From contig OW818668.1 of the NCBI GenBank assembly GCA_942493105.1, forward strand, positions 810,001-842,000: a stretch of 32,000 nt of DNA. The letters run 5' to 3'. Below, in pieces: positions 1 to 32,000 of this stretch. Within the stretch, counting starts at the first letter, position 1, and the number at the start of each line of letters is the position of its first letter. The notes below the pieces were generated by a model. It did no database searches, had not been told where the DNA came from, and saw only the letters and a list, made by a program, of their open reading frames with translations. The translations under genes were made by a program, and so were the position numbers. The DNA comes from an uncultured Erysipelotrichaceae bacterium. Lineage in GTDB: Bacteria > Bacillota_I > Bacilli_A > Erysipelotrichales > Erysipelotrichaceae.

Positions 1-108
1 CTCATCTCGATAAAAAGTCATCTAGGCTATTCTGCAAAGAATGGCTTTATATTCAATTAATAAAATGATGAATGTTTATAAATGAAATATGTTCTGTTTT
101 TATGATCT

Positions 109-681
109 TTAATAACGTTCAAGCAGCACTTCTTTAAAACGTTCCCCCGGATAAATATACTCTGTTTTCCCGCCAACCGTTTGTGTAACCAACCATCTGA
201 AGTTAACATCATGATTTATCTTTCTAGTTAACAGTATCCCATTCTCAATATAGTCAAAAAATGCATAGCCATCATTAGCAAAATCCATTTGATTTCGATT
301 TAATGAAGAAATGATGCTTCGATCAATAAGTTTGGAATAAGCGCAGAGTGAATACTGTGAAAAGAATTTCTCTAGTAAATGAACCATGCTTTTATCAGTT
401 TGGTACATATCCAATAAATAGAGTGCGATGGTATTGGCAATGCTTTCAAAGTCATCGACTTTGACATCGATAAGAAATATCGTGAGTTTGCTTGCAAAAT
501 TCATGGCTTGTATACATTTCCGACGATCAAAATAAAAAAGTTTTAATCCCCACTCAAGAAGGGCATCTCCTTGTTGATCTTTAATGATTTGTTTTGAAGC
601 TACTTGAGGGATGGTATGCATCTCATCAGGCATTTTGATTTTATATCGTTCGATGGTTTGTTTCGTTGCGTAAAGAATCAT
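109..681 (-). CDS. hypothetical protein (190 aa, soluble; no motif I can name)
   Basis: Uninterrupted 190-codon ORF. The ATG (rc of 679-681) is preceded by GGAGGAA (rc of 687-693). No TM segments or catalytic motifs recognised. Confidence 0.55.
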   Translation of the reverse strand: MILYATKQTIERYKIKMPDEMHTIPQVASKQIIKDQQGDALLEWGLKLFYFDRRKCIQAMNFASKLTIFLIDVKVDDFESIANTIALYLLDMYQTDKSMVHLLEKFFSQYSLCAYSKLIDRSIISSLNRNQMDFANDGYAFFDYIENGILLTRKINHDVNFRWLVTQTVGGKTEYIYPGERFKEVLLERY

Positions 682-1052
682 AGTTATTCCTCCGATAGTT
701 GAAACACATTATCTGACAAGATGAGTAAGCTAACTAAATTCTGACTACAAGTTTAGTTTAATGGTTGTCTAGATAAAATGGAAGTCATTATAAATATAAA
801 TTGAATAAATAAAATAGGCAATGAAAAGAAGAGACTTAACTTTGATTGCACTTAACACAACTTAATCATTTCAATAATAAATCAATTGAATTGCGTAAGT
901 TAAATTGATAATCTAAGATTTCCTGTGAGTATTCTCTAAACAACAGAACAAATTGCTGTAATTCATGTATAGGTGAGATAACTTTGTTAAGATGTTTAAG
1001 AACATTCGACTTTTTGATGAGTTGCTTAGTCTAATAAGAGAAAGAGGTTAGC

Positions 1053-1556
1053 ATGGAGAAAGAAAAGATAAACAAAGCAATTCGTGGTGATGATGAAGCT
1101 TTGGTGGAATATCTTAAATCGATTTCAACTTTATTGCTTAAGACGTCCATGGGATTACTCGGGGACAAAGATCAAGCTAAAGACTGCATTTCTGAAACGA
1201 TTGAGAAAGTATATAAACACCGTAAGAAAGTAAAGCAGAGTGAGTTTTTTCAAACATGGATCATTAGGATCTTAATCAATGAATGTAAAGATGAGTTAAA
1301 AAGAACTCATCGATATGTTGCCTTACCTGAAGATTTTGACATTATCGAACCTTTCAAAGAAGATTATTCCTTTGTTACAGAAACTATGGAAAAGTTACCT
1401 TTTGATTTAAAGCAAATCATTGTCCTTAAGTTTTATAATCAAATGACATTTAAAGAGATTTCTTTGACATTGACCGTACCAGAAAGTACGGTTAAAAGCC
1501 GTTATGCTTTAGCTCTTAAAAAAATGAGAGTAGAATTGGAGGAACTTTATGACTAA
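1053..1556 (+). CDS. ECF-type RNA polymerase sigma-70 family factor
   Basis: 167 aa. Region-2-like FQTWIIRILINECKDELKR and a region-4 HTH (MTFKEISLTLTVPESTVKSRYALALKKMR). RBS AAAGAGG upstream of the ATG. Its end overlaps the start of the downstream anti-sigma candidate. Confidence 0.9.
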   Translation: MEKEKINKAIRGDDEALVEYLKSISTLLLKTSMGLLGDKDQAKDCISETIEKVYKHRKKVKQSEFFQTWIIRILINECKDELKRTHRYVALPEDFDIIEPFKEDYSFVTETMEKLPFDLKQIIVLKFYNQMTFKEISLTLTVPESTVKSRYALALKKMRVELEELYD

Positions 1557-2799
1557 TCATGATTCATTCAAGGATTTGATGGTTCAAATCGATCAAGACG
1601 ACATTTCATCGATCGATGAACTCATTGAACATCAAGTTAAAAGATTAAAACGCAAGAAGGTTATCCGTTGGATAACAGTGCCTGTCTTTTCGATTATTTC
1701 GCTTGTTTTGGTCTTTGCGTTATTGGTTAATTTGAACGATGCATTCTATGTTTATGCCATAAGTAATCCTGCATTAAAACCTTTGGTTCAACTCGTCAAT
1801 AACCGTCAAGACATTCTGAGTGCATTTGATAGCGGCTATGTTCAAATCATCGATAAAAAGATTACTGTAGGTGATTATACTCTGGAAGTTGATTCGATTA
1901 TCTCAGATACAAGAAGTATCAATATGTTTTATAAAGTGAGGTATCAAGGGAAACTGGTGGATGAATTTGAACCTTCTCAAAATCCAAGTTTTGATTTTAT
2001 GACTCTTAGTGGAGAAAGTATCAGTTATGGTTATTCATATCATCACTTTGAAAATTATTGGTGGACGGAAGCTTCATTAACAAATATCAACAACTATGAA
2101 CCATTTATCATTAAATTTACACCTAATCATGAATTGAGTGATCAGTTTGGTGAACTTCAAATCACAATTGATCAAACGAAAGTCATTCAACCAGTAATTG
2201 TTCCAATTAATCAAACCATGGTTGTCGGTGGACAAAAGTTGATCATTGAAAGTTTAGAGATGGGTGCGTTTAGTTCGCAACTTACTTATTATCTTGATCC
2301 AACAAATGAAAAGCTCTTAGTCTTGATTGTCTTCAAAGATTTTACCAACGGTGTATATTGGGAAGATGAATCAGTAGAGCATAACACCAGATATGCAAAC
2401 TTCCCAGTCGGTCAATTGAATCACGAGAAAAACCTAAGCCTTGAATTAAAAAACGCATCAATTCTTGATAGAAAATTTGAGACTATTAGTTTTGATCCCG
2501 TGTCAAAAACGTTCAACACTTTGCCTGAACATTTAACCCTCAAGGAAGTGCTCGTTGAAGGTAATAACTATGAAATCATTTTAGAAGAGCATCAAAGTGT
2601 TGGGAATCAAGGTTTAATGCCAATCATGAGTAATGCAATTGAAGATGTGTCTTGGTTAAGTGAGGGTCCAGGATTGAGTAATTTAAATGTACATCATATA
2701 AAGTTTACGTTAAAGAATAATCAGATTGTTGAGTTTAAAGTGTTAGGTGGAACCGAAATAAGTGAGTTGCCAAAGCCACTTATCATTAAGCTTCCGTGA
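1549..2799 (+). CDS. putative anti-sigma factor (single-pass membrane protein with a large extracytoplasmic domain)
   Basis: ATG 1549 overlaps the sigma gene stop (1554-1556) and follows GGAGGA. Short cytoplasmic N-terminus, one TM helix (VIRWITVPVFSIISLVLVFALLV), then about 350 aa outside. The position and topology are typical of ECF partners. No zinc-finger cysteines seen. Confidence 0.7.
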   Translation: MTNHDSFKDLMVQIDQDDISSIDELIEHQVKRLKRKKVIRWITVPVFSIISLVLVFALLVNLNDAFYVYAISNPALKPLVQLVNNRQDILSAFDSGYVQIIDKKITVGDYTLEVDSIISDTRSINMFYKVRYQGKLVDEFEPSQNPSFDFMTLSGESISYGYSYHHFENYWWTEASLTNINNYEPFIIKFTPNHELSDQFGELQITIDQTKVIQPVIVPINQTMVVGGQKLIIESLEMGAFSSQLTYYLDPTNEKLLVLIVFKDFTNGVYWEDESVEHNTRYANFPVGQLNHEKNLSLELKNASILDRKFETISFDPVSKTFNTLPEHLTLKEVLVEGNNYEIILEEHQSVGNQGLMPIMSNAIEDVSWLSEGPGLSNLNVHHIKFTLKNNQIVEFKVLGGTEISELPKPLIIKLP

Positions 2800-2845
2800 A
2801 ATAATAAAACAGAATCTACAATGAATCCTGATATTAAAAGCCAAT

Positions 2846-2875
2846 GAAACTGTCTAAACATGACAGTTTTTATTG
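2846..2875 (+). terminator. rho-independent terminator after the sigma/anti-sigma operon
   Basis: GAAACTGTC (2846-2854), loop taaacat, GACAGTTT (2862-2869), followed by a T-rich run. Confidence 0.7.
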
Positions 2876-3011
2876 TTTATATTTTAGTATTAACTGTATA
2901 GGTTTTTATTGTATTTAGGAAGCCTACTAAGAAAAAATCTTGAACTCTTTCTAGGTTAACTTTATTAATCAGAGTAATATATCAAATTATTAGCTAATCA
3001 TTTATTCTTGC

Positions 3012-3040
3012 TTGACATGGGAAGTATCTGATAGTAATAT
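3012..3040 (+). promoter_or_regulatory. sigma-A type promoter of the TetR-MMPL operon
   Basis: TTGACA (3012-3017), 17-nt spacer, TAATAT (3035-3040). The ORF-track start at 3012 is the TTG inside this -35 box. Confidence 0.6.
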
Positions 3041-3041
3041 A

Positions 3042-3055
3042 AGTAAGTACTTACT
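3042..3055. promoter_or_regulatory. perfect 14-bp palindrome, candidate TetR operator
   Basis: AGTAAGTACTTACT is its own reverse complement. It lies immediately downstream of the -10 box and upstream of the RBS of the TetR gene. Confidence 0.5.
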
Positions 3056-3074
3056 AACATTAAGAAAGGAAGAT

Positions 3075-3632
3075 ATGAAGGCAGAAACAACAAAACGACT
3101 GAGTCGAGATGATCGACGTGAGCAAATCATCCAAGCAGCTTTATTGGTTTTTGTTGAGAAAGGATTTGCGGCGACTACTACTGCTGAGATTGCAAAAGCA
3201 GCTGATATTTCAGAAGTGACATTGTTTAGAAATTTTTCATCAAAACGAGAAATATTCTATACGGGGATTGAGCCCATCTTATTCAAAGCATTACAGGATG
3301 ATTCCCCACAGGTGAAAAAGCATCTTGAGCCTTACCAAATAGAAAAAATTATCTTTGATAGAATAAGATTTTTAGAAGATAATCGAGGTATCGTTAAGCT
3401 CATTCTCAATGAAAATATGTTGAATCAAGAGGAAGATAACACCATTCATAAGATGGTTATTAACTTAAAAAAGCTTCTTGATAAGAACAAAATCAGTGGC
3501 AATGATGAATTTACGATTCGAATACTGATGGGTTCATTTCTGTCCTTTCTGTATCTGCCAGAATCAAACGAAGACCTTGTTAAAGAATATGCTCAACGCA
3601 TTTCAAGATTGATCATTCAGAGTCATCAATAA
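3075..3632 (+). CDS. TetR/AcrR family transcriptional regulator
   Basis: Start re-picked: ATG 3075 with RBS AAAGGAAG (3065-3072). N-terminal HTH RREQIIQAALLVFVEKGFAATTTAEIAKAADISEVTLFRNFSSKREIF. Confidence 0.9.
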   Translation: MKAETTKRLSRDDRREQIIQAALLVFVEKGFAATTTAEIAKAADISEVTLFRNFSSKREIFYTGIEPILFKALQDDSPQVKKHLEPYQIEKIIFDRIRFLEDNRGIVKLILNENMLNQEEDNTIHKMVINLKKLLDKNKISGNDEFTIRILMGSFLSFLYLPESNEDLVKEYAQRISRLIIQSHQ

Positions 3633-3641
3633 AGGAGAGAT

Positions 3642-6500
3642 ATGACGAAAATTTTCATTAGTATTGGTTCTCTAATTCAGAGAAAACCTTTTAAGTCGCT
3701 CTTGTTTACGCTTTTAATAGTAGCTGCATCCATTGCTGGGGCAACGCAAATGAAGTTGGCAACGGGTAATGATACTTTAGTCCAGTCTGATAACGAAGTC
3801 TTGATTTCAAACAAAACGATGGAGAATACCTTCGGCGGTGATGCGATATTGATTCTTTTAAACGCAGAAAATATCGAAAAGCTTTTATCTGTCGATAACA
3901 TTACCAAGCTTTATGCTATTGAAACAGAACTTTCTTTTGAAGATCATATTTTTTCCATCATAAGTCCAGCAACAATCGTTCATCAGATTACAACGAAACA
4001 ATCGATTGAAATTGTTAAACAATTGACATTGATTGCTAATGGACTAGGTGAAATGGGAGATAAGATGACAAGCTTAGGAAGTGAATTACTTCTTCTAGAC
4101 ATCAAAGACCCCAAAGAAATTTTAATTAAACTCAATGGTTTAAGTTCTATGACCAGTACTTTTGGTCAATTAATATCGGCTCAAGAATCAATGTCTACAG
4201 GAGCAGGACAGTTGGAAACAGGTCTATATGCCGTTGCGGATGGATTGTCGACTCTATCTATCCAACTTTCTAATTTAGCCGCCGGACAACCTGATGGAAG
4301 CCTAAAATTAACTTTAAGTGCCATGTCTGCTAACCTTGGTGTCACCTCTAATGGGGTTAGGACCATGGGGACAAATACTCAAAATGTTCAAACAGGAACA
4401 TCCAACACAGCACAAGCCTTGACTTTAATTAGTAAAAAATTAGCTTTAGAATTGTCTTCTATGAAAGATAGTTTAGATCAAGGTTTATCTCCAGATCAAC
4501 TTAAAATCATGGCTGAAAACTTTATCCTTATGGGGGATAAATTAAACACAATCTCGGATGGTCTTACTACATTCACAGTAAAGAGCACCATGATGGTTCC
4601 TTCGATTCCAACATTAGCCGATGAATTAACCACCATGATTTATGATGAAAACGATGTCATGAGAAGTGCTTTTACAGAAGTCATCATCAATGATCATCAA
4701 GCGATTATGGTAATTCGCTTAGCTGGAAATCTTAAAGATACTGAAAAAGACCGAATTACTTCAAACATAATAAGCATATTCGAAGATGCCAATTTTACTC
4801 AGTTGGACTATACACTTTCCGGTAAAAGTGTTTTGGATGCTGCATTAAGAGCTGAAATGAAGTCCAGTATGATGATGATGATTGCGTTGGCAGTACTTAT
4901 TATGTTTGGGGTACTCTTGCTTGTCTTTAAAGTGAAGTGGAGAATGTTAAGTTTAGCAGTTGTTTTTGTTTCAGTACTTACAACGCTAGGATTTATGGGT
5001 TGGATCAAAGTACCTGTCACCATGGTCTCTATGGCAGTATTTCCCATTCTTATTGGTCTGGGTATTGATTATTCAATCCAATTTCACAATCGATATGAGG
5101 AAGAGAAATCAGTTAAAGTCACAACAGAAAAGATTGGAAAAGCTGTGGCGATTGCGGTATTTGCGACAGTTCTAGGATTTATTTCACTATATGCTTCACC
5201 TGTTCCAATGATACAAGACTTTGGAAAGATGTTGACCATAGGGGTTATCATCAGCTTCTTAGGCAGCATCTTTCTATTGTTGCCAATATTACATATCGGA
5301 TCTCAAAATGAAGAAAGAAATGATTTTACTAAAAATGTTAAACTGGGAAGTACCAACGGTGGATTAATGGATCGGTTTCTTGCAAAAACGACACGACTAA
5401 TGATTAAACTAACTCTTCCGGTCATTTTATTGTTTGTTATCTTGGCAACAGCAGGATTTATGGTAGACCCATATATTGGTGTACAAACTGACATTGAAAG
5501 CTTTATGCCTCAAGATTTAAAAGCCCTCACTGATATCCATACGATTCGTGATGCAGTAGGGACCACCGATCAAATCGTAATCTACCTTAGTGATGATAAT
5601 GTATTGACTGAAGAAAATTTGACTTGGCTAAAGAATAAGTCACACATCATTTTGAATAAGTATGGTGAGATTGTTGTAAGCATCAAATCAATTGATTCAT
5701 TGATTTCATTGATTACTACAGACCAAGTTACGTCCTATGAAGTGGTTATTGGTTTGTTGAATGATCTACCAAGAAATCAACGCGCCATGTTTATCAGCGT
5801 TGATAATCAAGAAGCAGTCATGTTGGTAAACACAAAACATCTTACGACAGAAACTAATAAAGCATTGATTGCGAATATAAAGGATGAATTGTCAGATAGT
5901 CCATTCACATTCGAGGTCACGGGGAAAAGCGTACTGGATGTGGAGATGGTTGAAGGATTGACTTCAGGTAGAATCAACATGACTCTATTGGGTTTGGGCT
6001 TGGTTTTTGTGGCCTTGTTACTGATCTACAGAAATCTCTTCAAAGCTATTCTACCGATTATTCCGGTTACACTAATCATTGGGATATCAAGTGGCGTTAT
6101 GTATCTTACAGGCATAAAGTTTACTCCGATTACCGCTACACTTGGCGCTCTTGTTTTAGGTATGGGAACTGAAATGACAGTTATGTTGATGGAAAGATAC
6201 ATTGAAGAACGACACAATGGGTTACCAAAAGTTGAAGCGATGGTAGTTGCAGTAACCATGATTGGTAAAGCGATCGTAGCTTCTGGTTTAACCACTGTGG
6301 GTGGGTTTGCGGTATTGCTATTCTCTAACTTTATGATTTTGAAAGATTTTGGTTTCATGACTGTTTTTAATATCAGTTTGGCATTGGCAAGCACTTTTAT
6401 TATCCTACCCCCCATGATTGTTTTGGTTGATAAGTTCATTGTTAAGACGTCAAAAAAGCAAAAGGACAAACCACAAGGGTATCCTGTCGAATCTAAATAG
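3642..6500 (+). CDS. MMPL/RND-superfamily membrane transporter with an inserted LxxG heptad-repeat region
   Basis: 952 aa. Two 6-TM-like blocks each carry the duplicated signature GLGIDYSIQFHNRYEEE / GMGTEMTVMLMERYIEE. A segment of about 200 aa after TM1 is rich in L-x-x-G heptads (LGEMGDKMTSLGSEL, GQLETGLYAVADGLSTLSIQLSNLAAG). RBS AAAGGAGAG. Only 9 nt separate it from the TetR stop. Confidence 0.9.
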   Translation: MTKIFISIGSLIQRKPFKSLLFTLLIVAASIAGATQMKLATGNDTLVQSDNEVLISNKTMENTFGGDAILILLNAENIEKLLSVDNITKLYAIETELSFEDHIFSIISPATIVHQITTKQSIEIVKQLTLIANGLGEMGDKMTSLGSELLLLDIKDPKEILIKLNGLSSMTSTFGQLISAQESMSTGAGQLETGLYAVADGLSTLSIQLSNLAAGQPDGSLKLTLSAMSANLGVTSNGVRTMGTNTQNVQTGTSNTAQALTLISKKLALELSSMKDSLDQGLSPDQLKIMAENFILMGDKLNTISDGLTTFTVKSTMMVPSIPTLADELTTMIYDENDVMRSAFTEVIINDHQAIMVIRLAGNLKDTEKDRITSNIISIFEDANFTQLDYTLSGKSVLDAALRAEMKSSMMMMIALAVLIMFGVLLLVFKVKWRMLSLAVVFVSVLTTLGFMGWIKVPVTMVSMAVFPILIGLGIDYSIQFHNRYEEEKSVKVTTEKIGKAVAIAVFATVLGFISLYASPVPMIQDFGKMLTIGVIISFLGSIFLLLPILHIGSQNEERNDFTKNVKLGSTNGGLMDRFLAKTTRLMIKLTLPVILLFVILATAGFMVDPYIGVQTDIESFMPQDLKALTDIHTIRDAVGTTDQIVIYLSDDNVLTEENLTWLKNKSHIILNKYGEIVVSIKSIDSLISLITTDQVTSYEVVIGLLNDLPRNQRAMFISVDNQEAVMLVNTKHLTTETNKALIANIKDELSDSPFTFEVTGKSVLDVEMVEGLTSGRINMTLLGLGLVFVALLLIYRNLFKAILPIIPVTLIIGISSGVMYLTGIKFTPITATLGALVLGMGTEMTVMLMERYIEERHNGLPKVEAMVVAVTMIGKAIVASGLTTVGGFAVLLFSNFMILKDFGFMTVFNISLALASTFIILPPMIVLVDKFIVKTSKKQKDKPQGYPVESK

Positions 6501-6974
6501 AATTTGCTTATTTTTATCCAAAACAGATTCTCAAACATAAGAAAATACTTTATGCGTTTGCCTGGTTAATTGTCTTATTAGTGCTTGTGTTTAAAGAGCT
6601 TCCTATTTTTACCCCTCTGATTAAAGGATTTGTTGGGTTTGCCTTCATGTACGTTGTGATAATTATAGGAGCACTAGATCCAAAGTGGACACTAACCAAA
6701 CGACTCTGGAGTATAAGAACACCTTATTCGGTCATAGGATTTACGATTCACTTCGTACATCCTTTATCCTACGTAGCTGAAGTGATCAATCAAATTAAGG
6801 AGTTCATTGGTTTGAGATAGCTTCTTTTGTGGTCATGATTTCACTCTTTATTACCAGTTACATCTTTATCCGCAAGAAATGGCACATACAACATGGAAGA
6901 AACTCCATAAATGGGCATACCTTAATTGCCTGTTAATGATTATCCATTTGATTGTAAATGCTTCATCGATTTAA
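6497..6974 (+). pseudogene. disrupted polytopic membrane-protein gene (possibly ferric-reductase/MsrQ-like TM domain)
   Basis: Hydrophobic, coding-like translation is spread over three frames. Frame 2 (6497-6820): ..KKILYAFAWLIVLLVLVF..VIGFTIHFVHPLSYV..GLR*. Frame 1 (6799-6933): IASFVVMISLFITSYIFIRKKW... Frame 0 (6816-6974): ..TWKKLHKWAYLNCLLMIIHLIVNASSI*. There is no ATG at the head of the first segment. The family guess rests on the His-containing TM helices and a W-x-x-L-H-x-x-x-Y motif. Confidence 0.45.
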
Positions 6975-7041
6975 AACTAAATCGCAGTCATTCTTTTGGA
7001 GCTATTTATGTTGTGTTGAAATTTCTCAAAGAATTTAAATC

Positions 7042-7076
7042 AAAACCTCGCAAAGTCTAGAATAGCGAGGTTTTTT
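7042..7076. terminator. bidirectional rho-independent terminator between convergent genes
   Basis: AAAACCTCGC (7042-7051), 13-nt loop, GCGAGGTTTT (7065-7074). The A-run upstream and T-run downstream would serve both strands. Confidence 0.6.
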
Positions 7077-7111
7077 AAAACAATCAAATCAGATAGTTAT
7101 GCAAAAATCCT

Positions 7112-8560
7112 TTATAACGATGTTCCAGCATCCTTCACAAAGGCATCAATCAAAGCTTTGGGCCAATTCGTGATCGGTTTTAGTTTTCCAAAGAAGAATC
7201 TTAGGATCTCTGGTTCTTCTTCCCAAGTCAAACCTTTAACGAGTGTACGATGTTGAAACAACCAGATAACCCTATCAATGACGAAATCCAGCTGAGATAA
7301 AGTAAATACACGACGTGGTACAGCTAAACGTAACAGTTCCATGTGTGCTAAAGGCTCAGAACCATCCGGATTTCGCTGTTCACTTAGAGTGCCTCTTTCC
7401 ATCCCACGAATTCCACCCACAAGATACAAAGCGGCTGCTAAGGCGCCTGCAGGATATTCTTTTTGATCCAGATGACTTAGAAATGCTTTCGCATCCAAAT
7501 GACATCCTAAACCTCCAGCAGGTGTAACCACTGGAATCCCACTTTCCACAAACCTTTTCACCATGTGTTCAATGAATTGGGGACCTTGAGAGATGATGTC
7601 TTCATCCATGGTTTCTTCTAAGCCTACAGTTAAAGCTTCCATCTCACGGACACTCATTCCTCCATAAGTCAAGAAGCCTTCGTATAAAGGAATCAAGGTT
7701 CTCATCCTTTCATAGGCACCCTTATCTTTTAGAATGATCCCGCCTCCTTTAGAAAACCCTAATTTACGTGCTGAGAAATAGATGATATCCATGGATTGAG
7801 AAATCTTCGCTGTGATTTCGCGAATTGAAAGTTTCTGAGCTGATTTTTCACGAGTCTTTATAAAGAATAGATTGTCCTGTAAGAGTGAGGCATCCATCAC
7901 CGTCATAATTCCATGTTTCTGACAGACTTTAGAAACTGATAAGATATTCTCTAAAGACATCGGTTGTCCACCAATCAAATTGGTGCCTACTTCAAGTCTT
8001 ACAAAAGGAATCTTATCTTTACCAACGGATTTAATAAGTTTTTCAAGCTTTTCTGTATCCAAATTGCCTTTAAAAGGATGATCACTGGTTGTCTTTAAGC
8101 CTTCATCGATTACGATTTCTTCTACGGTTCCACCCATTCGTGTGATGTGGGCTTTAGCGGTCGTAAAGTGATAATTCATCGGAACCACACTGCCTTCCTT
8201 CACAAAGGTCATCGCTAAAATTGATTCAGCAGCTCTTCCTTGATGGACAGGTAAGAAAAAGGGCATCTTAAACAATTCTTTAAGTTTATTTTCCAGTCGA
8301 GTAAATGTCATGGATCCAGCATAGGAATCATCCGCAACCATCATCGCAGCCAACTGATTGTCACTCATCGCATTGACCCCAGAGTCTGTTAACATATCCA
8401 AGAAAACATCAGCGTTAGATAATAAGAAGGTGTTGAATCCAGCATTCTGGATCGCCTTTAATCGCTCCTTGGGCGAAATTAAAGTCAGTTTTTGGACAAT
8501 GCGAACTTTATGCATCTCCAAAGGTACAGCCGGTGTGCTTAAGAATTTGATGTTTGCCAT
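7112..8560 (-). CDS. tpl: tyrosine phenol-lyase-type beta-eliminating lyase (PLP-dependent; tryptophanase/TPL family)
   Basis: 482 aa, colinear with my recollection of Citrobacter TPL and E. coli TnaA (NTFLL..D.LTDSG.NAMSD, HQGR.AE, PRRV.T..H/QLD). PLP-lysine context is SARK (K266). The specificity positions are TPL-like: F132-T133 (TPL F123-T124; TnaA has Asp), MERG R389 (TPL R381; TnaA Ile), and LRFFF F455/F456 (TPL F448/F449; TnaA His-Phe). RBS AAGGAG. Confidence 0.85.
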   Translation of the reverse strand: MANIKFLSTPAVPLEMHKVRIVQKLTLISPKERLKAIQNAGFNTFLLSNADVFLDMLTDSGVNAMSDNQLAAMMVADDSYAGSMTFTRLENKLKELFKMPFFLPVHQGRAAESILAMTFVKEGSVVPMNYHFTTAKAHITRMGGTVEEIVIDEGLKTTSDHPFKGNLDTEKLEKLIKSVGKDKIPFVRLEVGTNLIGGQPMSLENILSVSKVCQKHGIMTVMDASLLQDNLFFIKTREKSAQKLSIREITAKISQSMDIIYFSARKLGFSKGGGIILKDKGAYERMRTLIPLYEGFLTYGGMSVREMEALTVGLEETMDEDIISQGPQFIEHMVKRFVESGIPVVTPAGGLGCHLDAKAFLSHLDQKEYPAGALAAALYLVGGIRGMERGTLSEQRNPDGSEPLAHMELLRLAVPRRVFTLSQLDFVIDRVIWLFQHRTLVKGLTWEEEPEILRFFFGKLKPITNWPKALIDAFVKDAGTSL

Positions 8561-8860
8561 AGTTTTCTCCTTGTGGTGGCTTGGCGCTCATCAAAAAAGG
8601 GCTCACCCTCTGATGTCAGAGGACGAGCGCCGTTCGTGTTACCACCTCAATTTACCGATCTCTCACAAAATCGGCCTTTTTAGGTACAGTTAAATCGATA
8701 CCCTATCTCTATAACGGGAGATCCCGACTTCACTTACTATCTTCAGCGAGCTGCTCAACAGGCGTATTCCGTTTGATCCAAACCGCTTCTTTTCACCGAC
8801 CAGAAGCTCTCTACAGATTTATCACAACGTACTCTTCCCATCTCAATGCATTTTTTATTG
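8561..8860 (-). promoter_or_regulatory. T-box riboswitch leader with a tyrosine (UAC) specifier
   Basis: Read on the minus strand. Stem I starts with a GA/K-turn context (TTGAGATGGGAAGAGTA ... CCTGTTGAGCA) and an AGAGA distal motif. The specifier loop is GAA-TAC-G (TAC is the rc of 8764-8766). The T-box sequence AAATTGAGGTGGTAACACG (rc of 8635-8653) carries a UGGU bulge. A terminator follows, and its 5' arm can alternatively pair with the T-box GAGG. Confidence 0.85.
8593..8628 (-). terminator. intrinsic terminator of the T-box leader
   Basis: On the minus strand, GCTCGTCCTCTG (8628-8617), ACAT, CAGAGGGTGAGC (8612-8601) form a 12-bp stem including two G-U pairs. This is followed by CC and TTTTTT (8598-8593). 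Confidence 0.8.
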
Positions 8861-8865
8861 GTTCA

Positions 8866-8895
8866 ATGATACATGCTGGATAAGTAGCTTGTCAA
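8866..8895 (-). promoter_or_regulatory. sigma-A type promoter of the T-box/tpl transcript
   Basis: On the minus strand: TTGACA (8895-8890), 18-nt spacer, TATCAT (8871-8866). Confidence 0.6.
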
Positions 8896-9521
8896 GATAA
8901 AATATGATTAAATTATCCTTTACTAAAAACTAACTGATTCAGGTAATTCTTGAATTAAAAACATTTTTATAGAAATTCACCTTGTTTATGGATTTCTCTT
9001 GAATGTTTATGAAATCAGCATCATTCAGTTTCAGTAAATATATAATTACTCGTGGTTAGGTAAAACAAAGGTTTAGTAGTAGATGATTAACTCAAGTATT
9101 AGTTCCAAAAGAACAATTTAGATGGTGAGTAACACATAGTAAAAGCATTCATAACCACTTAGATTAACGATAACTAAACTTCTTAATTTCACCAAAAAGA
9201 AGTTAGTGGTGCTTTCAACATATTATGAATAATATGAAAATAGTTAGCAGGCAATTTGGTTTAAATAATCCTCACGGAGAATGGCGCAACTCATAAAAAA
9301 TAGTAACCAATGTTGTGTAAATATAAAGAAACTAAAAAAATTAATTCCTAAAGAGTAATCTTTTTAGATTTGCACAAAGTTTGCTATAAATAGCAGATAA
9401 CCCACCTTTATAGCGCTTATTTCTACCATTATTTATAAATTTAGTTTAAGATGTATTTAAATAAAACTTAGAAGTTGATTTAGTAATTAAATTGGATTTA
9501 CTAAAGGGGAAAGGTAGAAAT

Positions 9522-11660
9522 ATGAAAATTTTATACATAGGGGAATGCGATAGTTTTTCGGCACAGTTTATTGATCGCCACGTTAAAGAAGGTAATTCTG
9601 TAAGCATCATTTCGAGACAGGATTTCTCCAAGTTTAACAAACCAAAACTACAGTACAGCTGGTATGATTATTCGGCTGACAATGTTACTGTTGATCGTAT
9701 CTTCAGCAACATCAAACCTCAACAAGTTGTGTTCGCTGGAAGCTTATTTGGCGATGAAGAGTGGTCTTACGATGCAGACTCTAACCGGTATCTAAGTGAA
9801 CTCTTAAATATTCTAAACTTGTCTAAAAAATATGCTGTTGATAAGTTTATTTTCCTGTCTTCAACAGAGGTCTATAAAGCATATAAGGATGGACCGATCG
9901 GTGAAGAAGGTGATTATGGTCCTTCGACTTATAAAGGCATCCTGACCACTCAAGGCGAGATCCTAGTCAAAGAAGTTGGTGCTTTATCTACTCTGAATAC
10001 GCTTATTCTGCGCTTCAGTGATCTCTATGGATATAAACTTGAAGAGGAAAGAAATGACTTCTTGAGCAGTCTATACCATCAGCTGCAAAAACTGGACGAA
10101 CTTCATCTCAATAAAGACCATAACCTGAGTCCTTTACACATCAATGATGCGGTAGAAGCAGTATACCGCTGTGAAGGCAATACACCTTCTAAGATCTATA
10201 ATGTGGCTGGTAATCGCCAAGTCAATGCTTTGGCTGTGGCTGTTACACTCAAACAGAAGCTCAATAAGGCAAGCTCATTGGTCGCTGTGCAAGGCAATGC
10301 CCATAATAATGAGATCGACTCCAAATTGATCAAGACTGAACAGGAGTGGGGAGAGTTTTATTCCTTTGATGAATTCTTGGCTAACCTGACGATCACTTCA
10401 CCAGTTTCCAATGAAACTGTTCTCGAGAAACCTAAAAAAGAAAAATCAAATCCGGTCGTGCTCCATCTTATCGAGAATGTCGTGTTCTTTGTGTTGATGG
10501 CAACTTTGACAACGTTGTTTAAAGATCACAGTGTCCTAAAGAACGTTGATCTTATGACCATCTATATTGTATCTATTGCTTTATTCTTTGGGATACGGCA
10601 ATCCATCTTATCGATCATTTTAACCTTTGCTTTCTACCTGTATGGACTGCAATTTGATTTCGGTAACTTCATCAACATCGTACTTAATGCGGATACCTTC
10701 CTAAAATTGGCACAGTATATCTTTATGGGGGTCGTAGTTGGTTATACTGTGGATCAGTTTAAAACCAACCAGGCTCAATTGACTATTGAAAAAGAATATC
10801 TTGAGAACGAATACGAAGAGCTAAAAGAAATCAACGACGCCAATGTCATGATCAAACATCAATATGAAAAGCGTTTGATCAGTTACAAGACCAGTTTACC
10901 TCGTTTGTATGCGATCACCAATCAGCTGGATTCTTTGGATCCTGAGATCCTTTTCTCTTCGATCATCAAAGTTTTGGTGGATGTTTTGGAAACCGATTCC
11001 GTATCGGTCTACTCCTATGACAGCCGTAATGGTTATGCTCGTCTGATCGGTGCTAAAAATGAAGAGTCTGTATTCATGGGCAAATCCTTTAAGCTTTCCG
11101 ATCACAAGGAATTGGAACACAAACTATTTGATAATGACATCTTCATTGGCAATCAGTGGGCAGATGGATCACCAGCCATGGCTGGTCCAATCTTCTTCAA
11201 AGGCAACATCATTGCCATCATTCTGATCAAGTCCATGACTTTTGAATCATTAAACCTATACCAAGTTAACCTCTTGAGAACACTGACTTCTTTGATTTCC
11301 TCTTCCTTCATTCGTGCCTATCAGTATGAAGAGAAGGTCCACAACGAAAAGTATTTGACCAACACAGAAGTCCTGGTCACCTCAGAATTCAAACGATTGA
11401 TTGAGTTAAAGCGCAATGACAGTGATCAGGCTTTTGCAGACTACACATTATTGAGATTGATCCATACGGAAGATCCAACGACCTACTACTTTAAAATCAT
11501 GAATTATTTCAGATCGACCGATTATTTCGGAATCGACAGCCAAAACCGCATTCATGTCTTGTTGAGAAATACCGCAGCTCAAGATGTAGCGTTTGTGGCC
11601 GCTCGTTTGAAAGACAAAGAGATTCATTTTGAACTCGTAGATATGAATTCGTTGAAGTAA
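9522..11660 (+). CDS. pelD: PelD-like c-di-GMP receptor candidate with an N-terminal degenerate SDR/epimerase-like domain
   Basis: Start re-picked to ATG 9522 (MKILYIG) after AAAGGGGAAAGG. Residues 1 to about 290 are SDR-like (LSSTEVY, YKG..). The GxxGxxG is degraded to GECDSFS, and YxxxK to YKGIL. About four TM helices follow (VVLHLIENVVFFVLMATL ... YIFMGVVVGYTV), then a coiled coil and a GAF-like region. The C-terminus is a truncated GGDEF-like fold with RSTD (11511-11522) in the I-site position and no GGDEF motif. It is the first gene of a pelDEAFG-ordered operon. Confidence 0.7.
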   Translation: MKILYIGECDSFSAQFIDRHVKEGNSVSIISRQDFSKFNKPKLQYSWYDYSADNVTVDRIFSNIKPQQVVFAGSLFGDEEWSYDADSNRYLSELLNILNLSKKYAVDKFIFLSSTEVYKAYKDGPIGEEGDYGPSTYKGILTTQGEILVKEVGALSTLNTLILRFSDLYGYKLEEERNDFLSSLYHQLQKLDELHLNKDHNLSPLHINDAVEAVYRCEGNTPSKIYNVAGNRQVNALAVAVTLKQKLNKASSLVAVQGNAHNNEIDSKLIKTEQEWGEFYSFDEFLANLTITSPVSNETVLEKPKKEKSNPVVLHLIENVVFFVLMATLTTLFKDHSVLKNVDLMTIYIVSIALFFGIRQSILSIILTFAFYLYGLQFDFGNFINIVLNADTFLKLAQYIFMGVVVGYTVDQFKTNQAQLTIEKEYLENEYEELKEINDANVMIKHQYEKRLISYKTSLPRLYAITNQLDSLDPEILFSSIIKVLVDVLETDSVSVYSYDSRNGYARLIGAKNEESVFMGKSFKLSDHKELEHKLFDNDIFIGNQWADGSPAMAGPIFFKGNIIAIILIKSMTFESLNLYQVNLLRTLTSLISSSFIRAYQYEEKVHNEKYLTNTEVLVTSEFKRLIELKRNDSDQAFADYTLLRLIHTEDPTTYYFKIMNYFRSTDYFGIDSQNRIHVLLRNTAAQDVAFVAARLKDKEIHFELVDMNSLK

Positions 11661-11674
11661 AGGAGGACGAAACC

Positions 11675-12559
11675 ATGCCAGTATGGATTCTATTGATATT
11701 AAATACCCTGTGTTCAGTCCTGTTTTTCTTTACTGTGAAAGACAAACAAGAACGTATCTTCACTTTGTTCTTTCTGATCTTGCCGATATTTGGATTCATT
11801 TTCTATTTCATTCCGAAACTATCTTTCCAATTGACCAAGAAACACAACTTATATGATGCCTCCAATGTAAAACTTAAGATCAGTGAAGAAACTTTCTCGC
11901 AAAAACCAAATGTCCCTGAAGAAATGAACATCGTCTCATTCGATGAGATCATGCAGGTAGGACTCAAAGAAGAAAAAAGAGCCTTACTTTTAAACGTTTT
12001 GAAAGATGATTTGGTTGATAATGCATCGTTTATCCGTTCGGCGATGGGAGACTCTGATTCTGAAACTACCCACTATGCAGCTTCCGCAACCATGCAGATT
12101 TATACCAAACTCAGATCTGCAATTCAAGCCTTGGAAACACAACAGCAGCTTGATCCTGAGAATCCGAAAGTGATGCTCAATTTACTATCTGCAATCAGTG
12201 ATTACATTTTAAGTGGTGTCCTTACCAAAAGGGACAGTGATTTCTACTGTAACAAATACTTCAGAGCATTCAATACTCTAAAGAAATTTGAACCAGGTTT
12301 GCTGACTTGTGATGCGTATTTGAAACAAGCTGATTTTCTGTATTCAAATTTCGAGGTTCACAAAAGCATTGAAACAGCCATCGAAGCCAGAAACCATTTT
12401 GATGTAGAAGAAGCCCATCTCAAACTTTTGGAACTGTACTATAAGACGGGCAATCAACATCAATTCAATGAAGCGTTTGAAACTTTCAAACGTTCTAATC
12501 TGACTGTATCCAACAAGGGACTAGAACTGATTCGGTTTTGGAGCAAGAGGACTGCTTAA
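11675..12559 (+). CDS. pelE: PelE-like inner-membrane protein (two TM helices plus a helical-repeat domain)
   Basis: RBS AAGGAGGA. Two N-terminal TM helices (VWILLILNTLCSVLFFFTV; IFTLFFLILPIFGFIFYFIP), then about 220 aa of helical/TPL-unrelated TPR-like sequence. The assignment rests on architecture and its slot between pelD and pelA. Confidence 0.6.
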   Translation: MPVWILLILNTLCSVLFFFTVKDKQERIFTLFFLILPIFGFIFYFIPKLSFQLTKKHNLYDASNVKLKISEETFSQKPNVPEEMNIVSFDEIMQVGLKEEKRALLLNVLKDDLVDNASFIRSAMGDSDSETTHYAASATMQIYTKLRSAIQALETQQQLDPENPKVMLNLLSAISDYILSGVLTKRDSDFYCNKYFRAFNTLKKFEPGLLTCDAYLKQADFLYSNFEVHKSIETAIEARNHFDVEEAHLKLLELYYKTGNQHQFNEAFETFKRSNLTVSNKGLELIRFWSKRTA

Positions 12560-14277
12560 TGTTTTCTCGTAAACGCTTAGCTTACATCTTAACGATCACC
12601 ATTATTTTTGGCGGACTCTTTTTTTTATTCAACTTGGACTATGATTTTCTAAGATCACAGTCGATCAATGAAGCCGATAAGATTGTCCCTTCTCAAAAGG
12701 TAAGTGCGATACTTAATGGTGATGCTGATGATGGTTTCATCGTCATTGGAGAACCACTTAACGAAACTGAGGAGTTGATCAAAACCAACGTGATCAAAGC
12801 TTTGACGCAGATCAAAAGCGAGATCACAATCGTAACTCATCTCTCACAAGCGGATCTCAGTAAGCATTCGATCTTGATTTTTGTTGTTTCGGATGTTAGC
12901 CAAGCAGGCGGTCTTGAAGAAATTGCAGGTTATGTGACCAAAGGAGGCAAAGCCATATTTGCTGCTGGTATCCCTTTCGAAACAGATTGGCGTTATCTGG
13001 ATCCTTTGTGGGGTATCCTTGAACGTGGTACTTTCAGGACAGTCAAAGACATCACCTTTAACCAAGACTATTTCCCTTACGATAAAATCACAGTCAAAGA
13101 TGGGTATCCGACTTATTCTACAAGCTTAAGATTAAGCGAAACTTGTGAAGTATTGCTTCAAGGCGAAAATGACATCCCCTTAGTGTGGTCTCATTCGTTT
13201 GAATCTGGGAGGATCACCATGATCAATGGAACCTTTATGGAAAGTAAACTCTCCTTAGGGGTCTTGATTGCATCCATCAACAGTACCAAACAAACTTCAC
13301 TTTACCCGATCTTGGCAACGAAAACCATCTTTCTGGATGCGATTCCACCTTTATTTGACGGTAATGATGATCATTCATTTGAGTATTATGGAAGAAGCGC
13401 AGAATCTTTTGTAAGAGACAAGTTATGGGGAGTTCTGCTTCAAAAGGCCAGCATCTTGGATCTGAGATTGACATCGAGTTTTATGGCCATTGATAAGCAA
13501 CCTTTTGATAGCCAAAATGCCAATCAACAAACATTTTCCTACATCAATCGGGAAATCATCCGCAATAAAGGCGAGATCACTTTATCTGGTAATCATGTTG
13601 AATTGAATGATTTGAAGCAAACGCGTATTGAACAAACCGAATCCTTCTTCAGTGAATTCTTCCCAAATTACAATATTCATGCATATTATCCTTTGTACGG
13701 TAAGATCAATCAGCAGCAAATCAATTTAATAAAAACAGTTTATCCTGCCATCGACATTCTTCGCTTGCTTTATGATAGCGATCAGATTACCCAATCCAGC
13801 GGTGATTATCAGGTCACTGATGGACTTGTGATCTATCCAACCACGACTTACGGGTATAAAGCTGAAGGATTACAACTGTATACGTTTATTTCCGTACTGA
13901 CATCGCATGGAGCGGTTTCACACAGCTTTGATATCAACTCTTTGTTTACTGTACCATCGAGTGAAAGTAACTGGAATACTCTGAATAAAAGCTTCGACAC
14001 CTTAAGCGAGATTTATTTCCAAAAAACACCCTGGTTGGATTCATTGACGATTTCACCAGCGGCTGAAAAAGTGAAGGACTTAGATACTCTAAGCATCCAA
14101 ACCAAAACCGAAGCTAATCAAATCACTGTGGCTTGTACAGACATGGCTGTTGGACAGAAATTCATGTTTTATACCACCAAAACGATCCTCAGTGCCATCG
14201 GCGCTAAAGTAGAACGAATCAATTCTCGATATTATATCATTGAAGCATCATCCGCATCGTTTGTATTAATGTATTGA
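12559..14277 (+). CDS. pelA: PelA-like protein, deacetylase-only type (PelA_DA candidate), extracytoplasmic
   Basis: Start re-picked: TAATG stop/start overlap with pelE (12557-12561), with RBS AAGAGGA (12545-12551). Signal anchor LAYILTITIIFGGLFFLF, then about 540 aa outside. The call rests mainly on synteny with Gram-positive pelDEA(DA)FG. I could not verify a CE4-type metal triad by eye. Confidence 0.55.
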   Translation: MFSRKRLAYILTITIIFGGLFFLFNLDYDFLRSQSINEADKIVPSQKVSAILNGDADDGFIVIGEPLNETEELIKTNVIKALTQIKSEITIVTHLSQADLSKHSILIFVVSDVSQAGGLEEIAGYVTKGGKAIFAAGIPFETDWRYLDPLWGILERGTFRTVKDITFNQDYFPYDKITVKDGYPTYSTSLRLSETCEVLLQGENDIPLVWSHSFESGRITMINGTFMESKLSLGVLIASINSTKQTSLYPILATKTIFLDAIPPLFDGNDDHSFEYYGRSAESFVRDKLWGVLLQKASILDLRLTSSFMAIDKQPFDSQNANQQTFSYINREIIRNKGEITLSGNHVELNDLKQTRIEQTESFFSEFFPNYNIHAYYPLYGKINQQQINLIKTVYPAIDILRLLYDSDQITQSSGDYQVTDGLVIYPTTTYGYKAEGLQLYTFISVLTSHGAVSHSFDINSLFTVPSSESNWNTLNKSFDTLSEIYFQKTPWLDSLTISPAAEKVKDLDTLSIQTKTEANQITVACTDMAVGQKFMFYTTKTILSAIGAKVERINSRYYIIEASSASFVLMY

Positions 14278-14310
14278 GCTGAATAAACCAAAGGAAGAAG
14301 GGGGCTAATT

Positions 14311-15759
14311 ATGAAAGTATGTATCATCTCTGAAGGAAGTTATCCATATGTTGCTGGTGGTGTATCCAGCTGGGTACAAATGCTTCTGGACCATTTCAGT
14401 GACATCGAATTTGTAATCTGGTCGATCGCAACCAGTCGTGAAGAAATGAGCGAGATGAAATACACCTTGCCTGCAAACGTCAAGGAAGTTAGAACCATCT
14501 ATCTTAATGATGTCAAATTCAAGACGATCCATTCCAATATCAAATTATCAAAAGATGAGCACGAAGCCTTAAAATCATTGATTATGGAGAATGATCATGA
14601 AGACATCCAATGGAAACCAATCTTAGATCTCATCAAGAATCATAAAGGCAACCTGATCGATGTACTGATGAGTCATGATTTCTTTGATATCGCTGTTGAT
14701 CTGTATAACACGGATTTCTCTAGAACTGTATTCAATGATTTCCTGTGGAATCTAAGATCGATGTTTTATCCTTTACTGTCAACCTTGGTCGATGAATTTC
14801 CCCAAGCAGACATCTATCATTCAGCCTCTACTGGTTATGCTGGTCTTTTGGGCAGTATTGCCAGTTATATCAATAAGAAACCTTTGATCATCACTGAACA
14901 TGGAATCTATACCCGTGAACGTGAGGAAGAAATCATCAAATCCGATTGGGTCATTGGTGATTTCAAACGGAATTGGATCAACTTCTTCTATCGGATATCT
15001 TCAATCTGTTATCATCAAGCTACCAAAGTCGTTTCCTTATTTGAAACCAACCGTGCTTTACAGATTGAAATGGGTTGTCCTGATGATAAAACGATGATCA
15101 TTCCTAATGGGGTAGACGTCAAACACTATTCTTCCCATCTTTATGATATCGATCAAAAAGCAGATATGAAAGTCTTGAGAACCAATTCAAATAAGATACG
15201 GATTGGTGCTACTGTCCGTATGGTTCCCATCAAAGACATCAAGACCATGATCCTAGCTTTTGAAGCTGCATTACAGCGTGTTAGTAATCTTGAACTGGTA
15301 ATTTTAGGCCCTACTGAAGAAGATGTTGAATATCATCAAGAAGTTATGTCTCTGATCGATGATTTTAAACTAAAGAATGTATCGATCATGGGTCGTGTCA
15401 ACGTCAAGAACTACTTGCCTACGTTTGACATCATGTTGCTGACCAGCATCAGTGAAGGACAACCTTTGGCTGTACTGGAAGGCATGGCAGCAGGTATACC
15501 GCAGATTTGTACCAATGTCGGTGGTTGCAAGGAGTTGTTGTATGGAATGAGCGATGACGAACTTGGACACTGTGGAATCATTGTACCTGTCATGGATATC
15601 GAAAAGATTGCCTCAGCTATCGAAGTGTTGGCACTTGACGAAACCCTAAGAGCTCAAATGGGTAAGATTGGTCATGAACGTGTTAAGGCAACCTATCAGA
15701 AAAAAGACTTCCTGGATCATTATGAAGCCTTATATAAATCGACTTTAGGTCAGCAGTAA
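14311..15759 (+). CDS. pelF: PelF, GT4-family glycosyltransferase
   Basis: The N-terminus MKVCIISEGSYPYVAGGVSSWVQMLL matches the PelF signature (EG.YPYV.GGVSSWV). The C-terminal GT-B motif is SISEGQPLAVLEGMAAGIP. RBS GGAAGAAGGGGG. Confidence 0.9.
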   Translation: MKVCIISEGSYPYVAGGVSSWVQMLLDHFSDIEFVIWSIATSREEMSEMKYTLPANVKEVRTIYLNDVKFKTIHSNIKLSKDEHEALKSLIMENDHEDIQWKPILDLIKNHKGNLIDVLMSHDFFDIAVDLYNTDFSRTVFNDFLWNLRSMFYPLLSTLVDEFPQADIYHSASTGYAGLLGSIASYINKKPLIITEHGIYTREREEEIIKSDWVIGDFKRNWINFFYRISSICYHQATKVVSLFETNRALQIEMGCPDDKTMIIPNGVDVKHYSSHLYDIDQKADMKVLRTNSNKIRIGATVRMVPIKDIKTMILAFEAALQRVSNLELVILGPTEEDVEYHQEVMSLIDDFKLKNVSIMGRVNVKNYLPTFDIMLLTSISEGQPLAVLEGMAAGIPQICTNVGGCKELLYGMSDDELGHCGIIVPVMDIEKIASAIEVLALDETLRAQMGKIGHERVKATYQKKDFLDHYEALYKSTLGQQ

Positions 15760-15772
15760 AAGGAGAAACTCT

Positions 15773-17161
15773 ATGGCAGGCATCGGATTTGAACTTAGAA
15801 AAATATTTCGCGGCACTTCGATCAGCAGTAGATTAAAGGGGATTGCCTTTGCGACCATGACAACGATAGGACCTACAATCATCTTCCTAACCATGCTGAT
15901 CAGCATTAATTTAATGTTGACTGCATTGAATGTCAGTGAAGCAGATCAAGTCTTCTTCTCTAGTGCTACCTTGTATCTCTTTCTGTTCAGTATCATCATA
16001 ACTGGAACGACCGGAACGACGATCACCAGATATATCTCTGATAGGATCCATGAGAATGAAGAAGACTATATCCCTTCAGCAATGTTTGGAACATCGATCC
16101 TAATCAGCGGACTGACAGCACTCTTCGCAACGATCATCGTAGTCTTGTTGTATAAGGATGGCATTACCGATTTGGTTTTGCTTGCTTCATTGTATGTTTT
16201 GTCTATCGTGGTCAGTATCACCTATAACTTGATGTTTTTTATCTCAGCCTTGAAAGAATATTTAAAGATCACAGCCGCTTTCTTCTTTGGTTTTTTATCC
16301 GGCGCTCTGACTTTCTATTTGCTCTATCAGTTTACTCAGATCAATATATTGATTTCAATCTTGATGGGTATGATTGTCCTGTTTTCAATCATCAATCTGC
16401 TACTGATTTATCTGATCCTGACATACTTTAATCATTCCAATCGAGATTATTTTAGATTCCTAACTTATTTCAAAAAACACCCTTATCTTTTTCTCAGTGG
16501 TTTTTTCTATATCACAAGCTTATATATCCCAAATATCCTATATTGGATGTATTCAGATATCGCGATCCAGGTTTCAATTTTCAGGGTGGCTCCATCGTAT
16601 GATATGGCACTCTTCTTAGCGATTCTGGTCAATTTATCAACTCCGGTCATATTTGTTGTCAAAGTCGAAACTAAATTCTTTGAAAAGTATCAGAAATATG
16701 TTGGAAGTTTGATCAACGGGACCTATGGTATCATAGAGAAGTATCGTAAGATCATGTTAAAAACCATGGATATCGAACTCTTCTATATTTATGAAGTTCA
16801 ACTGATCATCACCATAATTCTGACCTGTGCCGGCATTTTGCTTCTTCCAATGTTGGGTTTTGGTGGGATGATCCTGAACTATTTCCTCTTGTTGTCGATT
16901 GGCGTATACTGTACATATCTAATGTATTTCACAGTAGTATTCCTGTATTATTTTGATGATCAGTTTGGTAGTTTTATCACGACGCTGACCTTCTTCGTCA
17001 CCACTGTATTTGCCAGTATTGCTGCACTTCAGTTGGGTGTCTCTTATTATCCTGTAGCCCTATTTATTGGTGGGATTGTTTCCTGGGTTGTCGGCTTCTT
17101 TAGACTGAGGACCTTCATGGGAACCATCAACGCAAGACTGTATTGTAAAAGTGCAGAGTAA
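15773..17161 (+). CDS. pelG: PelG, polytopic exopolysaccharide export/polymerisation membrane protein
   Basis: The N-terminus MAGIGFELRKIF is the characteristic PelG start. About 12 TM helices. RBS AAAGGAGAA. Starts 13 nt after the pelF stop. Confidence 0.9.
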   Translation: MAGIGFELRKIFRGTSISSRLKGIAFATMTTIGPTIIFLTMLISINLMLTALNVSEADQVFFSSATLYLFLFSIIITGTTGTTITRYISDRIHENEEDYIPSAMFGTSILISGLTALFATIIVVLLYKDGITDLVLLASLYVLSIVVSITYNLMFFISALKEYLKITAAFFFGFLSGALTFYLLYQFTQINILISILMGMIVLFSIINLLLIYLILTYFNHSNRDYFRFLTYFKKHPYLFLSGFFYITSLYIPNILYWMYSDIAIQVSIFRVAPSYDMALFLAILVNLSTPVIFVVKVETKFFEKYQKYVGSLINGTYGIIEKYRKIMLKTMDIELFYIYEVQLIITIILTCAGILLLPMLGFGGMILNYFLLLSIGVYCTYLMYFTVVFLYYFDDQFGSFITTLTFFVTTVFASIAALQLGVSYYPVALFIGGIVSWVVGFFRLRTFMGTINARLYCKSAE

Positions 17162-17170
17162 AGGAAACTC

Positions 17171-18907
17171 ATGAAGCGTTTTAATTGGAAGAATAGAAAT
17201 TTTCTAGTTGTACTGTCATTTATCCTAGGGATCGGTGTTTTTACTAGTTTTTATTTGAGTTCACTCAATAAAGTTGAAGAACTGCCAGAAGACAATACCA
17301 GCTTGGAAGATTGGACTTTAGAGAACAGCCCACTTAACGGACTGCCTTTGATTGAAAACAAGACAATCTATAAAGTCGATCAGGCTGATGATTTGGATTC
17401 GATTTACATTACTGTTTTTCCAACAGAGACGGATGAAGGACTCATCGATTTTTCAATTTTCGACTTGCATGAATCTTTGAATCAAGACTTCAATCCGACC
17501 TTGAATGCCAACGTTACGATCGGTGATAGCAGTGGTAAGCTATCTGTCTTCGTGGACACCAACTCAATCAATGCCTACATCAAAGTCAGAGGCAATTCCT
17601 CAAGAGGTGCGGCTTTTAAATCCTACAAGATCAAGTTCACTACTGAAAATGACAGCTATAAAGGATTCACTGTTCTAAATCTCAATAAGCACGTGTATGA
17701 TCCCAGCAAAGTTGCAAACAAATTTTCCTTTGATATGATGAGTCAGTTAGATAATATGGCTTCACTGAGAACAAACTTTGTCAAAGTCTACATCAAAGAT
17801 GCCTCTTTACCGACCAATAAGCGTAAATATGTTTATTATGGACTTTACACCAACATAGAACAACCCAATCGGGATTTCTTAACGTCACACGGCTTAGATG
17901 CCAATGGCTCACTATATAAGGCGACCAGTTTTGAATTTCACGAGTATGAAGCTTTGAAGAATGTGGATGATCCTGGCTATAATCAAGCTGCTTTCGAAAA
18001 GATCCTTGAGATCCGCGAAGGCAATAATCATACAAAACTATTGAAGATGCTAAAAGACATCAATGATATGGAGTTGGATTTTGACACGACCTTCAAGAAG
18101 TATTTCAATGAGGAGAATTATCTGACATGGCTGGCAATGAACATCCTGCTGGGCAATGAAGATGTCTTGTCTCAAAATTTCTTCTTATATAATCCTACCA
18201 ATTCATTGACTTGGTATCTGTTACCATGGGATTATGACGGAACCTTTAAATTCGGGATTGCGGAATCTGGACATAAAGCACCGGATTCGATGCAAGGTAT
18301 TCAGCGTCTTACCGCCATACTTTTGCATCGTCGTTACTTTTTAAAGGCGGAGAATATCGATAAACTGACAAAAAAACTGGATGATTTACTCGCTACGACT
18401 TTCTCAAAAACCAACGTCAATAAAACGGTAGACCAATATCTTCCAGTCATGCAGGCAACCTTAGGGAAGCTTCCTGATGTTAGACTTCTAGGAATGGAAC
18501 CCAATCAGCTTAAGACATATATCCATGGCTTCTATGACGAAATCAAATCTAACTACGATGATTACTTAAGTGCATTGAAATACCCGACTCCTGTCTTTAC
18601 AGCGACGCCTATCAAAAACACAGACGGAACAACAACATTTATCTGGGAAAATTCTACCGATTTCGATGGGGATCTTATCAAATACTCGATTCGATTGGCA
18701 AAAGATCCTGGGATGAAACAAATCATCTTCAGTCAACAAAACTTGGTCGTTACGAATTACACCTATACCGGGACTTTAAAAGGAACCTATTACTTGGAAG
18801 TCAAAAGCATCGACAGTAAAGGAAATAACCAATATAGTTTAGACACCTTTGAGAATCTGATCACCCAGATTCATTACTTTGGGATCAGACAACTTATCTT
18901 TGAGTAG
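17171..18907 (+). CDS. CotH-family atypical kinase-like protein, membrane-anchored and extracytoplasmic
   Basis: Starts 9 nt after the pelG stop. N-terminal signal anchor (NFLVVLSFILGIGVFTSFYL). CotH-type core (LNLNKHVYDPSKV..F.., NFFLYNP, LLPWDYDGTF, with W-D-Y-D at 18227-18238). The C-terminal region of about 100 aa is a beta-rich FN3-like domain. Confidence 0.8.
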   Translation: MKRFNWKNRNFLVVLSFILGIGVFTSFYLSSLNKVEELPEDNTSLEDWTLENSPLNGLPLIENKTIYKVDQADDLDSIYITVFPTETDEGLIDFSIFDLHESLNQDFNPTLNANVTIGDSSGKLSVFVDTNSINAYIKVRGNSSRGAAFKSYKIKFTTENDSYKGFTVLNLNKHVYDPSKVANKFSFDMMSQLDNMASLRTNFVKVYIKDASLPTNKRKYVYYGLYTNIEQPNRDFLTSHGLDANGSLYKATSFEFHEYEALKNVDDPGYNQAAFEKILEIREGNNHTKLLKMLKDINDMELDFDTTFKKYFNEENYLTWLAMNILLGNEDVLSQNFFLYNPTNSLTWYLLPWDYDGTFKFGIAESGHKAPDSMQGIQRLTAILLHRRYFLKAENIDKLTKKLDDLLATTFSKTNVNKTVDQYLPVMQATLGKLPDVRLLGMEPNQLKTYIHGFYDEIKSNYDDYLSALKYPTPVFTATPIKNTDGTTTFIWENSTDFDGDLIKYSIRLAKDPGMKQIIFSQQNLVVTNYTYTGTLKGTYYLEVKSIDSKGNNQYSLDTFENLITQIHYFGIRQLIFE

Positions 18908-18911
18908 CACC

Positions 18912-19625
18912 ATGAAAATTAGAAACCAAACTTTACGGCATGAATTTAAGTTCTACATTGACCAGAAGACATATCAAATCCTTAGACAAAGGTTCTTAAT
19001 TGTTGCTAGACCAGATGAGAATTCCAAAAGCGAAGACGGATACTTGATCTCAAGTCTGTACTTTGATGATTACCGAAACAGTTCCCTTAAAGATAAAATC
19101 GATGGAGACCGCTTCAGAAGGAAATTTCGAATCAGAGTCTATGAACACGATCCTGGTCTTATCAAACTGGAATCCAAGGCTAAATTGGACAGCTGGACAG
19201 CCAAGGAAAGCACTCTGTTGACTTTAGAAGAGTATCAGAAAATACTGGCTGAGGATGTGGATTTCCTGATCCTAAAGGATGATCCGCTATGTAAAGAATT
19301 GTATTCACTGATGAAGACAAAGCTCCTAAAGCCTAAAGTCATCGTTGAATATGAACGGGAAGCCTATGTCGTGAACGAAGGCAATGTCAGACTTACCTTT
19401 GATAAACAGCTTCGATCCAGCATCAACGGCCTCGATATCTTTGATCCAACTGTGGTCTATAGTGCCGCTTTACCACAGGACCTATTGGTGTTTGAGGTCA
19501 AGTTTGATGACTTCATCCCCAAACACATTAGATCGCTCATCAATGGGCAAAGCATGCAACGATACGCCATATCTAAATATGTCATCTGTAAAAAGAGAAG
19601 AGAAAGGGTAATCCAATATGACTAA
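18912..19625 (+). CDS. VTC-domain (polyphosphate-polymerase-like, triphosphate-tunnel) protein
   Basis: Start re-picked to ATG 18912, 4 nt after the cotH stop. It is soluble, 237 aa. The N-terminal beta-strand RHEFKFYI is an R-x-E-x-K tunnel signature. Alternating charged strands run throughout (RRKFRIRVYE, IKLESKAK, VIVEYEREAY, VRLTFDKQL, LVFEVKFD). Confidence 0.7.
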   Translation: MKIRNQTLRHEFKFYIDQKTYQILRQRFLIVARPDENSKSEDGYLISSLYFDDYRNSSLKDKIDGDRFRRKFRIRVYEHDPGLIKLESKAKLDSWTAKESTLLTLEEYQKILAEDVDFLILKDDPLCKELYSLMKTKLLKPKVIVEYEREAYVVNEGNVRLTFDKQLRSSINGLDIFDPTVVYSAALPQDLLVFEVKFDDFIPKHIRSLINGQSMQRYAISKYVICKKRRERVIQYD

Positions 19626-20289
19626 TTTCGTAGACATCCTGAAGAAGAGCTTTCTAGAGAACGGCCAAATGGCTGATTTGAGCATTGCTAGTATTTTAAT
19701 GTCTCTGATTTCTGCATTTTTGTGTTCTATGATTATCTATTATGTATACCGGAAGTATTATCGTGGGATCGTCTACAGCAGCAGTTTCAATATCCTGCTG
19801 GTACTCGTCAGTATCGTAACAGCATTTATCGTCATGACCATCAGTTCGAACATCCTGCTTTCATTGGGGATGGTTGGTGCCCTTTCAATAGTACGTTTTA
19901 GAACTGCAGTTAAAGACCCATTGGATGTCGGCTTCCTATTTTTCGCAATTTCAGTGGGGATCACTTCTGGAGCAGGACTCTATATTTTGAGTTTCATCGC
20001 GACAATTTTCATATCGCTGATTTATATCCTTCTGGTTCAAGTCAAAACCTTTACGAAGGTATACCTGTTGATCGTGAAGTTTGAAAACAGTGCCAATGAA
20101 GAAGTCCAAAAGATCCTAAAAACTTTAAAAGGTGAACTTAAAAATAAGACGACTATAAAAGATACGATTGAATTGACGCTTGAGCTTCGCTTGAAAGGTG
20201 ATAATACAGCTTTTGTGAATCAATTGTCTTCATTGCCTGGTGTCAAGAGTGCCGTCTTGGTGGAATACACCGGAGACTTTGGTGAATAA
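19618..20289 (+). CDS. DUF4956-like polytopic membrane protein
   Basis: An ATGACTAA overlap (8 nt) with the VTC gene. About 4-5 TM segments and the family-typical motif LSLGMVGALSIVRFRTAVKDPLDVGFLFFAISVGITSGAG. The C-terminal region of about 85 aa is a soluble alpha/beta segment. Confidence 0.75.
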   Translation: MTNFVDILKKSFLENGQMADLSIASILMSLISAFLCSMIIYYVYRKYYRGIVYSSSFNILLVLVSIVTAFIVMTISSNILLSLGMVGALSIVRFRTAVKDPLDVGFLFFAISVGITSGAGLYILSFIATIFISLIYILLVQVKTFTKVYLLIVKFENSANEEVQKILKTLKGELKNKTTIKDTIELTLELRLKGDNTAFVNQLSSLPGVKSAVLVEYTGDFGE

Positions 20290-21661
20290 ACGTAAAAGTC
20301 TAATCATTATATTTATTATTCTGGCGACAGCCCTGGGGATCACCGGGACTGTCGTTTTTTTTCGTGTCCCTTATACGACTTTGACGTATACAGAAAGTGA
20401 TGAAATCATCACCAATCCTTCAAGAGGTTTCTATGTCCAATTTGATTCAGGACATCTTCAAAAGCTATATGAGCTAGATGGCTCAGGCATCACATTGGTT
20501 CTGTTGGCATACGATATCCAAGATTTTACAGATCGTGATCTGTCTCAAGCTAAACTTGATGAATTATCTTTGGCGTTTGATGCCATCAGAGCGCATGGTT
20601 TAAAAGTCATATTCAGAGCAGCTTACGGATTTAGCAGAAATGCTGAATACTCAGATCCAAGCTCTTTAAACATCATCAAGACCCATATTTCTCAAATCAG
20701 TCCGATCCTCATTGAAAACAAAGACTTGCTTCTTACGGTCCAAGCTGGCTTCTTAGGTCCTTGGGGTGAGTGGCATCATAGTAATCTCGGGGATGATCAA
20801 GGTACTCCAACACAAGCAATCATCAATGAACTGCTTGCGGCTTTGTGTGAAGCCGTACCTCAAACTGTTTCGATAGCAGTTCGCAGACCCAGATTTATTC
20901 GACTGATCGATACTTCCATAGTCGATATCAGCCGCATCGCATTTCATAATGATGCGCTATTGTCGACAGATACTGATATGGGTAGTTATGATCAGGCTGA
21001 ATACACTCGCAACGATGAACTCACTTACATTCATGAACGTCCATATCCAGTAGCCAACGGGGGAGAAATGCCGATGTTAAGTATGTATACTGAACCCTCT
21101 GTTGCCTTTGAGGAACTTTCATTACTGAAATTGACTTATCTCAATCATGAATACAATAAGGAAGTTATTGCCTATTGGGAAACGGTTAATACTGAAAATA
21201 AACCCTTCATTGATCTTATTCAAAAGAAACTGGGATACCGTTATTTCATTGAAAAATCAATCATCCCAAAATCATTCAGAACAGATCAATCCGTAAAAAT
21301 TAAAGTGACTTTGAAGAACTCCGGTTTTTCTGCTGTTACGATCCCGTATCGGATTGAATTGATTGTCCATGATGAATCGGGTGTTCGAAAAATTATCCCG
21401 TTTGAGGGAATCAATCTTCAGACATTGAACTCTGAACAGACCTTAACTATGACGGTTTTAATGAATTTAAGTGAACTGTCTCACAAATTTACTTTGGGAT
21501 TGCGAATCGTTGAGCGTGATATGACTCAAATAATGGATGAACGAACATTGATTCGCTTGGCCAATGAAGGATTGACCATGAAGGATGGGATCACTTTTTT
21601 TGCATCCTATGACTGGGATGGAAAAAAATACACATTAAGTAGTTCTGTAAGAGAACAATAA
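20282..21661 (+). CDS. DUF4874/DUF4832-like protein, putative extracytoplasmic TIM-barrel glycoside hydrolase
   Basis: The start is uncertain: GTG 20282 (8-nt overlap with the upstream stop, GGAG 20272-20275) or GTG 20240. Signal anchor LIIIFIILATALGITGTVVFF. Motifs NPSRGFY, GFLGPWGEWHHS, VRRPRF, FHNDALL and NGGEM. C-terminal beta-sandwich-like domain. Confidence 0.6.
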   Translation: MNKRKSLIIIFIILATALGITGTVVFFRVPYTTLTYTESDEIITNPSRGFYVQFDSGHLQKLYELDGSGITLVLLAYDIQDFTDRDLSQAKLDELSLAFDAIRAHGLKVIFRAAYGFSRNAEYSDPSSLNIIKTHISQISPILIENKDLLLTVQAGFLGPWGEWHHSNLGDDQGTPTQAIINELLAALCEAVPQTVSIAVRRPRFIRLIDTSIVDISRIAFHNDALLSTDTDMGSYDQAEYTRNDELTYIHERPYPVANGGEMPMLSMYTEPSVAFEELSLLKLTYLNHEYNKEVIAYWETVNTENKPFIDLIQKKLGYRYFIEKSIIPKSFRTDQSVKIKVTLKNSGFSAVTIPYRIELIVHDESGVRKIIPFEGINLQTLNSEQTLTMTVLMNLSELSHKFTLGLRIVERDMTQIMDERTLIRLANEGLTMKDGITFFASYDWDGKKYTLSSSVREQ

Positions 21662-22412
21662 TTCTTTTAAGATATTTATCATTAGTGCTGGACACTTTAA
21701 CAGGAACTAATAATAATAAGAATGTAATTAAATCAATAAAATGAAACAAACCATATACATTCTTTAGCGTTTGAAAACTTCAAATTACAATTCATATCTT
21801 TTTAAGAATCCAGGAGTAAAGGGTGGGTTATAACATGCCTGTTTTAAACTTACGATGATTTCTTAGCCTTCTTGTTGAACCAAGATTATCTTAAGAACTT
21901 GATGAATTAAAAGTGGTACATCATCATGAGTGATTTTTAATGGCATAACAAAAGCTAATGTATGTATTCTGCTTTTATTGAGTTGATTACAACTTTTTCT
22001 GTCATGGAAATCCTCTGTCCACGATCATTGTTGCTTTGAATAAAGTCAAAAACCAATCAAAAACCTTGATAACTCTGTAGATCGCAATCTATTGCTTCAA
22101 TTATGTCAAAAGACTTATAATGTTGAATTTCAAAATGAACTTTCTTAAATTCATATTTATGTTGTTCAAACATAACGACTCTACAACATCAATATGTAAC
22201 TTTGCATCTTTCATGCTATGCAATAATAACCGGATCAATTAAATCGTTGTCAATCAAATATCTAAAAGGTTTATCTACATCAAATAAACGAATATTGTAA
22301 TAATGTTTGATTATGTGAGTATGTGTGAACTTACGCAATTCGGTTTAATAAAATACTAAGTGCTACAATGAAATCAGATATACTTAAATTCGTTTTGAAG
22401 ATTATCATATTT

Positions 22413-22441
22413 TTGGTTCATTAGTAGAGTTGTGGTATGAA
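22413..22441 (+). promoter_or_regulatory. candidate promoter of the HD-GYP gene (extended -10)
   Basis: TTGGTT (22413-22418), 17-nt spacer ending in TGG, TATGAA (22436-22441). Confidence 0.3.
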
Positions 22442-22520
22442 TCTTTAGCTGTTGACTCACAAATTTAAAACTTCTTGGATCAAGGTCTAAATCATGTATG
22501 TGAGTAAAGGAGAACATGAT

Positions 22521-24035
22521 ATGGCTAGGAAACCCATTAATAACCCTACAAGTACAACACTTTCTACAGACAGAGATCTTTTGTGTGAATTAAGCACAGC
22601 AAATAGAGAAATCGCAGATCAACTCATCGAGAACAAGAAAAATGAAAATGATCTTAAGACAATAGAGAAGAAACTTGTTCATCAAACCAAAGAAAGAAAT
22701 AAATTGATCGCTGAATTGGTAGATGCCAATAAAGAGTTGGGTATCCAGGAAAAAGATAAAAAGAGTATAAACAAAGAATTGGGTGTCATAAAAAAAGAAC
22801 TTGCACATCAAAATACCGAAAATACTGATCAAGCTAAAGAACTAAATACTGCTAATAAAGAGATCGTATTTCAAAAAGGCGAGAAAAAGAAGCGAACAAG
22901 AGAATTGAAAGTGATCAATGAAGCATTGAGTTTTCAAACAAAAGAAAATGAAGATCAAGCTGATAAATTCATCATCATAAAGAAGGCCATCATAAGTCAA
23001 GGTGTGCAAATTGAAAACTTGACGTATCAAAACCAGATGAATGGCTTAAATAATCGCAAGTACTTCCTAGATGCTTTAAAACGATATGATCTTGAATCCA
23101 ATTTACCAATCAGTATCATTATGTGTGAAATCAATGGATTGGCCATTATCAGTAATTCTTTAGGACATTTTATGGCAGACGAAATTCTATCCAGTGTTAT
23201 CAATGTTTTAGGTCATGTCGTGCGAAGAGATGATGTGAGCATATGTTTCAGTAGTGGTGAGTTTGCCCTGATCTTACCAAAAACAAGCATAAATAAAGCC
23301 AAAGAAATAGTAAAAAAGCTTAGAGCTTTCGCTTCAAAAGAAAGATCTGGATCATTTGAGGTCTCAATTTCTTGTGGGACACAGACAAAAATAGATAAAA
23401 GCGAAAGTCTCGATGATATTGTAAAAGCTGCAACAGAGCTGCTAAATATCGATAAAAACATCGAAGGATTACCTGCTGAAAACAATACCATTGGCTTGAT
23501 CATGGAGATGTTATTTGAGAAAAATAATCGTGAGATGTTGCACTCATCTAGAGTCAGTGATATATGTGAAAGAATCGCAAAAAAATTGAACTTCGATCAA
23601 GGAGTTATCAACCGTATCAAAATAACGGCTATGTTACATGATATTGGAAAGATTGGAATAGACGAAGGAATCTTGAATAAATCAGAAAAGCTTGATCCTC
23701 AAGAATGGACAGAAATCAGAAAACATCCTGAAATCGGTTATCGCATATTAAGTGCATCTAACGAATTTGTTGTCCATGCAAATGATGTGCTTCAACATCA
23801 CGAAAGAATCGATGGCAAAGGATATCCTTTAGGAGTTAAAGGTGAAGAAATTTCTCTTGTAGCAAAAATCATATCCATTGCGGATGCCTACGATGCTTTG
23901 ATTTCAGAAAGACCGTATCGAAAAGTCATGAGTGAAAAAGAAGCCATCGACGAAATCATAAAATGCGCTGGTGATCAATTTGATTCAGAACTGGTAAGTG
24001 TGTTTGTGGATATGATGAAAGAAAATACTGAATGA
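22521..24035 (+). CDS. coiled-coil / degenerate GGDEF / HD-GYP domain protein (c-di-GMP phosphodiesterase candidate)
   Basis: Start re-picked to ATG 22521 after AAAGGAGAA. The N-terminal region of about 150 aa is made of 21-residue repeats. The GGDEF fold carries SSGEF (23250-23264) in place of GG(D/E)EF but keeps RRDD (23223-23234) at the RxxD I-site spacing. The HD-GYP motifs are intact: HDIGK (HD at 23637-23642) and HHERIDGKGYP (GYP at 23820-23828). Confidence 0.85.
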   Translation: MARKPINNPTSTTLSTDRDLLCELSTANREIADQLIENKKNENDLKTIEKKLVHQTKERNKLIAELVDANKELGIQEKDKKSINKELGVIKKELAHQNTENTDQAKELNTANKEIVFQKGEKKKRTRELKVINEALSFQTKENEDQADKFIIIKKAIISQGVQIENLTYQNQMNGLNNRKYFLDALKRYDLESNLPISIIMCEINGLAIISNSLGHFMADEILSSVINVLGHVVRRDDVSICFSSGEFALILPKTSINKAKEIVKKLRAFASKERSGSFEVSISCGTQTKIDKSESLDDIVKAATELLNIDKNIEGLPAENNTIGLIMEMLFEKNNREMLHSSRVSDICERIAKKLNFDQGVINRIKITAMLHDIGKIGIDEGILNKSEKLDPQEWTEIRKHPEIGYRILSASNEFVVHANDVLQHHERIDGKGYPLGVKGEEISLVAKIISIADAYDALISERPYRKVMSEKEAIDEIIKCAGDQFDSELVSVFVDMMKENTE

Positions 24036-24192
24036 ATATTAGATATTTCTACTATGGTCTATCAACTTGATCGTTATACAGTATTTTAGGTCTTTTCATG
24101 GGCATGAGGATTAACAATATAGCCCTGAATCATAGGAAAGCATCCTACTTCTGACCAGTCATAAAAATTAATGTAGAACACTCATTATGGAA

Positions 24193-25254
24193 TTAGTTTG
24201 ATAAAGAAGTCTTAATCAAACCAACCATGTTACTTAAAAAGACGAAACTTGTTGTCATGTTCTTTGTTGATCCACAGTTTATGATGTAGTGAATATCATT
24301 TTCTTGATCATAGAAACAGTGAGTTGATAAGACCCCAATGTGACCGACAAGTTTTGGAAACCCTCTCATAAGGAAAAAGAATTCGTTAAAATGCAACTGC
24401 ATCATTCCTGTTCCATAATAAATTCCAGCTCTGAATTTTCCTTGCCACTTCTGCATCAAATCATAGTGTTCTTTCTTGATTAAGCGACCTTCATGGAGTG
24501 CCTGCTGGAATAGTACCAGATCTTCTGGTGTAGAAACGATTCCACCATCTGCTTGGTCAACTGATAGTATCATGAAGGAGCTTACTTCGTGTTTATCCAA
24601 CCATATTTCTTGTGGTTTTTTCTTGAATTCAGGCGGATATTTATAGATCATGGATTGAGTATTCATCATTTCTAAAGGTTTAAAAATATGTTCGTCCAGC
24701 AGTTGGTTAAGTGGTTTACCTTCAATTTTTTCAAGAACCATACTTACCAATAAAAAGCCTGTATCTCCATAGGCAAATTTATCTCCGCGATTGCCAATGG
24801 GTTTCATGTTGTTTCGAACATAATCGAGCATCATCATTTGTGTCCAATAGGTATCAGGTTTTTCCATTATCAAATCCAAGAAACTTTTACCTAGTTTGTC
24901 TTTGCCTTCAAAGAAGTCTGCAACACCACTGCGATGACTTAAGCAATCCAAAATGGTTATCTCGTTTGGATTACTTTTAAATAAACCATCAAGAATATTT
25001 GCATCTAGATAATCAGACAATTTATCTTGTAGTGTTAACTTATCTGATTCAACAGCTTGTAAAATTAAGACTGTAGTTAACAGTTTACCAATACTAGCGA
25101 TATGAAAAATTGGATTACTTTGATGCGAAGGAAAAGAAAAATGTAAATTGTGCTTCTTTGAGTGAACCAAGACTTGAAAAGGTTGTCCTTTGTTTTTGTC
25201 TTGAGTCTTTTTTGCTAGTTTTTCCAGTTTAATTAATAATTTGTCTTGATTCAT
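24193..25254 (-). CDS. serine hydrolase, beta-lactamase/transpeptidase-fold family
   Basis: 353 aa. S-x-x-K nucleophile motif in FHIASIGKLLT and a Y-x-N-like region (class C / esterase-like family). RBS GGAGAA. No signal peptide. Confidence 0.8.
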   Translation of the reverse strand: MNQDKLLIKLEKLAKKTQDKNKGQPFQVLVHSKKHNLHFSFPSHQSNPIFHIASIGKLLTTVLILQAVESDKLTLQDKLSDYLDANILDGLFKSNPNEITILDCLSHRSGVADFFEGKDKLGKSFLDLIMEKPDTYWTQMMMLDYVRNNMKPIGNRGDKFAYGDTGFLLVSMVLEKIEGKPLNQLLDEHIFKPLEMMNTQSMIYKYPPEFKKKPQEIWLDKHEVSSFMILSVDQADGGIVSTPEDLVLFQQALHEGRLIKKEHYDLMQKWQGKFRAGIYYGTGMMQLHFNEFFFLMRGFPKLVGHIGVLSTHCFYDQENDIHYIINCGSTKNMTTSFVFLSNMVGLIKTSLSN

Positions 25255-25408
25255 TATGTTCTCCGTTCATGGAATGTATTCACAAGTTCAACCCAATTTG
25301 TTTAATCAGGTCACATAGGTGATTTCATATATCGCTAATATGTTAAGAATGATCTGGATAAAATGTATTGCATCTCATTGACACAGATACATCAACACTT
25401 GAATAAAT

Positions 25409-25921
25409 CTAGTATTTGAAGATGAATTGATTCAAATCTTCATTTTCATCATTATGGATAGTGCCTTTGAACTCCCCACCATTACTTTCAATAATTTTTC
25501 TTGAGGCAATACTGTCTACATTACATGTTAAGATGACTTCTTTGATTCCTATTTCACGTGCTTTTACTAAAGCGGCTTTGAGAATGAATTGACCGTATCC
25601 CATATTTCTGTGATCAGGTGATATATCATAACCTATATGACCAGCATAAGGATCTGATTGATGTCTGATTCTGGCGACCCCAACCACTTGCTGATTATCT
25701 ATCAACCAAAATGTAGATGTATATGAATCTGTATGGTTTGAACAATCACTTAGTGACCCTTTTTGAAGATATTGAAGATAGATTGGGAAATCTTCAAGAG
25801 CCATTTTGTACTTGTTAAAGTAGTGTTGATCATTGATTTTTTGATAAGCCAAAACATAGTTCTCAAAACTTTCTTGGTAATTCATGTTAGGTTCAAGTAA
25901 TACAGGATTTGATGAAATCAT
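25409..25921 (-). CDS. GNAT family N-acetyltransferase
   Basis: 170 aa. Acetyl-CoA pocket motif HRNMGYGQFILKAALVKAREIGI (Q/R-x-x-G-x-G/A type). ATGA overlap with the upstream nucleotidyltransferase gene (25918-25921). Confidence 0.8.
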   Translation of the reverse strand: MISSNPVLLEPNMNYQESFENYVLAYQKINDQHYFNKYKMALEDFPIYLQYLQKGSLSDCSNHTDSYTSTFWLIDNQQVVGVARIRHQSDPYAGHIGYDISPDHRNMGYGQFILKAALVKAREIGIKEVILTCNVDSIASRKIIESNGGEFKGTIHNDENEDLNQFIFKY

Positions 25922-26694
25922 ATTTCCCTATCCAGTTTTATATTTGAGAGTTGTATCAAATTTTCGATTTTATGTACCATGATTGGATTTAGCTGACTAA
26001 TGGTTTTGAGATAATCCAAGATTACTTGAGCTGCATTAAGAGATTGATGATATCCTAGTATGCTATGACTTAGAATATCAACTAACTCAGGGTAACGCTG
26101 CTCAACTCGCCTTTCAATTGCGAAAAGATCTTCATTGTCTGTCTTTGGTTGAAAAAGATTGTCAGCCATGGATAATAGTTGTTCGATCGCATGCACTTGA
26201 ATGATCATAAAAGCGGACAGGAATTCACCTCTATGGAAACGACACACACCAACATATAGATTCGTTAAGATTTCATTTATCGCATAATCAATGTCTTGAT
26301 GAGGGTGAGGCATAGGGACACATGGGGATTCTGACATAATAAATCCTTCCTTTTTAAAGATAAATTTTCCTTGTGTAAATGATATATCTTTCATCATTTG
26401 GGGTTCAAAAATAGCATACTCAGCATAAATTTCATCTTCCCACATAACTTTATGTCCATCTTTTGTATTTCTAAAAATATATGCTAATGGCGCACAAGCT
26501 TGTAGCCAGTCTGGATTAGAAAGATAGGCATCTTGATTTCCTTGTTCAACGATGACAAAGAAATCAAGATCTGACCACTCATCAAGTCGTTCTTGTTGAG
26601 CGCATGAGCCTAAAGCCAATAAACCAAGACAAGAAGGTTTGTTTTGTGGTACTTCAGAAAGTTGATTCAATCTTTGATTTAGTTTTTCATTCAT
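25918..26694 (-). CDS. nucleotidyltransferase-fold protein, Lnu(B)/LinB-like family
   Basis: 258 aa. G-S-x(n)-D-x-D pol-beta NTase motif (LALGSCAQQERLDEWSDLDFFVIV). The downstream blocks DWLQACAPLAYIF..EDEIYAEYAIF and LYVGVCRFHRGEFLSAF are colinear with my recollection of the LinB lincosamide nucleotidyltransferase. RBS ACGGAG. Confidence 0.6.
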   Translation of the reverse strand: MNEKLNQRLNQLSEVPQNKPSCLGLLALGSCAQQERLDEWSDLDFFVIVEQGNQDAYLSNPDWLQACAPLAYIFRNTKDGHKVMWEDEIYAEYAIFEPQMMKDISFTQGKFIFKKEGFIMSESPCVPMPHPHQDIDYAINEILTNLYVGVCRFHRGEFLSAFMIIQVHAIEQLLSMADNLFQPKTDNEDLFAIERRVEQRYPELVDILSHSILGYHQSLNAAQVILDYLKTISQLNPIMVHKIENLIQLSNIKLDREI

Positions 26695-26721
26695 AAATAA
26701 CTCCGTTTAGTAAACCTTGAC

Positions 26722-27315
26722 TTAGTCAATTTGAAATGTATTATTTTGAAGCGAGTGAAATAAACCTAGTGTTAAATTGACGACCATTTTCGCCATTGCT
26801 TTTGATGACTTTCTCATATCGTCATTCAACCATTTTTGAACAATTCCGACACATCCCGTGATGGTATAGGCATAAACAAATTCTGCATCTTCTTTGGAGA
26901 TAGACTTGGTCATACGTAATTGAGTAGTAATAAGATCATAAACCAGCTGCATAACTCTTTTTTGAAATGAGAAATCACCACGGTCACTTAGCAACAGTTT
27001 AGTGACTTGGGCATTGGCTTGCAGATAATCAAAAATTTTCTCAGCTTGACGAATCGCATTTGGATTAGCGGGATCATCTCCTAATTGGCTGAGATAATTA
27101 TTGATGTTGTCATAAAGATCTTGTTCAATCTCATGTAGTAAATCATATTGATCTGCGTAGTGCGAATAAAAAGTTGCGCGATTGATATCTGCTTCTTCAC
27201 AGATGGCTTTTATGGTAATGCGCTCGATTGTTTTGTGTTCCAACAAACGAATAAAACTATCTCTAAGCACCATTTTTGTATACTTTACACGACGATCTTC
27301 ATTGGGTTTGGTCAT
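26722..27315 (-). CDS. TetR/AcrR family transcriptional regulator
   Basis: Start re-picked to the ATG at 27315-27313 (MTKPNEDRR), preceded by GGAGAA. HTH ITIKAICEEADINRATFYSHYADQYDLL. First gene of a TetR-NTase-GNAT run, with a 27-nt gap to the next gene. Confidence 0.85.
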   Translation of the reverse strand: MTKPNEDRRVKYTKMVLRDSFIRLLEHKTIERITIKAICEEADINRATFYSHYADQYDLLHEIEQDLYDNINNYLSQLGDDPANPNAIRQAEKIFDYLQANAQVTKLLLSDRGDFSFQKRVMQLVYDLITTQLRMTKSISKEDAEFVYAYTITGCVGIVQKWLNDDMRKSSKAMAKMVVNLTLGLFHSLQNNTFQID

Positions 27316-27394
27316 AATGTTCTCCATTACTGTTGGTAATTCAACATAAATAAGGAAAGTGTAAAGTAGGCACCATTTTTTCATTATCTGTCGA

Positions 27395-27423
27395 TTGAAC
27401 TACGTACACAATGTTAGTATACT
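27395..27423 (+). promoter_or_regulatory. promoter of the second MMPL operon
   Basis: TTGAAC (27395-27400), 17-nt spacer, TATACT (27418-27423). Confidence 0.5.
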
Positions 27424-27441
27424 GATTTTGTGACGGATATA

Positions 27442-27454
27442 CAACACAGTGTTG
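27442..27454. promoter_or_regulatory. 13-bp inverted repeat, candidate TetR operator
   Basis: CAACAC-A-GTGTTG has perfect 6-bp arms. It lies between the -10 box and the RBS of the MMPL gene, in the divergent intergenic region shared with the TetR gene. Confidence 0.45.
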
Positions 27455-27470
27455 AGTAAGGAGTGAATTT

Positions 27471-29549
27471 ATGGATCGTTTTACAAGGATCGTGATCAGA
27501 GCCAGAAGATTGATTCTCATCATGTTTCTCTTAATGGGAGTTCTTGGTGGTTTGATGTCTACGATGGTTGAAATCAACTTTAAACTCGTTGATTATCTAC
27601 CCAAGGAAGCTGAATCTACAATAGGGCTTGAGGTCATGAAAGAAGAGTTTGGTACCCGTATGCCCAATGCTCGAGTCATGATCGAAAGCAGTTCTGTTTT
27701 AGAAGTGTTATCTTTAAAAGAACAACTAAAGGCCATTGATGGCATATCATCAGTGACTTGGCTTGATGATGTAGTGGGACTAGATATTTTAAAAACGATT
27801 CCATTATCATTTTTAGATACAAAGCTGGTTGAACCATACTTTAAAGATGGGTATGCTTTGTTGTCTTTAAACATTGTTTCTGGTCTTGAAAAAGAAACCG
27901 TTGCGGCAATTTATGAGGTCATTGGCGATAAAAATGCTGCGGATGGGGAATCCATCAGCGCAGCAGAGACTCAATCCATGTCTGTCAGGGAAGTGCTCAA
28001 TGCGATGATGATTTTGGTACCGATCATTATTATCATCTTACTGTTTAGTACGATGTCTTGGATCGAACCTTTGTTCTTCCTTTTGAGTATTGGGATTGCG
28101 ATCCTATTGAATATGGGTACTAATGTGATCTTTGATGACATTTCCTTCATTTCAAGAACTGTCAGTCCGGTATTACAATTGGCTGTATCTTTGGATTATG
28201 CGATCTTCTTATTACATAGTTTTAATGAACATCGACTTACTCATGATCCGAAAACTGCAATGAGATATGCAATGAAACAATCTTTCCCTACAGTAGCTGC
28301 TAGTGCAGCGACCACATTGATTGGATTTGCAGCATTGATTTTCATGCGTTTTGGGATTGGTGCTGATTTAGGCTTGAACCTTTTAAAGGGTGTAACTTTT
28401 AGTTTCATATCGGTCATGGTTTTCTTGCCTGCAATGACTTTGGCTTTTTATCCTTTAATTGATAAAACTAAACATCGTTCTTTACTTCCACAATTTACAG
28501 GTATCAGTCATATCTTGATGAAGATTCGTATCCCATCCATGATTTTGGCTGTGTTAATCGTTGTCCCAAGTTATATGGCGCAAGCTCAAACACAGTTTAC
28601 TTATGGTATGGGAAGCGTAACAGCTGCGTCCCGAGTTGGATCTGATGGCTTAAAAATCGAACGTGTATTTGGGAAAGATAACCCACTGGTTGTCTTGGTT
28701 CCTAAAGGTGAACCTGGAAAAGAAAAAGCATTAGTCAATGACTTGAATTTAAACCCATGGGTCAATCATATCGTTGCCTATGTCAATAGTATTGGGAGTG
28801 AGTTGCCTATGGAAGCTATGGACCCAGCCATAACAGAACAATTCTATTCTGATCATTATGCCAGATTGATCATCTATCTTAATACTGCAGATGAGGGCGA
28901 CTTGGCTTTCTCGACTGTACAAGAGGTTAAAGATACCATATCAAGCTATTACTCAGAATACTATATGACAGGGACGAGTGCGACCTTAATGGATATGCGC
29001 AATGTGGTGTCTAGTGACACAGCACTTGTCAATCTGATTGCGATCATTGGGATCTTTATTGTATTGTTGATTACGTTTAGATCTTTGCTGATTCCGTTCA
29101 TTTTGATCTTTACCATCGAAACTGCCATATGGATCAATCTATCCTTCCCTTATTTTGGAGACACTACCATTAGTTTTATTGGTTATCTGATCTTAAGTAC
29201 TGTGCAGTTAGGGGCAACCGTAGACTATGCGATCTTAGTAACCAACACATATCTTGAAAAGCGAAGATCGGCACCTCCAAAAGAAGCCATGCGTCAAACT
29301 TTAGAAGGACATCTTGTTTCTGTTGTCATATCAGCTGTGATACTGGCTACAGCGGGATTTATTTTAGCTTTGACATCCACCAATCCCATTATTAAAGAAT
29401 TGGGTACTTTACTGGGTAGAGGCACATTATTATCGCTAAGTATGGTATCGCTTGTCTTGCCTGCATTATTAGTTTTATTGGATCGTCCAATACAGAAAAC
29501 AACCCATCAACACGGCTTTCATGCCGAAGAAATAAAGGAGATATTATGA
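27471..29549 (+). CDS. MMPL/RND-superfamily membrane transporter (no heptad-repeat insert)
   Basis: 692 aa. Two TM blocks with LAVSLDYAIFLLHSFNEHR and LGATVDYAILVTNTYLEKR. RBS AAGGAG. Divergent from a TetR gene, an arrangement like the FarR/FarE-type loci described in staphylococci. Confidence 0.9.
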   Translation: MDRFTRIVIRARRLILIMFLLMGVLGGLMSTMVEINFKLVDYLPKEAESTIGLEVMKEEFGTRMPNARVMIESSSVLEVLSLKEQLKAIDGISSVTWLDDVVGLDILKTIPLSFLDTKLVEPYFKDGYALLSLNIVSGLEKETVAAIYEVIGDKNAADGESISAAETQSMSVREVLNAMMILVPIIIIILLFSTMSWIEPLFFLLSIGIAILLNMGTNVIFDDISFISRTVSPVLQLAVSLDYAIFLLHSFNEHRLTHDPKTAMRYAMKQSFPTVAASAATTLIGFAALIFMRFGIGADLGLNLLKGVTFSFISVMVFLPAMTLAFYPLIDKTKHRSLLPQFTGISHILMKIRIPSMILAVLIVVPSYMAQAQTQFTYGMGSVTAASRVGSDGLKIERVFGKDNPLVVLVPKGEPGKEKALVNDLNLNPWVNHIVAYVNSIGSELPMEAMDPAITEQFYSDHYARLIIYLNTADEGDLAFSTVQEVKDTISSYYSEYYMTGTSATLMDMRNVVSSDTALVNLIAIIGIFIVLLITFRSLLIPFILIFTIETAIWINLSFPYFGDTTISFIGYLILSTVQLGATVDYAILVTNTYLEKRRSAPPKEAMRQTLEGHLVSVVISAVILATAGFILALTSTNPIIKELGTLLGRGTLLSLSMVSLVLPALLVLLDRPIQKTTHQHGFHAEEIKEIL

Positions 29550-31084
29550 AAATAACATTAAAGATCATCATTACACTGGGACTAATATTCATGATGTCCA
29601 TGTCTGTTTCTGCCCAAGGAGAAGCTAGCCCAAAAGATGAAGTAGTCTATGGGTTCTTAGATGCGAATGGAACTGTGAAGTCGATTCAAGTGGTTAATAT
29701 CTTCACCAATGGATCCGTTGTTGATTTTGGAGACTATAGAAAATTGACCAATTTAAGTACATTAGATCCCATCACTGTTTCCGGAGACATGATTACTGCT
29801 GAAAGTGAAGCTTCGCGTCTTTACATACAGGGTGATTTAAAGAAATTAGAACTACCATGGATTGTGACCATTCAATATTCACTTGATGGACAAGTCATTG
29901 CACCTGCTCAGTTAGGTGGCAAGAGCGGTAAGTTGATCATCACTTTAAGTGTGAATGCAAATCCTAATATCAATCCTACTTTTGCAGCCAATATGGCCCT
30001 ACAAGTCGGCGTTACCCTAGATCAAGCGATTATTAGTGAACTTAAGACAGAAGGCGCAACCTTAGCAGAAGCGGGTTCTTCCAAGCAAATAACCTATACT
30101 GTCTTACCTAATCGTTCACTCAACACAAGCATAGAAGCCACAGTCAAGAATTTTGAGATGGATCCCATCACACTTAATGGTGTACGTATGTCCTTAGGAT
30201 TTGATGTGGATACATCGTCGCTTAAATCAGAATTGACTCAACTCAGTGATGCGATTGCTCAGTTGGATGATGGGGCACTAGAGCTTCAAAAAGGCATCAA
30301 GGCATTGTCTAATGGATTCAATGATTACGTCTTAGGTGTTGCGCAATTTGATGCTGGATTGGCTCAATTGGTACTCAGTGGCGAAGCTTTGAAACAAGGT
30401 GCAGCTGCACTTAGTACAAACCTTAATCTTCTTACCCAACAGAACCAACAGTTGTTATATGGGGCTTTAGCCATTCAACAAGCGACATTTGATGCGGTAA
30501 ACACCAATCTGGCAGGATATGGTTTACCTACTTTGACTCCAGCAAATTACACACAGGTTCTTGATGCAATGCCATCCTTGGCAGCAGTTAAAGCACAGCT
30601 TGATGGAGCAGTTCAATTTACACAAGGACTAAGTGATTATCTGGATGGTGTTGTGTTGTTGGCACTTGGTGCAGAGGACTTATCCAATGGACTTAACCAA
30701 TACCAAGCAGCCAATAAATTATTGGCTCAATCTTCAAACCAACTCTATTTAGCTGCCCAAAAACTGAATACTGCGTTGAAACAGGTAAAAAGTGGTCTTG
30801 CTGAATACACAAAAGGTACTGGACAACTTCATGATGAAACTCAGGACTTGGATACCACTTTAGAAAATGCTATTGAAGATATGATCAGTGACTTTACAGG
30901 CAATGGAGATCCTGTTTTATCCTTTGTGTCTGAAAAGAATACAGCCATCTCAGCGGTACAGTTTGTATTAAAGACAGAATCAATCCAAGCTCCTAAGGCA
31001 GAAGAACCGGTAGAGCCGCTTCCAATTAAGCGTAATTTCTGGGAAAAACTTTGGGATCTTTTCTCGGGTTTGTTTAAATCCTAA
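29546..31084 (+). CDS. secreted/anchored LxxG heptad-repeat protein (YhgE/Pip-like repeat region)
   Basis: ATGA overlap with the MMPL stop (29546-29549) and RBS AAGGAG. Signal peptide MKITLKIIITLGLIFMMSMSVSA/QGE. Central repeats LDDGALELQKGIKALSNGFNDYVLGVAQFDAGLAQLVLSGEALKQGAAAL. Confidence 0.8.
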   Translation: MKITLKIIITLGLIFMMSMSVSAQGEASPKDEVVYGFLDANGTVKSIQVVNIFTNGSVVDFGDYRKLTNLSTLDPITVSGDMITAESEASRLYIQGDLKKLELPWIVTIQYSLDGQVIAPAQLGGKSGKLIITLSVNANPNINPTFAANMALQVGVTLDQAIISELKTEGATLAEAGSSKQITYTVLPNRSLNTSIEATVKNFEMDPITLNGVRMSLGFDVDTSSLKSELTQLSDAIAQLDDGALELQKGIKALSNGFNDYVLGVAQFDAGLAQLVLSGEALKQGAAALSTNLNLLTQQNQQLLYGALAIQQATFDAVNTNLAGYGLPTLTPANYTQVLDAMPSLAAVKAQLDGAVQFTQGLSDYLDGVVLLALGAEDLSNGLNQYQAANKLLAQSSNQLYLAAQKLNTALKQVKSGLAEYTKGTGQLHDETQDLDTTLENAIEDMISDFTGNGDPVLSFVSEKNTAISAVQFVLKTESIQAPKAEEPVEPLPIKRNFWEKLWDLFSGLFKS

Positions 31085-31105
31085 CGATGTGATGTTGATA
31101 TTAGT

Positions 31106-31136
31106 GAACGTTCTGGGACAATCCAGAACGTTTTTT
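31106..31136 (+). terminator. rho-independent terminator
   Basis: AACGTTCTGG (31107-31116), loop gacaat, CCAGAACGTT (31123-31132): a perfect 10-bp stem followed by a T-run to 31136. Confidence 0.85.
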
Positions 31137-31252
31137 AATGAAATGGACGATTAAGTGAGTAAGGTGTATATTGAAGGTGATGGAAGTTGTTTAGCTTAAT
31201 AGATTAAATATACATATTTCATTTCTGATTGGTAAAACAAAGGAGGATTGAA

Positions 31253-31645
31253 ATGAAAACGATCATTAAGGATATCTTGGTTGGTTTTTTGGTTGTGGTT
31301 ATGATTATTTTATGTGAGTTTATCGTAACGATACCTTTTGGTTTGCCTAACTTTACCAGTCAAGCCGATTACATTGAGTTCATGAGTCGTGAATTCTTGC
31401 TTACCGCATTGCCGGCGCTATTTGTTACCTATGGTTTTGCTTGGTTACTTAAATCCAAGACAATGAAAGCAGCTGTTCAAAGAAGCATCATTTGGACATC
31501 TATGGTTCTCTTAAATTTCGTGATAATTGGTTTAGGAAATAATAATTTAAAGGAAATATTTAGAACATTAGGGATTTATGTCTTATTGGTTTGTACTTTT
31601 AGTGGTCCCATTATTTATTTAAAGTTAACTGCAAAGAAAATGTAA
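31253..31645 (+). CDS. small polytopic membrane protein (130 aa), function unknown
   Basis: Start re-picked to ATG 31253 after AAAGGAGGA (31239-31247). About four hydrophobic helices. Confidence 0.65.
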   Translation: MKTIIKDILVGFLVVVMIILCEFIVTIPFGLPNFTSQADYIEFMSREFLLTALPALFVTYGFAWLLKSKTMKAAVQRSIIWTSMVLLNFVIIGLGNNNLKEIFRTLGIYVLLVCTFSGPIIYLKLTAKKM

Positions 31646-31754
31646 ATGATATCCATCTAAAGAGTATTTATCATCATCCCATGATAAAGAAGCGTCTTGC
31701 GATAATACTTATAAAAGCAATTTATCAAATATCGATAAATATCAATATATATAG

Positions 31755-31783
31755 TTGACATCTCTTTCTAATGTGCCTATAAT
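31755..31783 (+). promoter_or_regulatory. consensus sigma-A promoter
   Basis: TTGACA (31755-31760), 17-nt spacer, TATAAT (31778-31783). Confidence 0.7.
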
Positions 31784-31786
31784 TCA

Positions 31787-31810
31787 ATATATAGATGAAT
31801 GTCTATATAT
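31787..31810. promoter_or_regulatory. perfect inverted repeat, candidate repressor operator
   Basis: ATATATAGA (31787-31795), 6-nt spacer, TCTATATAT (31802-31810). It sits between the -10 box and the RBS GGAGG (31811-31815). A related TCAATATATATAG lies just upstream of the -35 box. Confidence 0.5.
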
Positions 31811-31819
31811 GGAGGTGTC

Positions 31820-32000
31820 ATGCAGATCTTTGGTTGGTTAAATGATAGTTTCTTAAAAATGACTTGGCTCAATGATTTAATGCGTTTGATTATTGAGAAA
31901 GTTTTTGGACTAGATAGTACAGGACAATTAGGCGCTAGCCTTCAGTTCTTTATGTATGACACCATTAAGATATTTATCTTATTATCGGTCTTGATTTTCA
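31820..32000 (+). CDS. permease, 5' partial (UPF0718/ArsP-like family candidate); runs off the window
   Basis: ATG 31820 after GGAGG. Open to the window end. MQIFGWLNDSF...LQFFMYDTIKIFILLSVLIF resembles the FF.YD..KI..LL N-terminal signature of that permease family, as I recall it. Confidence 0.5.
   Translation, partial: MQIFGWLNDSFLKMTWLNDLMRLIIEKVFGLDSTGQLGASLQFFMYDTIKIFILLSVLIF

Follow-up and report, generated by a model that had tools for sequence, protein, structure and literature searches.

A Tyr-specific T-box riboswitch upstream of a tyrosine phenol-lyase-like gene and its recurrence at other bacterial loci

In a 32,000-nt stretch of bacterial DNA (the window) we found a T-box leader with a tyrosine specifier, situated directly upstream of the gene for a PLP-dependent β-eliminating lyase from a tyrosine phenol-lyase (TPL)-like clade. 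We lean towards the reading that this riboswitch responds to tRNA-Tyr and drives this lyase only, and that the reaction most probably runs towards tyrosine. The pairing of T-box and lyase at 26 other loci suggests that the enzyme does not degrade tyrosine but forms it from phenol.

The RNA itself is ordinary, yet it carries a built-in functional label: the specifier codon names the amino acid served downstream. Here the label ‘tyrosine’ falls on a very large clade mostly called tryptophanase in public databases. The UAC specifier combined with a TPL-type pocket thus corrects the likely substrate of the clade, and the direction of control, by which a lack of charged tRNA-Tyr would turn the gene on, speaks for an anabolic role. 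To our knowledge, such a role has not been described for the TPL/tryptophanase family in nature.

Leader RNA and transcription unit

A preliminary description of this DNA had proposed a tyrosine-specific T-box with its canonical elements on the minus strand. The Rfam covariance model RF00230 agreed: it matched 8855-8616 (-) over its full length (model positions 1-219 of 219) with 118.7 bits against a gathering score of 93 (E-value 5.8e-26), and it was the sole Rfam match within the 32-kb window. Stem I with the GA/K-turn and AGAGA motifs was present in the RF00230 alignment, the model put UAC at the specifier position in the predicted GAA-UAC-G context, and the T-box sequence with its UGGU bulge was found as described (Table 1). 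The alternative specifier frames AAU, AUA and ACG were excluded by the covariance model and by the GAA-codon-purine convention, both of which lead to UAC. An antisense ORF overlapping the leader (8358-8693, plus strand, 111 aa) was considered spurious. The GC content of the window is 36.9%; no tRNA gene was found in it.

Table 1. Predicted features of the leader and the lyase transcription unit (window coordinates)
Feature	Coordinates	Strand	Basis
Sigma-70-type promoter: -35 TTGACA (8895-8890), 18-nt spacer, -10 TATCAT (8871-8866)	8866..8895	-	Read from sequence
T-box leader core	8616..8855	-	Rfam RF00230, full length
Stem I, GA/K-turn motif at base	8753..8849	-	Alignment to RF00230 consensus
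Stem I AG bulge AGAGA	8812-8808	-	Read from sequence; RF00230 alignment
Stem I distal-loop motif GGUCGGUGAAA	8801-8791	-	Read from sequence; RF00230 alignment
Specifier codon UAC (Tyr), context GAA-UAC-G	8766-8764	-	RF00230 specifier position
Stem III hairpin, immediately 5′ of T-box sequence	8654..8675	-	RF00230 alignment
T-box sequence AAAUUGAGGUGGUAACACG	8653-8635	-	Read from sequence
Antiterminator: helix A1 GAGG/CCUC, helix A2 ACGA/UCGU	8619..8648	-	RF00230 structure line
Antiterminator 7-nt bulge UGGUAAC (UGGU part at 8644-8641)		-	Read from sequence; RF00230 structure line
Attenuator (intrinsic terminator) including U6	8593..8628	-	MFE and centroid fold
Ribosome-binding site GGAG, 6 nt 5′ of ATG	8567..8570	-	Read from sequence
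Lyase gene, 482-aa PLP-dependent β-eliminating lyase	7112..8560	-	Profile and sequence comparisons
Terminator 3′ of lyase gene: 10-bp stem AAAACCUCGC/GCGAGGUUUU, 13-nt loop, U-rich tail	7037..7074	-	

The covariance model and the leader alignment described below identify a true T-box of the transcriptional type, whose specifier, UAC, stands for Tyr. Its UGGU bulge would pair with the tRNA 3′-end ACCA; the discriminator of bacterial tRNA-Tyr is A73, and we take the U following UGG in the bulge to be its match.

The promoter reported initially is also present: it agrees with the consensus at 11 of 12 positions and ranks first among nine promoter-like sites in 6400-9500. Shuffled sequences gave a mean of 9.2 such sites; what speaks for the promoter is thus where it lies and how well it matches, since sites of this kind are not enriched. 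The proposed 12-bp terminator followed by U6 needed a correction. Both parts exist, but the stem (GCUCGUCCUCUG-ACAU-CAGAGGGUGAGC, 8628-8601, with a 4-nt loop) is followed by CC and then by U6 (8598-8593), so that the U-run does not directly adjoin the stem. This attenuator was the sole terminator-like site flagged in 6400-9500; its 5′ arm (8628-8617) shares nucleotides 8627-8619 with the 3′ strand of the antiterminator.

These elements could work together as follows. Transcription would start from the promoter at 8895-8866, and Stem I would offer the UAC codon to the anticodon of tRNA-Tyr. With uncharged tRNA-Tyr, the free 3′-end (A73-C-C-A) would pair with the UGGU bulge and stabilise the antiterminator (8648-8619), and RNA polymerase would read into the lyase gene; with charged tRNA-Tyr, the terminator with its U6 would form and transcription would stop. 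It is in this sense that we infer tRNA-dependent read-through.

The leader of Bacillus subtilis tyrS, reportedly the founding Tyr-specific T-box and said to go back to work of Grundy and Henkin in 1993, is similar in many respects: it belongs to the RF00230 family, has a UAC specifier and a UGGU bulge matching A73, and acts at the level of transcription through competition of terminator and antiterminator. The difference lies in the controlled gene, a tyrosyl-tRNA synthetase in B. subtilis and a TPL-like PLP lyase in the window; also, the T-box core of the window leader is GGUGGUAACACG (starting at 8646 on the minus strand), in contrast to the consensus core GGUGGUACCGCG.

The lyase gene is followed by a terminator of -14.5 kcal/mol (z = -3.94; none of 200 shuffles folded as well), which indicates a monocistronic unit; the neighbours of the gene in the window are unrelated to it. 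On this arrangement of features, the T-box is predicted to control only the β-eliminating lyase gene directly downstream.

Tyr T-boxes upstream of orthologous genes

A full-length T-box with a UAC specifier was seen 5′ of a lyase ortholog at 26 other bacterial loci. All 23 loci selected by the core motif had full-length matches (80-137 bits) directly 5′ of the ortholog, including a locus from a Chloroflexi MAG whose T-box core is differently worded (L043). Three further leaders came from a relative with 90% identity and from two cultured species, Caloramator quimbayensis and Miniphocaeibacter massiliensis; a literature search for phenotypes of the latter two isolates found nothing. The window leader, the three further leaders and all but one of the 23 genome loci have the core GGUGGUAACACG in place of the consensus; the variant AACACG is common to 22 of the 23 orthologous leaders.

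In the alignment of 24 leaders (the window and the 23 loci) the specifier GAAUAC was invariant, and the three further leaders had it as well, in line with the Tyr specificity claimed at the start. The AGAGA and GG..GGUG motifs were invariant across the same 24 leaders. The base 3′ of UAC was A, G or C; downstream frames were thus not conserved. Compensatory changes were observed in 22 of 35 predicted pairs: distal Stem I pairs covaried, and Stem III pairs (columns 252-274) had from one to nine changes each. The diverged leaders had a mean column identity of 61% with the UAC codon kept; such retention of leader and codon, accompanied by compensatory changes and, in one case, extending to another phylum, argues for selection rather than a relic.

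This observation matters for a different reading, in which the lyase is an ordinary catabolic TPL, converting tyrosine to phenol, pyruvate and ammonia, and the T-box is a hand-me-down or has some purpose other than supply. It could appeal to the closest solved relatives, which are catabolic TPLs, and to the orthologs that do without a T-box. About 15 other Bacillota orthologs had no T-box at the Rfam gathering score, and neither did the loci from Actinobacteria, Coriobacteriia and Synergistaceae (in this Rfam scan the absence is weak for loci L017, L024 and L040, with <850 nt of upstream sequence); in a motif screen of the Bacteroidales and Spirochaete loci no T-box core motif appeared near the gene. 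A link to tyrosine starvation thus does not hold throughout the clade, and its enzyme may be catabolic elsewhere, where the T-box is absent. At the loci with a T-box, however, a catabolic role is unlikely; not only is the leader under apparent selection, but a cell short of charged tRNA-Tyr would only harm itself by inducing the destruction of tyrosine. The canonical catabolic tpl gene follows the opposite logic, as it is induced by tyrosine via TyrR, whereas the lyase gene in the window is wired for induction by lack of charged tRNA-Tyr.

We saw no conserved partner beside the lyase gene in 80 loci, be it a transporter, an aro/tyr gene, a phenol-forming decarboxylase or any other gene. The recurrent neighbours, a MeaB-like GTPase, an ABC ATPase and a MetY-like enzyme (assigned by eye), reflect lineage-specific synteny.

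Family and active site of the lyase

The lyase carries the Beta_elim_lyase fold, which at 39% identity to solved TPLs is not in question. The name ‘tyrosine phenol-lyase’ given to it initially holds for the pocket (see below) but not for the protein as a whole: the score against the TPL equivalog model TIGR02618 (EC 4.1.99.2) is 427.5, below the cutoff of 720.7, and identity to Citrobacter freundii TPL is 39.1%, lower than the 43% between C. freundii TPL and Escherichia coli TnaA; several residues also depart from TPL. Identity to E. coli TnaA is 36.6%. The best solved relatives are TPLs (350-373 bits), with tryptophanases at ∼280-310 bits, and the closest named relatives of the window lyase are from Clostridia. 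The clade itself contains at least 120 protein clusters at ≥65% identity, with relatives in 482 GTDB species genomes. By these scores, identities and residues, the tryptophanase/TPL family has a distinct, large third subfamily, TPL-like and a sister clade of TPL, to which the lyase belongs. A literature search found no report of enzyme activity or expression for any member of the clade.

We compared active-site residues in 81 clade members (the window protein and 80 orthologs), with numbering validated against C. freundii TPL. The catalytic residues Tyr71, Lys257, Asp214, Asn185 and Arg404 were present in all 81, as were the residues of the TPL-type pocket, Thr124, Met379, Arg381, Phe448 and Phe449. 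In the numbering of the window protein, the residues of interest are Lys266 (the PLP lysine), Tyr80, Thr133, Met387, Arg389, Phe455, Phe456, Leu226 and Arg265. Thr124, Arg381 and Phe448 are reportedly determinants of TPL specificity, as is said to follow from work of Sundararaju in 1997 and Demidkina in 2002; Arg381 and Thr124 presumably bind the para-hydroxyl. On the other hand, four residues common to TPL and TnaA, Arg217, Lys256, His343 and Glu69, were replaced by Leu, Arg, Leu and Asp in 80-81 of the 81 members, and F346H, beside H343L, was a further clade-invariant substitution. Clade-invariant residues shared only with TPL occupied 20 positions, those shared only with TnaA six. Judged by these residues, the clade keeps a tyrosine/phenol-binding pocket but has a cofactor-side signature of its own. 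The invariant changes R217L, K256R, H343L/F346H and E69D imply that the chemistry of the lyase may differ from that of TPL.

The same data speak to the database label. If it were right, the enzyme would be a tryptophanase and the leader would be misread or would serve tryptophan/indole metabolism. The named homologs are indeed mostly labelled tryptophanase, and the lyase passed the ‘tryptophanase’ model NF009709 (584.5 against 285); this model, however, covers a broad subfamily and lacks equivalog status, and both tryptophanase equivalogs were failed (TIGR02617, 350.3 against 825.8; NF053783, 396.9 against 750). The sites that discriminate the two enzymes hold Asp137, Val394, Ile396 and His463 in E. 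coli TnaA; at the three that belong to the indole pocket (Asp137, Ile396 and His463), all 81 clade members have Thr, Arg and Phe as in TPL, so that the pocket is TPL-type rather than tryptophanase-type. The specifier was UAC in every leader and UGG in none. We regard the tryptophanase reading as very improbable.

To summarize the likeness to characterized enzymes, the lyase resembles the TPLs of C. freundii and Erwinia herbicola (PDB 2ez1, 1c7g) in fold, length class, catalytic residues and pocket; it differs from them by the invariant substitutions listed above and by being extended at both the N- and the C-terminus (482 aa, with 456 aa in TPL). With E. coli TnaA it shares the superfamily and PLP chemistry but not the pocket. 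The control differs as well: TnaA (locus order tnaC-tnaA-tnaB) is under the TnaC leader peptide and catabolite control, while the lyase is under a T-box.

The active site leaves room for yet another explanation, with the T-box acting as described. TPL accepts many ring-substituted tyrosines, and one could imagine the enzyme clearing a tyrosine antimetabolite, such as meta-tyrosine, halogenated or nitrated tyrosine, or DOPA. These would block TyrRS and let uncharged tRNA-Tyr build up, and their cleavage would restore charging; since the T-box senses charging and not tyrosine, an inhibitor of charging would induce the gene, too. The conserved TPL-type pocket is compatible with this, and the clade-specific changes in the active site could have shifted the substrate range. 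Still, invariant Arg381 and Thr124 argue for tyrosine itself, the explanation has to assume an environmental antimetabolite to which nothing here points, and the T-box surveys examined (Wels 2008 and Sun 2013) show no target that is a detoxifying enzyme. We consider antimetabolite clearance quite improbable.

Direction of the reaction and physiological role

We return to tyrosine formation. Every T-box target known to us raises the supply of the cognate charged tRNA, which makes the tyrosine-forming direction the most likely one for the lyase as well; to express a gene in response to uncharged tRNA-Tyr is reasonable only where its enzyme supplies tyrosine. TPL is reversible, it also catalyses β-replacement between serine and phenol, and it is used industrially for synthesis of L-Tyr and L-DOPA. 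For the lyase we infer, by the same chemistry, that phenol, pyruvate and NH4+ would yield L-Tyr, or that phenol and L-serine would yield L-Tyr and H2O. The enzyme would thus provide one-step salvage of phenol assumed to be present in the environment, and finding the Tyr T-box at 26 further loci strengthens this view. Operation in reverse, already raised in the preliminary description, would be the simplest way to read the regulatory logic.

Such salvage would be analogous to that of indole by stand-alone TrpB/TrpB2, known, e.g. in Chlamydia and many Firmicutes. In concept the two are alike: an aromatic amino acid is assembled by a PLP enzyme from a scavenged ring and a three-carbon amino-acid backbone, with no need of the shikimate pathway. 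The fold types, however, are unrelated, and the amino acid is different.

The targets seen in the T-box surveys examined are only synthetases, biosynthetic genes and transporters, e.g. phenylalanine-4-hydroxylase in the Bacillus cereus group (PMC2494555). In this group Wels et al. (2008) described Tyr T-boxes 5′ of the phenylalanine-4-hydroxylase gene and of a tyrosine biosynthesis operon (PMC2494555). Of the known systems, the hydroxylase T-box comes closest to the regulatory logic that we propose, as it switches on a single-step conversion of a preformed aromatic compound to tyrosine. The reaction there is hydroxylation of phenylalanine, while here C-C bond formation on phenol by an enzyme of another family is proposed; the hosts differ as well, aerobic Bacillales against anaerobic Clostridia and one Chloroflexi.

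Neither the survey of Wels 2008 nor that of Sun 2013 (with its supplements) names TPL, tryptophanase or tnaA as a target. We found no paper linking a T-box to TPL, tryptophanase or tnaA (a mention in Vitreschak et al. 2008 is possible) and, in the literature searched, no report of natural salvage of phenol to tyrosine.

Going further, we tentatively propose that the clade of 481-482-aa proteins may be a physiological ‘tyrosine synthase’, derived from TPL and tuned by R217L, K256R and H343L/F346H to use phenol with pyruvate and ammonia, or with serine. It might allow anaerobes to make tyrosine without the shikimate/prephenate route, under a dedicated Tyr T-box in many Clostridia.

If the tyrosine-forming reading is true, the metabolism of anaerobes gains a one-step route of phenol-to-tyrosine salvage. 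The way TPL-like genes are counted would also change when predicting microbial phenol, a precursor of the uraemic toxin phenyl sulfate. If the clade as a whole is a tyrosine synthase, its genes would consume phenol, not produce it, and their meaning would be reversed in gene-based predictions of gut phenol and phenyl sulfate. In one study, production of phenyl sulfate was not tracked by the abundance of TPL genes (PMC13230720). The same arrangement of T-box and lyase gene occurs in two cultured species, which makes the hypothesis directly testable.

The T-box leader and its gene

The T-box covariance model of Rfam (RF00230) matched positions 8855-8616 of the minus strand over its full length (model 1-219/219), scoring 118.7 bits where the gathering threshold is 93 (E 5.8e-26); in the Rfam scan it was the sole family found in the 32-kb window. 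All the T-box elements that the preliminary description had read by eye between 8895 and 8561 of the minus strand were present. The tyrosine specifier proposed there was borne out: the model set UAC, and no other codon, at the specifier position. The promoter was also seen as described; it ranks best among nine promoter-like sites in 6400-9500, a number showing no excess over shuffled sequences. As to the terminator, folding recovered the stem, but the run of six U residues does not follow it directly, since CC intervenes. This was the only terminator-like site within 6400-9500. Positions 8627-8619 are common to the 5′ arm of the terminator and the 3′ strand of the antiterminator, the competition that defines a transcriptional T-box. 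We propose that the leader RNA, one more Tyr T-box of the B. subtilis tyrS sort, would work by the standard mechanism; its anatomy was observed and its dependence on tRNA is predicted.

The lyase gene is flanked by genes for an ECF sigma factor and for a TetR regulator with an MMPL transporter, and by a Pel-like polysaccharide operon on the opposite strand; as these are unrelated, leader and lyase gene form a stand-alone unit. An antisense ORF (8358-8693, plus strand, 111 aa, TTG start) running across the lyase 5′-end and the T-box terminator is almost certainly spurious.

Features of the lyase unit and of the neighboring operon
Feature	Position	Strand	Remarks
Promoter	TTGACA 8895-8890; TATCAT 8871-8866	-	18-nt spacer; 11/12 consensus matches
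Specifier GAA-UAC-G	UAC at 8766-8764	-	placed at specifier position by RF00230
T-box sequence AAAUUGAGGUGGUAACACG	8653-8635	-	bulge UGGU at 8644-8641
Leader terminator GCUCGUCCUCUG-ACAU-CAGAGGGUGAGC	8628-8601	-	then CC + U6; recovered by folding
Ribosome-binding site GGAG	8570-8567	-	upstream of ATG at 8560
Lyase ORF, 482 aa	8560-7112	-	Beta_elim_lyase (Pfam, 162 bits)
Terminator 3′ of lyase stop codon	7074-7037	-	10-bp hairpin, U-rich tail, z -3.94
PelF-type GT4 glycosyltransferase	14311-15759	+	part of 9492-21661 operon
CotH kinase-like protein	17171-18907	+	part of 9492-21661 operon
VTC-domain protein	18879-19625	+	part of 9492-21661 operon
DUF4956	19618-20289	+	part of 9492-21661 operon
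DUF4874/DUF4832 protein	20240-21661	+	part of 9492-21661 operon

Family placement and active site of the lyase

The gene downstream had been called a tyrosine phenol-lyase (TPL). A lyase is indeed there; however, it failed the TPL equivalog model of NCBIfam (427.5 vs 720.7 bits) as well as both equivalog models of tryptophanase, TnaA (350 vs 826; 397 vs 750), and passed only the broad subfamily model ‘tryptophanase’ (584 bits vs 285). Among solved structures it matched TPLs best (350-373 bits), with tryptophanases behind (about 280-310 bits). In the MAFFT alignment the protein is 39.1% identical to Citrobacter freundii TPL and 36.6% to E. coli TnaA, which share 43.3% with each other. Since the clade of this protein and its 80 orthologs is sister to TPL in a neighbor-joining tree rooted on TnaA, it is a third subfamily rather than TPL in the strict sense. 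The subfamily is large, with at least 120 members; the best 120 matches listed are all 481-499 aa long and 65-100% identical. Relatives occur in 482 GTDB species genomes, which belong to Clostridia, Bacteroidales, Spirochaetes, Actinobacteria, Synergistaceae and Chloroflexi.

Active-site positions were tabulated over the 81 clade members and E. coli TnaA, in C. freundii numbering rebuilt from a printed alignment; residues known from the literature were checked to land at the expected positions. The general catalytic set (Tyr71, Arg100, Phe123, Asn185, Asp214, Lys257 and Arg404) is invariant. That the enzyme is a true tryptophanase, which the preliminary description named among its refuting conditions, would agree with the label of most named members among the best 120 matches listed; nevertheless, at the sites discriminating TPL from tryptophanase all 81 proteins carry TPL-type residues (Thr124, Met379, Arg381, Phe448 and Phe449), and those of E. 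coli TnaA (Asp137, Val394, Ile396 and His463) are absent, making this alternative very improbable. Sundararaju et al. (1997) and Demidkina et al. (2002) reportedly showed Thr124, Arg381 and Phe448 to be needed for activity on tyrosine. Because the discriminating residues are TPL-type, the side-chain pocket points to tyrosine or phenol as substrate.

At 19 positions where C. freundii TPL and E. coli TnaA agree, the clade has an invariant substitution in its 81 members. These include R217L, K256R, E69D, M253F, H343L and F346H (Leu226, Arg265, Asp78, Phe262, Leu351 and His354 of the window protein). Arg217 contacts PLP O3′, and mutagenesis of His343 has been reported; in the clade the histidine seems displaced by one helical turn (H343L/F346H). 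Judged by these residues, the cofactor-side environment is unlike that of any characterized family member. No characterization of the clade appeared in the literature searched, and we regard the enzyme clade as a more interesting object than the leader.

T-box linkage across genomes and function of the lyase

In a motif screen of 80 loci, 23 had a T-box core lying 100-140 nt before the ortholog and no comparable match elsewhere. Each of the 23 was a full-length T-box by Rfam, with 80-137 bits and E 1e-15 or better; 15 reached the gathering score, and several of the other eight have an extra Stem I hairpin. The T-box likewise precedes the lyase in a 90%-identical metagenomic relative. Two cultured species have it too: the leader of Caloramator quimbayensis (GCA_900167605.1) scores 125 bits and that of Miniphocaeibacter massiliensis (GCA_900232905.1) 119 bits. 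The specifier position reads GAA-UAC-N in every leader read; GAAUAC is invariant in the leader alignment, where mean column identity is 61% and compensatory changes occur at 22 of 35 predicted pairs. Across these diverged leaders the arrangement appears to be kept by selection.

In the protein tree, most of the T-box-linked genes group in a single Clostridial subtree. All T-box-bearing loci share the variant core GGUGGUAACACG except a Chloroflexi MAG (Leptolinea, L043), which has the canonical GGUGGUACCGCG. Rfam found no T-box in about 15 other Bacillota orthologs or in those of Actinobacteria, Coriobacteriia and Synergistaceae; for Bacteroidales and Spirochaete loci the motif screen alone was applied, with no core near the gene. 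The Spirochaete (L001, L002 and L019) and Muribaculaceae (L004) copies are nested in the Clostridial T-box subtree without core motif, which would fit a horizontal transfer in which the leader was left behind.

The T-box surveys consulted (PMC2494555; PMC3766115) list as targets aminoacyl-tRNA synthetases, biosynthetic genes and transporters, among them a phenylalanine hydroxylase of the B. cereus group that forms Tyr in one step (PMC2494555). All of these increase the supply of cognate charged tRNA; a tyrosine-destroying enzyme induced by Tyr-tRNA shortage would be self-defeating. TPL chemistry is freely reversible, and TPL also performs beta-replacement with serine and phenol. Given such targets, the selected wiring and this reversibility, the most economical reading, which we consider fairly probable, is that the lyase makes tyrosine from scavenged phenol in these organisms. 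Phenol and ammonia are plausibly at hand in their recorded habitats (anaerobic digesters, animal guts, a hot spring), which is an assumption. For canonical tpl genes the inducer is tyrosine, acting by way of TyrR, the opposite logic to that proposed for the T-box-linked lyase. A catabolic TPL would leave the wiring unexplained and is unlikely; a detoxifier of tyrosine analogues is about as unlikely.

As a member of a T-box regulon the lyase is new to the literature searched: no paper there (Vitreschak et al. 2008 not covered) connects TPL, tryptophanase or tnaA to a T-box, such a target is absent from the lists in T-box surveys and supplements, and physiological salvage of phenol to tyrosine is not described.

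Gene neighborhoods and other observations

No conserved neighbor gene of the lyase was found across the compared loci. In 13 Bacteroidales loci (Alistipes/Rikenellaceae, e.g. L047, L051-L054 and L059) a MeaB/ArgK-type-like GTPase gene lies ∼120-180 nt upstream on the same strand, with a glyoxalase-like (methylmalonyl-CoA epimerase-like) gene nearby; both labels come from visual inspection of the sequences, and the arrangement appears to be lineage-specific synteny. The three Spirochaete copies lie 3′ of a conserved 88-aa ORF. In a T-box-less Bacillota subclade (L018, L020, L021 and L029) a divergent gene 500-1100 nt from the ortholog encodes a ∼720-aa protein that by eye looks like a PAS-domain histidine kinase; the long intergenic regions gave no Rfam match, and the arrangement may reflect a different mode of lyase regulation. 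In an uncultured Clostridiales MAG the group II intron domain model RF00029 matches L040:107-172 (plus strand) with 44.9 bits, ∼80 nt upstream of the ortholog.

The extra GC-rich Stem I hairpin (e.g. GGGCAATCGCCCC) occupies columns 41-56 of the alignment of 24 leaders in L005, L007, L009, L027 and L042, all below Rfam gathering (81-91 bits), yet with every conserved motif present.

Within the window, the long same-strand operon at 9492-21661 (plus strand) resembles a Pel-like exopolysaccharide locus to which a CotH-VTC-DUF4956 module has been joined. Two separate pairs of TetR regulator and MMPL/RND-type transporter occur in the 32 kb, at 3012-6500 (plus strand) and at 26722-27384 (minus)/27471-29549 (plus); one pair lies directly beyond the 3′ end of the lyase gene and is encoded on the other strand.

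Follow-up and report, generated by a model that had tools for sequence, protein, structure and literature searches.

The four genes directly 3' of pelG in the window (the whole 32,000-nucleotide stretch of DNA analysed) add one more case to an arrangement already known: it was described in print in 2020, and partial genetic tests followed in 2025. We consider it somewhat probable that they constitute the 3' accessory part of a pelDEA(DA)FG operon of the Gram-positive type, consisting of a Pel-trimming hydrolase and an autonomous CotH-VTC-DUF4956 phosphoryl-transfer cassette, which would be two functionally separate pieces.

Comparison with published pel loci

In 2020, Whitfield et al. (PLoS Pathog, PMC7112168) reported four genes contiguous with pelDEA(DA)FG, namely cotH, a poly-phosphate polymerase gene, and genes of the DUF4956 and DUF4832 families; the original prediction that pel loci lack these four families was therefore wrong. 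The window matched this accessory group in the four families, their order, their strand and their place directly after pelG, and PelD carries an N-terminal epimerase domain in both. The epimerase form of PelD correlates with the accessory genes (Whitfield 2020, PMC7112168). The window differed from the published group in two respects: its nearest relatives were Erysipelotrichaceae MAGs, not streptococci or clostridia, and a gene encoding GGDEF and HD-GYP domains follows the module.

In-frame deletions of all four genes have been made in Streptococcus intermedius (SIR_1594-SIR_1591), and none was required for Pel (mBio 2025, PMC12345266). Deletion of the CotH gene decreased Pel and deletion of the DUF4956 gene increased it, and each reduced aggregation by over 50% when cells were in sputum medium; the VTC deletion strain resembled the wild type in both Pel and aggregation (PMC12345266). 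SIR_1591, the DUF4832 protein, was an active glycoside hydrolase that dissolved Pel aggregates (PMC12345266). These data overturn the earlier statement that the trio had no experimentally defined role. Orthology of the window proteins to SIR_1591-1594 was assigned from domain architecture and gene order, and the predicted topologies agreed: a secreted or anchored CotH, an MgtC-like transmembrane (TM) region followed by an ACT domain, and a TM-anchored TIM barrel with a DUF4832 beta-sandwich.

Organization of the pel locus

All genes of the locus lie on the + strand. The pelD-like gene (9522..11660) encodes an N-terminal NAD-epimerase domain (Pfam Epimerase, 7e-12), TM segments at about residues 321-381, a GAF-like region (weak GAF_3 match) and a degenerate GGDEF-like C-terminus. 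Its reading frame opens at TTG 9492, and ATG 9522, which has a strong Shine-Dalgarno (SD) sequence, is the likely start. The pelE-like gene (11675..12559) was assigned by position and conservation (cluster 6, conserved in 41 loci); its product has two TM helices at the N-terminus and helical repeats at the C-terminus, and matched no Pfam family above threshold. The product of pelA(DA) (12538..14277) is of the PelA deacetylase type (Pfam DUF2194, 2.8e-48), with an N-terminal TM segment and no hydrolase domain. The next two genes were identified as pelF (14311..15759), encoding a GT4 glycosyltransferase (Pfam DUF3492 and Glycos_transf_1; NCBIfam PelF equivalog, 370.7 bits; cut-off 100), and pelG (15773..17161), encoding a polytopic membrane protein (Pfam PelG, 1.4e-99, 334.5 bits).

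The close, same-strand succession of the four genes after pelG was reproduced at every junction. The pelG stop at 17161 is separated by 9 nt, with an AGGA-type SD, from the CotH ATG at 17171, and the CotH stop at 18907 by 4 nt from the VTC ATG at 18912. The VTC gene (18912-19625) overlaps the DUF4956 gene (ATG 19618) by 8 nt, and the DUF4956 stop at 20289 lies within a second 8-nt overlap with the hydrolase gene if GTG 20282 is its start. The choice of this GTG was backed by a GGAGA site 7 nt 5' of it and by the presence in the database of an identical protein of 459 aa (P0241; 100% identity and coverage). A scan of both strands of 9522-21661 gave 12 terminator matches, compared with 8.3 +/- 2.9 in shuffled sequences; all had short stems and poor T-tracts and none was convincing, in line with the original report of no hairpin in this interval. 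The tight junctions and the lack of a convincing internal terminator upheld the proposed continuity of the operon from pelG through the four genes.

Domains and topology of the four proteins

Pfam searches confirmed the predicted CotH, VTC, DUF4956, DUF4874 and DUF4832 domains, all well above their gathering scores. Hydrophobic-segment analysis likewise agreed with the predicted topology, giving one N-terminal segment each for CotH and the hydrolase, none for VTC and a polytopic DUF4956.

The CotH-family kinase-fold protein (17171..18907) matched Pfam CotH at 2.7e-52 (178.7 bits; gathering cut-off 23.8) and Bacillus cereus CotH (5jd9) at 1.9e-11; both the NEDvlsqN and the PWDYD motif were kept. 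It belongs to the same Pfam family as the Bacillus spore-coat kinase CotH (5jd9/5jda) and retains both the catalytic-loop and the metal-binding aspartate (D331 and D354, corresponding to D228 and D251 of B. subtilis). A single TM segment (9-32) with the basic residues K2, R3, K7 and R9 before it anchors the protein, and the domain is predicted to be extracytoplasmic; the spore-coat kinase, in contrast, resides in the mother-cell cytoplasm and lacks the additional C-terminal stretch (about 150 aa) of the window protein. The CotH kinases known to date act inside the mother cell, with ATP as the donor. We found no precedent in the literature for polyphosphate as the phosphoryl donor of a CotH fold. 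CotH homologues are also present in hosts that do not sporulate, streptococci among them (PMC7112168).

The VTC-domain protein (18912..19625) is a soluble triphosphate tunnel metalloenzyme (TTM) of the Vtc4 polyphosphate-polymerase type (Pfam VTC, 1.1e-37, 130.3 bits; cut-off 23). Its nearest relatives, from Erysipelotrichaceae MAGs, shared 74-83% VTC identity. A profile built from 15 relatives matched the catalytic domain of yeast Vtc4 (3g3q; 3.9e-6), and K13, R73/R75, K89 and E195, equivalent to Vtc4 K200, R264/R266, K281 and E426, were invariant in the alignment of these relatives. In the yeast VTC complex, the Vtc4 TTM domain is combined with a transmembrane channel of Vtc1/2/3/4. The window protein shares the Pfam family and the tunnel residues, but has no SPX domain, no fused TM domain and no hydrophobic segment; instead, its gene is translationally coupled to that of a membrane protein, which suggests synthesis at the membrane. 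This membrane partner, a DUF4956 protein, is of a different kind from Vtc1.

DUF4956 (19618..20289; Pfam DUF4956, 3.6e-12, 46.8 bits; cut-off 30.6) has five predicted TM helices and a C-terminal ACT-like domain, a plan shared with the MgtC/SapB/YhiD family. No other protein of the operon was as highly conserved (89% identity, compared with 83% for VTC, 82% for CotH and 65% for the hydrolase), and DUF4956 carries an invariant GALSIVRFRTAVKDPLD motif. The AF2 model was only moderate (pLDDT 72); Foldseek matched it to ACT domains and to the MgtC C-terminal domains 2lqj and 7qa5, on which its C-terminal domain superposed. The HMM matches were colinear but weak (NCBIfam MgtC/SapB, 0.002; Pfam MgtC, 0.015), neither of them reaching its curated cut-off (16 bits, cut-off 31.4; 17.7 bits, cut-off 214), and Pfam keeps DUF4956 as a separate family. 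DUF4956 is distantly MgtC/SapB-like. The role known for MgtC-family proteins is regulatory, not that of a channel.

The last gene (20282..21661) encodes a glycoside-hydrolase-like protein with DUF4874 (131.3 bits; cut-off 30.1) and DUF4832 (122.1; cut-off 29.2), anchored at its N-terminus by one hydrophobic segment that follows basic residues. The confident AF2 model (pLDDT 93) showed a (beta/alpha)8 TIM barrel and a beta-sandwich, and the Foldseek matches, with low TM-scores (0.3-0.48), were to barrels of GH5, GH14, GH26, GH39 and GH53. E163 and E262 were invariant. The protein has the operon position and domain description of SIR_1591 (DUF4832, TIM barrel, N-terminal TM helix). On this modelled structure and context, it is likely the Pel hydrolase that replaces the missing PelA hydrolase domain, and would trim or disperse Pel outside the membrane. 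Its role would be that of the PelA hydrolase domain (GH166) and Ega3-type GH114, extracytoplasmic (beta/alpha)8 enzymes that degrade Pel or a GalNAc-rich polymer, although it comes from a different sequence family. The hydrolase slot was variable: it was filled in 19 of 47 loci, the window counted, and a GH114-like gene lay next door in five loci without a DUF4874 hydrolase.

Distribution of the CotH-VTC-DUF4956 trio

Among 80 species-representative genomes, the order pelD-E-A(DA)-F-G-CotH-VTC-DUF4956 was identical in 46 species, which included Erysipelotrichaceae, Lachnospiraceae, Oscillospiraceae, Clostridium and several Bacilli genera. PelG-to-CotH spacing had a median of 9 nt (37 loci), and the arrangement is far beyond chance. 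DUF4956 directly followed VTC in all 80 loci, and the CotH gene adjoined them in 78; of the other two, one (L063) had no CotH gene beside VTC-DUF4956 and one (L028) had lost its upstream side at a contig end.

About 28 of the 80 trios had no pel genes within 8-10 kb. They were mostly from Paenibacillaceae, including a monophyletic clade, and contradict the statement that the trio is confined to pel loci (PMC12345266). A membrane-anchored purple-acid-phosphatase-like gene lay beside 15 of them, and some adjoined a two-component system whose best NCBIfam matches, PhoB and PhoR, were far below the curated cut-offs. Every CotH of these trios had, at its N-terminus, a TM segment or a signal peptide with a lipobox. 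The layout was constant with or without pel: a VTC protein without a membrane segment, DUF4956 next, and CotH N-terminally anchored or a lipoprotein.

Possible roles of the accessory genes

The trio may be an autonomous three-gene cassette that is attached to pel operons and also exists apart. At the membrane, VTC would synthesize polyphosphate or relay the phosphoryl group of a nucleoside triphosphate; DUF4956 would be its membrane partner or conduit; and the extracytoplasmic CotH would draw on this supply to phosphorylate an extracytoplasmic target, either a protein of the matrix or cell wall or a glycan. Where it is linked to pel, the cassette would tune the Pel retained on the cell and the strength of aggregation, while being dispensable for making Pel. 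A trans-membrane phosphoryl-transfer role is plausible, and phosphorylation of surface or matrix components by the outer CotH is compatible with all observations made here. The VTC deletion in S. intermedius had no phenotype and the deletions of its neighbours had one, which is awkward for an obligatory VTC-to-DUF4956-to-CotH chain. We found no published biochemical activity for bacterial VTC-domain, DUF4956 or extracytoplasmic CotH proteins, and we know of no proof of VTC-type polyphosphate synthesis and translocation in any bacterium.

The original prediction proposed that VTC and DUF4956 export polyphosphate as an anionic cross-linker of cationic, partly de-N-acetylated Pel, replacing the eDNA of Pseudomonas. 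A cytoplasmic VTC with Vtc4-type tunnel residues, a polytopic DUF4956, a PelA deacetylase-type gene and the pel linkage in 46 species fit this proposal, yet we judge it distinctly improbable: its strict form conflicts with the wild-type Pel and aggregation of the VTC deletion strain (PMC12345266), it does not account for the pel-free trios, Paenibacillaceae clade included, and it leaves the always-present outer CotH without a role. Whitfield et al. (PMC7112168) proposed that the genes are regulatory. CotH would phosphorylate the Pel machinery or a regulator, DUF4956 would act as an MgtC-like regulator, and VTC would alter phosphate or nucleotide status, with nothing exported. This is rather unlikely in our view, because the CotH domain is predicted to lie outside the membrane while regulation through PelD and PelF is cytoplasmic, the trio occurs without any pel genes, and the GGDEF and HD-GYP gene beside the window operon means that c-di-GMP control need not be replaced. 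The proposal does draw support from the opposite shifts of Pel level in the CotH and DUF4956 deletion strains and from known MgtC proteins, which exert their effect by binding to other proteins of the membrane (cited in PMC12345266), as well as from the correlation with epimerase-PelD and the presence of the module in streptococci without c-di-GMP signalling (PMC7112168).

It is also conceivable, though improbable, that the trio serves a purpose of its own, for example to store or scavenge phosphate outside the cytoplasm together with phosphatases, and that its location beside pel is non-functional. The phosphatase-like gene in 15 loci, the neighbouring two-component systems and the dispensability of all four genes for Pel in S. 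intermedius (PMC12345266) point this way. Against it, order and tight spacing were kept in 46 species from Erysipelotrichaceae to several Bacilli genera, two of the S. intermedius deletions did alter Pel-dependent aggregation (PMC12345266), and the PhoB/PhoR matches lay far under the curated cut-offs.

The GGDEF and HD-GYP (HD_5) gene (22494..24035), assigned by Pfam and NCBIfam, starts 833 nt 3' of the module and is considered here as context only; its product is a possible c-di-GMP input to PelD. A homologue lay 3' of the module in three other loci (L058, L074 and L075).

Operon layout and the published accessory module

Nine plus-strand genes succeed one another from about 9522 to 21661 of the window. 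Pfam searches assigned the first to a PelD-like protein with an N-terminal NAD-epimerase domain (Epimerase, residues 33-239, 7.2e-12) and a weak GAF match. The gene in the PelE position encodes a 294-aa membrane protein to which Pfam assigns no family; it is followed by genes for a deacetylase-type PelA (DUF2194), PelF (DUF3492 and GT4, also an NCBIfam PelF equivalog) and PelG. On the same strand as pelDEA(DA)FG, and contiguous with it, are the genes for CotH (17171-18907; PF08757, 2.7e-52, 178.7 bits against a gathering score of 23.8), VTC (18912-19625; PF09359, 1.1e-37, 130.3 bits against 23), DUF4956 (19618-20289; PF16316, 3.6e-12, 46.8 bits against 30.6) and a protein with DUF4874 and DUF4832 domains (20282-21661; 3e-38 and 4e-35, 131.3 and 122.1 bits), called here the hydrolase gene. 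All five domain calls of the original prediction were thus recovered in Pfam, those for CotH, VTC and DUF4956 above their gathering scores.

The junctions had also been read correctly: 9 nt separate pelG from the CotH gene, 4 nt separate CotH from VTC, and VTC and DUF4956 overlap by 8 nt. GTG 20282, proposed as the hydrolase start with an 8-nt overlap with DUF4956, is preceded by a GGAGA site 7 nt upstream and gives a protein identical to a 459-aa database protein (P0241). Hydropathy analysis agreed with the proposed topology, with one N-terminal hydrophobic segment after a basic run in CotH and in the hydrolase, none in VTC, and a polytopic DUF4956. In line with the original prediction, a consensus scan detected no terminator-like site above background inside the operon; it found no convincing terminator after the hydrolase gene either. 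The terminator and promoter scans were uninformative, with counts at or below shuffle expectation. The tight junctions and the lack of a terminator-like site above background indirectly suggest a single transcript that covers the pel genes and the four that follow them.

That these four families accompany Gram-positive Pel operons is not new: the association has been published and is being studied experimentally. An accessory group of "CotH, a poly-phosphate polymerase, DUF4956 and DUF4832" contiguous with pelDEA(DA)FG was described in streptococci and clostridia and, as a variant, in bifidobacteria; its presence is correlated with PelD proteins that carry an additional epimerase domain (Whitfield et al., 2020; PMC7112168). 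The window PelD also carries the epimerase domain, and the gene order of the published module is conserved in related genomes, including 46 of 80 species-representative loci in our census. The locus is securely a Pel operon with a known accessory end. The original prediction held that known pel loci contain none of the four families, a view that is out of date because exactly these were reported in 2020; its observation of the gene group is confirmed, and its interpretation is in part supported.

The same holds for its statement that these families have no experimental role, since the corresponding genes of Streptococcus intermedius (SIR_1591-1594) have each been deleted and SIR_1591 is active (PMC12345266). 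In that 2025 mBio study, Pel was made without any one of the four genes. Deletion of CotH led to less Pel and deletion of DUF4956 to more, and each lowered aggregation in sputum medium by >50%; deletion of VTC had no phenotype. The authors raise a possible tie to phosphate metabolism. We liken SIR_1591-1594 to the window genes by families and order, not by direct sequence comparison, because no streptococcal-named protein was among the best 120 matches listed in each of three homologue searches. As the association is already published, the window locus by itself adds little; the value left lies in the biochemistry of the CotH, VTC and DUF4956 trio and in the census finding that these three genes form a cassette of their own, not specific to pel.

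The trio occurs with and without pel genes

Of at least 591 VTC relatives detected in a genome scan, we retained the best 80 species representatives. Their 10-kb flanks were searched with the window proteins, and neighbouring ORFs were clustered. The closest VTC relatives were from Erysipelotrichaceae MAGs (83, 80, 76 and 74% identity). VTC was followed by DUF4956 in 80 of 80 loci, so that the two are an invariable pair, and CotH adjoined the pair in 78; at one of the two other loci (L063) no CotH gene was found, and at the other (L028) the upstream side is cut by the contig end.

The order pelD-E-A(DA)-F-G-CotH-VTC-DUF4956 on one strand was present in 46 of the 80 loci, and a further pel-linked locus (L057) is cut within pelG. 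The hosts are Erysipelotrichaceae, Lachnospiraceae, Oscillospiraceae, Clostridium and Mobilitalea, together with Brevibacillus, Cytobacillus, Neobacillus, Lysinibacillus, Psychrobacillus, Jeotgalibacillus and some Paenibacillus. The spacing from PelG to CotH had a median of 9 nt (37 loci). The proposed link to pel therefore recurs, but the trio is not pel-specific, as about 28 of the 80 loci had no pel genes in their flanks.

These pel-free loci belong mostly to Paenibacillus and Cohnella, also to Neobacillus and Defluviitalea, and 23 of them have the order VTC-DUF4956-CotH; four or five loci of Clostridiales and Anaerolineaceae MAGs have CotH-VTC-DUF4956 with 5-8 kb of pel-free sequence upstream. 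At 15 pel-free loci, a gene for a purple-acid-phosphatase-like metallophosphoesterase (Pur_ac_phosph_N and Metallophos) with an N-terminal membrane anchor is directly upstream and divergent (about 8450-9850, minus strand, in loci L004, L039, L050, L052-L055, L059, L062, L065, L066, L072, L078, L080 and L084). In about 7 loci, the neighbourhood also includes genes for an OmpR-class response regulator and a HAMP histidine kinase. We did not count this two-component system as a sign of phosphate control: PhoB/PhoR were the top NCBIfam matches, far below cut-off, and many other OmpR-class systems scored similarly.

A neighbour-joining tree on VTC and DUF4956, built without support values, placed the lineage with the VTC-DUF4956-CotH order, mostly Paenibacillaceae, in one clade, and the remaining pel-free loci were nested within pel-linked clades. 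This pattern implies that pel linkage was gained or lost more than once. In Clostridium perfringens NELoc-2, VTC, a 226-aa membrane protein and CotH also occur together, near a chitin-synthase-like glycosyltransferase (PMC2879425). The pel-free trios of the census, with NELoc-2, contradict the remark that synteny of the three genes is confined to pel loci (PMC12345266). The trio is an independent cassette, with and without pel.

Several pel-trio loci contain a second CotH gene, located between CotH and VTC in L032, L058 and L074 and also present in L038, L041, L043, L073, L075 and L077. The second CotH of L058 (517 aa) has CHB_HEX_C_1 and Fn3_assoc domains ahead of its CotH domain and shares an ORF cluster with those of L032 and L074. 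These chitobiase/hexosaminidase C-terminal and Fn3-associated domains hint at a glycan context in the three loci.

The last gene and a probable Pel-hydrolase slot

Purified SIR_1591, a DUF4832 TIM-barrel protein with an N-terminal TM helix, dissolves Pel-dependent aggregates on par with the Pseudomonas PelA hydrolase (PMC12345266); hydrolysis of Pel has been shown for SIR_1591 only. The window protein has the same kind of anchor, a TM segment at residues 4-30 by hydropathy and a helix at 3-27 in its structural model. In this confident model (pLDDT 93), the helix is followed by a (beta/alpha)8 barrel, with a beta-sandwich at the C-terminus. A single-sequence search of the PDB gave no match. The top structure matches were GH5, GH26, GH14, GH39 and GH53 barrels, with low TM-scores, which indicates that no close structure has been solved. 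E163 (GPWGEWH) and E262 (NGGEMP, end of strand 7) were invariant in 31 sequences and are candidate catalytic residues. The last gene very probably encodes a Pel hydrolase.

Of 47 loci, the window counted, 19 have a DUF4874/DUF4832 gene, which three Brevibacillus loci carry on the opposite strand. Five Cytobacillus-type loci without it (L045, L047, L056, L064 and L068) are adjoined by a gene for a 275-aa GH114-like protein (Glyco_hydro_114, 9.5e-13), located just downstream of DUF4956 on the opposite strand. GH114 is the family of the GalNAc-polymer hydrolase Ega3, and this gene seems to be a non-orthologous stand-in for the Pel hydrolase. Because the window PelA(DA) has no hydrolase domain, the data fit one Pel-hydrolase slot that is filled by different enzymes. 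Some homologues of the DUF4874/DUF4832 protein (P0319, P0330, P0332, P0333 and P0337) reach 720-750 aa because they include a fused metallo-beta-lactamase-fold domain (PF00753/PF12706).

The VTC, DUF4956 and CotH proteins

The window VTC is a single-domain protein of 237 aa with no hydrophobic segment. A profile of 15 relatives reached the catalytic domain of yeast Vtc4 (3g3q, 3.9e-6), a match obtained with the profile only; a single-sequence PDB search found none. With a chain-to-native numbering offset of 185 for 3g3q, fixed by E426, the profile alignment equated the Vtc4 tunnel residues K200, R264/R266, K281 and E426 with K13, R73/R75, K89 and E195, all of which were invariant in the 15 relatives. 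S221-K222, in a stretch outside the HMMER alignment, presumably corresponds to S457-K458 of Vtc4. The window VTC may work like Vtc4, with which it has the tunnel residues in common; it lacks the SPX domain and the fused trans-membrane domain of the eukaryotic VTC complex, and it is not a subunit of such a complex.

DUF4956 was the most conserved protein of the operon, with 89% identity to the nearest locus, compared with 83% for VTC, 82% for CotH and 65% for the hydrolase; in distant loci its identity was 55-66%. In an AlphaFold model (24 sequences, pLDDT 72), the protein has five membrane helices followed by a C-terminal domain of beta-alpha-beta-beta-alpha-beta topology. Foldseek matched this domain, with marginal E-values, to ACT domains, NikR metal-binding domains and the MgtC C-terminal domains 2lqj and 7qa5. 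MgtC/SapB HMM matches were colinear and under cut-off (Pfam PF02308, 16 bits against 31.4; NCBIfam PRK09977, 17.7 bits against 214). JGI annotates relatives as YhiD-like, and the description of SIR_1592 in S. intermedius agrees with an MgtC-like reading. The invariant motif GALSIVRFRTAVKDPLD is predicted by the positive-inside rule to lie at the cytoplasmic face.

The window CotH aligned with B. cereus CotH (5jd9, 1.9e-11), including the motifs around D331 (NEDVLSQN) and D354 (PWDYD). These residues correspond to B. subtilis D228 (catalytic) and D251 (metal-binding), and mutating these counterparts inactivates the kinase (PMC7821199). All CotH proteins of the pel-free trios begin with either a TM segment or a lipoprotein-type signal. 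CotH is accordingly predicted to be extracytoplasmic in every case checked, which covered the window protein and those of the pel-free trios. A cytoplasmic location was considered and rejected, as the N-terminal charge distribution and the lipobox signals in relatives speak against it.

A possible role of the trio in phosphoryl delivery

From its parts, the trio would work across the membrane: the gene of a cytoplasmic Vtc4-like enzyme appears to be coupled in translation to that of an MgtC-like membrane protein, and the two are always accompanied by CotH, a kinase-fold protein predicted to lie outside. Phosphoryl groups, possibly as polyP, would be delivered to the cell surface and then transferred to a surface target. 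The coupling, the external CotH and the anchored phosphatase-like neighbour common in pel-free versions are most simply read as such a delivery. A fuller version, which we consider unlikely, is a self-contained system for phosphorylation outside the cytoplasm. The Vtc4-like enzyme would make polyP at the inner membrane face, and the MgtC-like five-helix protein would pass it across. A surface-anchored CotH kinase, with polyP instead of ATP as donor, would then modify wall, matrix-protein or polysaccharide targets; Pel would be one client, and the purple-acid-phosphatase-like ecto-enzymes of pel-free versions would be erasers.

Several points count against phosphoryl delivery. Literature searches brought up no demonstrated activity of a bacterial VTC-domain, DUF4956 or extracytoplasmic CotH protein; on DUF4956 and bacterial VTC domains they gave transcriptome tables and eukaryotic work only. 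We know of no precedent for a CotH that uses polyP, and MgtC proteins are known to act as regulators, not as channels. The silent VTC deletion in S. intermedius (PMC12345266) also speaks against delivery. It weighs as well on the original prediction, in which extracellular polyP could be an anionic glue for the Pel polymer, and that idea is further weakened by the many pel-free trios. The census sharpens the question of what the trio does: the cassette is independent, VTC and DUF4956 are paired, CotH is predicted to be outside, and an anchored phosphatase-like partner is frequent without pel. If phosphoryl delivery holds and the cassette does carry phosphoryl groups through the membrane, bacteria would have a new way to phosphorylate targets outside the cell, and the biofilm cohesion of streptococci and gut Bacillota could be approached through it.

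Possible c-di-GMP context and neighbouring features

The C-terminus of PelD (9522-11660) contains RSTDYFGIDSQNR. By eye, this resembles the arrangement in c-di-GMP-binding PelD proteins, an RxxD I-site with a degenerate GGDEF motif after it. Downstream of the operon, a plus-strand gene (22494-24035) encodes a GGDEF and HD-GYP (HD_5) protein whose N-terminal ~170 aa are rich in Lys, Glu and Asn and look repetitive. Homologues also lie downstream of the pel-trio module in L058, L074 and L075 (Jeotgalibacillus and Trichococcus loci). This recurrence suggests a c-di-GMP input to PelD.

The 833-nt gap after the hydrolase gene (21662-22493) is AT-rich, with a GC content of about 0.31-0.34 over 21001-23000, and contained no Rfam match or convincing terminator. 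Several short, interrupted ORFs on the minus strand (21955-22338) may be the remains of a gene. Earlier in the window, an ECF sigma factor and a DUF4179 anti-sigma-like protein (1053-2799) have no evident pel link, and neither do a TetR regulator and a 952-aa MMPL/RND-type transporter (3012-6500), which are ordinary neighbours. A full-length T-box leader on the minus strand (8616-8855; Rfam RF00230, 118.7 bits against a gathering score of 93), with its terminator hairpin at 8628-8601, precedes a Beta_elim_lyase-family gene of the tryptophanase / tyrosine phenol-lyase type (7112-8560, minus strand). A T-box ahead of an amino-acid-degrading lyase is unusual.

Follow-up and report, generated by a model that had tools for sequence, protein, structure and literature searches.

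The window, a 32,000-nucleotide stretch of the genome of an uncultured Erysipelotrichaceae bacterium, carries a pair of overlapping genes, here termed ORF A and ORF B, within a larger gene cluster. The features relevant to this pair are as follows.

9492..11660, + strand: probable PelD with an N-terminal NAD-dependent epimerase domain (Pfam Epimerase/RmlD; PelD from gene order)
11675..12559, + strand: probable PelE (from position only; no Pfam family)
12538..14277, + strand: PelA deacetylase-like protein, DUF2194 (PF09960, E 2.8e-48)
14311..15759, + strand: PelF glycosyltransferase (Pfam DUF3492 and Glycos_transf_1)
15773..17161, + strand: PelG (PF16933, E 1.4e-99)
17171..18907, + strand: kinase of the CotH family, 578 aa, membrane-anchored at its N-terminus (Pfam CotH, E 2.7e-52)
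18912..19625, + strand: ORF A, soluble VTC-domain protein, 237 aa (PF09359, fold model and residue map)
19618..19625, + strand: overlap ATGACTAA, 8 nt, comprising the DUF4956 start and the VTC stop (translational coupling)
19618..20289, + strand: ORF B, DUF4956 membrane protein, 223 aa (PF16316 and MgtC/YhiD profile matches)
20282..21661, + strand: DUF4874 and DUF4832 TIM-barrel glycoside hydrolase, anchored by an N-terminal TM segment (Pfam, start-codon analysis)
22494..24035, + strand: GGDEF and HD-GYP protein whose N-terminal part is a repetitive coiled coil (Pfam)

The VTC and DUF4956 genes lie in the terminal part of a pel operon of nine genes, in which the accessory module lies directly 3' of pelDEADAFG with an epimerase-PelD and all gaps are 33 nt or shorter, as judged by Pfam matches and coordinates. 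Since the PelD portion of the first protein has no Pfam match, its assignment was made from gene order; homologues of the probable PelE occupy the equivalent position in 22-28 related loci. Start-codon analysis indicates that the DUF4832 gene probably starts at the GTG at 20282, overlapping the DUF4956 gene by 8 nt. The GGDEF and HD-GYP gene, which by its domains is a possible c-di-GMP regulator, follows after a gap of 832 nt as a separate transcription unit, and its homologues come after the module in 8 related loci. A promoter and terminator scan gave a result no better than that for shuffled sequence. A role in phage defence was rejected, as PADLOC returned zero matches for the four proteins submitted.

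A group of cotH, 'poly-phosphate polymerase', DUF4956 and DUF4832 genes has previously been described downstream of Gram-positive pel operons, where the epimerase-PelD form correlates with this accessory module (Whitfield et al., 2020; PMC7112168). In S. intermedius the module corresponds to SIR_1594-1591, and deletion of its genes in 2025 resulted in mild phenotypes (PMC12345266). No aggregation or Pel phenotype was reported for the VTC deletion, while the DUF4956 deletion raised the amount of Pel and the CotH deletion lowered both the Pel signal and aggregation (PMC12345266). The VTC and DUF4956 deletions are therefore no simple phenocopies of each other. The DUF4832 orthologue SIR_1591 has hydrolase activity and breaks up Pel-dependent aggregates (PMC12345266). 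The pair in the window is thus an ordinary member of a known, uncharacterised module.

ORF A was found as given in the preliminary description, with 237 residues beginning with MKIRNQTLRHEFKFYI, and its designation there as a tunnel-type VTC catalytic domain is borne out by Pfam, fold and residues, which identify it as a true homologue of Vtc4. It matches PF09359 with an E-value of 1.1e-37 and 130.3 bits (cut-off 23), and residues 9-226 cover profile positions 2-230 of 235, which is nearly the full length. The protein is a bare VTC domain without SPX domain or TM segment, and some of its relatives carry a basic disordered N-terminal extension. It already bears the NCBI name 'polyphosphate polymerase domain-containing protein'. 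Single-sequence searches of PDB sequences gave no match for either ORF A or ORF B, and profiles were therefore required. The profile of 34 bacterial relatives of ORF A matched the Vtc4 catalytic domain 3g3q (E 6e-7), and an hhalign comparison of the ORF A family with a fungal Vtc4 alignment gave 93.7%. Since homologues reach E-values of 1e-150 for ORF A and 1e-128 for ORF B, and the VTC family comprises 10,671 cluster representatives at E<=1e-3, both are genuine genes and not chance ORFs. Structure modeling, which had been put forward as a check, yielded an AF2 model of ORF A (pLDDT 91.2) with the tunnel fold and Vtc4 as top match. In the Foldseek search with this model, ranks 1-13 were occupied by Vtc4, Vtc3 and Vtc2 (E 5e-13 to 9e-10, TM-score ~0.7), and YgiF, SaTTM, ThTPase and class IV cyclases followed from rank 14 downward with E-values of 7e-9 or worse.

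To assess the catalytic site, the residues of ORF A were mapped onto Vtc4, whose triphosphate and Mn ligands are known from cryo-EM to be K200, R264, R266, K281, R361, K458, S457, Y359 and E426 (10.1101/2023.01.27.525886). The correspondences are K13 (K200), R73 (R264), R75 (R266), K89 (K281), K98 (K294), Y147 (Y359), R149 (R361), R160 (R373), E195 (E426) and S221-K222 (S457-K458), with K13, R73, R75, K89, Y147, R149 and E195 placed by HMMER and hhalign. Every mappable ligand is kept in ORF A, and the mapped counterparts are invariant in all 34 sequences, as the proposed tunnel had been expected to require. Among these ligands, K458 is the sole one missing from the inactive paralogues Vtc2, which has Ile, and Vtc3, which has Leu (10.1101/2023.01.27.525886). 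Its counterpart lies in the invariant pair S221-K222, within a motif [AS]-I-S-K-[YF]-V that opens the last helix and corresponds to the fungal K-F-S-K-F-I; this equivalence was obtained by sequence alignment with fungal sequences fetched with a Vtc4 fragment, many of which are truncated gene calls, and MAFFT set the pair one column off. A C-terminal sub-profile of 60 residues, which is too short, did not reach Vtc4.

The R-x-E-x-K first strand had been described as typical of triphosphate-tunnel or VTC domains. It is present in ORF A (R9-H-E11-F-K13), but it is not the motif of Vtc4, which reads R196-Q-T-T-K200, and lies between this and the E-x-E-x-K of CYTH enzymes. The first Glu of the CYTH motif is replaced by an invariant Arg, like R196 of Vtc4, while E11, which is invariant in the bacterial family, occupies the position of Vtc4 T198 and represents half of the E-x-E-x-K metal site of the hydrolases. 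Two further basic residues, R69 and K71, stand where Vtc4 has A260 and A262. Taken together, ORF A is very probably an enzyme of the Vtc4 kind whose catalytic site is intact.

ORF B was likewise recovered at its expected position, with 223 residues, SIVRFRTAVKDPLD at residues 90-103 and a match to DUF4956 (PF16316, E 3.6e-12). The protein consists of an N-terminal amphipathic helix, about five TM helices, a conserved motif and the small C-terminal soluble domain noticed earlier, which has a beta-alpha-beta-beta-alpha-beta ACT-like arrangement at residues ~146-217. The motif LSLGMVGALSIVRFRxxxKDxxD spans residues 81-103; among 82 sequences that are 35-90% identical, conservation is at least 95% over N78-D103 and reaches 99-100% at R93, R95 and K99. 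The AF2 model is weak in the membrane part, with pLDDT <50 at residues 80-98, which is the conserved motif, so that the topology of ORF B is uncertain and fold matches of its TM part carry little weight.

Profile comparisons place ORF B in the MgtC/YhiD/SapB superfamily. The 82-sequence DUF4956 profile aligned with E. coli YhiD over 136 columns at 88.6% (E 2.7e-6), and a shallow alignment of 21 sequences gave 3%. All 21 DUF4956 relatives examined produced weak matches to Pfam MgtC, the best with an E-value of 3e-4. Since ORF B scores 16 bits against this family (PF02308), compared with a gathering score of 31.4, DUF4956 is a sister family outside MgtC proper. The top PDB match of the fold search was the MgtC C-domain 2lqj; the TM chains of VTC were absent among the matches, and a channel-like fold was not detected. 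Similarly, ORF B and 20 relatives had zero matches to DUF202 even at E<=10. The idea that ORF B is an analogue of the VTC channel thus finds no basis in common descent, and we know of no member of the MgtC/YhiD/SapB superfamily with demonstrated polymer-translocating activity. A 'translocase' role of ORF B, as we infer it, derives from synteny and not from homology.

The association of the two genes is strict. The translational coupling described for the pair is evident from the 8-nt overlap, and an AAGGG Shine-Dalgarno sequence lies ~10 nt 5' of the ORF B start, within the 3' end of ORF A. In every one of the 80 related loci, the VTC and DUF4956 genes adjoin in the same orientation; the gap between them is 18 nt at the median and at most 100 nt, and in 13 loci they overlap. 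These loci come from the nearest relatives, which belong almost exclusively to Bacillota, so the synteny figures may not extend to the whole family. A VTC-DUF4956 fusion protein was found neither among the 150 best family representatives nor in the 80 loci, and the extensions of long VTC proteins are basic disordered tails that correspond neither to DUF4956 nor to CotH. DUF4956 is the obligate genomic partner of the VTC gene, the two forming the invariant core of the module, and ORF A and ORF B probably also act as a physical pair.

The usual third member of the module is CotH. A CotH-family gene is found in 72 of the 80 loci, in all but one of these cases (71/72) on the same strand and at most 400 nt away, and the eight loci that lack it showed no consistent substitute partner. 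A hydrophobic N-terminus (signal, lipobox or anchor) is present on 60 of 69 CotH ORFs, and from its N-terminal membrane anchor the CotH of the window is predicted to be extracytoplasmic. The protein of the window keeps the catalytic Asp331, Asn336 and Asp354, of which D331 and D354 align with D224 and D247 of B. cereus CotH (5jd9); in B. subtilis CotH, mutant data identified D228 as catalytic and D251 as metal-binding (PMC7821199). Eight loci encode CotH and PelG as one fused protein. Pel genes accompany the VTC-DUF4956-CotH triad in 30 loci and are absent from 41 others, so that the triad is common outside Pel loci, against a statement in the S. intermedius study (PMC12345266). In NELoc-2 of C. 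perfringens, the triad adjoins a gene for a chitin-synthase-like glycosyltransferase.

We propose, at a probability of roughly 40%, that the gene pair is a membrane-associated polyphosphate (polyP) synthase within this three-part module. ORF A would be docked on an oligomer of ORF B and extend a polyP chain from ATP on the cytoplasmic side. From the charge distribution and the low-confidence model, the basic motif R93-F-R95-x3-K99 of ORF B is provisionally assigned to the cytoplasmic surface of the membrane, and ORF B may take up the nascent chain, which would then be passed on or held at the membrane. External polyP could serve as an anionic partner of the cationic Pel, as a donor of phosphoryl groups to the secreted CotH kinase, for which there is otherwise no obvious supply of ATP, or as both. 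If export occurs, it would be a convergent solution, since ORF B and the yeast VTC channel share no homology. Concerning the separate steps, we lean slightly toward ORF A making polyP, and regard it as rather doubtful that the product crosses the membrane; synthesis and export by the pair are plausible. It seems improbable that the full scheme applies, in which a synthase-exporter of non-VTC-channel origin supplies polyP to energize phosphorylation by the surface CotH without external ATP; the exported polyP might also be an anionic cross-linker of cationic Pel. Several observations speak against the proposal: ORF B shows no relationship to the VTC channel, and MgtC proteins are known as regulators and not as channels; the bacterial tunnel retains E11; fusions of VTC with DUF4956 were not found among the representatives and loci surveyed; and the lack of a reported aggregation or Pel phenotype for the S. 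intermedius VTC deletion, in contrast to the DUF4956 and CotH deletions, fits a simple obligate polymerase-plus-channel pair poorly, although the genetics could still fit if a polymerase without its channel were harmful.

Part of this evidence suits a polymerase without export, in which polyP stays on the cytoplasmic side and ORF B acts as a membrane anchor, as a regulator that senses a ligand with its ACT domain, or as both. In this case, ORF B could couple polyP synthesis, and hence the local ATP and Pi economy, to the membrane-bound Pel synthase. Characterised MgtC-family proteins bind and regulate partners such as the F1Fo ATPase and PhoR and are tied to phosphate homeostasis (PMC12345266), and the superfamily membership of ORF B with its ACT-like C-terminal domain, the failure of the fold search to detect a channel-like fold and the regulatory-looking rise in Pel upon DUF4956 deletion (PMC12345266) point in the same direction. 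We nevertheless judge a polymerase without export to be fairly unlikely, as it leaves unexplained both the extracytoplasmic CotH beside the pair in ~90% of loci, including those without Pel, and the extreme conservation of basic residues that lie in the membrane region of ORF B and not in its ACT domain. Alternatively, the pair could move phosphoryl groups across the membrane for transfer by CotH to a surface polymer (Pel, a different exopolysaccharide or a protein associated with the wall), with free polyP only as an intermediate. The extracytoplasmic CotH with its catalytic Asp, the PelG fusions, the neighboring glycosyltransferase in NELoc-2 and the loss of Pel signal and aggregation upon CotH deletion (PMC12345266) agree with such a modification. 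It is, however, quite unlikely in view of 41 triad loci in whose fetched flanks no polysaccharide synthase was detected. To our knowledge, CotH enzymes neither use polyP nor phosphorylate sugars, and phosphate on Gram-positive Pel is unreported in PMC7112168 and PMC12345266.

A different objection concerns ORF A itself, which, like the bacterial CYTH/YgiF enzymes, could be a hydrolase with the tunnel fold or could use NTPs in some other way (as a triphosphatase, polyphosphatase, ATPase or cyclase) and owe its 'polymerase' name to annotation transfer. Vtc4, Vtc2 and Vtc3 are its nearest relatives in sequence and structure, with E-values at least four orders of magnitude better than those of CYTH proteins, the first Glu of E-x-E-x-K is an Arg as in Vtc4, and all Vtc4 ligands, including the counterpart of K458, are invariant, which renders a hydrolase unlikely. 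On the other hand, the tunnel fold is common to many hydrolases, as seen from rank 14 downward in the Foldseek search, the second CYTH Glu is invariant in the bacterial family, basic residues are added where Vtc4 has Ala, and the literature searched contains neither enzymology for any bacterial member nor biochemical or genetic evidence of polyP synthesis by a bacterial VTC-domain protein. If ORF A were a hydrolase, a widespread annotation, 'polyphosphate polymerase domain-containing protein', would need correction.

Bacterial polyP is ascribed to PPK1 and PPK2. In B. cereus, PPK-independent extracellular polyP has been reported for which the enzyme is not known and a VTC4 homologue is absent (PMC13484657, 2026 preprint), so that other bacterial polyP synthases and the route of polyP to the outside are live questions. 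A Vtc4-like family of more than 10,000 sequence clusters with intact catalytic residues, linked to a membrane protein and usually also to a secreted kinase, provides directly testable candidates for such a synthase. Should export by the pair hold true, it would constitute a third, PPK-independent bacterial polyP route and account for extracellular polyP. As the module sits in Pel biofilm operons and in the C. perfringens pathogenicity locus NELoc-2, its product may affect matrix assembly and host interaction.

Among known systems, ORF A resembles most closely the catalytic domain of yeast Vtc4 (3G3Q/3G3R, 7YTJ, 8I6V), with which it shares PF09359 and the eight-stranded tunnel fold. It differs in lacking the SPX sensor, the acidic linker helix and the fused DUF202 TM segment, in having Glu at T198 and Arg and Lys at A260 and A262, and in its partner, an unrelated DUF4956 protein instead of Vtc1, Vtc2 and Vtc3. 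The eukaryotic channel is built from DUF202-type three-helix TM domains of Vtc1, Vtc3 and Vtc4 with rings of Lys and Arg, and the complex is under inositol-pyrophosphate control through SPX; neither ORF A nor ORF B contains such TM domains, and the 237 residues of ORF A include no SPX domain. With the CYTH/TTM enzymes (YgiF, the Clostridium and Nitrosomonas triphosphatases, class IV adenylate cyclase), ORF A has in common the tunnel fold, the basic lining and one Glu, but the match is weaker than that to Vtc4 (E >=7e-9 compared with 5e-13), Arg replaces the first Glu and the Ser-Lys pair of Vtc4 is kept. ORF B shares with MgtC/SapB/YhiD proteins (PF02308; 2LQJ, 7QA5) a polytopic N-domain and a C-terminal ACT-like domain, and its alignment with YhiD is collinear over the 136 columns, the invariant basic SIVRFRxxxKDxxD of DUF4956 standing where YhiD has ILVRNQN. 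DUF4956 genes are invariably accompanied by a VTC-domain gene, a pairing that we do not know from MgtC genes. Compared with the Gram-positive Pel accessory group, gene content and order in the window are identical and nothing substantive differs, making it a further example of this module, in an Erysipelotrichaceae genome. The present analysis adds to the published description the invariance of the VTC-DUF4956 core, CotH as its usual third member and the frequent occurrence of the triad away from Pel.

The two overlapping genes under study, ORF A (VTC domain) and ORF B (DUF4956), are genuine genes with numerous homologs. The window derives from an Erysipelotrichaceae-like genome: this family name is borne by the nearest relatives that have a name and by the top related locus. 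Both reading frames, their motifs and the overlap are present as the preliminary description had them: the genes share 8 nt (ATGACTAA), and the AAGGG ribosome-binding site of ORF B lies within the 3' end of ORF A. Since nine genes at 9492-21661 are separated by gaps of at most 33 nt or overlap, they form one operon, listed here with other genes of the window.

Operon gene 1, probable PelD with an epimerase domain, assigned by position
Operon gene 2, probable PelE, assigned by position, without a Pfam match
Operon gene 3, PelA-deacetylase-like protein (DUF2194)
Operon gene 4, PelF
Operon gene 5, PelG
Operon gene 6, CotH
Operon gene 7, 18912-19625, + strand, VTC (ORF A), 237 aa, N-terminus MKIRNQTLRHEFKFYI
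Operon gene 8, 19618-20289, + strand, DUF4956 (ORF B), 223 aa, SIVRFRTAVKDPLD at residues 90-103
Operon gene 9, probable start 20282, DUF4874/DUF4832 hydrolase
3642-6500, + strand, MMPL-family (RND-type) membrane transporter, flanking the region
7112-8560, - strand, beta-eliminating lyase (tryptophanase-like)
22494-24035, + strand, GGDEF + HD-GYP protein
24193-25254, - strand, beta-lactamase-fold protein
27471-29549, + strand, MMPL-family (RND-type) membrane transporter, flanking the region

For the hydrolase gene GTG 20282 is the probable start, preceded by GGAG 9 nt upstream and giving a second 8-nt overlap at the DUF4956/hydrolase junction (20282-20289, GTGAATAA) of the same kind as that between the VTC and DUF4956 genes; the alternative start in the ORF list, GTG 20240, would mean a 50-nt overlap. 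The GGDEF + HD-GYP protein, encoded 832 nt downstream of the operon, carries a repetitive Lys/Glu/Asn-rich coiled-coil N-terminus of ~170 aa. Homologs of it follow the module in loci L019, L024, L028, L030, L037, L049, L070 and L079, and bifidobacteria are reported to have a DGC/PDE gene in place of DUF4832 (PMC7112168).

ORF A is a tunnel enzyme of the Vtc4 type whose catalytic set is complete. It matches the Pfam VTC domain PF09359 over almost the entire length of that domain (E 1.1e-37; 130 bits, threshold 23). A single-sequence search of ORF A against solved structures gave no match; a profile from 34 of its bacterial relatives found the catalytic domain of yeast Vtc4 (E 6e-7), and profile-profile comparison aligned fungal Vtc4 with the ORF A family at 93.7% probability over 203 columns. 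The first 13 PDB matches of the confident AlphaFold model (pLDDT 91.2) are exclusively Vtc4, Vtc3 and Vtc2 tunnel domains (E 5e-13 to 9e-10, TM-score ~0.7), with YgiF, CYTH proteins, thiamine triphosphatase and class IV cyclases ranking lower (E 7e-9 and worse). The proposed homology to the Vtc4 tunnel domain is thus borne out by domain, profile and fold matches alike, and the suggested check on fold and tunnel residues yielded a Vtc4-like predicted structure and, by sequence alignment, counterparts of the Vtc4 ligands.

Counted along sequence alignments, K13, R73, R75, K89, K98, Y147, R149, R160 and E195 of ORF A correspond to K200, R264, R266, K281, K294, Y359, R361, R373 and E426 of Vtc4, respectively. 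In the VTC cryo-EM structure the triphosphate is bound by Vtc4 K200, R264, R266, K281, R361, K458, S457 and Y359 and Mn2+ by E426; every one of these ligands is required for polyP accumulation, and only K458 differs in the inactive paralogues, being Ile in Vtc2 and Leu in Vtc3 (10.1101/2023.01.27.525886). HMMER left the C-terminal helix of ORF A unaligned, and fungal Vtc4 sequences were fetched with a contiguous Vtc4 fragment. In two Suillus sequences S457-K458, counted from E426, fall within K-F-S-K-F-I, and the bacterial VTC family has an invariant S221-K222 within [AS]-I-S-K-[YF]-V where its last helix begins. MAFFT offsets the two pairs by one column; judged by motif, we take them as probably equivalent.

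ORF B matches DUF4956 (E 3.6e-12). The VTC transmembrane domain DUF202 was not matched by ORF B or 20 relatives even at E<=10, while all 21 weakly matched Pfam MgtC (best E 3e-4). The ORF B model, of moderate confidence (pLDDT 67, residues 80-98 below 50), shows an amphipathic N-helix, ~5 transmembrane helices and a C-terminal beta-alpha-beta-beta-alpha-beta domain. Compared with PDB folds, the model comes closest to the C-terminal domain of M. tuberculosis MgtC (2lqj); the list of matches includes P. aeruginosa MgtC and contains no VTC chain. A shallow alignment was insufficient against E. coli YhiD; a DUF4956 profile of 82 diverse sequences from related loci aligned with it collinearly over 136 columns, which span the soluble domain and the three helices before it (hhalign 88.6%, E 2.7e-6). 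Because of the MgtC matches, the fold match and the YhiD alignment, DUF4956 is assigned as a sister family of MgtC/SapB/YhiD; an MgtC-like reading of the DUF4956 protein was also obtained from a model in S. intermedius (PMC12345266). The block N78-D103 (N..LSLGMVGALSIVRFR...KD..D) is >=95% conserved among sequences of only 35-90% overall identity, with R93, R95 and K99 essentially invariant, whereas YhiD has V-R-N-Q-N at the site of this basic block. Hence, of the preliminary interpretation of the pair as a split VTC polymerase/translocase, the homology of ORF A to Vtc4 stands, while the likeness of ORF B to the Vtc transmembrane helices is not one of homology, given the DUF202 and MgtC results. 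ORF B is an MgtC-like membrane protein genetically inseparable from ORF A.

The VTC family is large: at E<=1e-3 it numbers 10,671 cluster representatives, of which 1,385 remain at E<=1e-30. Synteny was analyzed in the 80 best-matching loci of a one-genome-per-species collection, almost all from Bacillota, annotated with profiles iterated from the window proteins and by unbiased all-against-all clustering. The VTC and DUF4956 genes were adjacent on the same strand in 80/80 loci, in the order VTC to DUF4956 in 78/80 (reversed in L078 and L068), with a median predicted gap of 18 nt (maximum <=100 nt), an overlap in 13 loci and no fusion in any of the 80. Bacillota-like pairs with ~38-43% identity to the window occur in MAGs assigned to Campylobacterota (L020, Sulfurovum), Verrucomicrobiota (L031, Udaeobacter) and Archaea (L078, Bathyarchaeota), the result of horizontal transfer or else of faulty binning.

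As a third partner the pair usually has a protein of kinase fold located outside the membrane. A CotH-family gene was present in 72/80 loci, in 71/72 on the strand of the pair and no more than 400 nt away, upstream in Pel operons and downstream elsewhere; the eight loci without CotH had no consistent third partner. Two CotH-family genes, in tandem or one on each side, accompany the pair in L013, L019, L024, L034 and L061. Pel genes occurred in 30 loci, and 49 (among them L008, L014, L016, L035, L041, L043 and L062) had none in the fetched flanks. Among the latter, 41/49 carried CotH (23/26 of those with >=8 kb on both sides), which contradicts the statement that the three-gene arrangement is absent outside the Pel locus (PMC12345266). 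A signal peptide, lipoprotein signal or membrane anchor begins 60/69 CotH ORFs, the remainder looking mostly like start-codon or truncation artefacts. The window CotH has an N-terminal anchor and retains the catalytic residues: its D331 and D354 line up with D224 and D247 of the B. cereus protein, the counterparts of D228 and D251 in B. subtilis CotH, which is inactivated by mutation of either (PMC7821199). In eight Paenibacillus-type loci (L023, L030, L033, L040, L049, L055, L056, L064) PelG and CotH form a single ORF of ~1040-1090 aa that ends just upstream of the VTC gene (~10001), with PelG at the N-terminus (MAGIGFELRKLF...) and the CotH domain at ~520-1040; here the secreted kinase is physically tied to a Pel export component.

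The window locus shows the Gram-positive Pel accessory module in typical form: its genes are exactly the set reported from streptococci and clostridia, where they follow pelDEADAFG (cotH, poly-phosphate polymerase, DUF4956, DUF4832; PMC7112168). When the four accessory genes of S. intermedius were deleted singly, Pel was still produced in every mutant; the DUF4956 mutant had more Pel and aggregated less in sputum medium, the CotH mutant showed less Pel and less aggregation, no phenotype was reported for the VTC mutant, and the DUF4832 protein has hydrolase activity and breaks up Pel-dependent aggregates (PMC12345266). C. perfringens NELoc-2 (CP4_0460-CP4_0468) has two copies of VTC plus a cytoplasmic-membrane protein of 222-226 aa labelled 'tubulin/FtsZ GTPase', followed by CotH and a chitin-synthase-like glycosyltransferase (PMC2879425); from size, position and localization, the 'tubulin/FtsZ' protein looks like a misannotated DUF4956 partner. 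Elsewhere, BT3498-BT3499 (DUF4956, DUF2490) appear in a B. thetaiotaomicron iron-stimulon table with a non-significant fold change of -7.6 (p 0.175; PMC10434189), and SMU_1946 (DUF4956) has a value of 2.5 in an S. mutans sppR-mutant differential-expression table (PMC13454231).

Four readings were weighed, whose probabilities are approximate and which partly overlap. We tentatively favor, at a probability of about 0.4, that ORFs A and B form a membrane-coupled polyP synthase: the cytoplasmic ORF A enzyme would polymerize phosphate from ATP at the membrane, a DUF4956 oligomer would take up the chain at its invariant Arg/Lys motif, and the product would arrive at the outer face to serve the CotH kinase and/or bind cationic Pel. 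We infer the translocase role of ORF B and the trans-membrane step because a cytoplasmic enzyme that depends on ATP is co-inherited with a membrane protein and a kinase located outside the membrane, and because the triad accompanies several different polysaccharide synthases or none; the strongest argument for the step is logical, not structural. Polymerization without export is a rather doubtful alternative. Against the coupled synthase count the MgtC family, known for regulation rather than conduction, the predicted ORF B structure, poor at the key motif, and the unequal deletion phenotypes of VTC versus DUF4956 and CotH. These phenotypes could fit the synthase if a polymerase lacking its conduit were harmful and polymerase loss silent in laboratory conditions.

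That ORF A is a tunnel enzyme other than a polymerase seems unlikely beside its full complement of Vtc4 ligands. Its first strand, R-H-E-F-K, shares the Arg with Vtc4 (R196), whereas E11 stands at the position of Vtc4 T198 and is half of the E-x-E-x-K motif of CYTH enzymes; this retained Glu11 leaves room for a hydrolase. A dedicated phospho-modification pathway is more improbable still.

The genes, the annotation 'polyphosphate polymerase domain-containing protein' and the place in pel operons were already known. In the literature searched we found no enzymology of any bacterial VTC-domain protein and no proposal of DUF4956 as its conduit. New are the full map of catalytic residues with the Lys specific to Vtc4, the MgtC-like rather than VTC-channel-like nature of DUF4956, the basic motif invariant in that family, statistics that show strict pairing, and secreted CotH as a regular third partner, whether or not Pel is present. 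The module had been catalogued before, and its genetics to date are unremarkable; the polyP hypothesis bears on PPK-independent and extracellular bacterial polyP.

Compared with Vtc4, ORF A has no SPX domain, linker or transmembrane segment, and two further basic residues, R69 and K71, which share their strand register with R73 and R75, replace Ala. Many bacterial VTC-domain proteins (e.g., family representatives P0247, P0249, P0250, P0255 and P0289) have an Arg/Lys/Pro-rich, low-complexity N-terminal extension of 130-390 aa, in which no Pfam domain was found and which might be a polyanion-binding tail; the window ORF A differs from them in lacking it. What lengthens the long family members is thus a basic, disordered tail and not a fused partner. 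The SPX domain and DUF202 channel of the eukaryotic VTC complex were looked for and are absent, placing the locus outside that type. By membership, ORF A belongs to the VTC domain family and ORF B to DUF4956 within the MgtC superfamily; if the pair is VTC-like in function, it works with a different membrane component.
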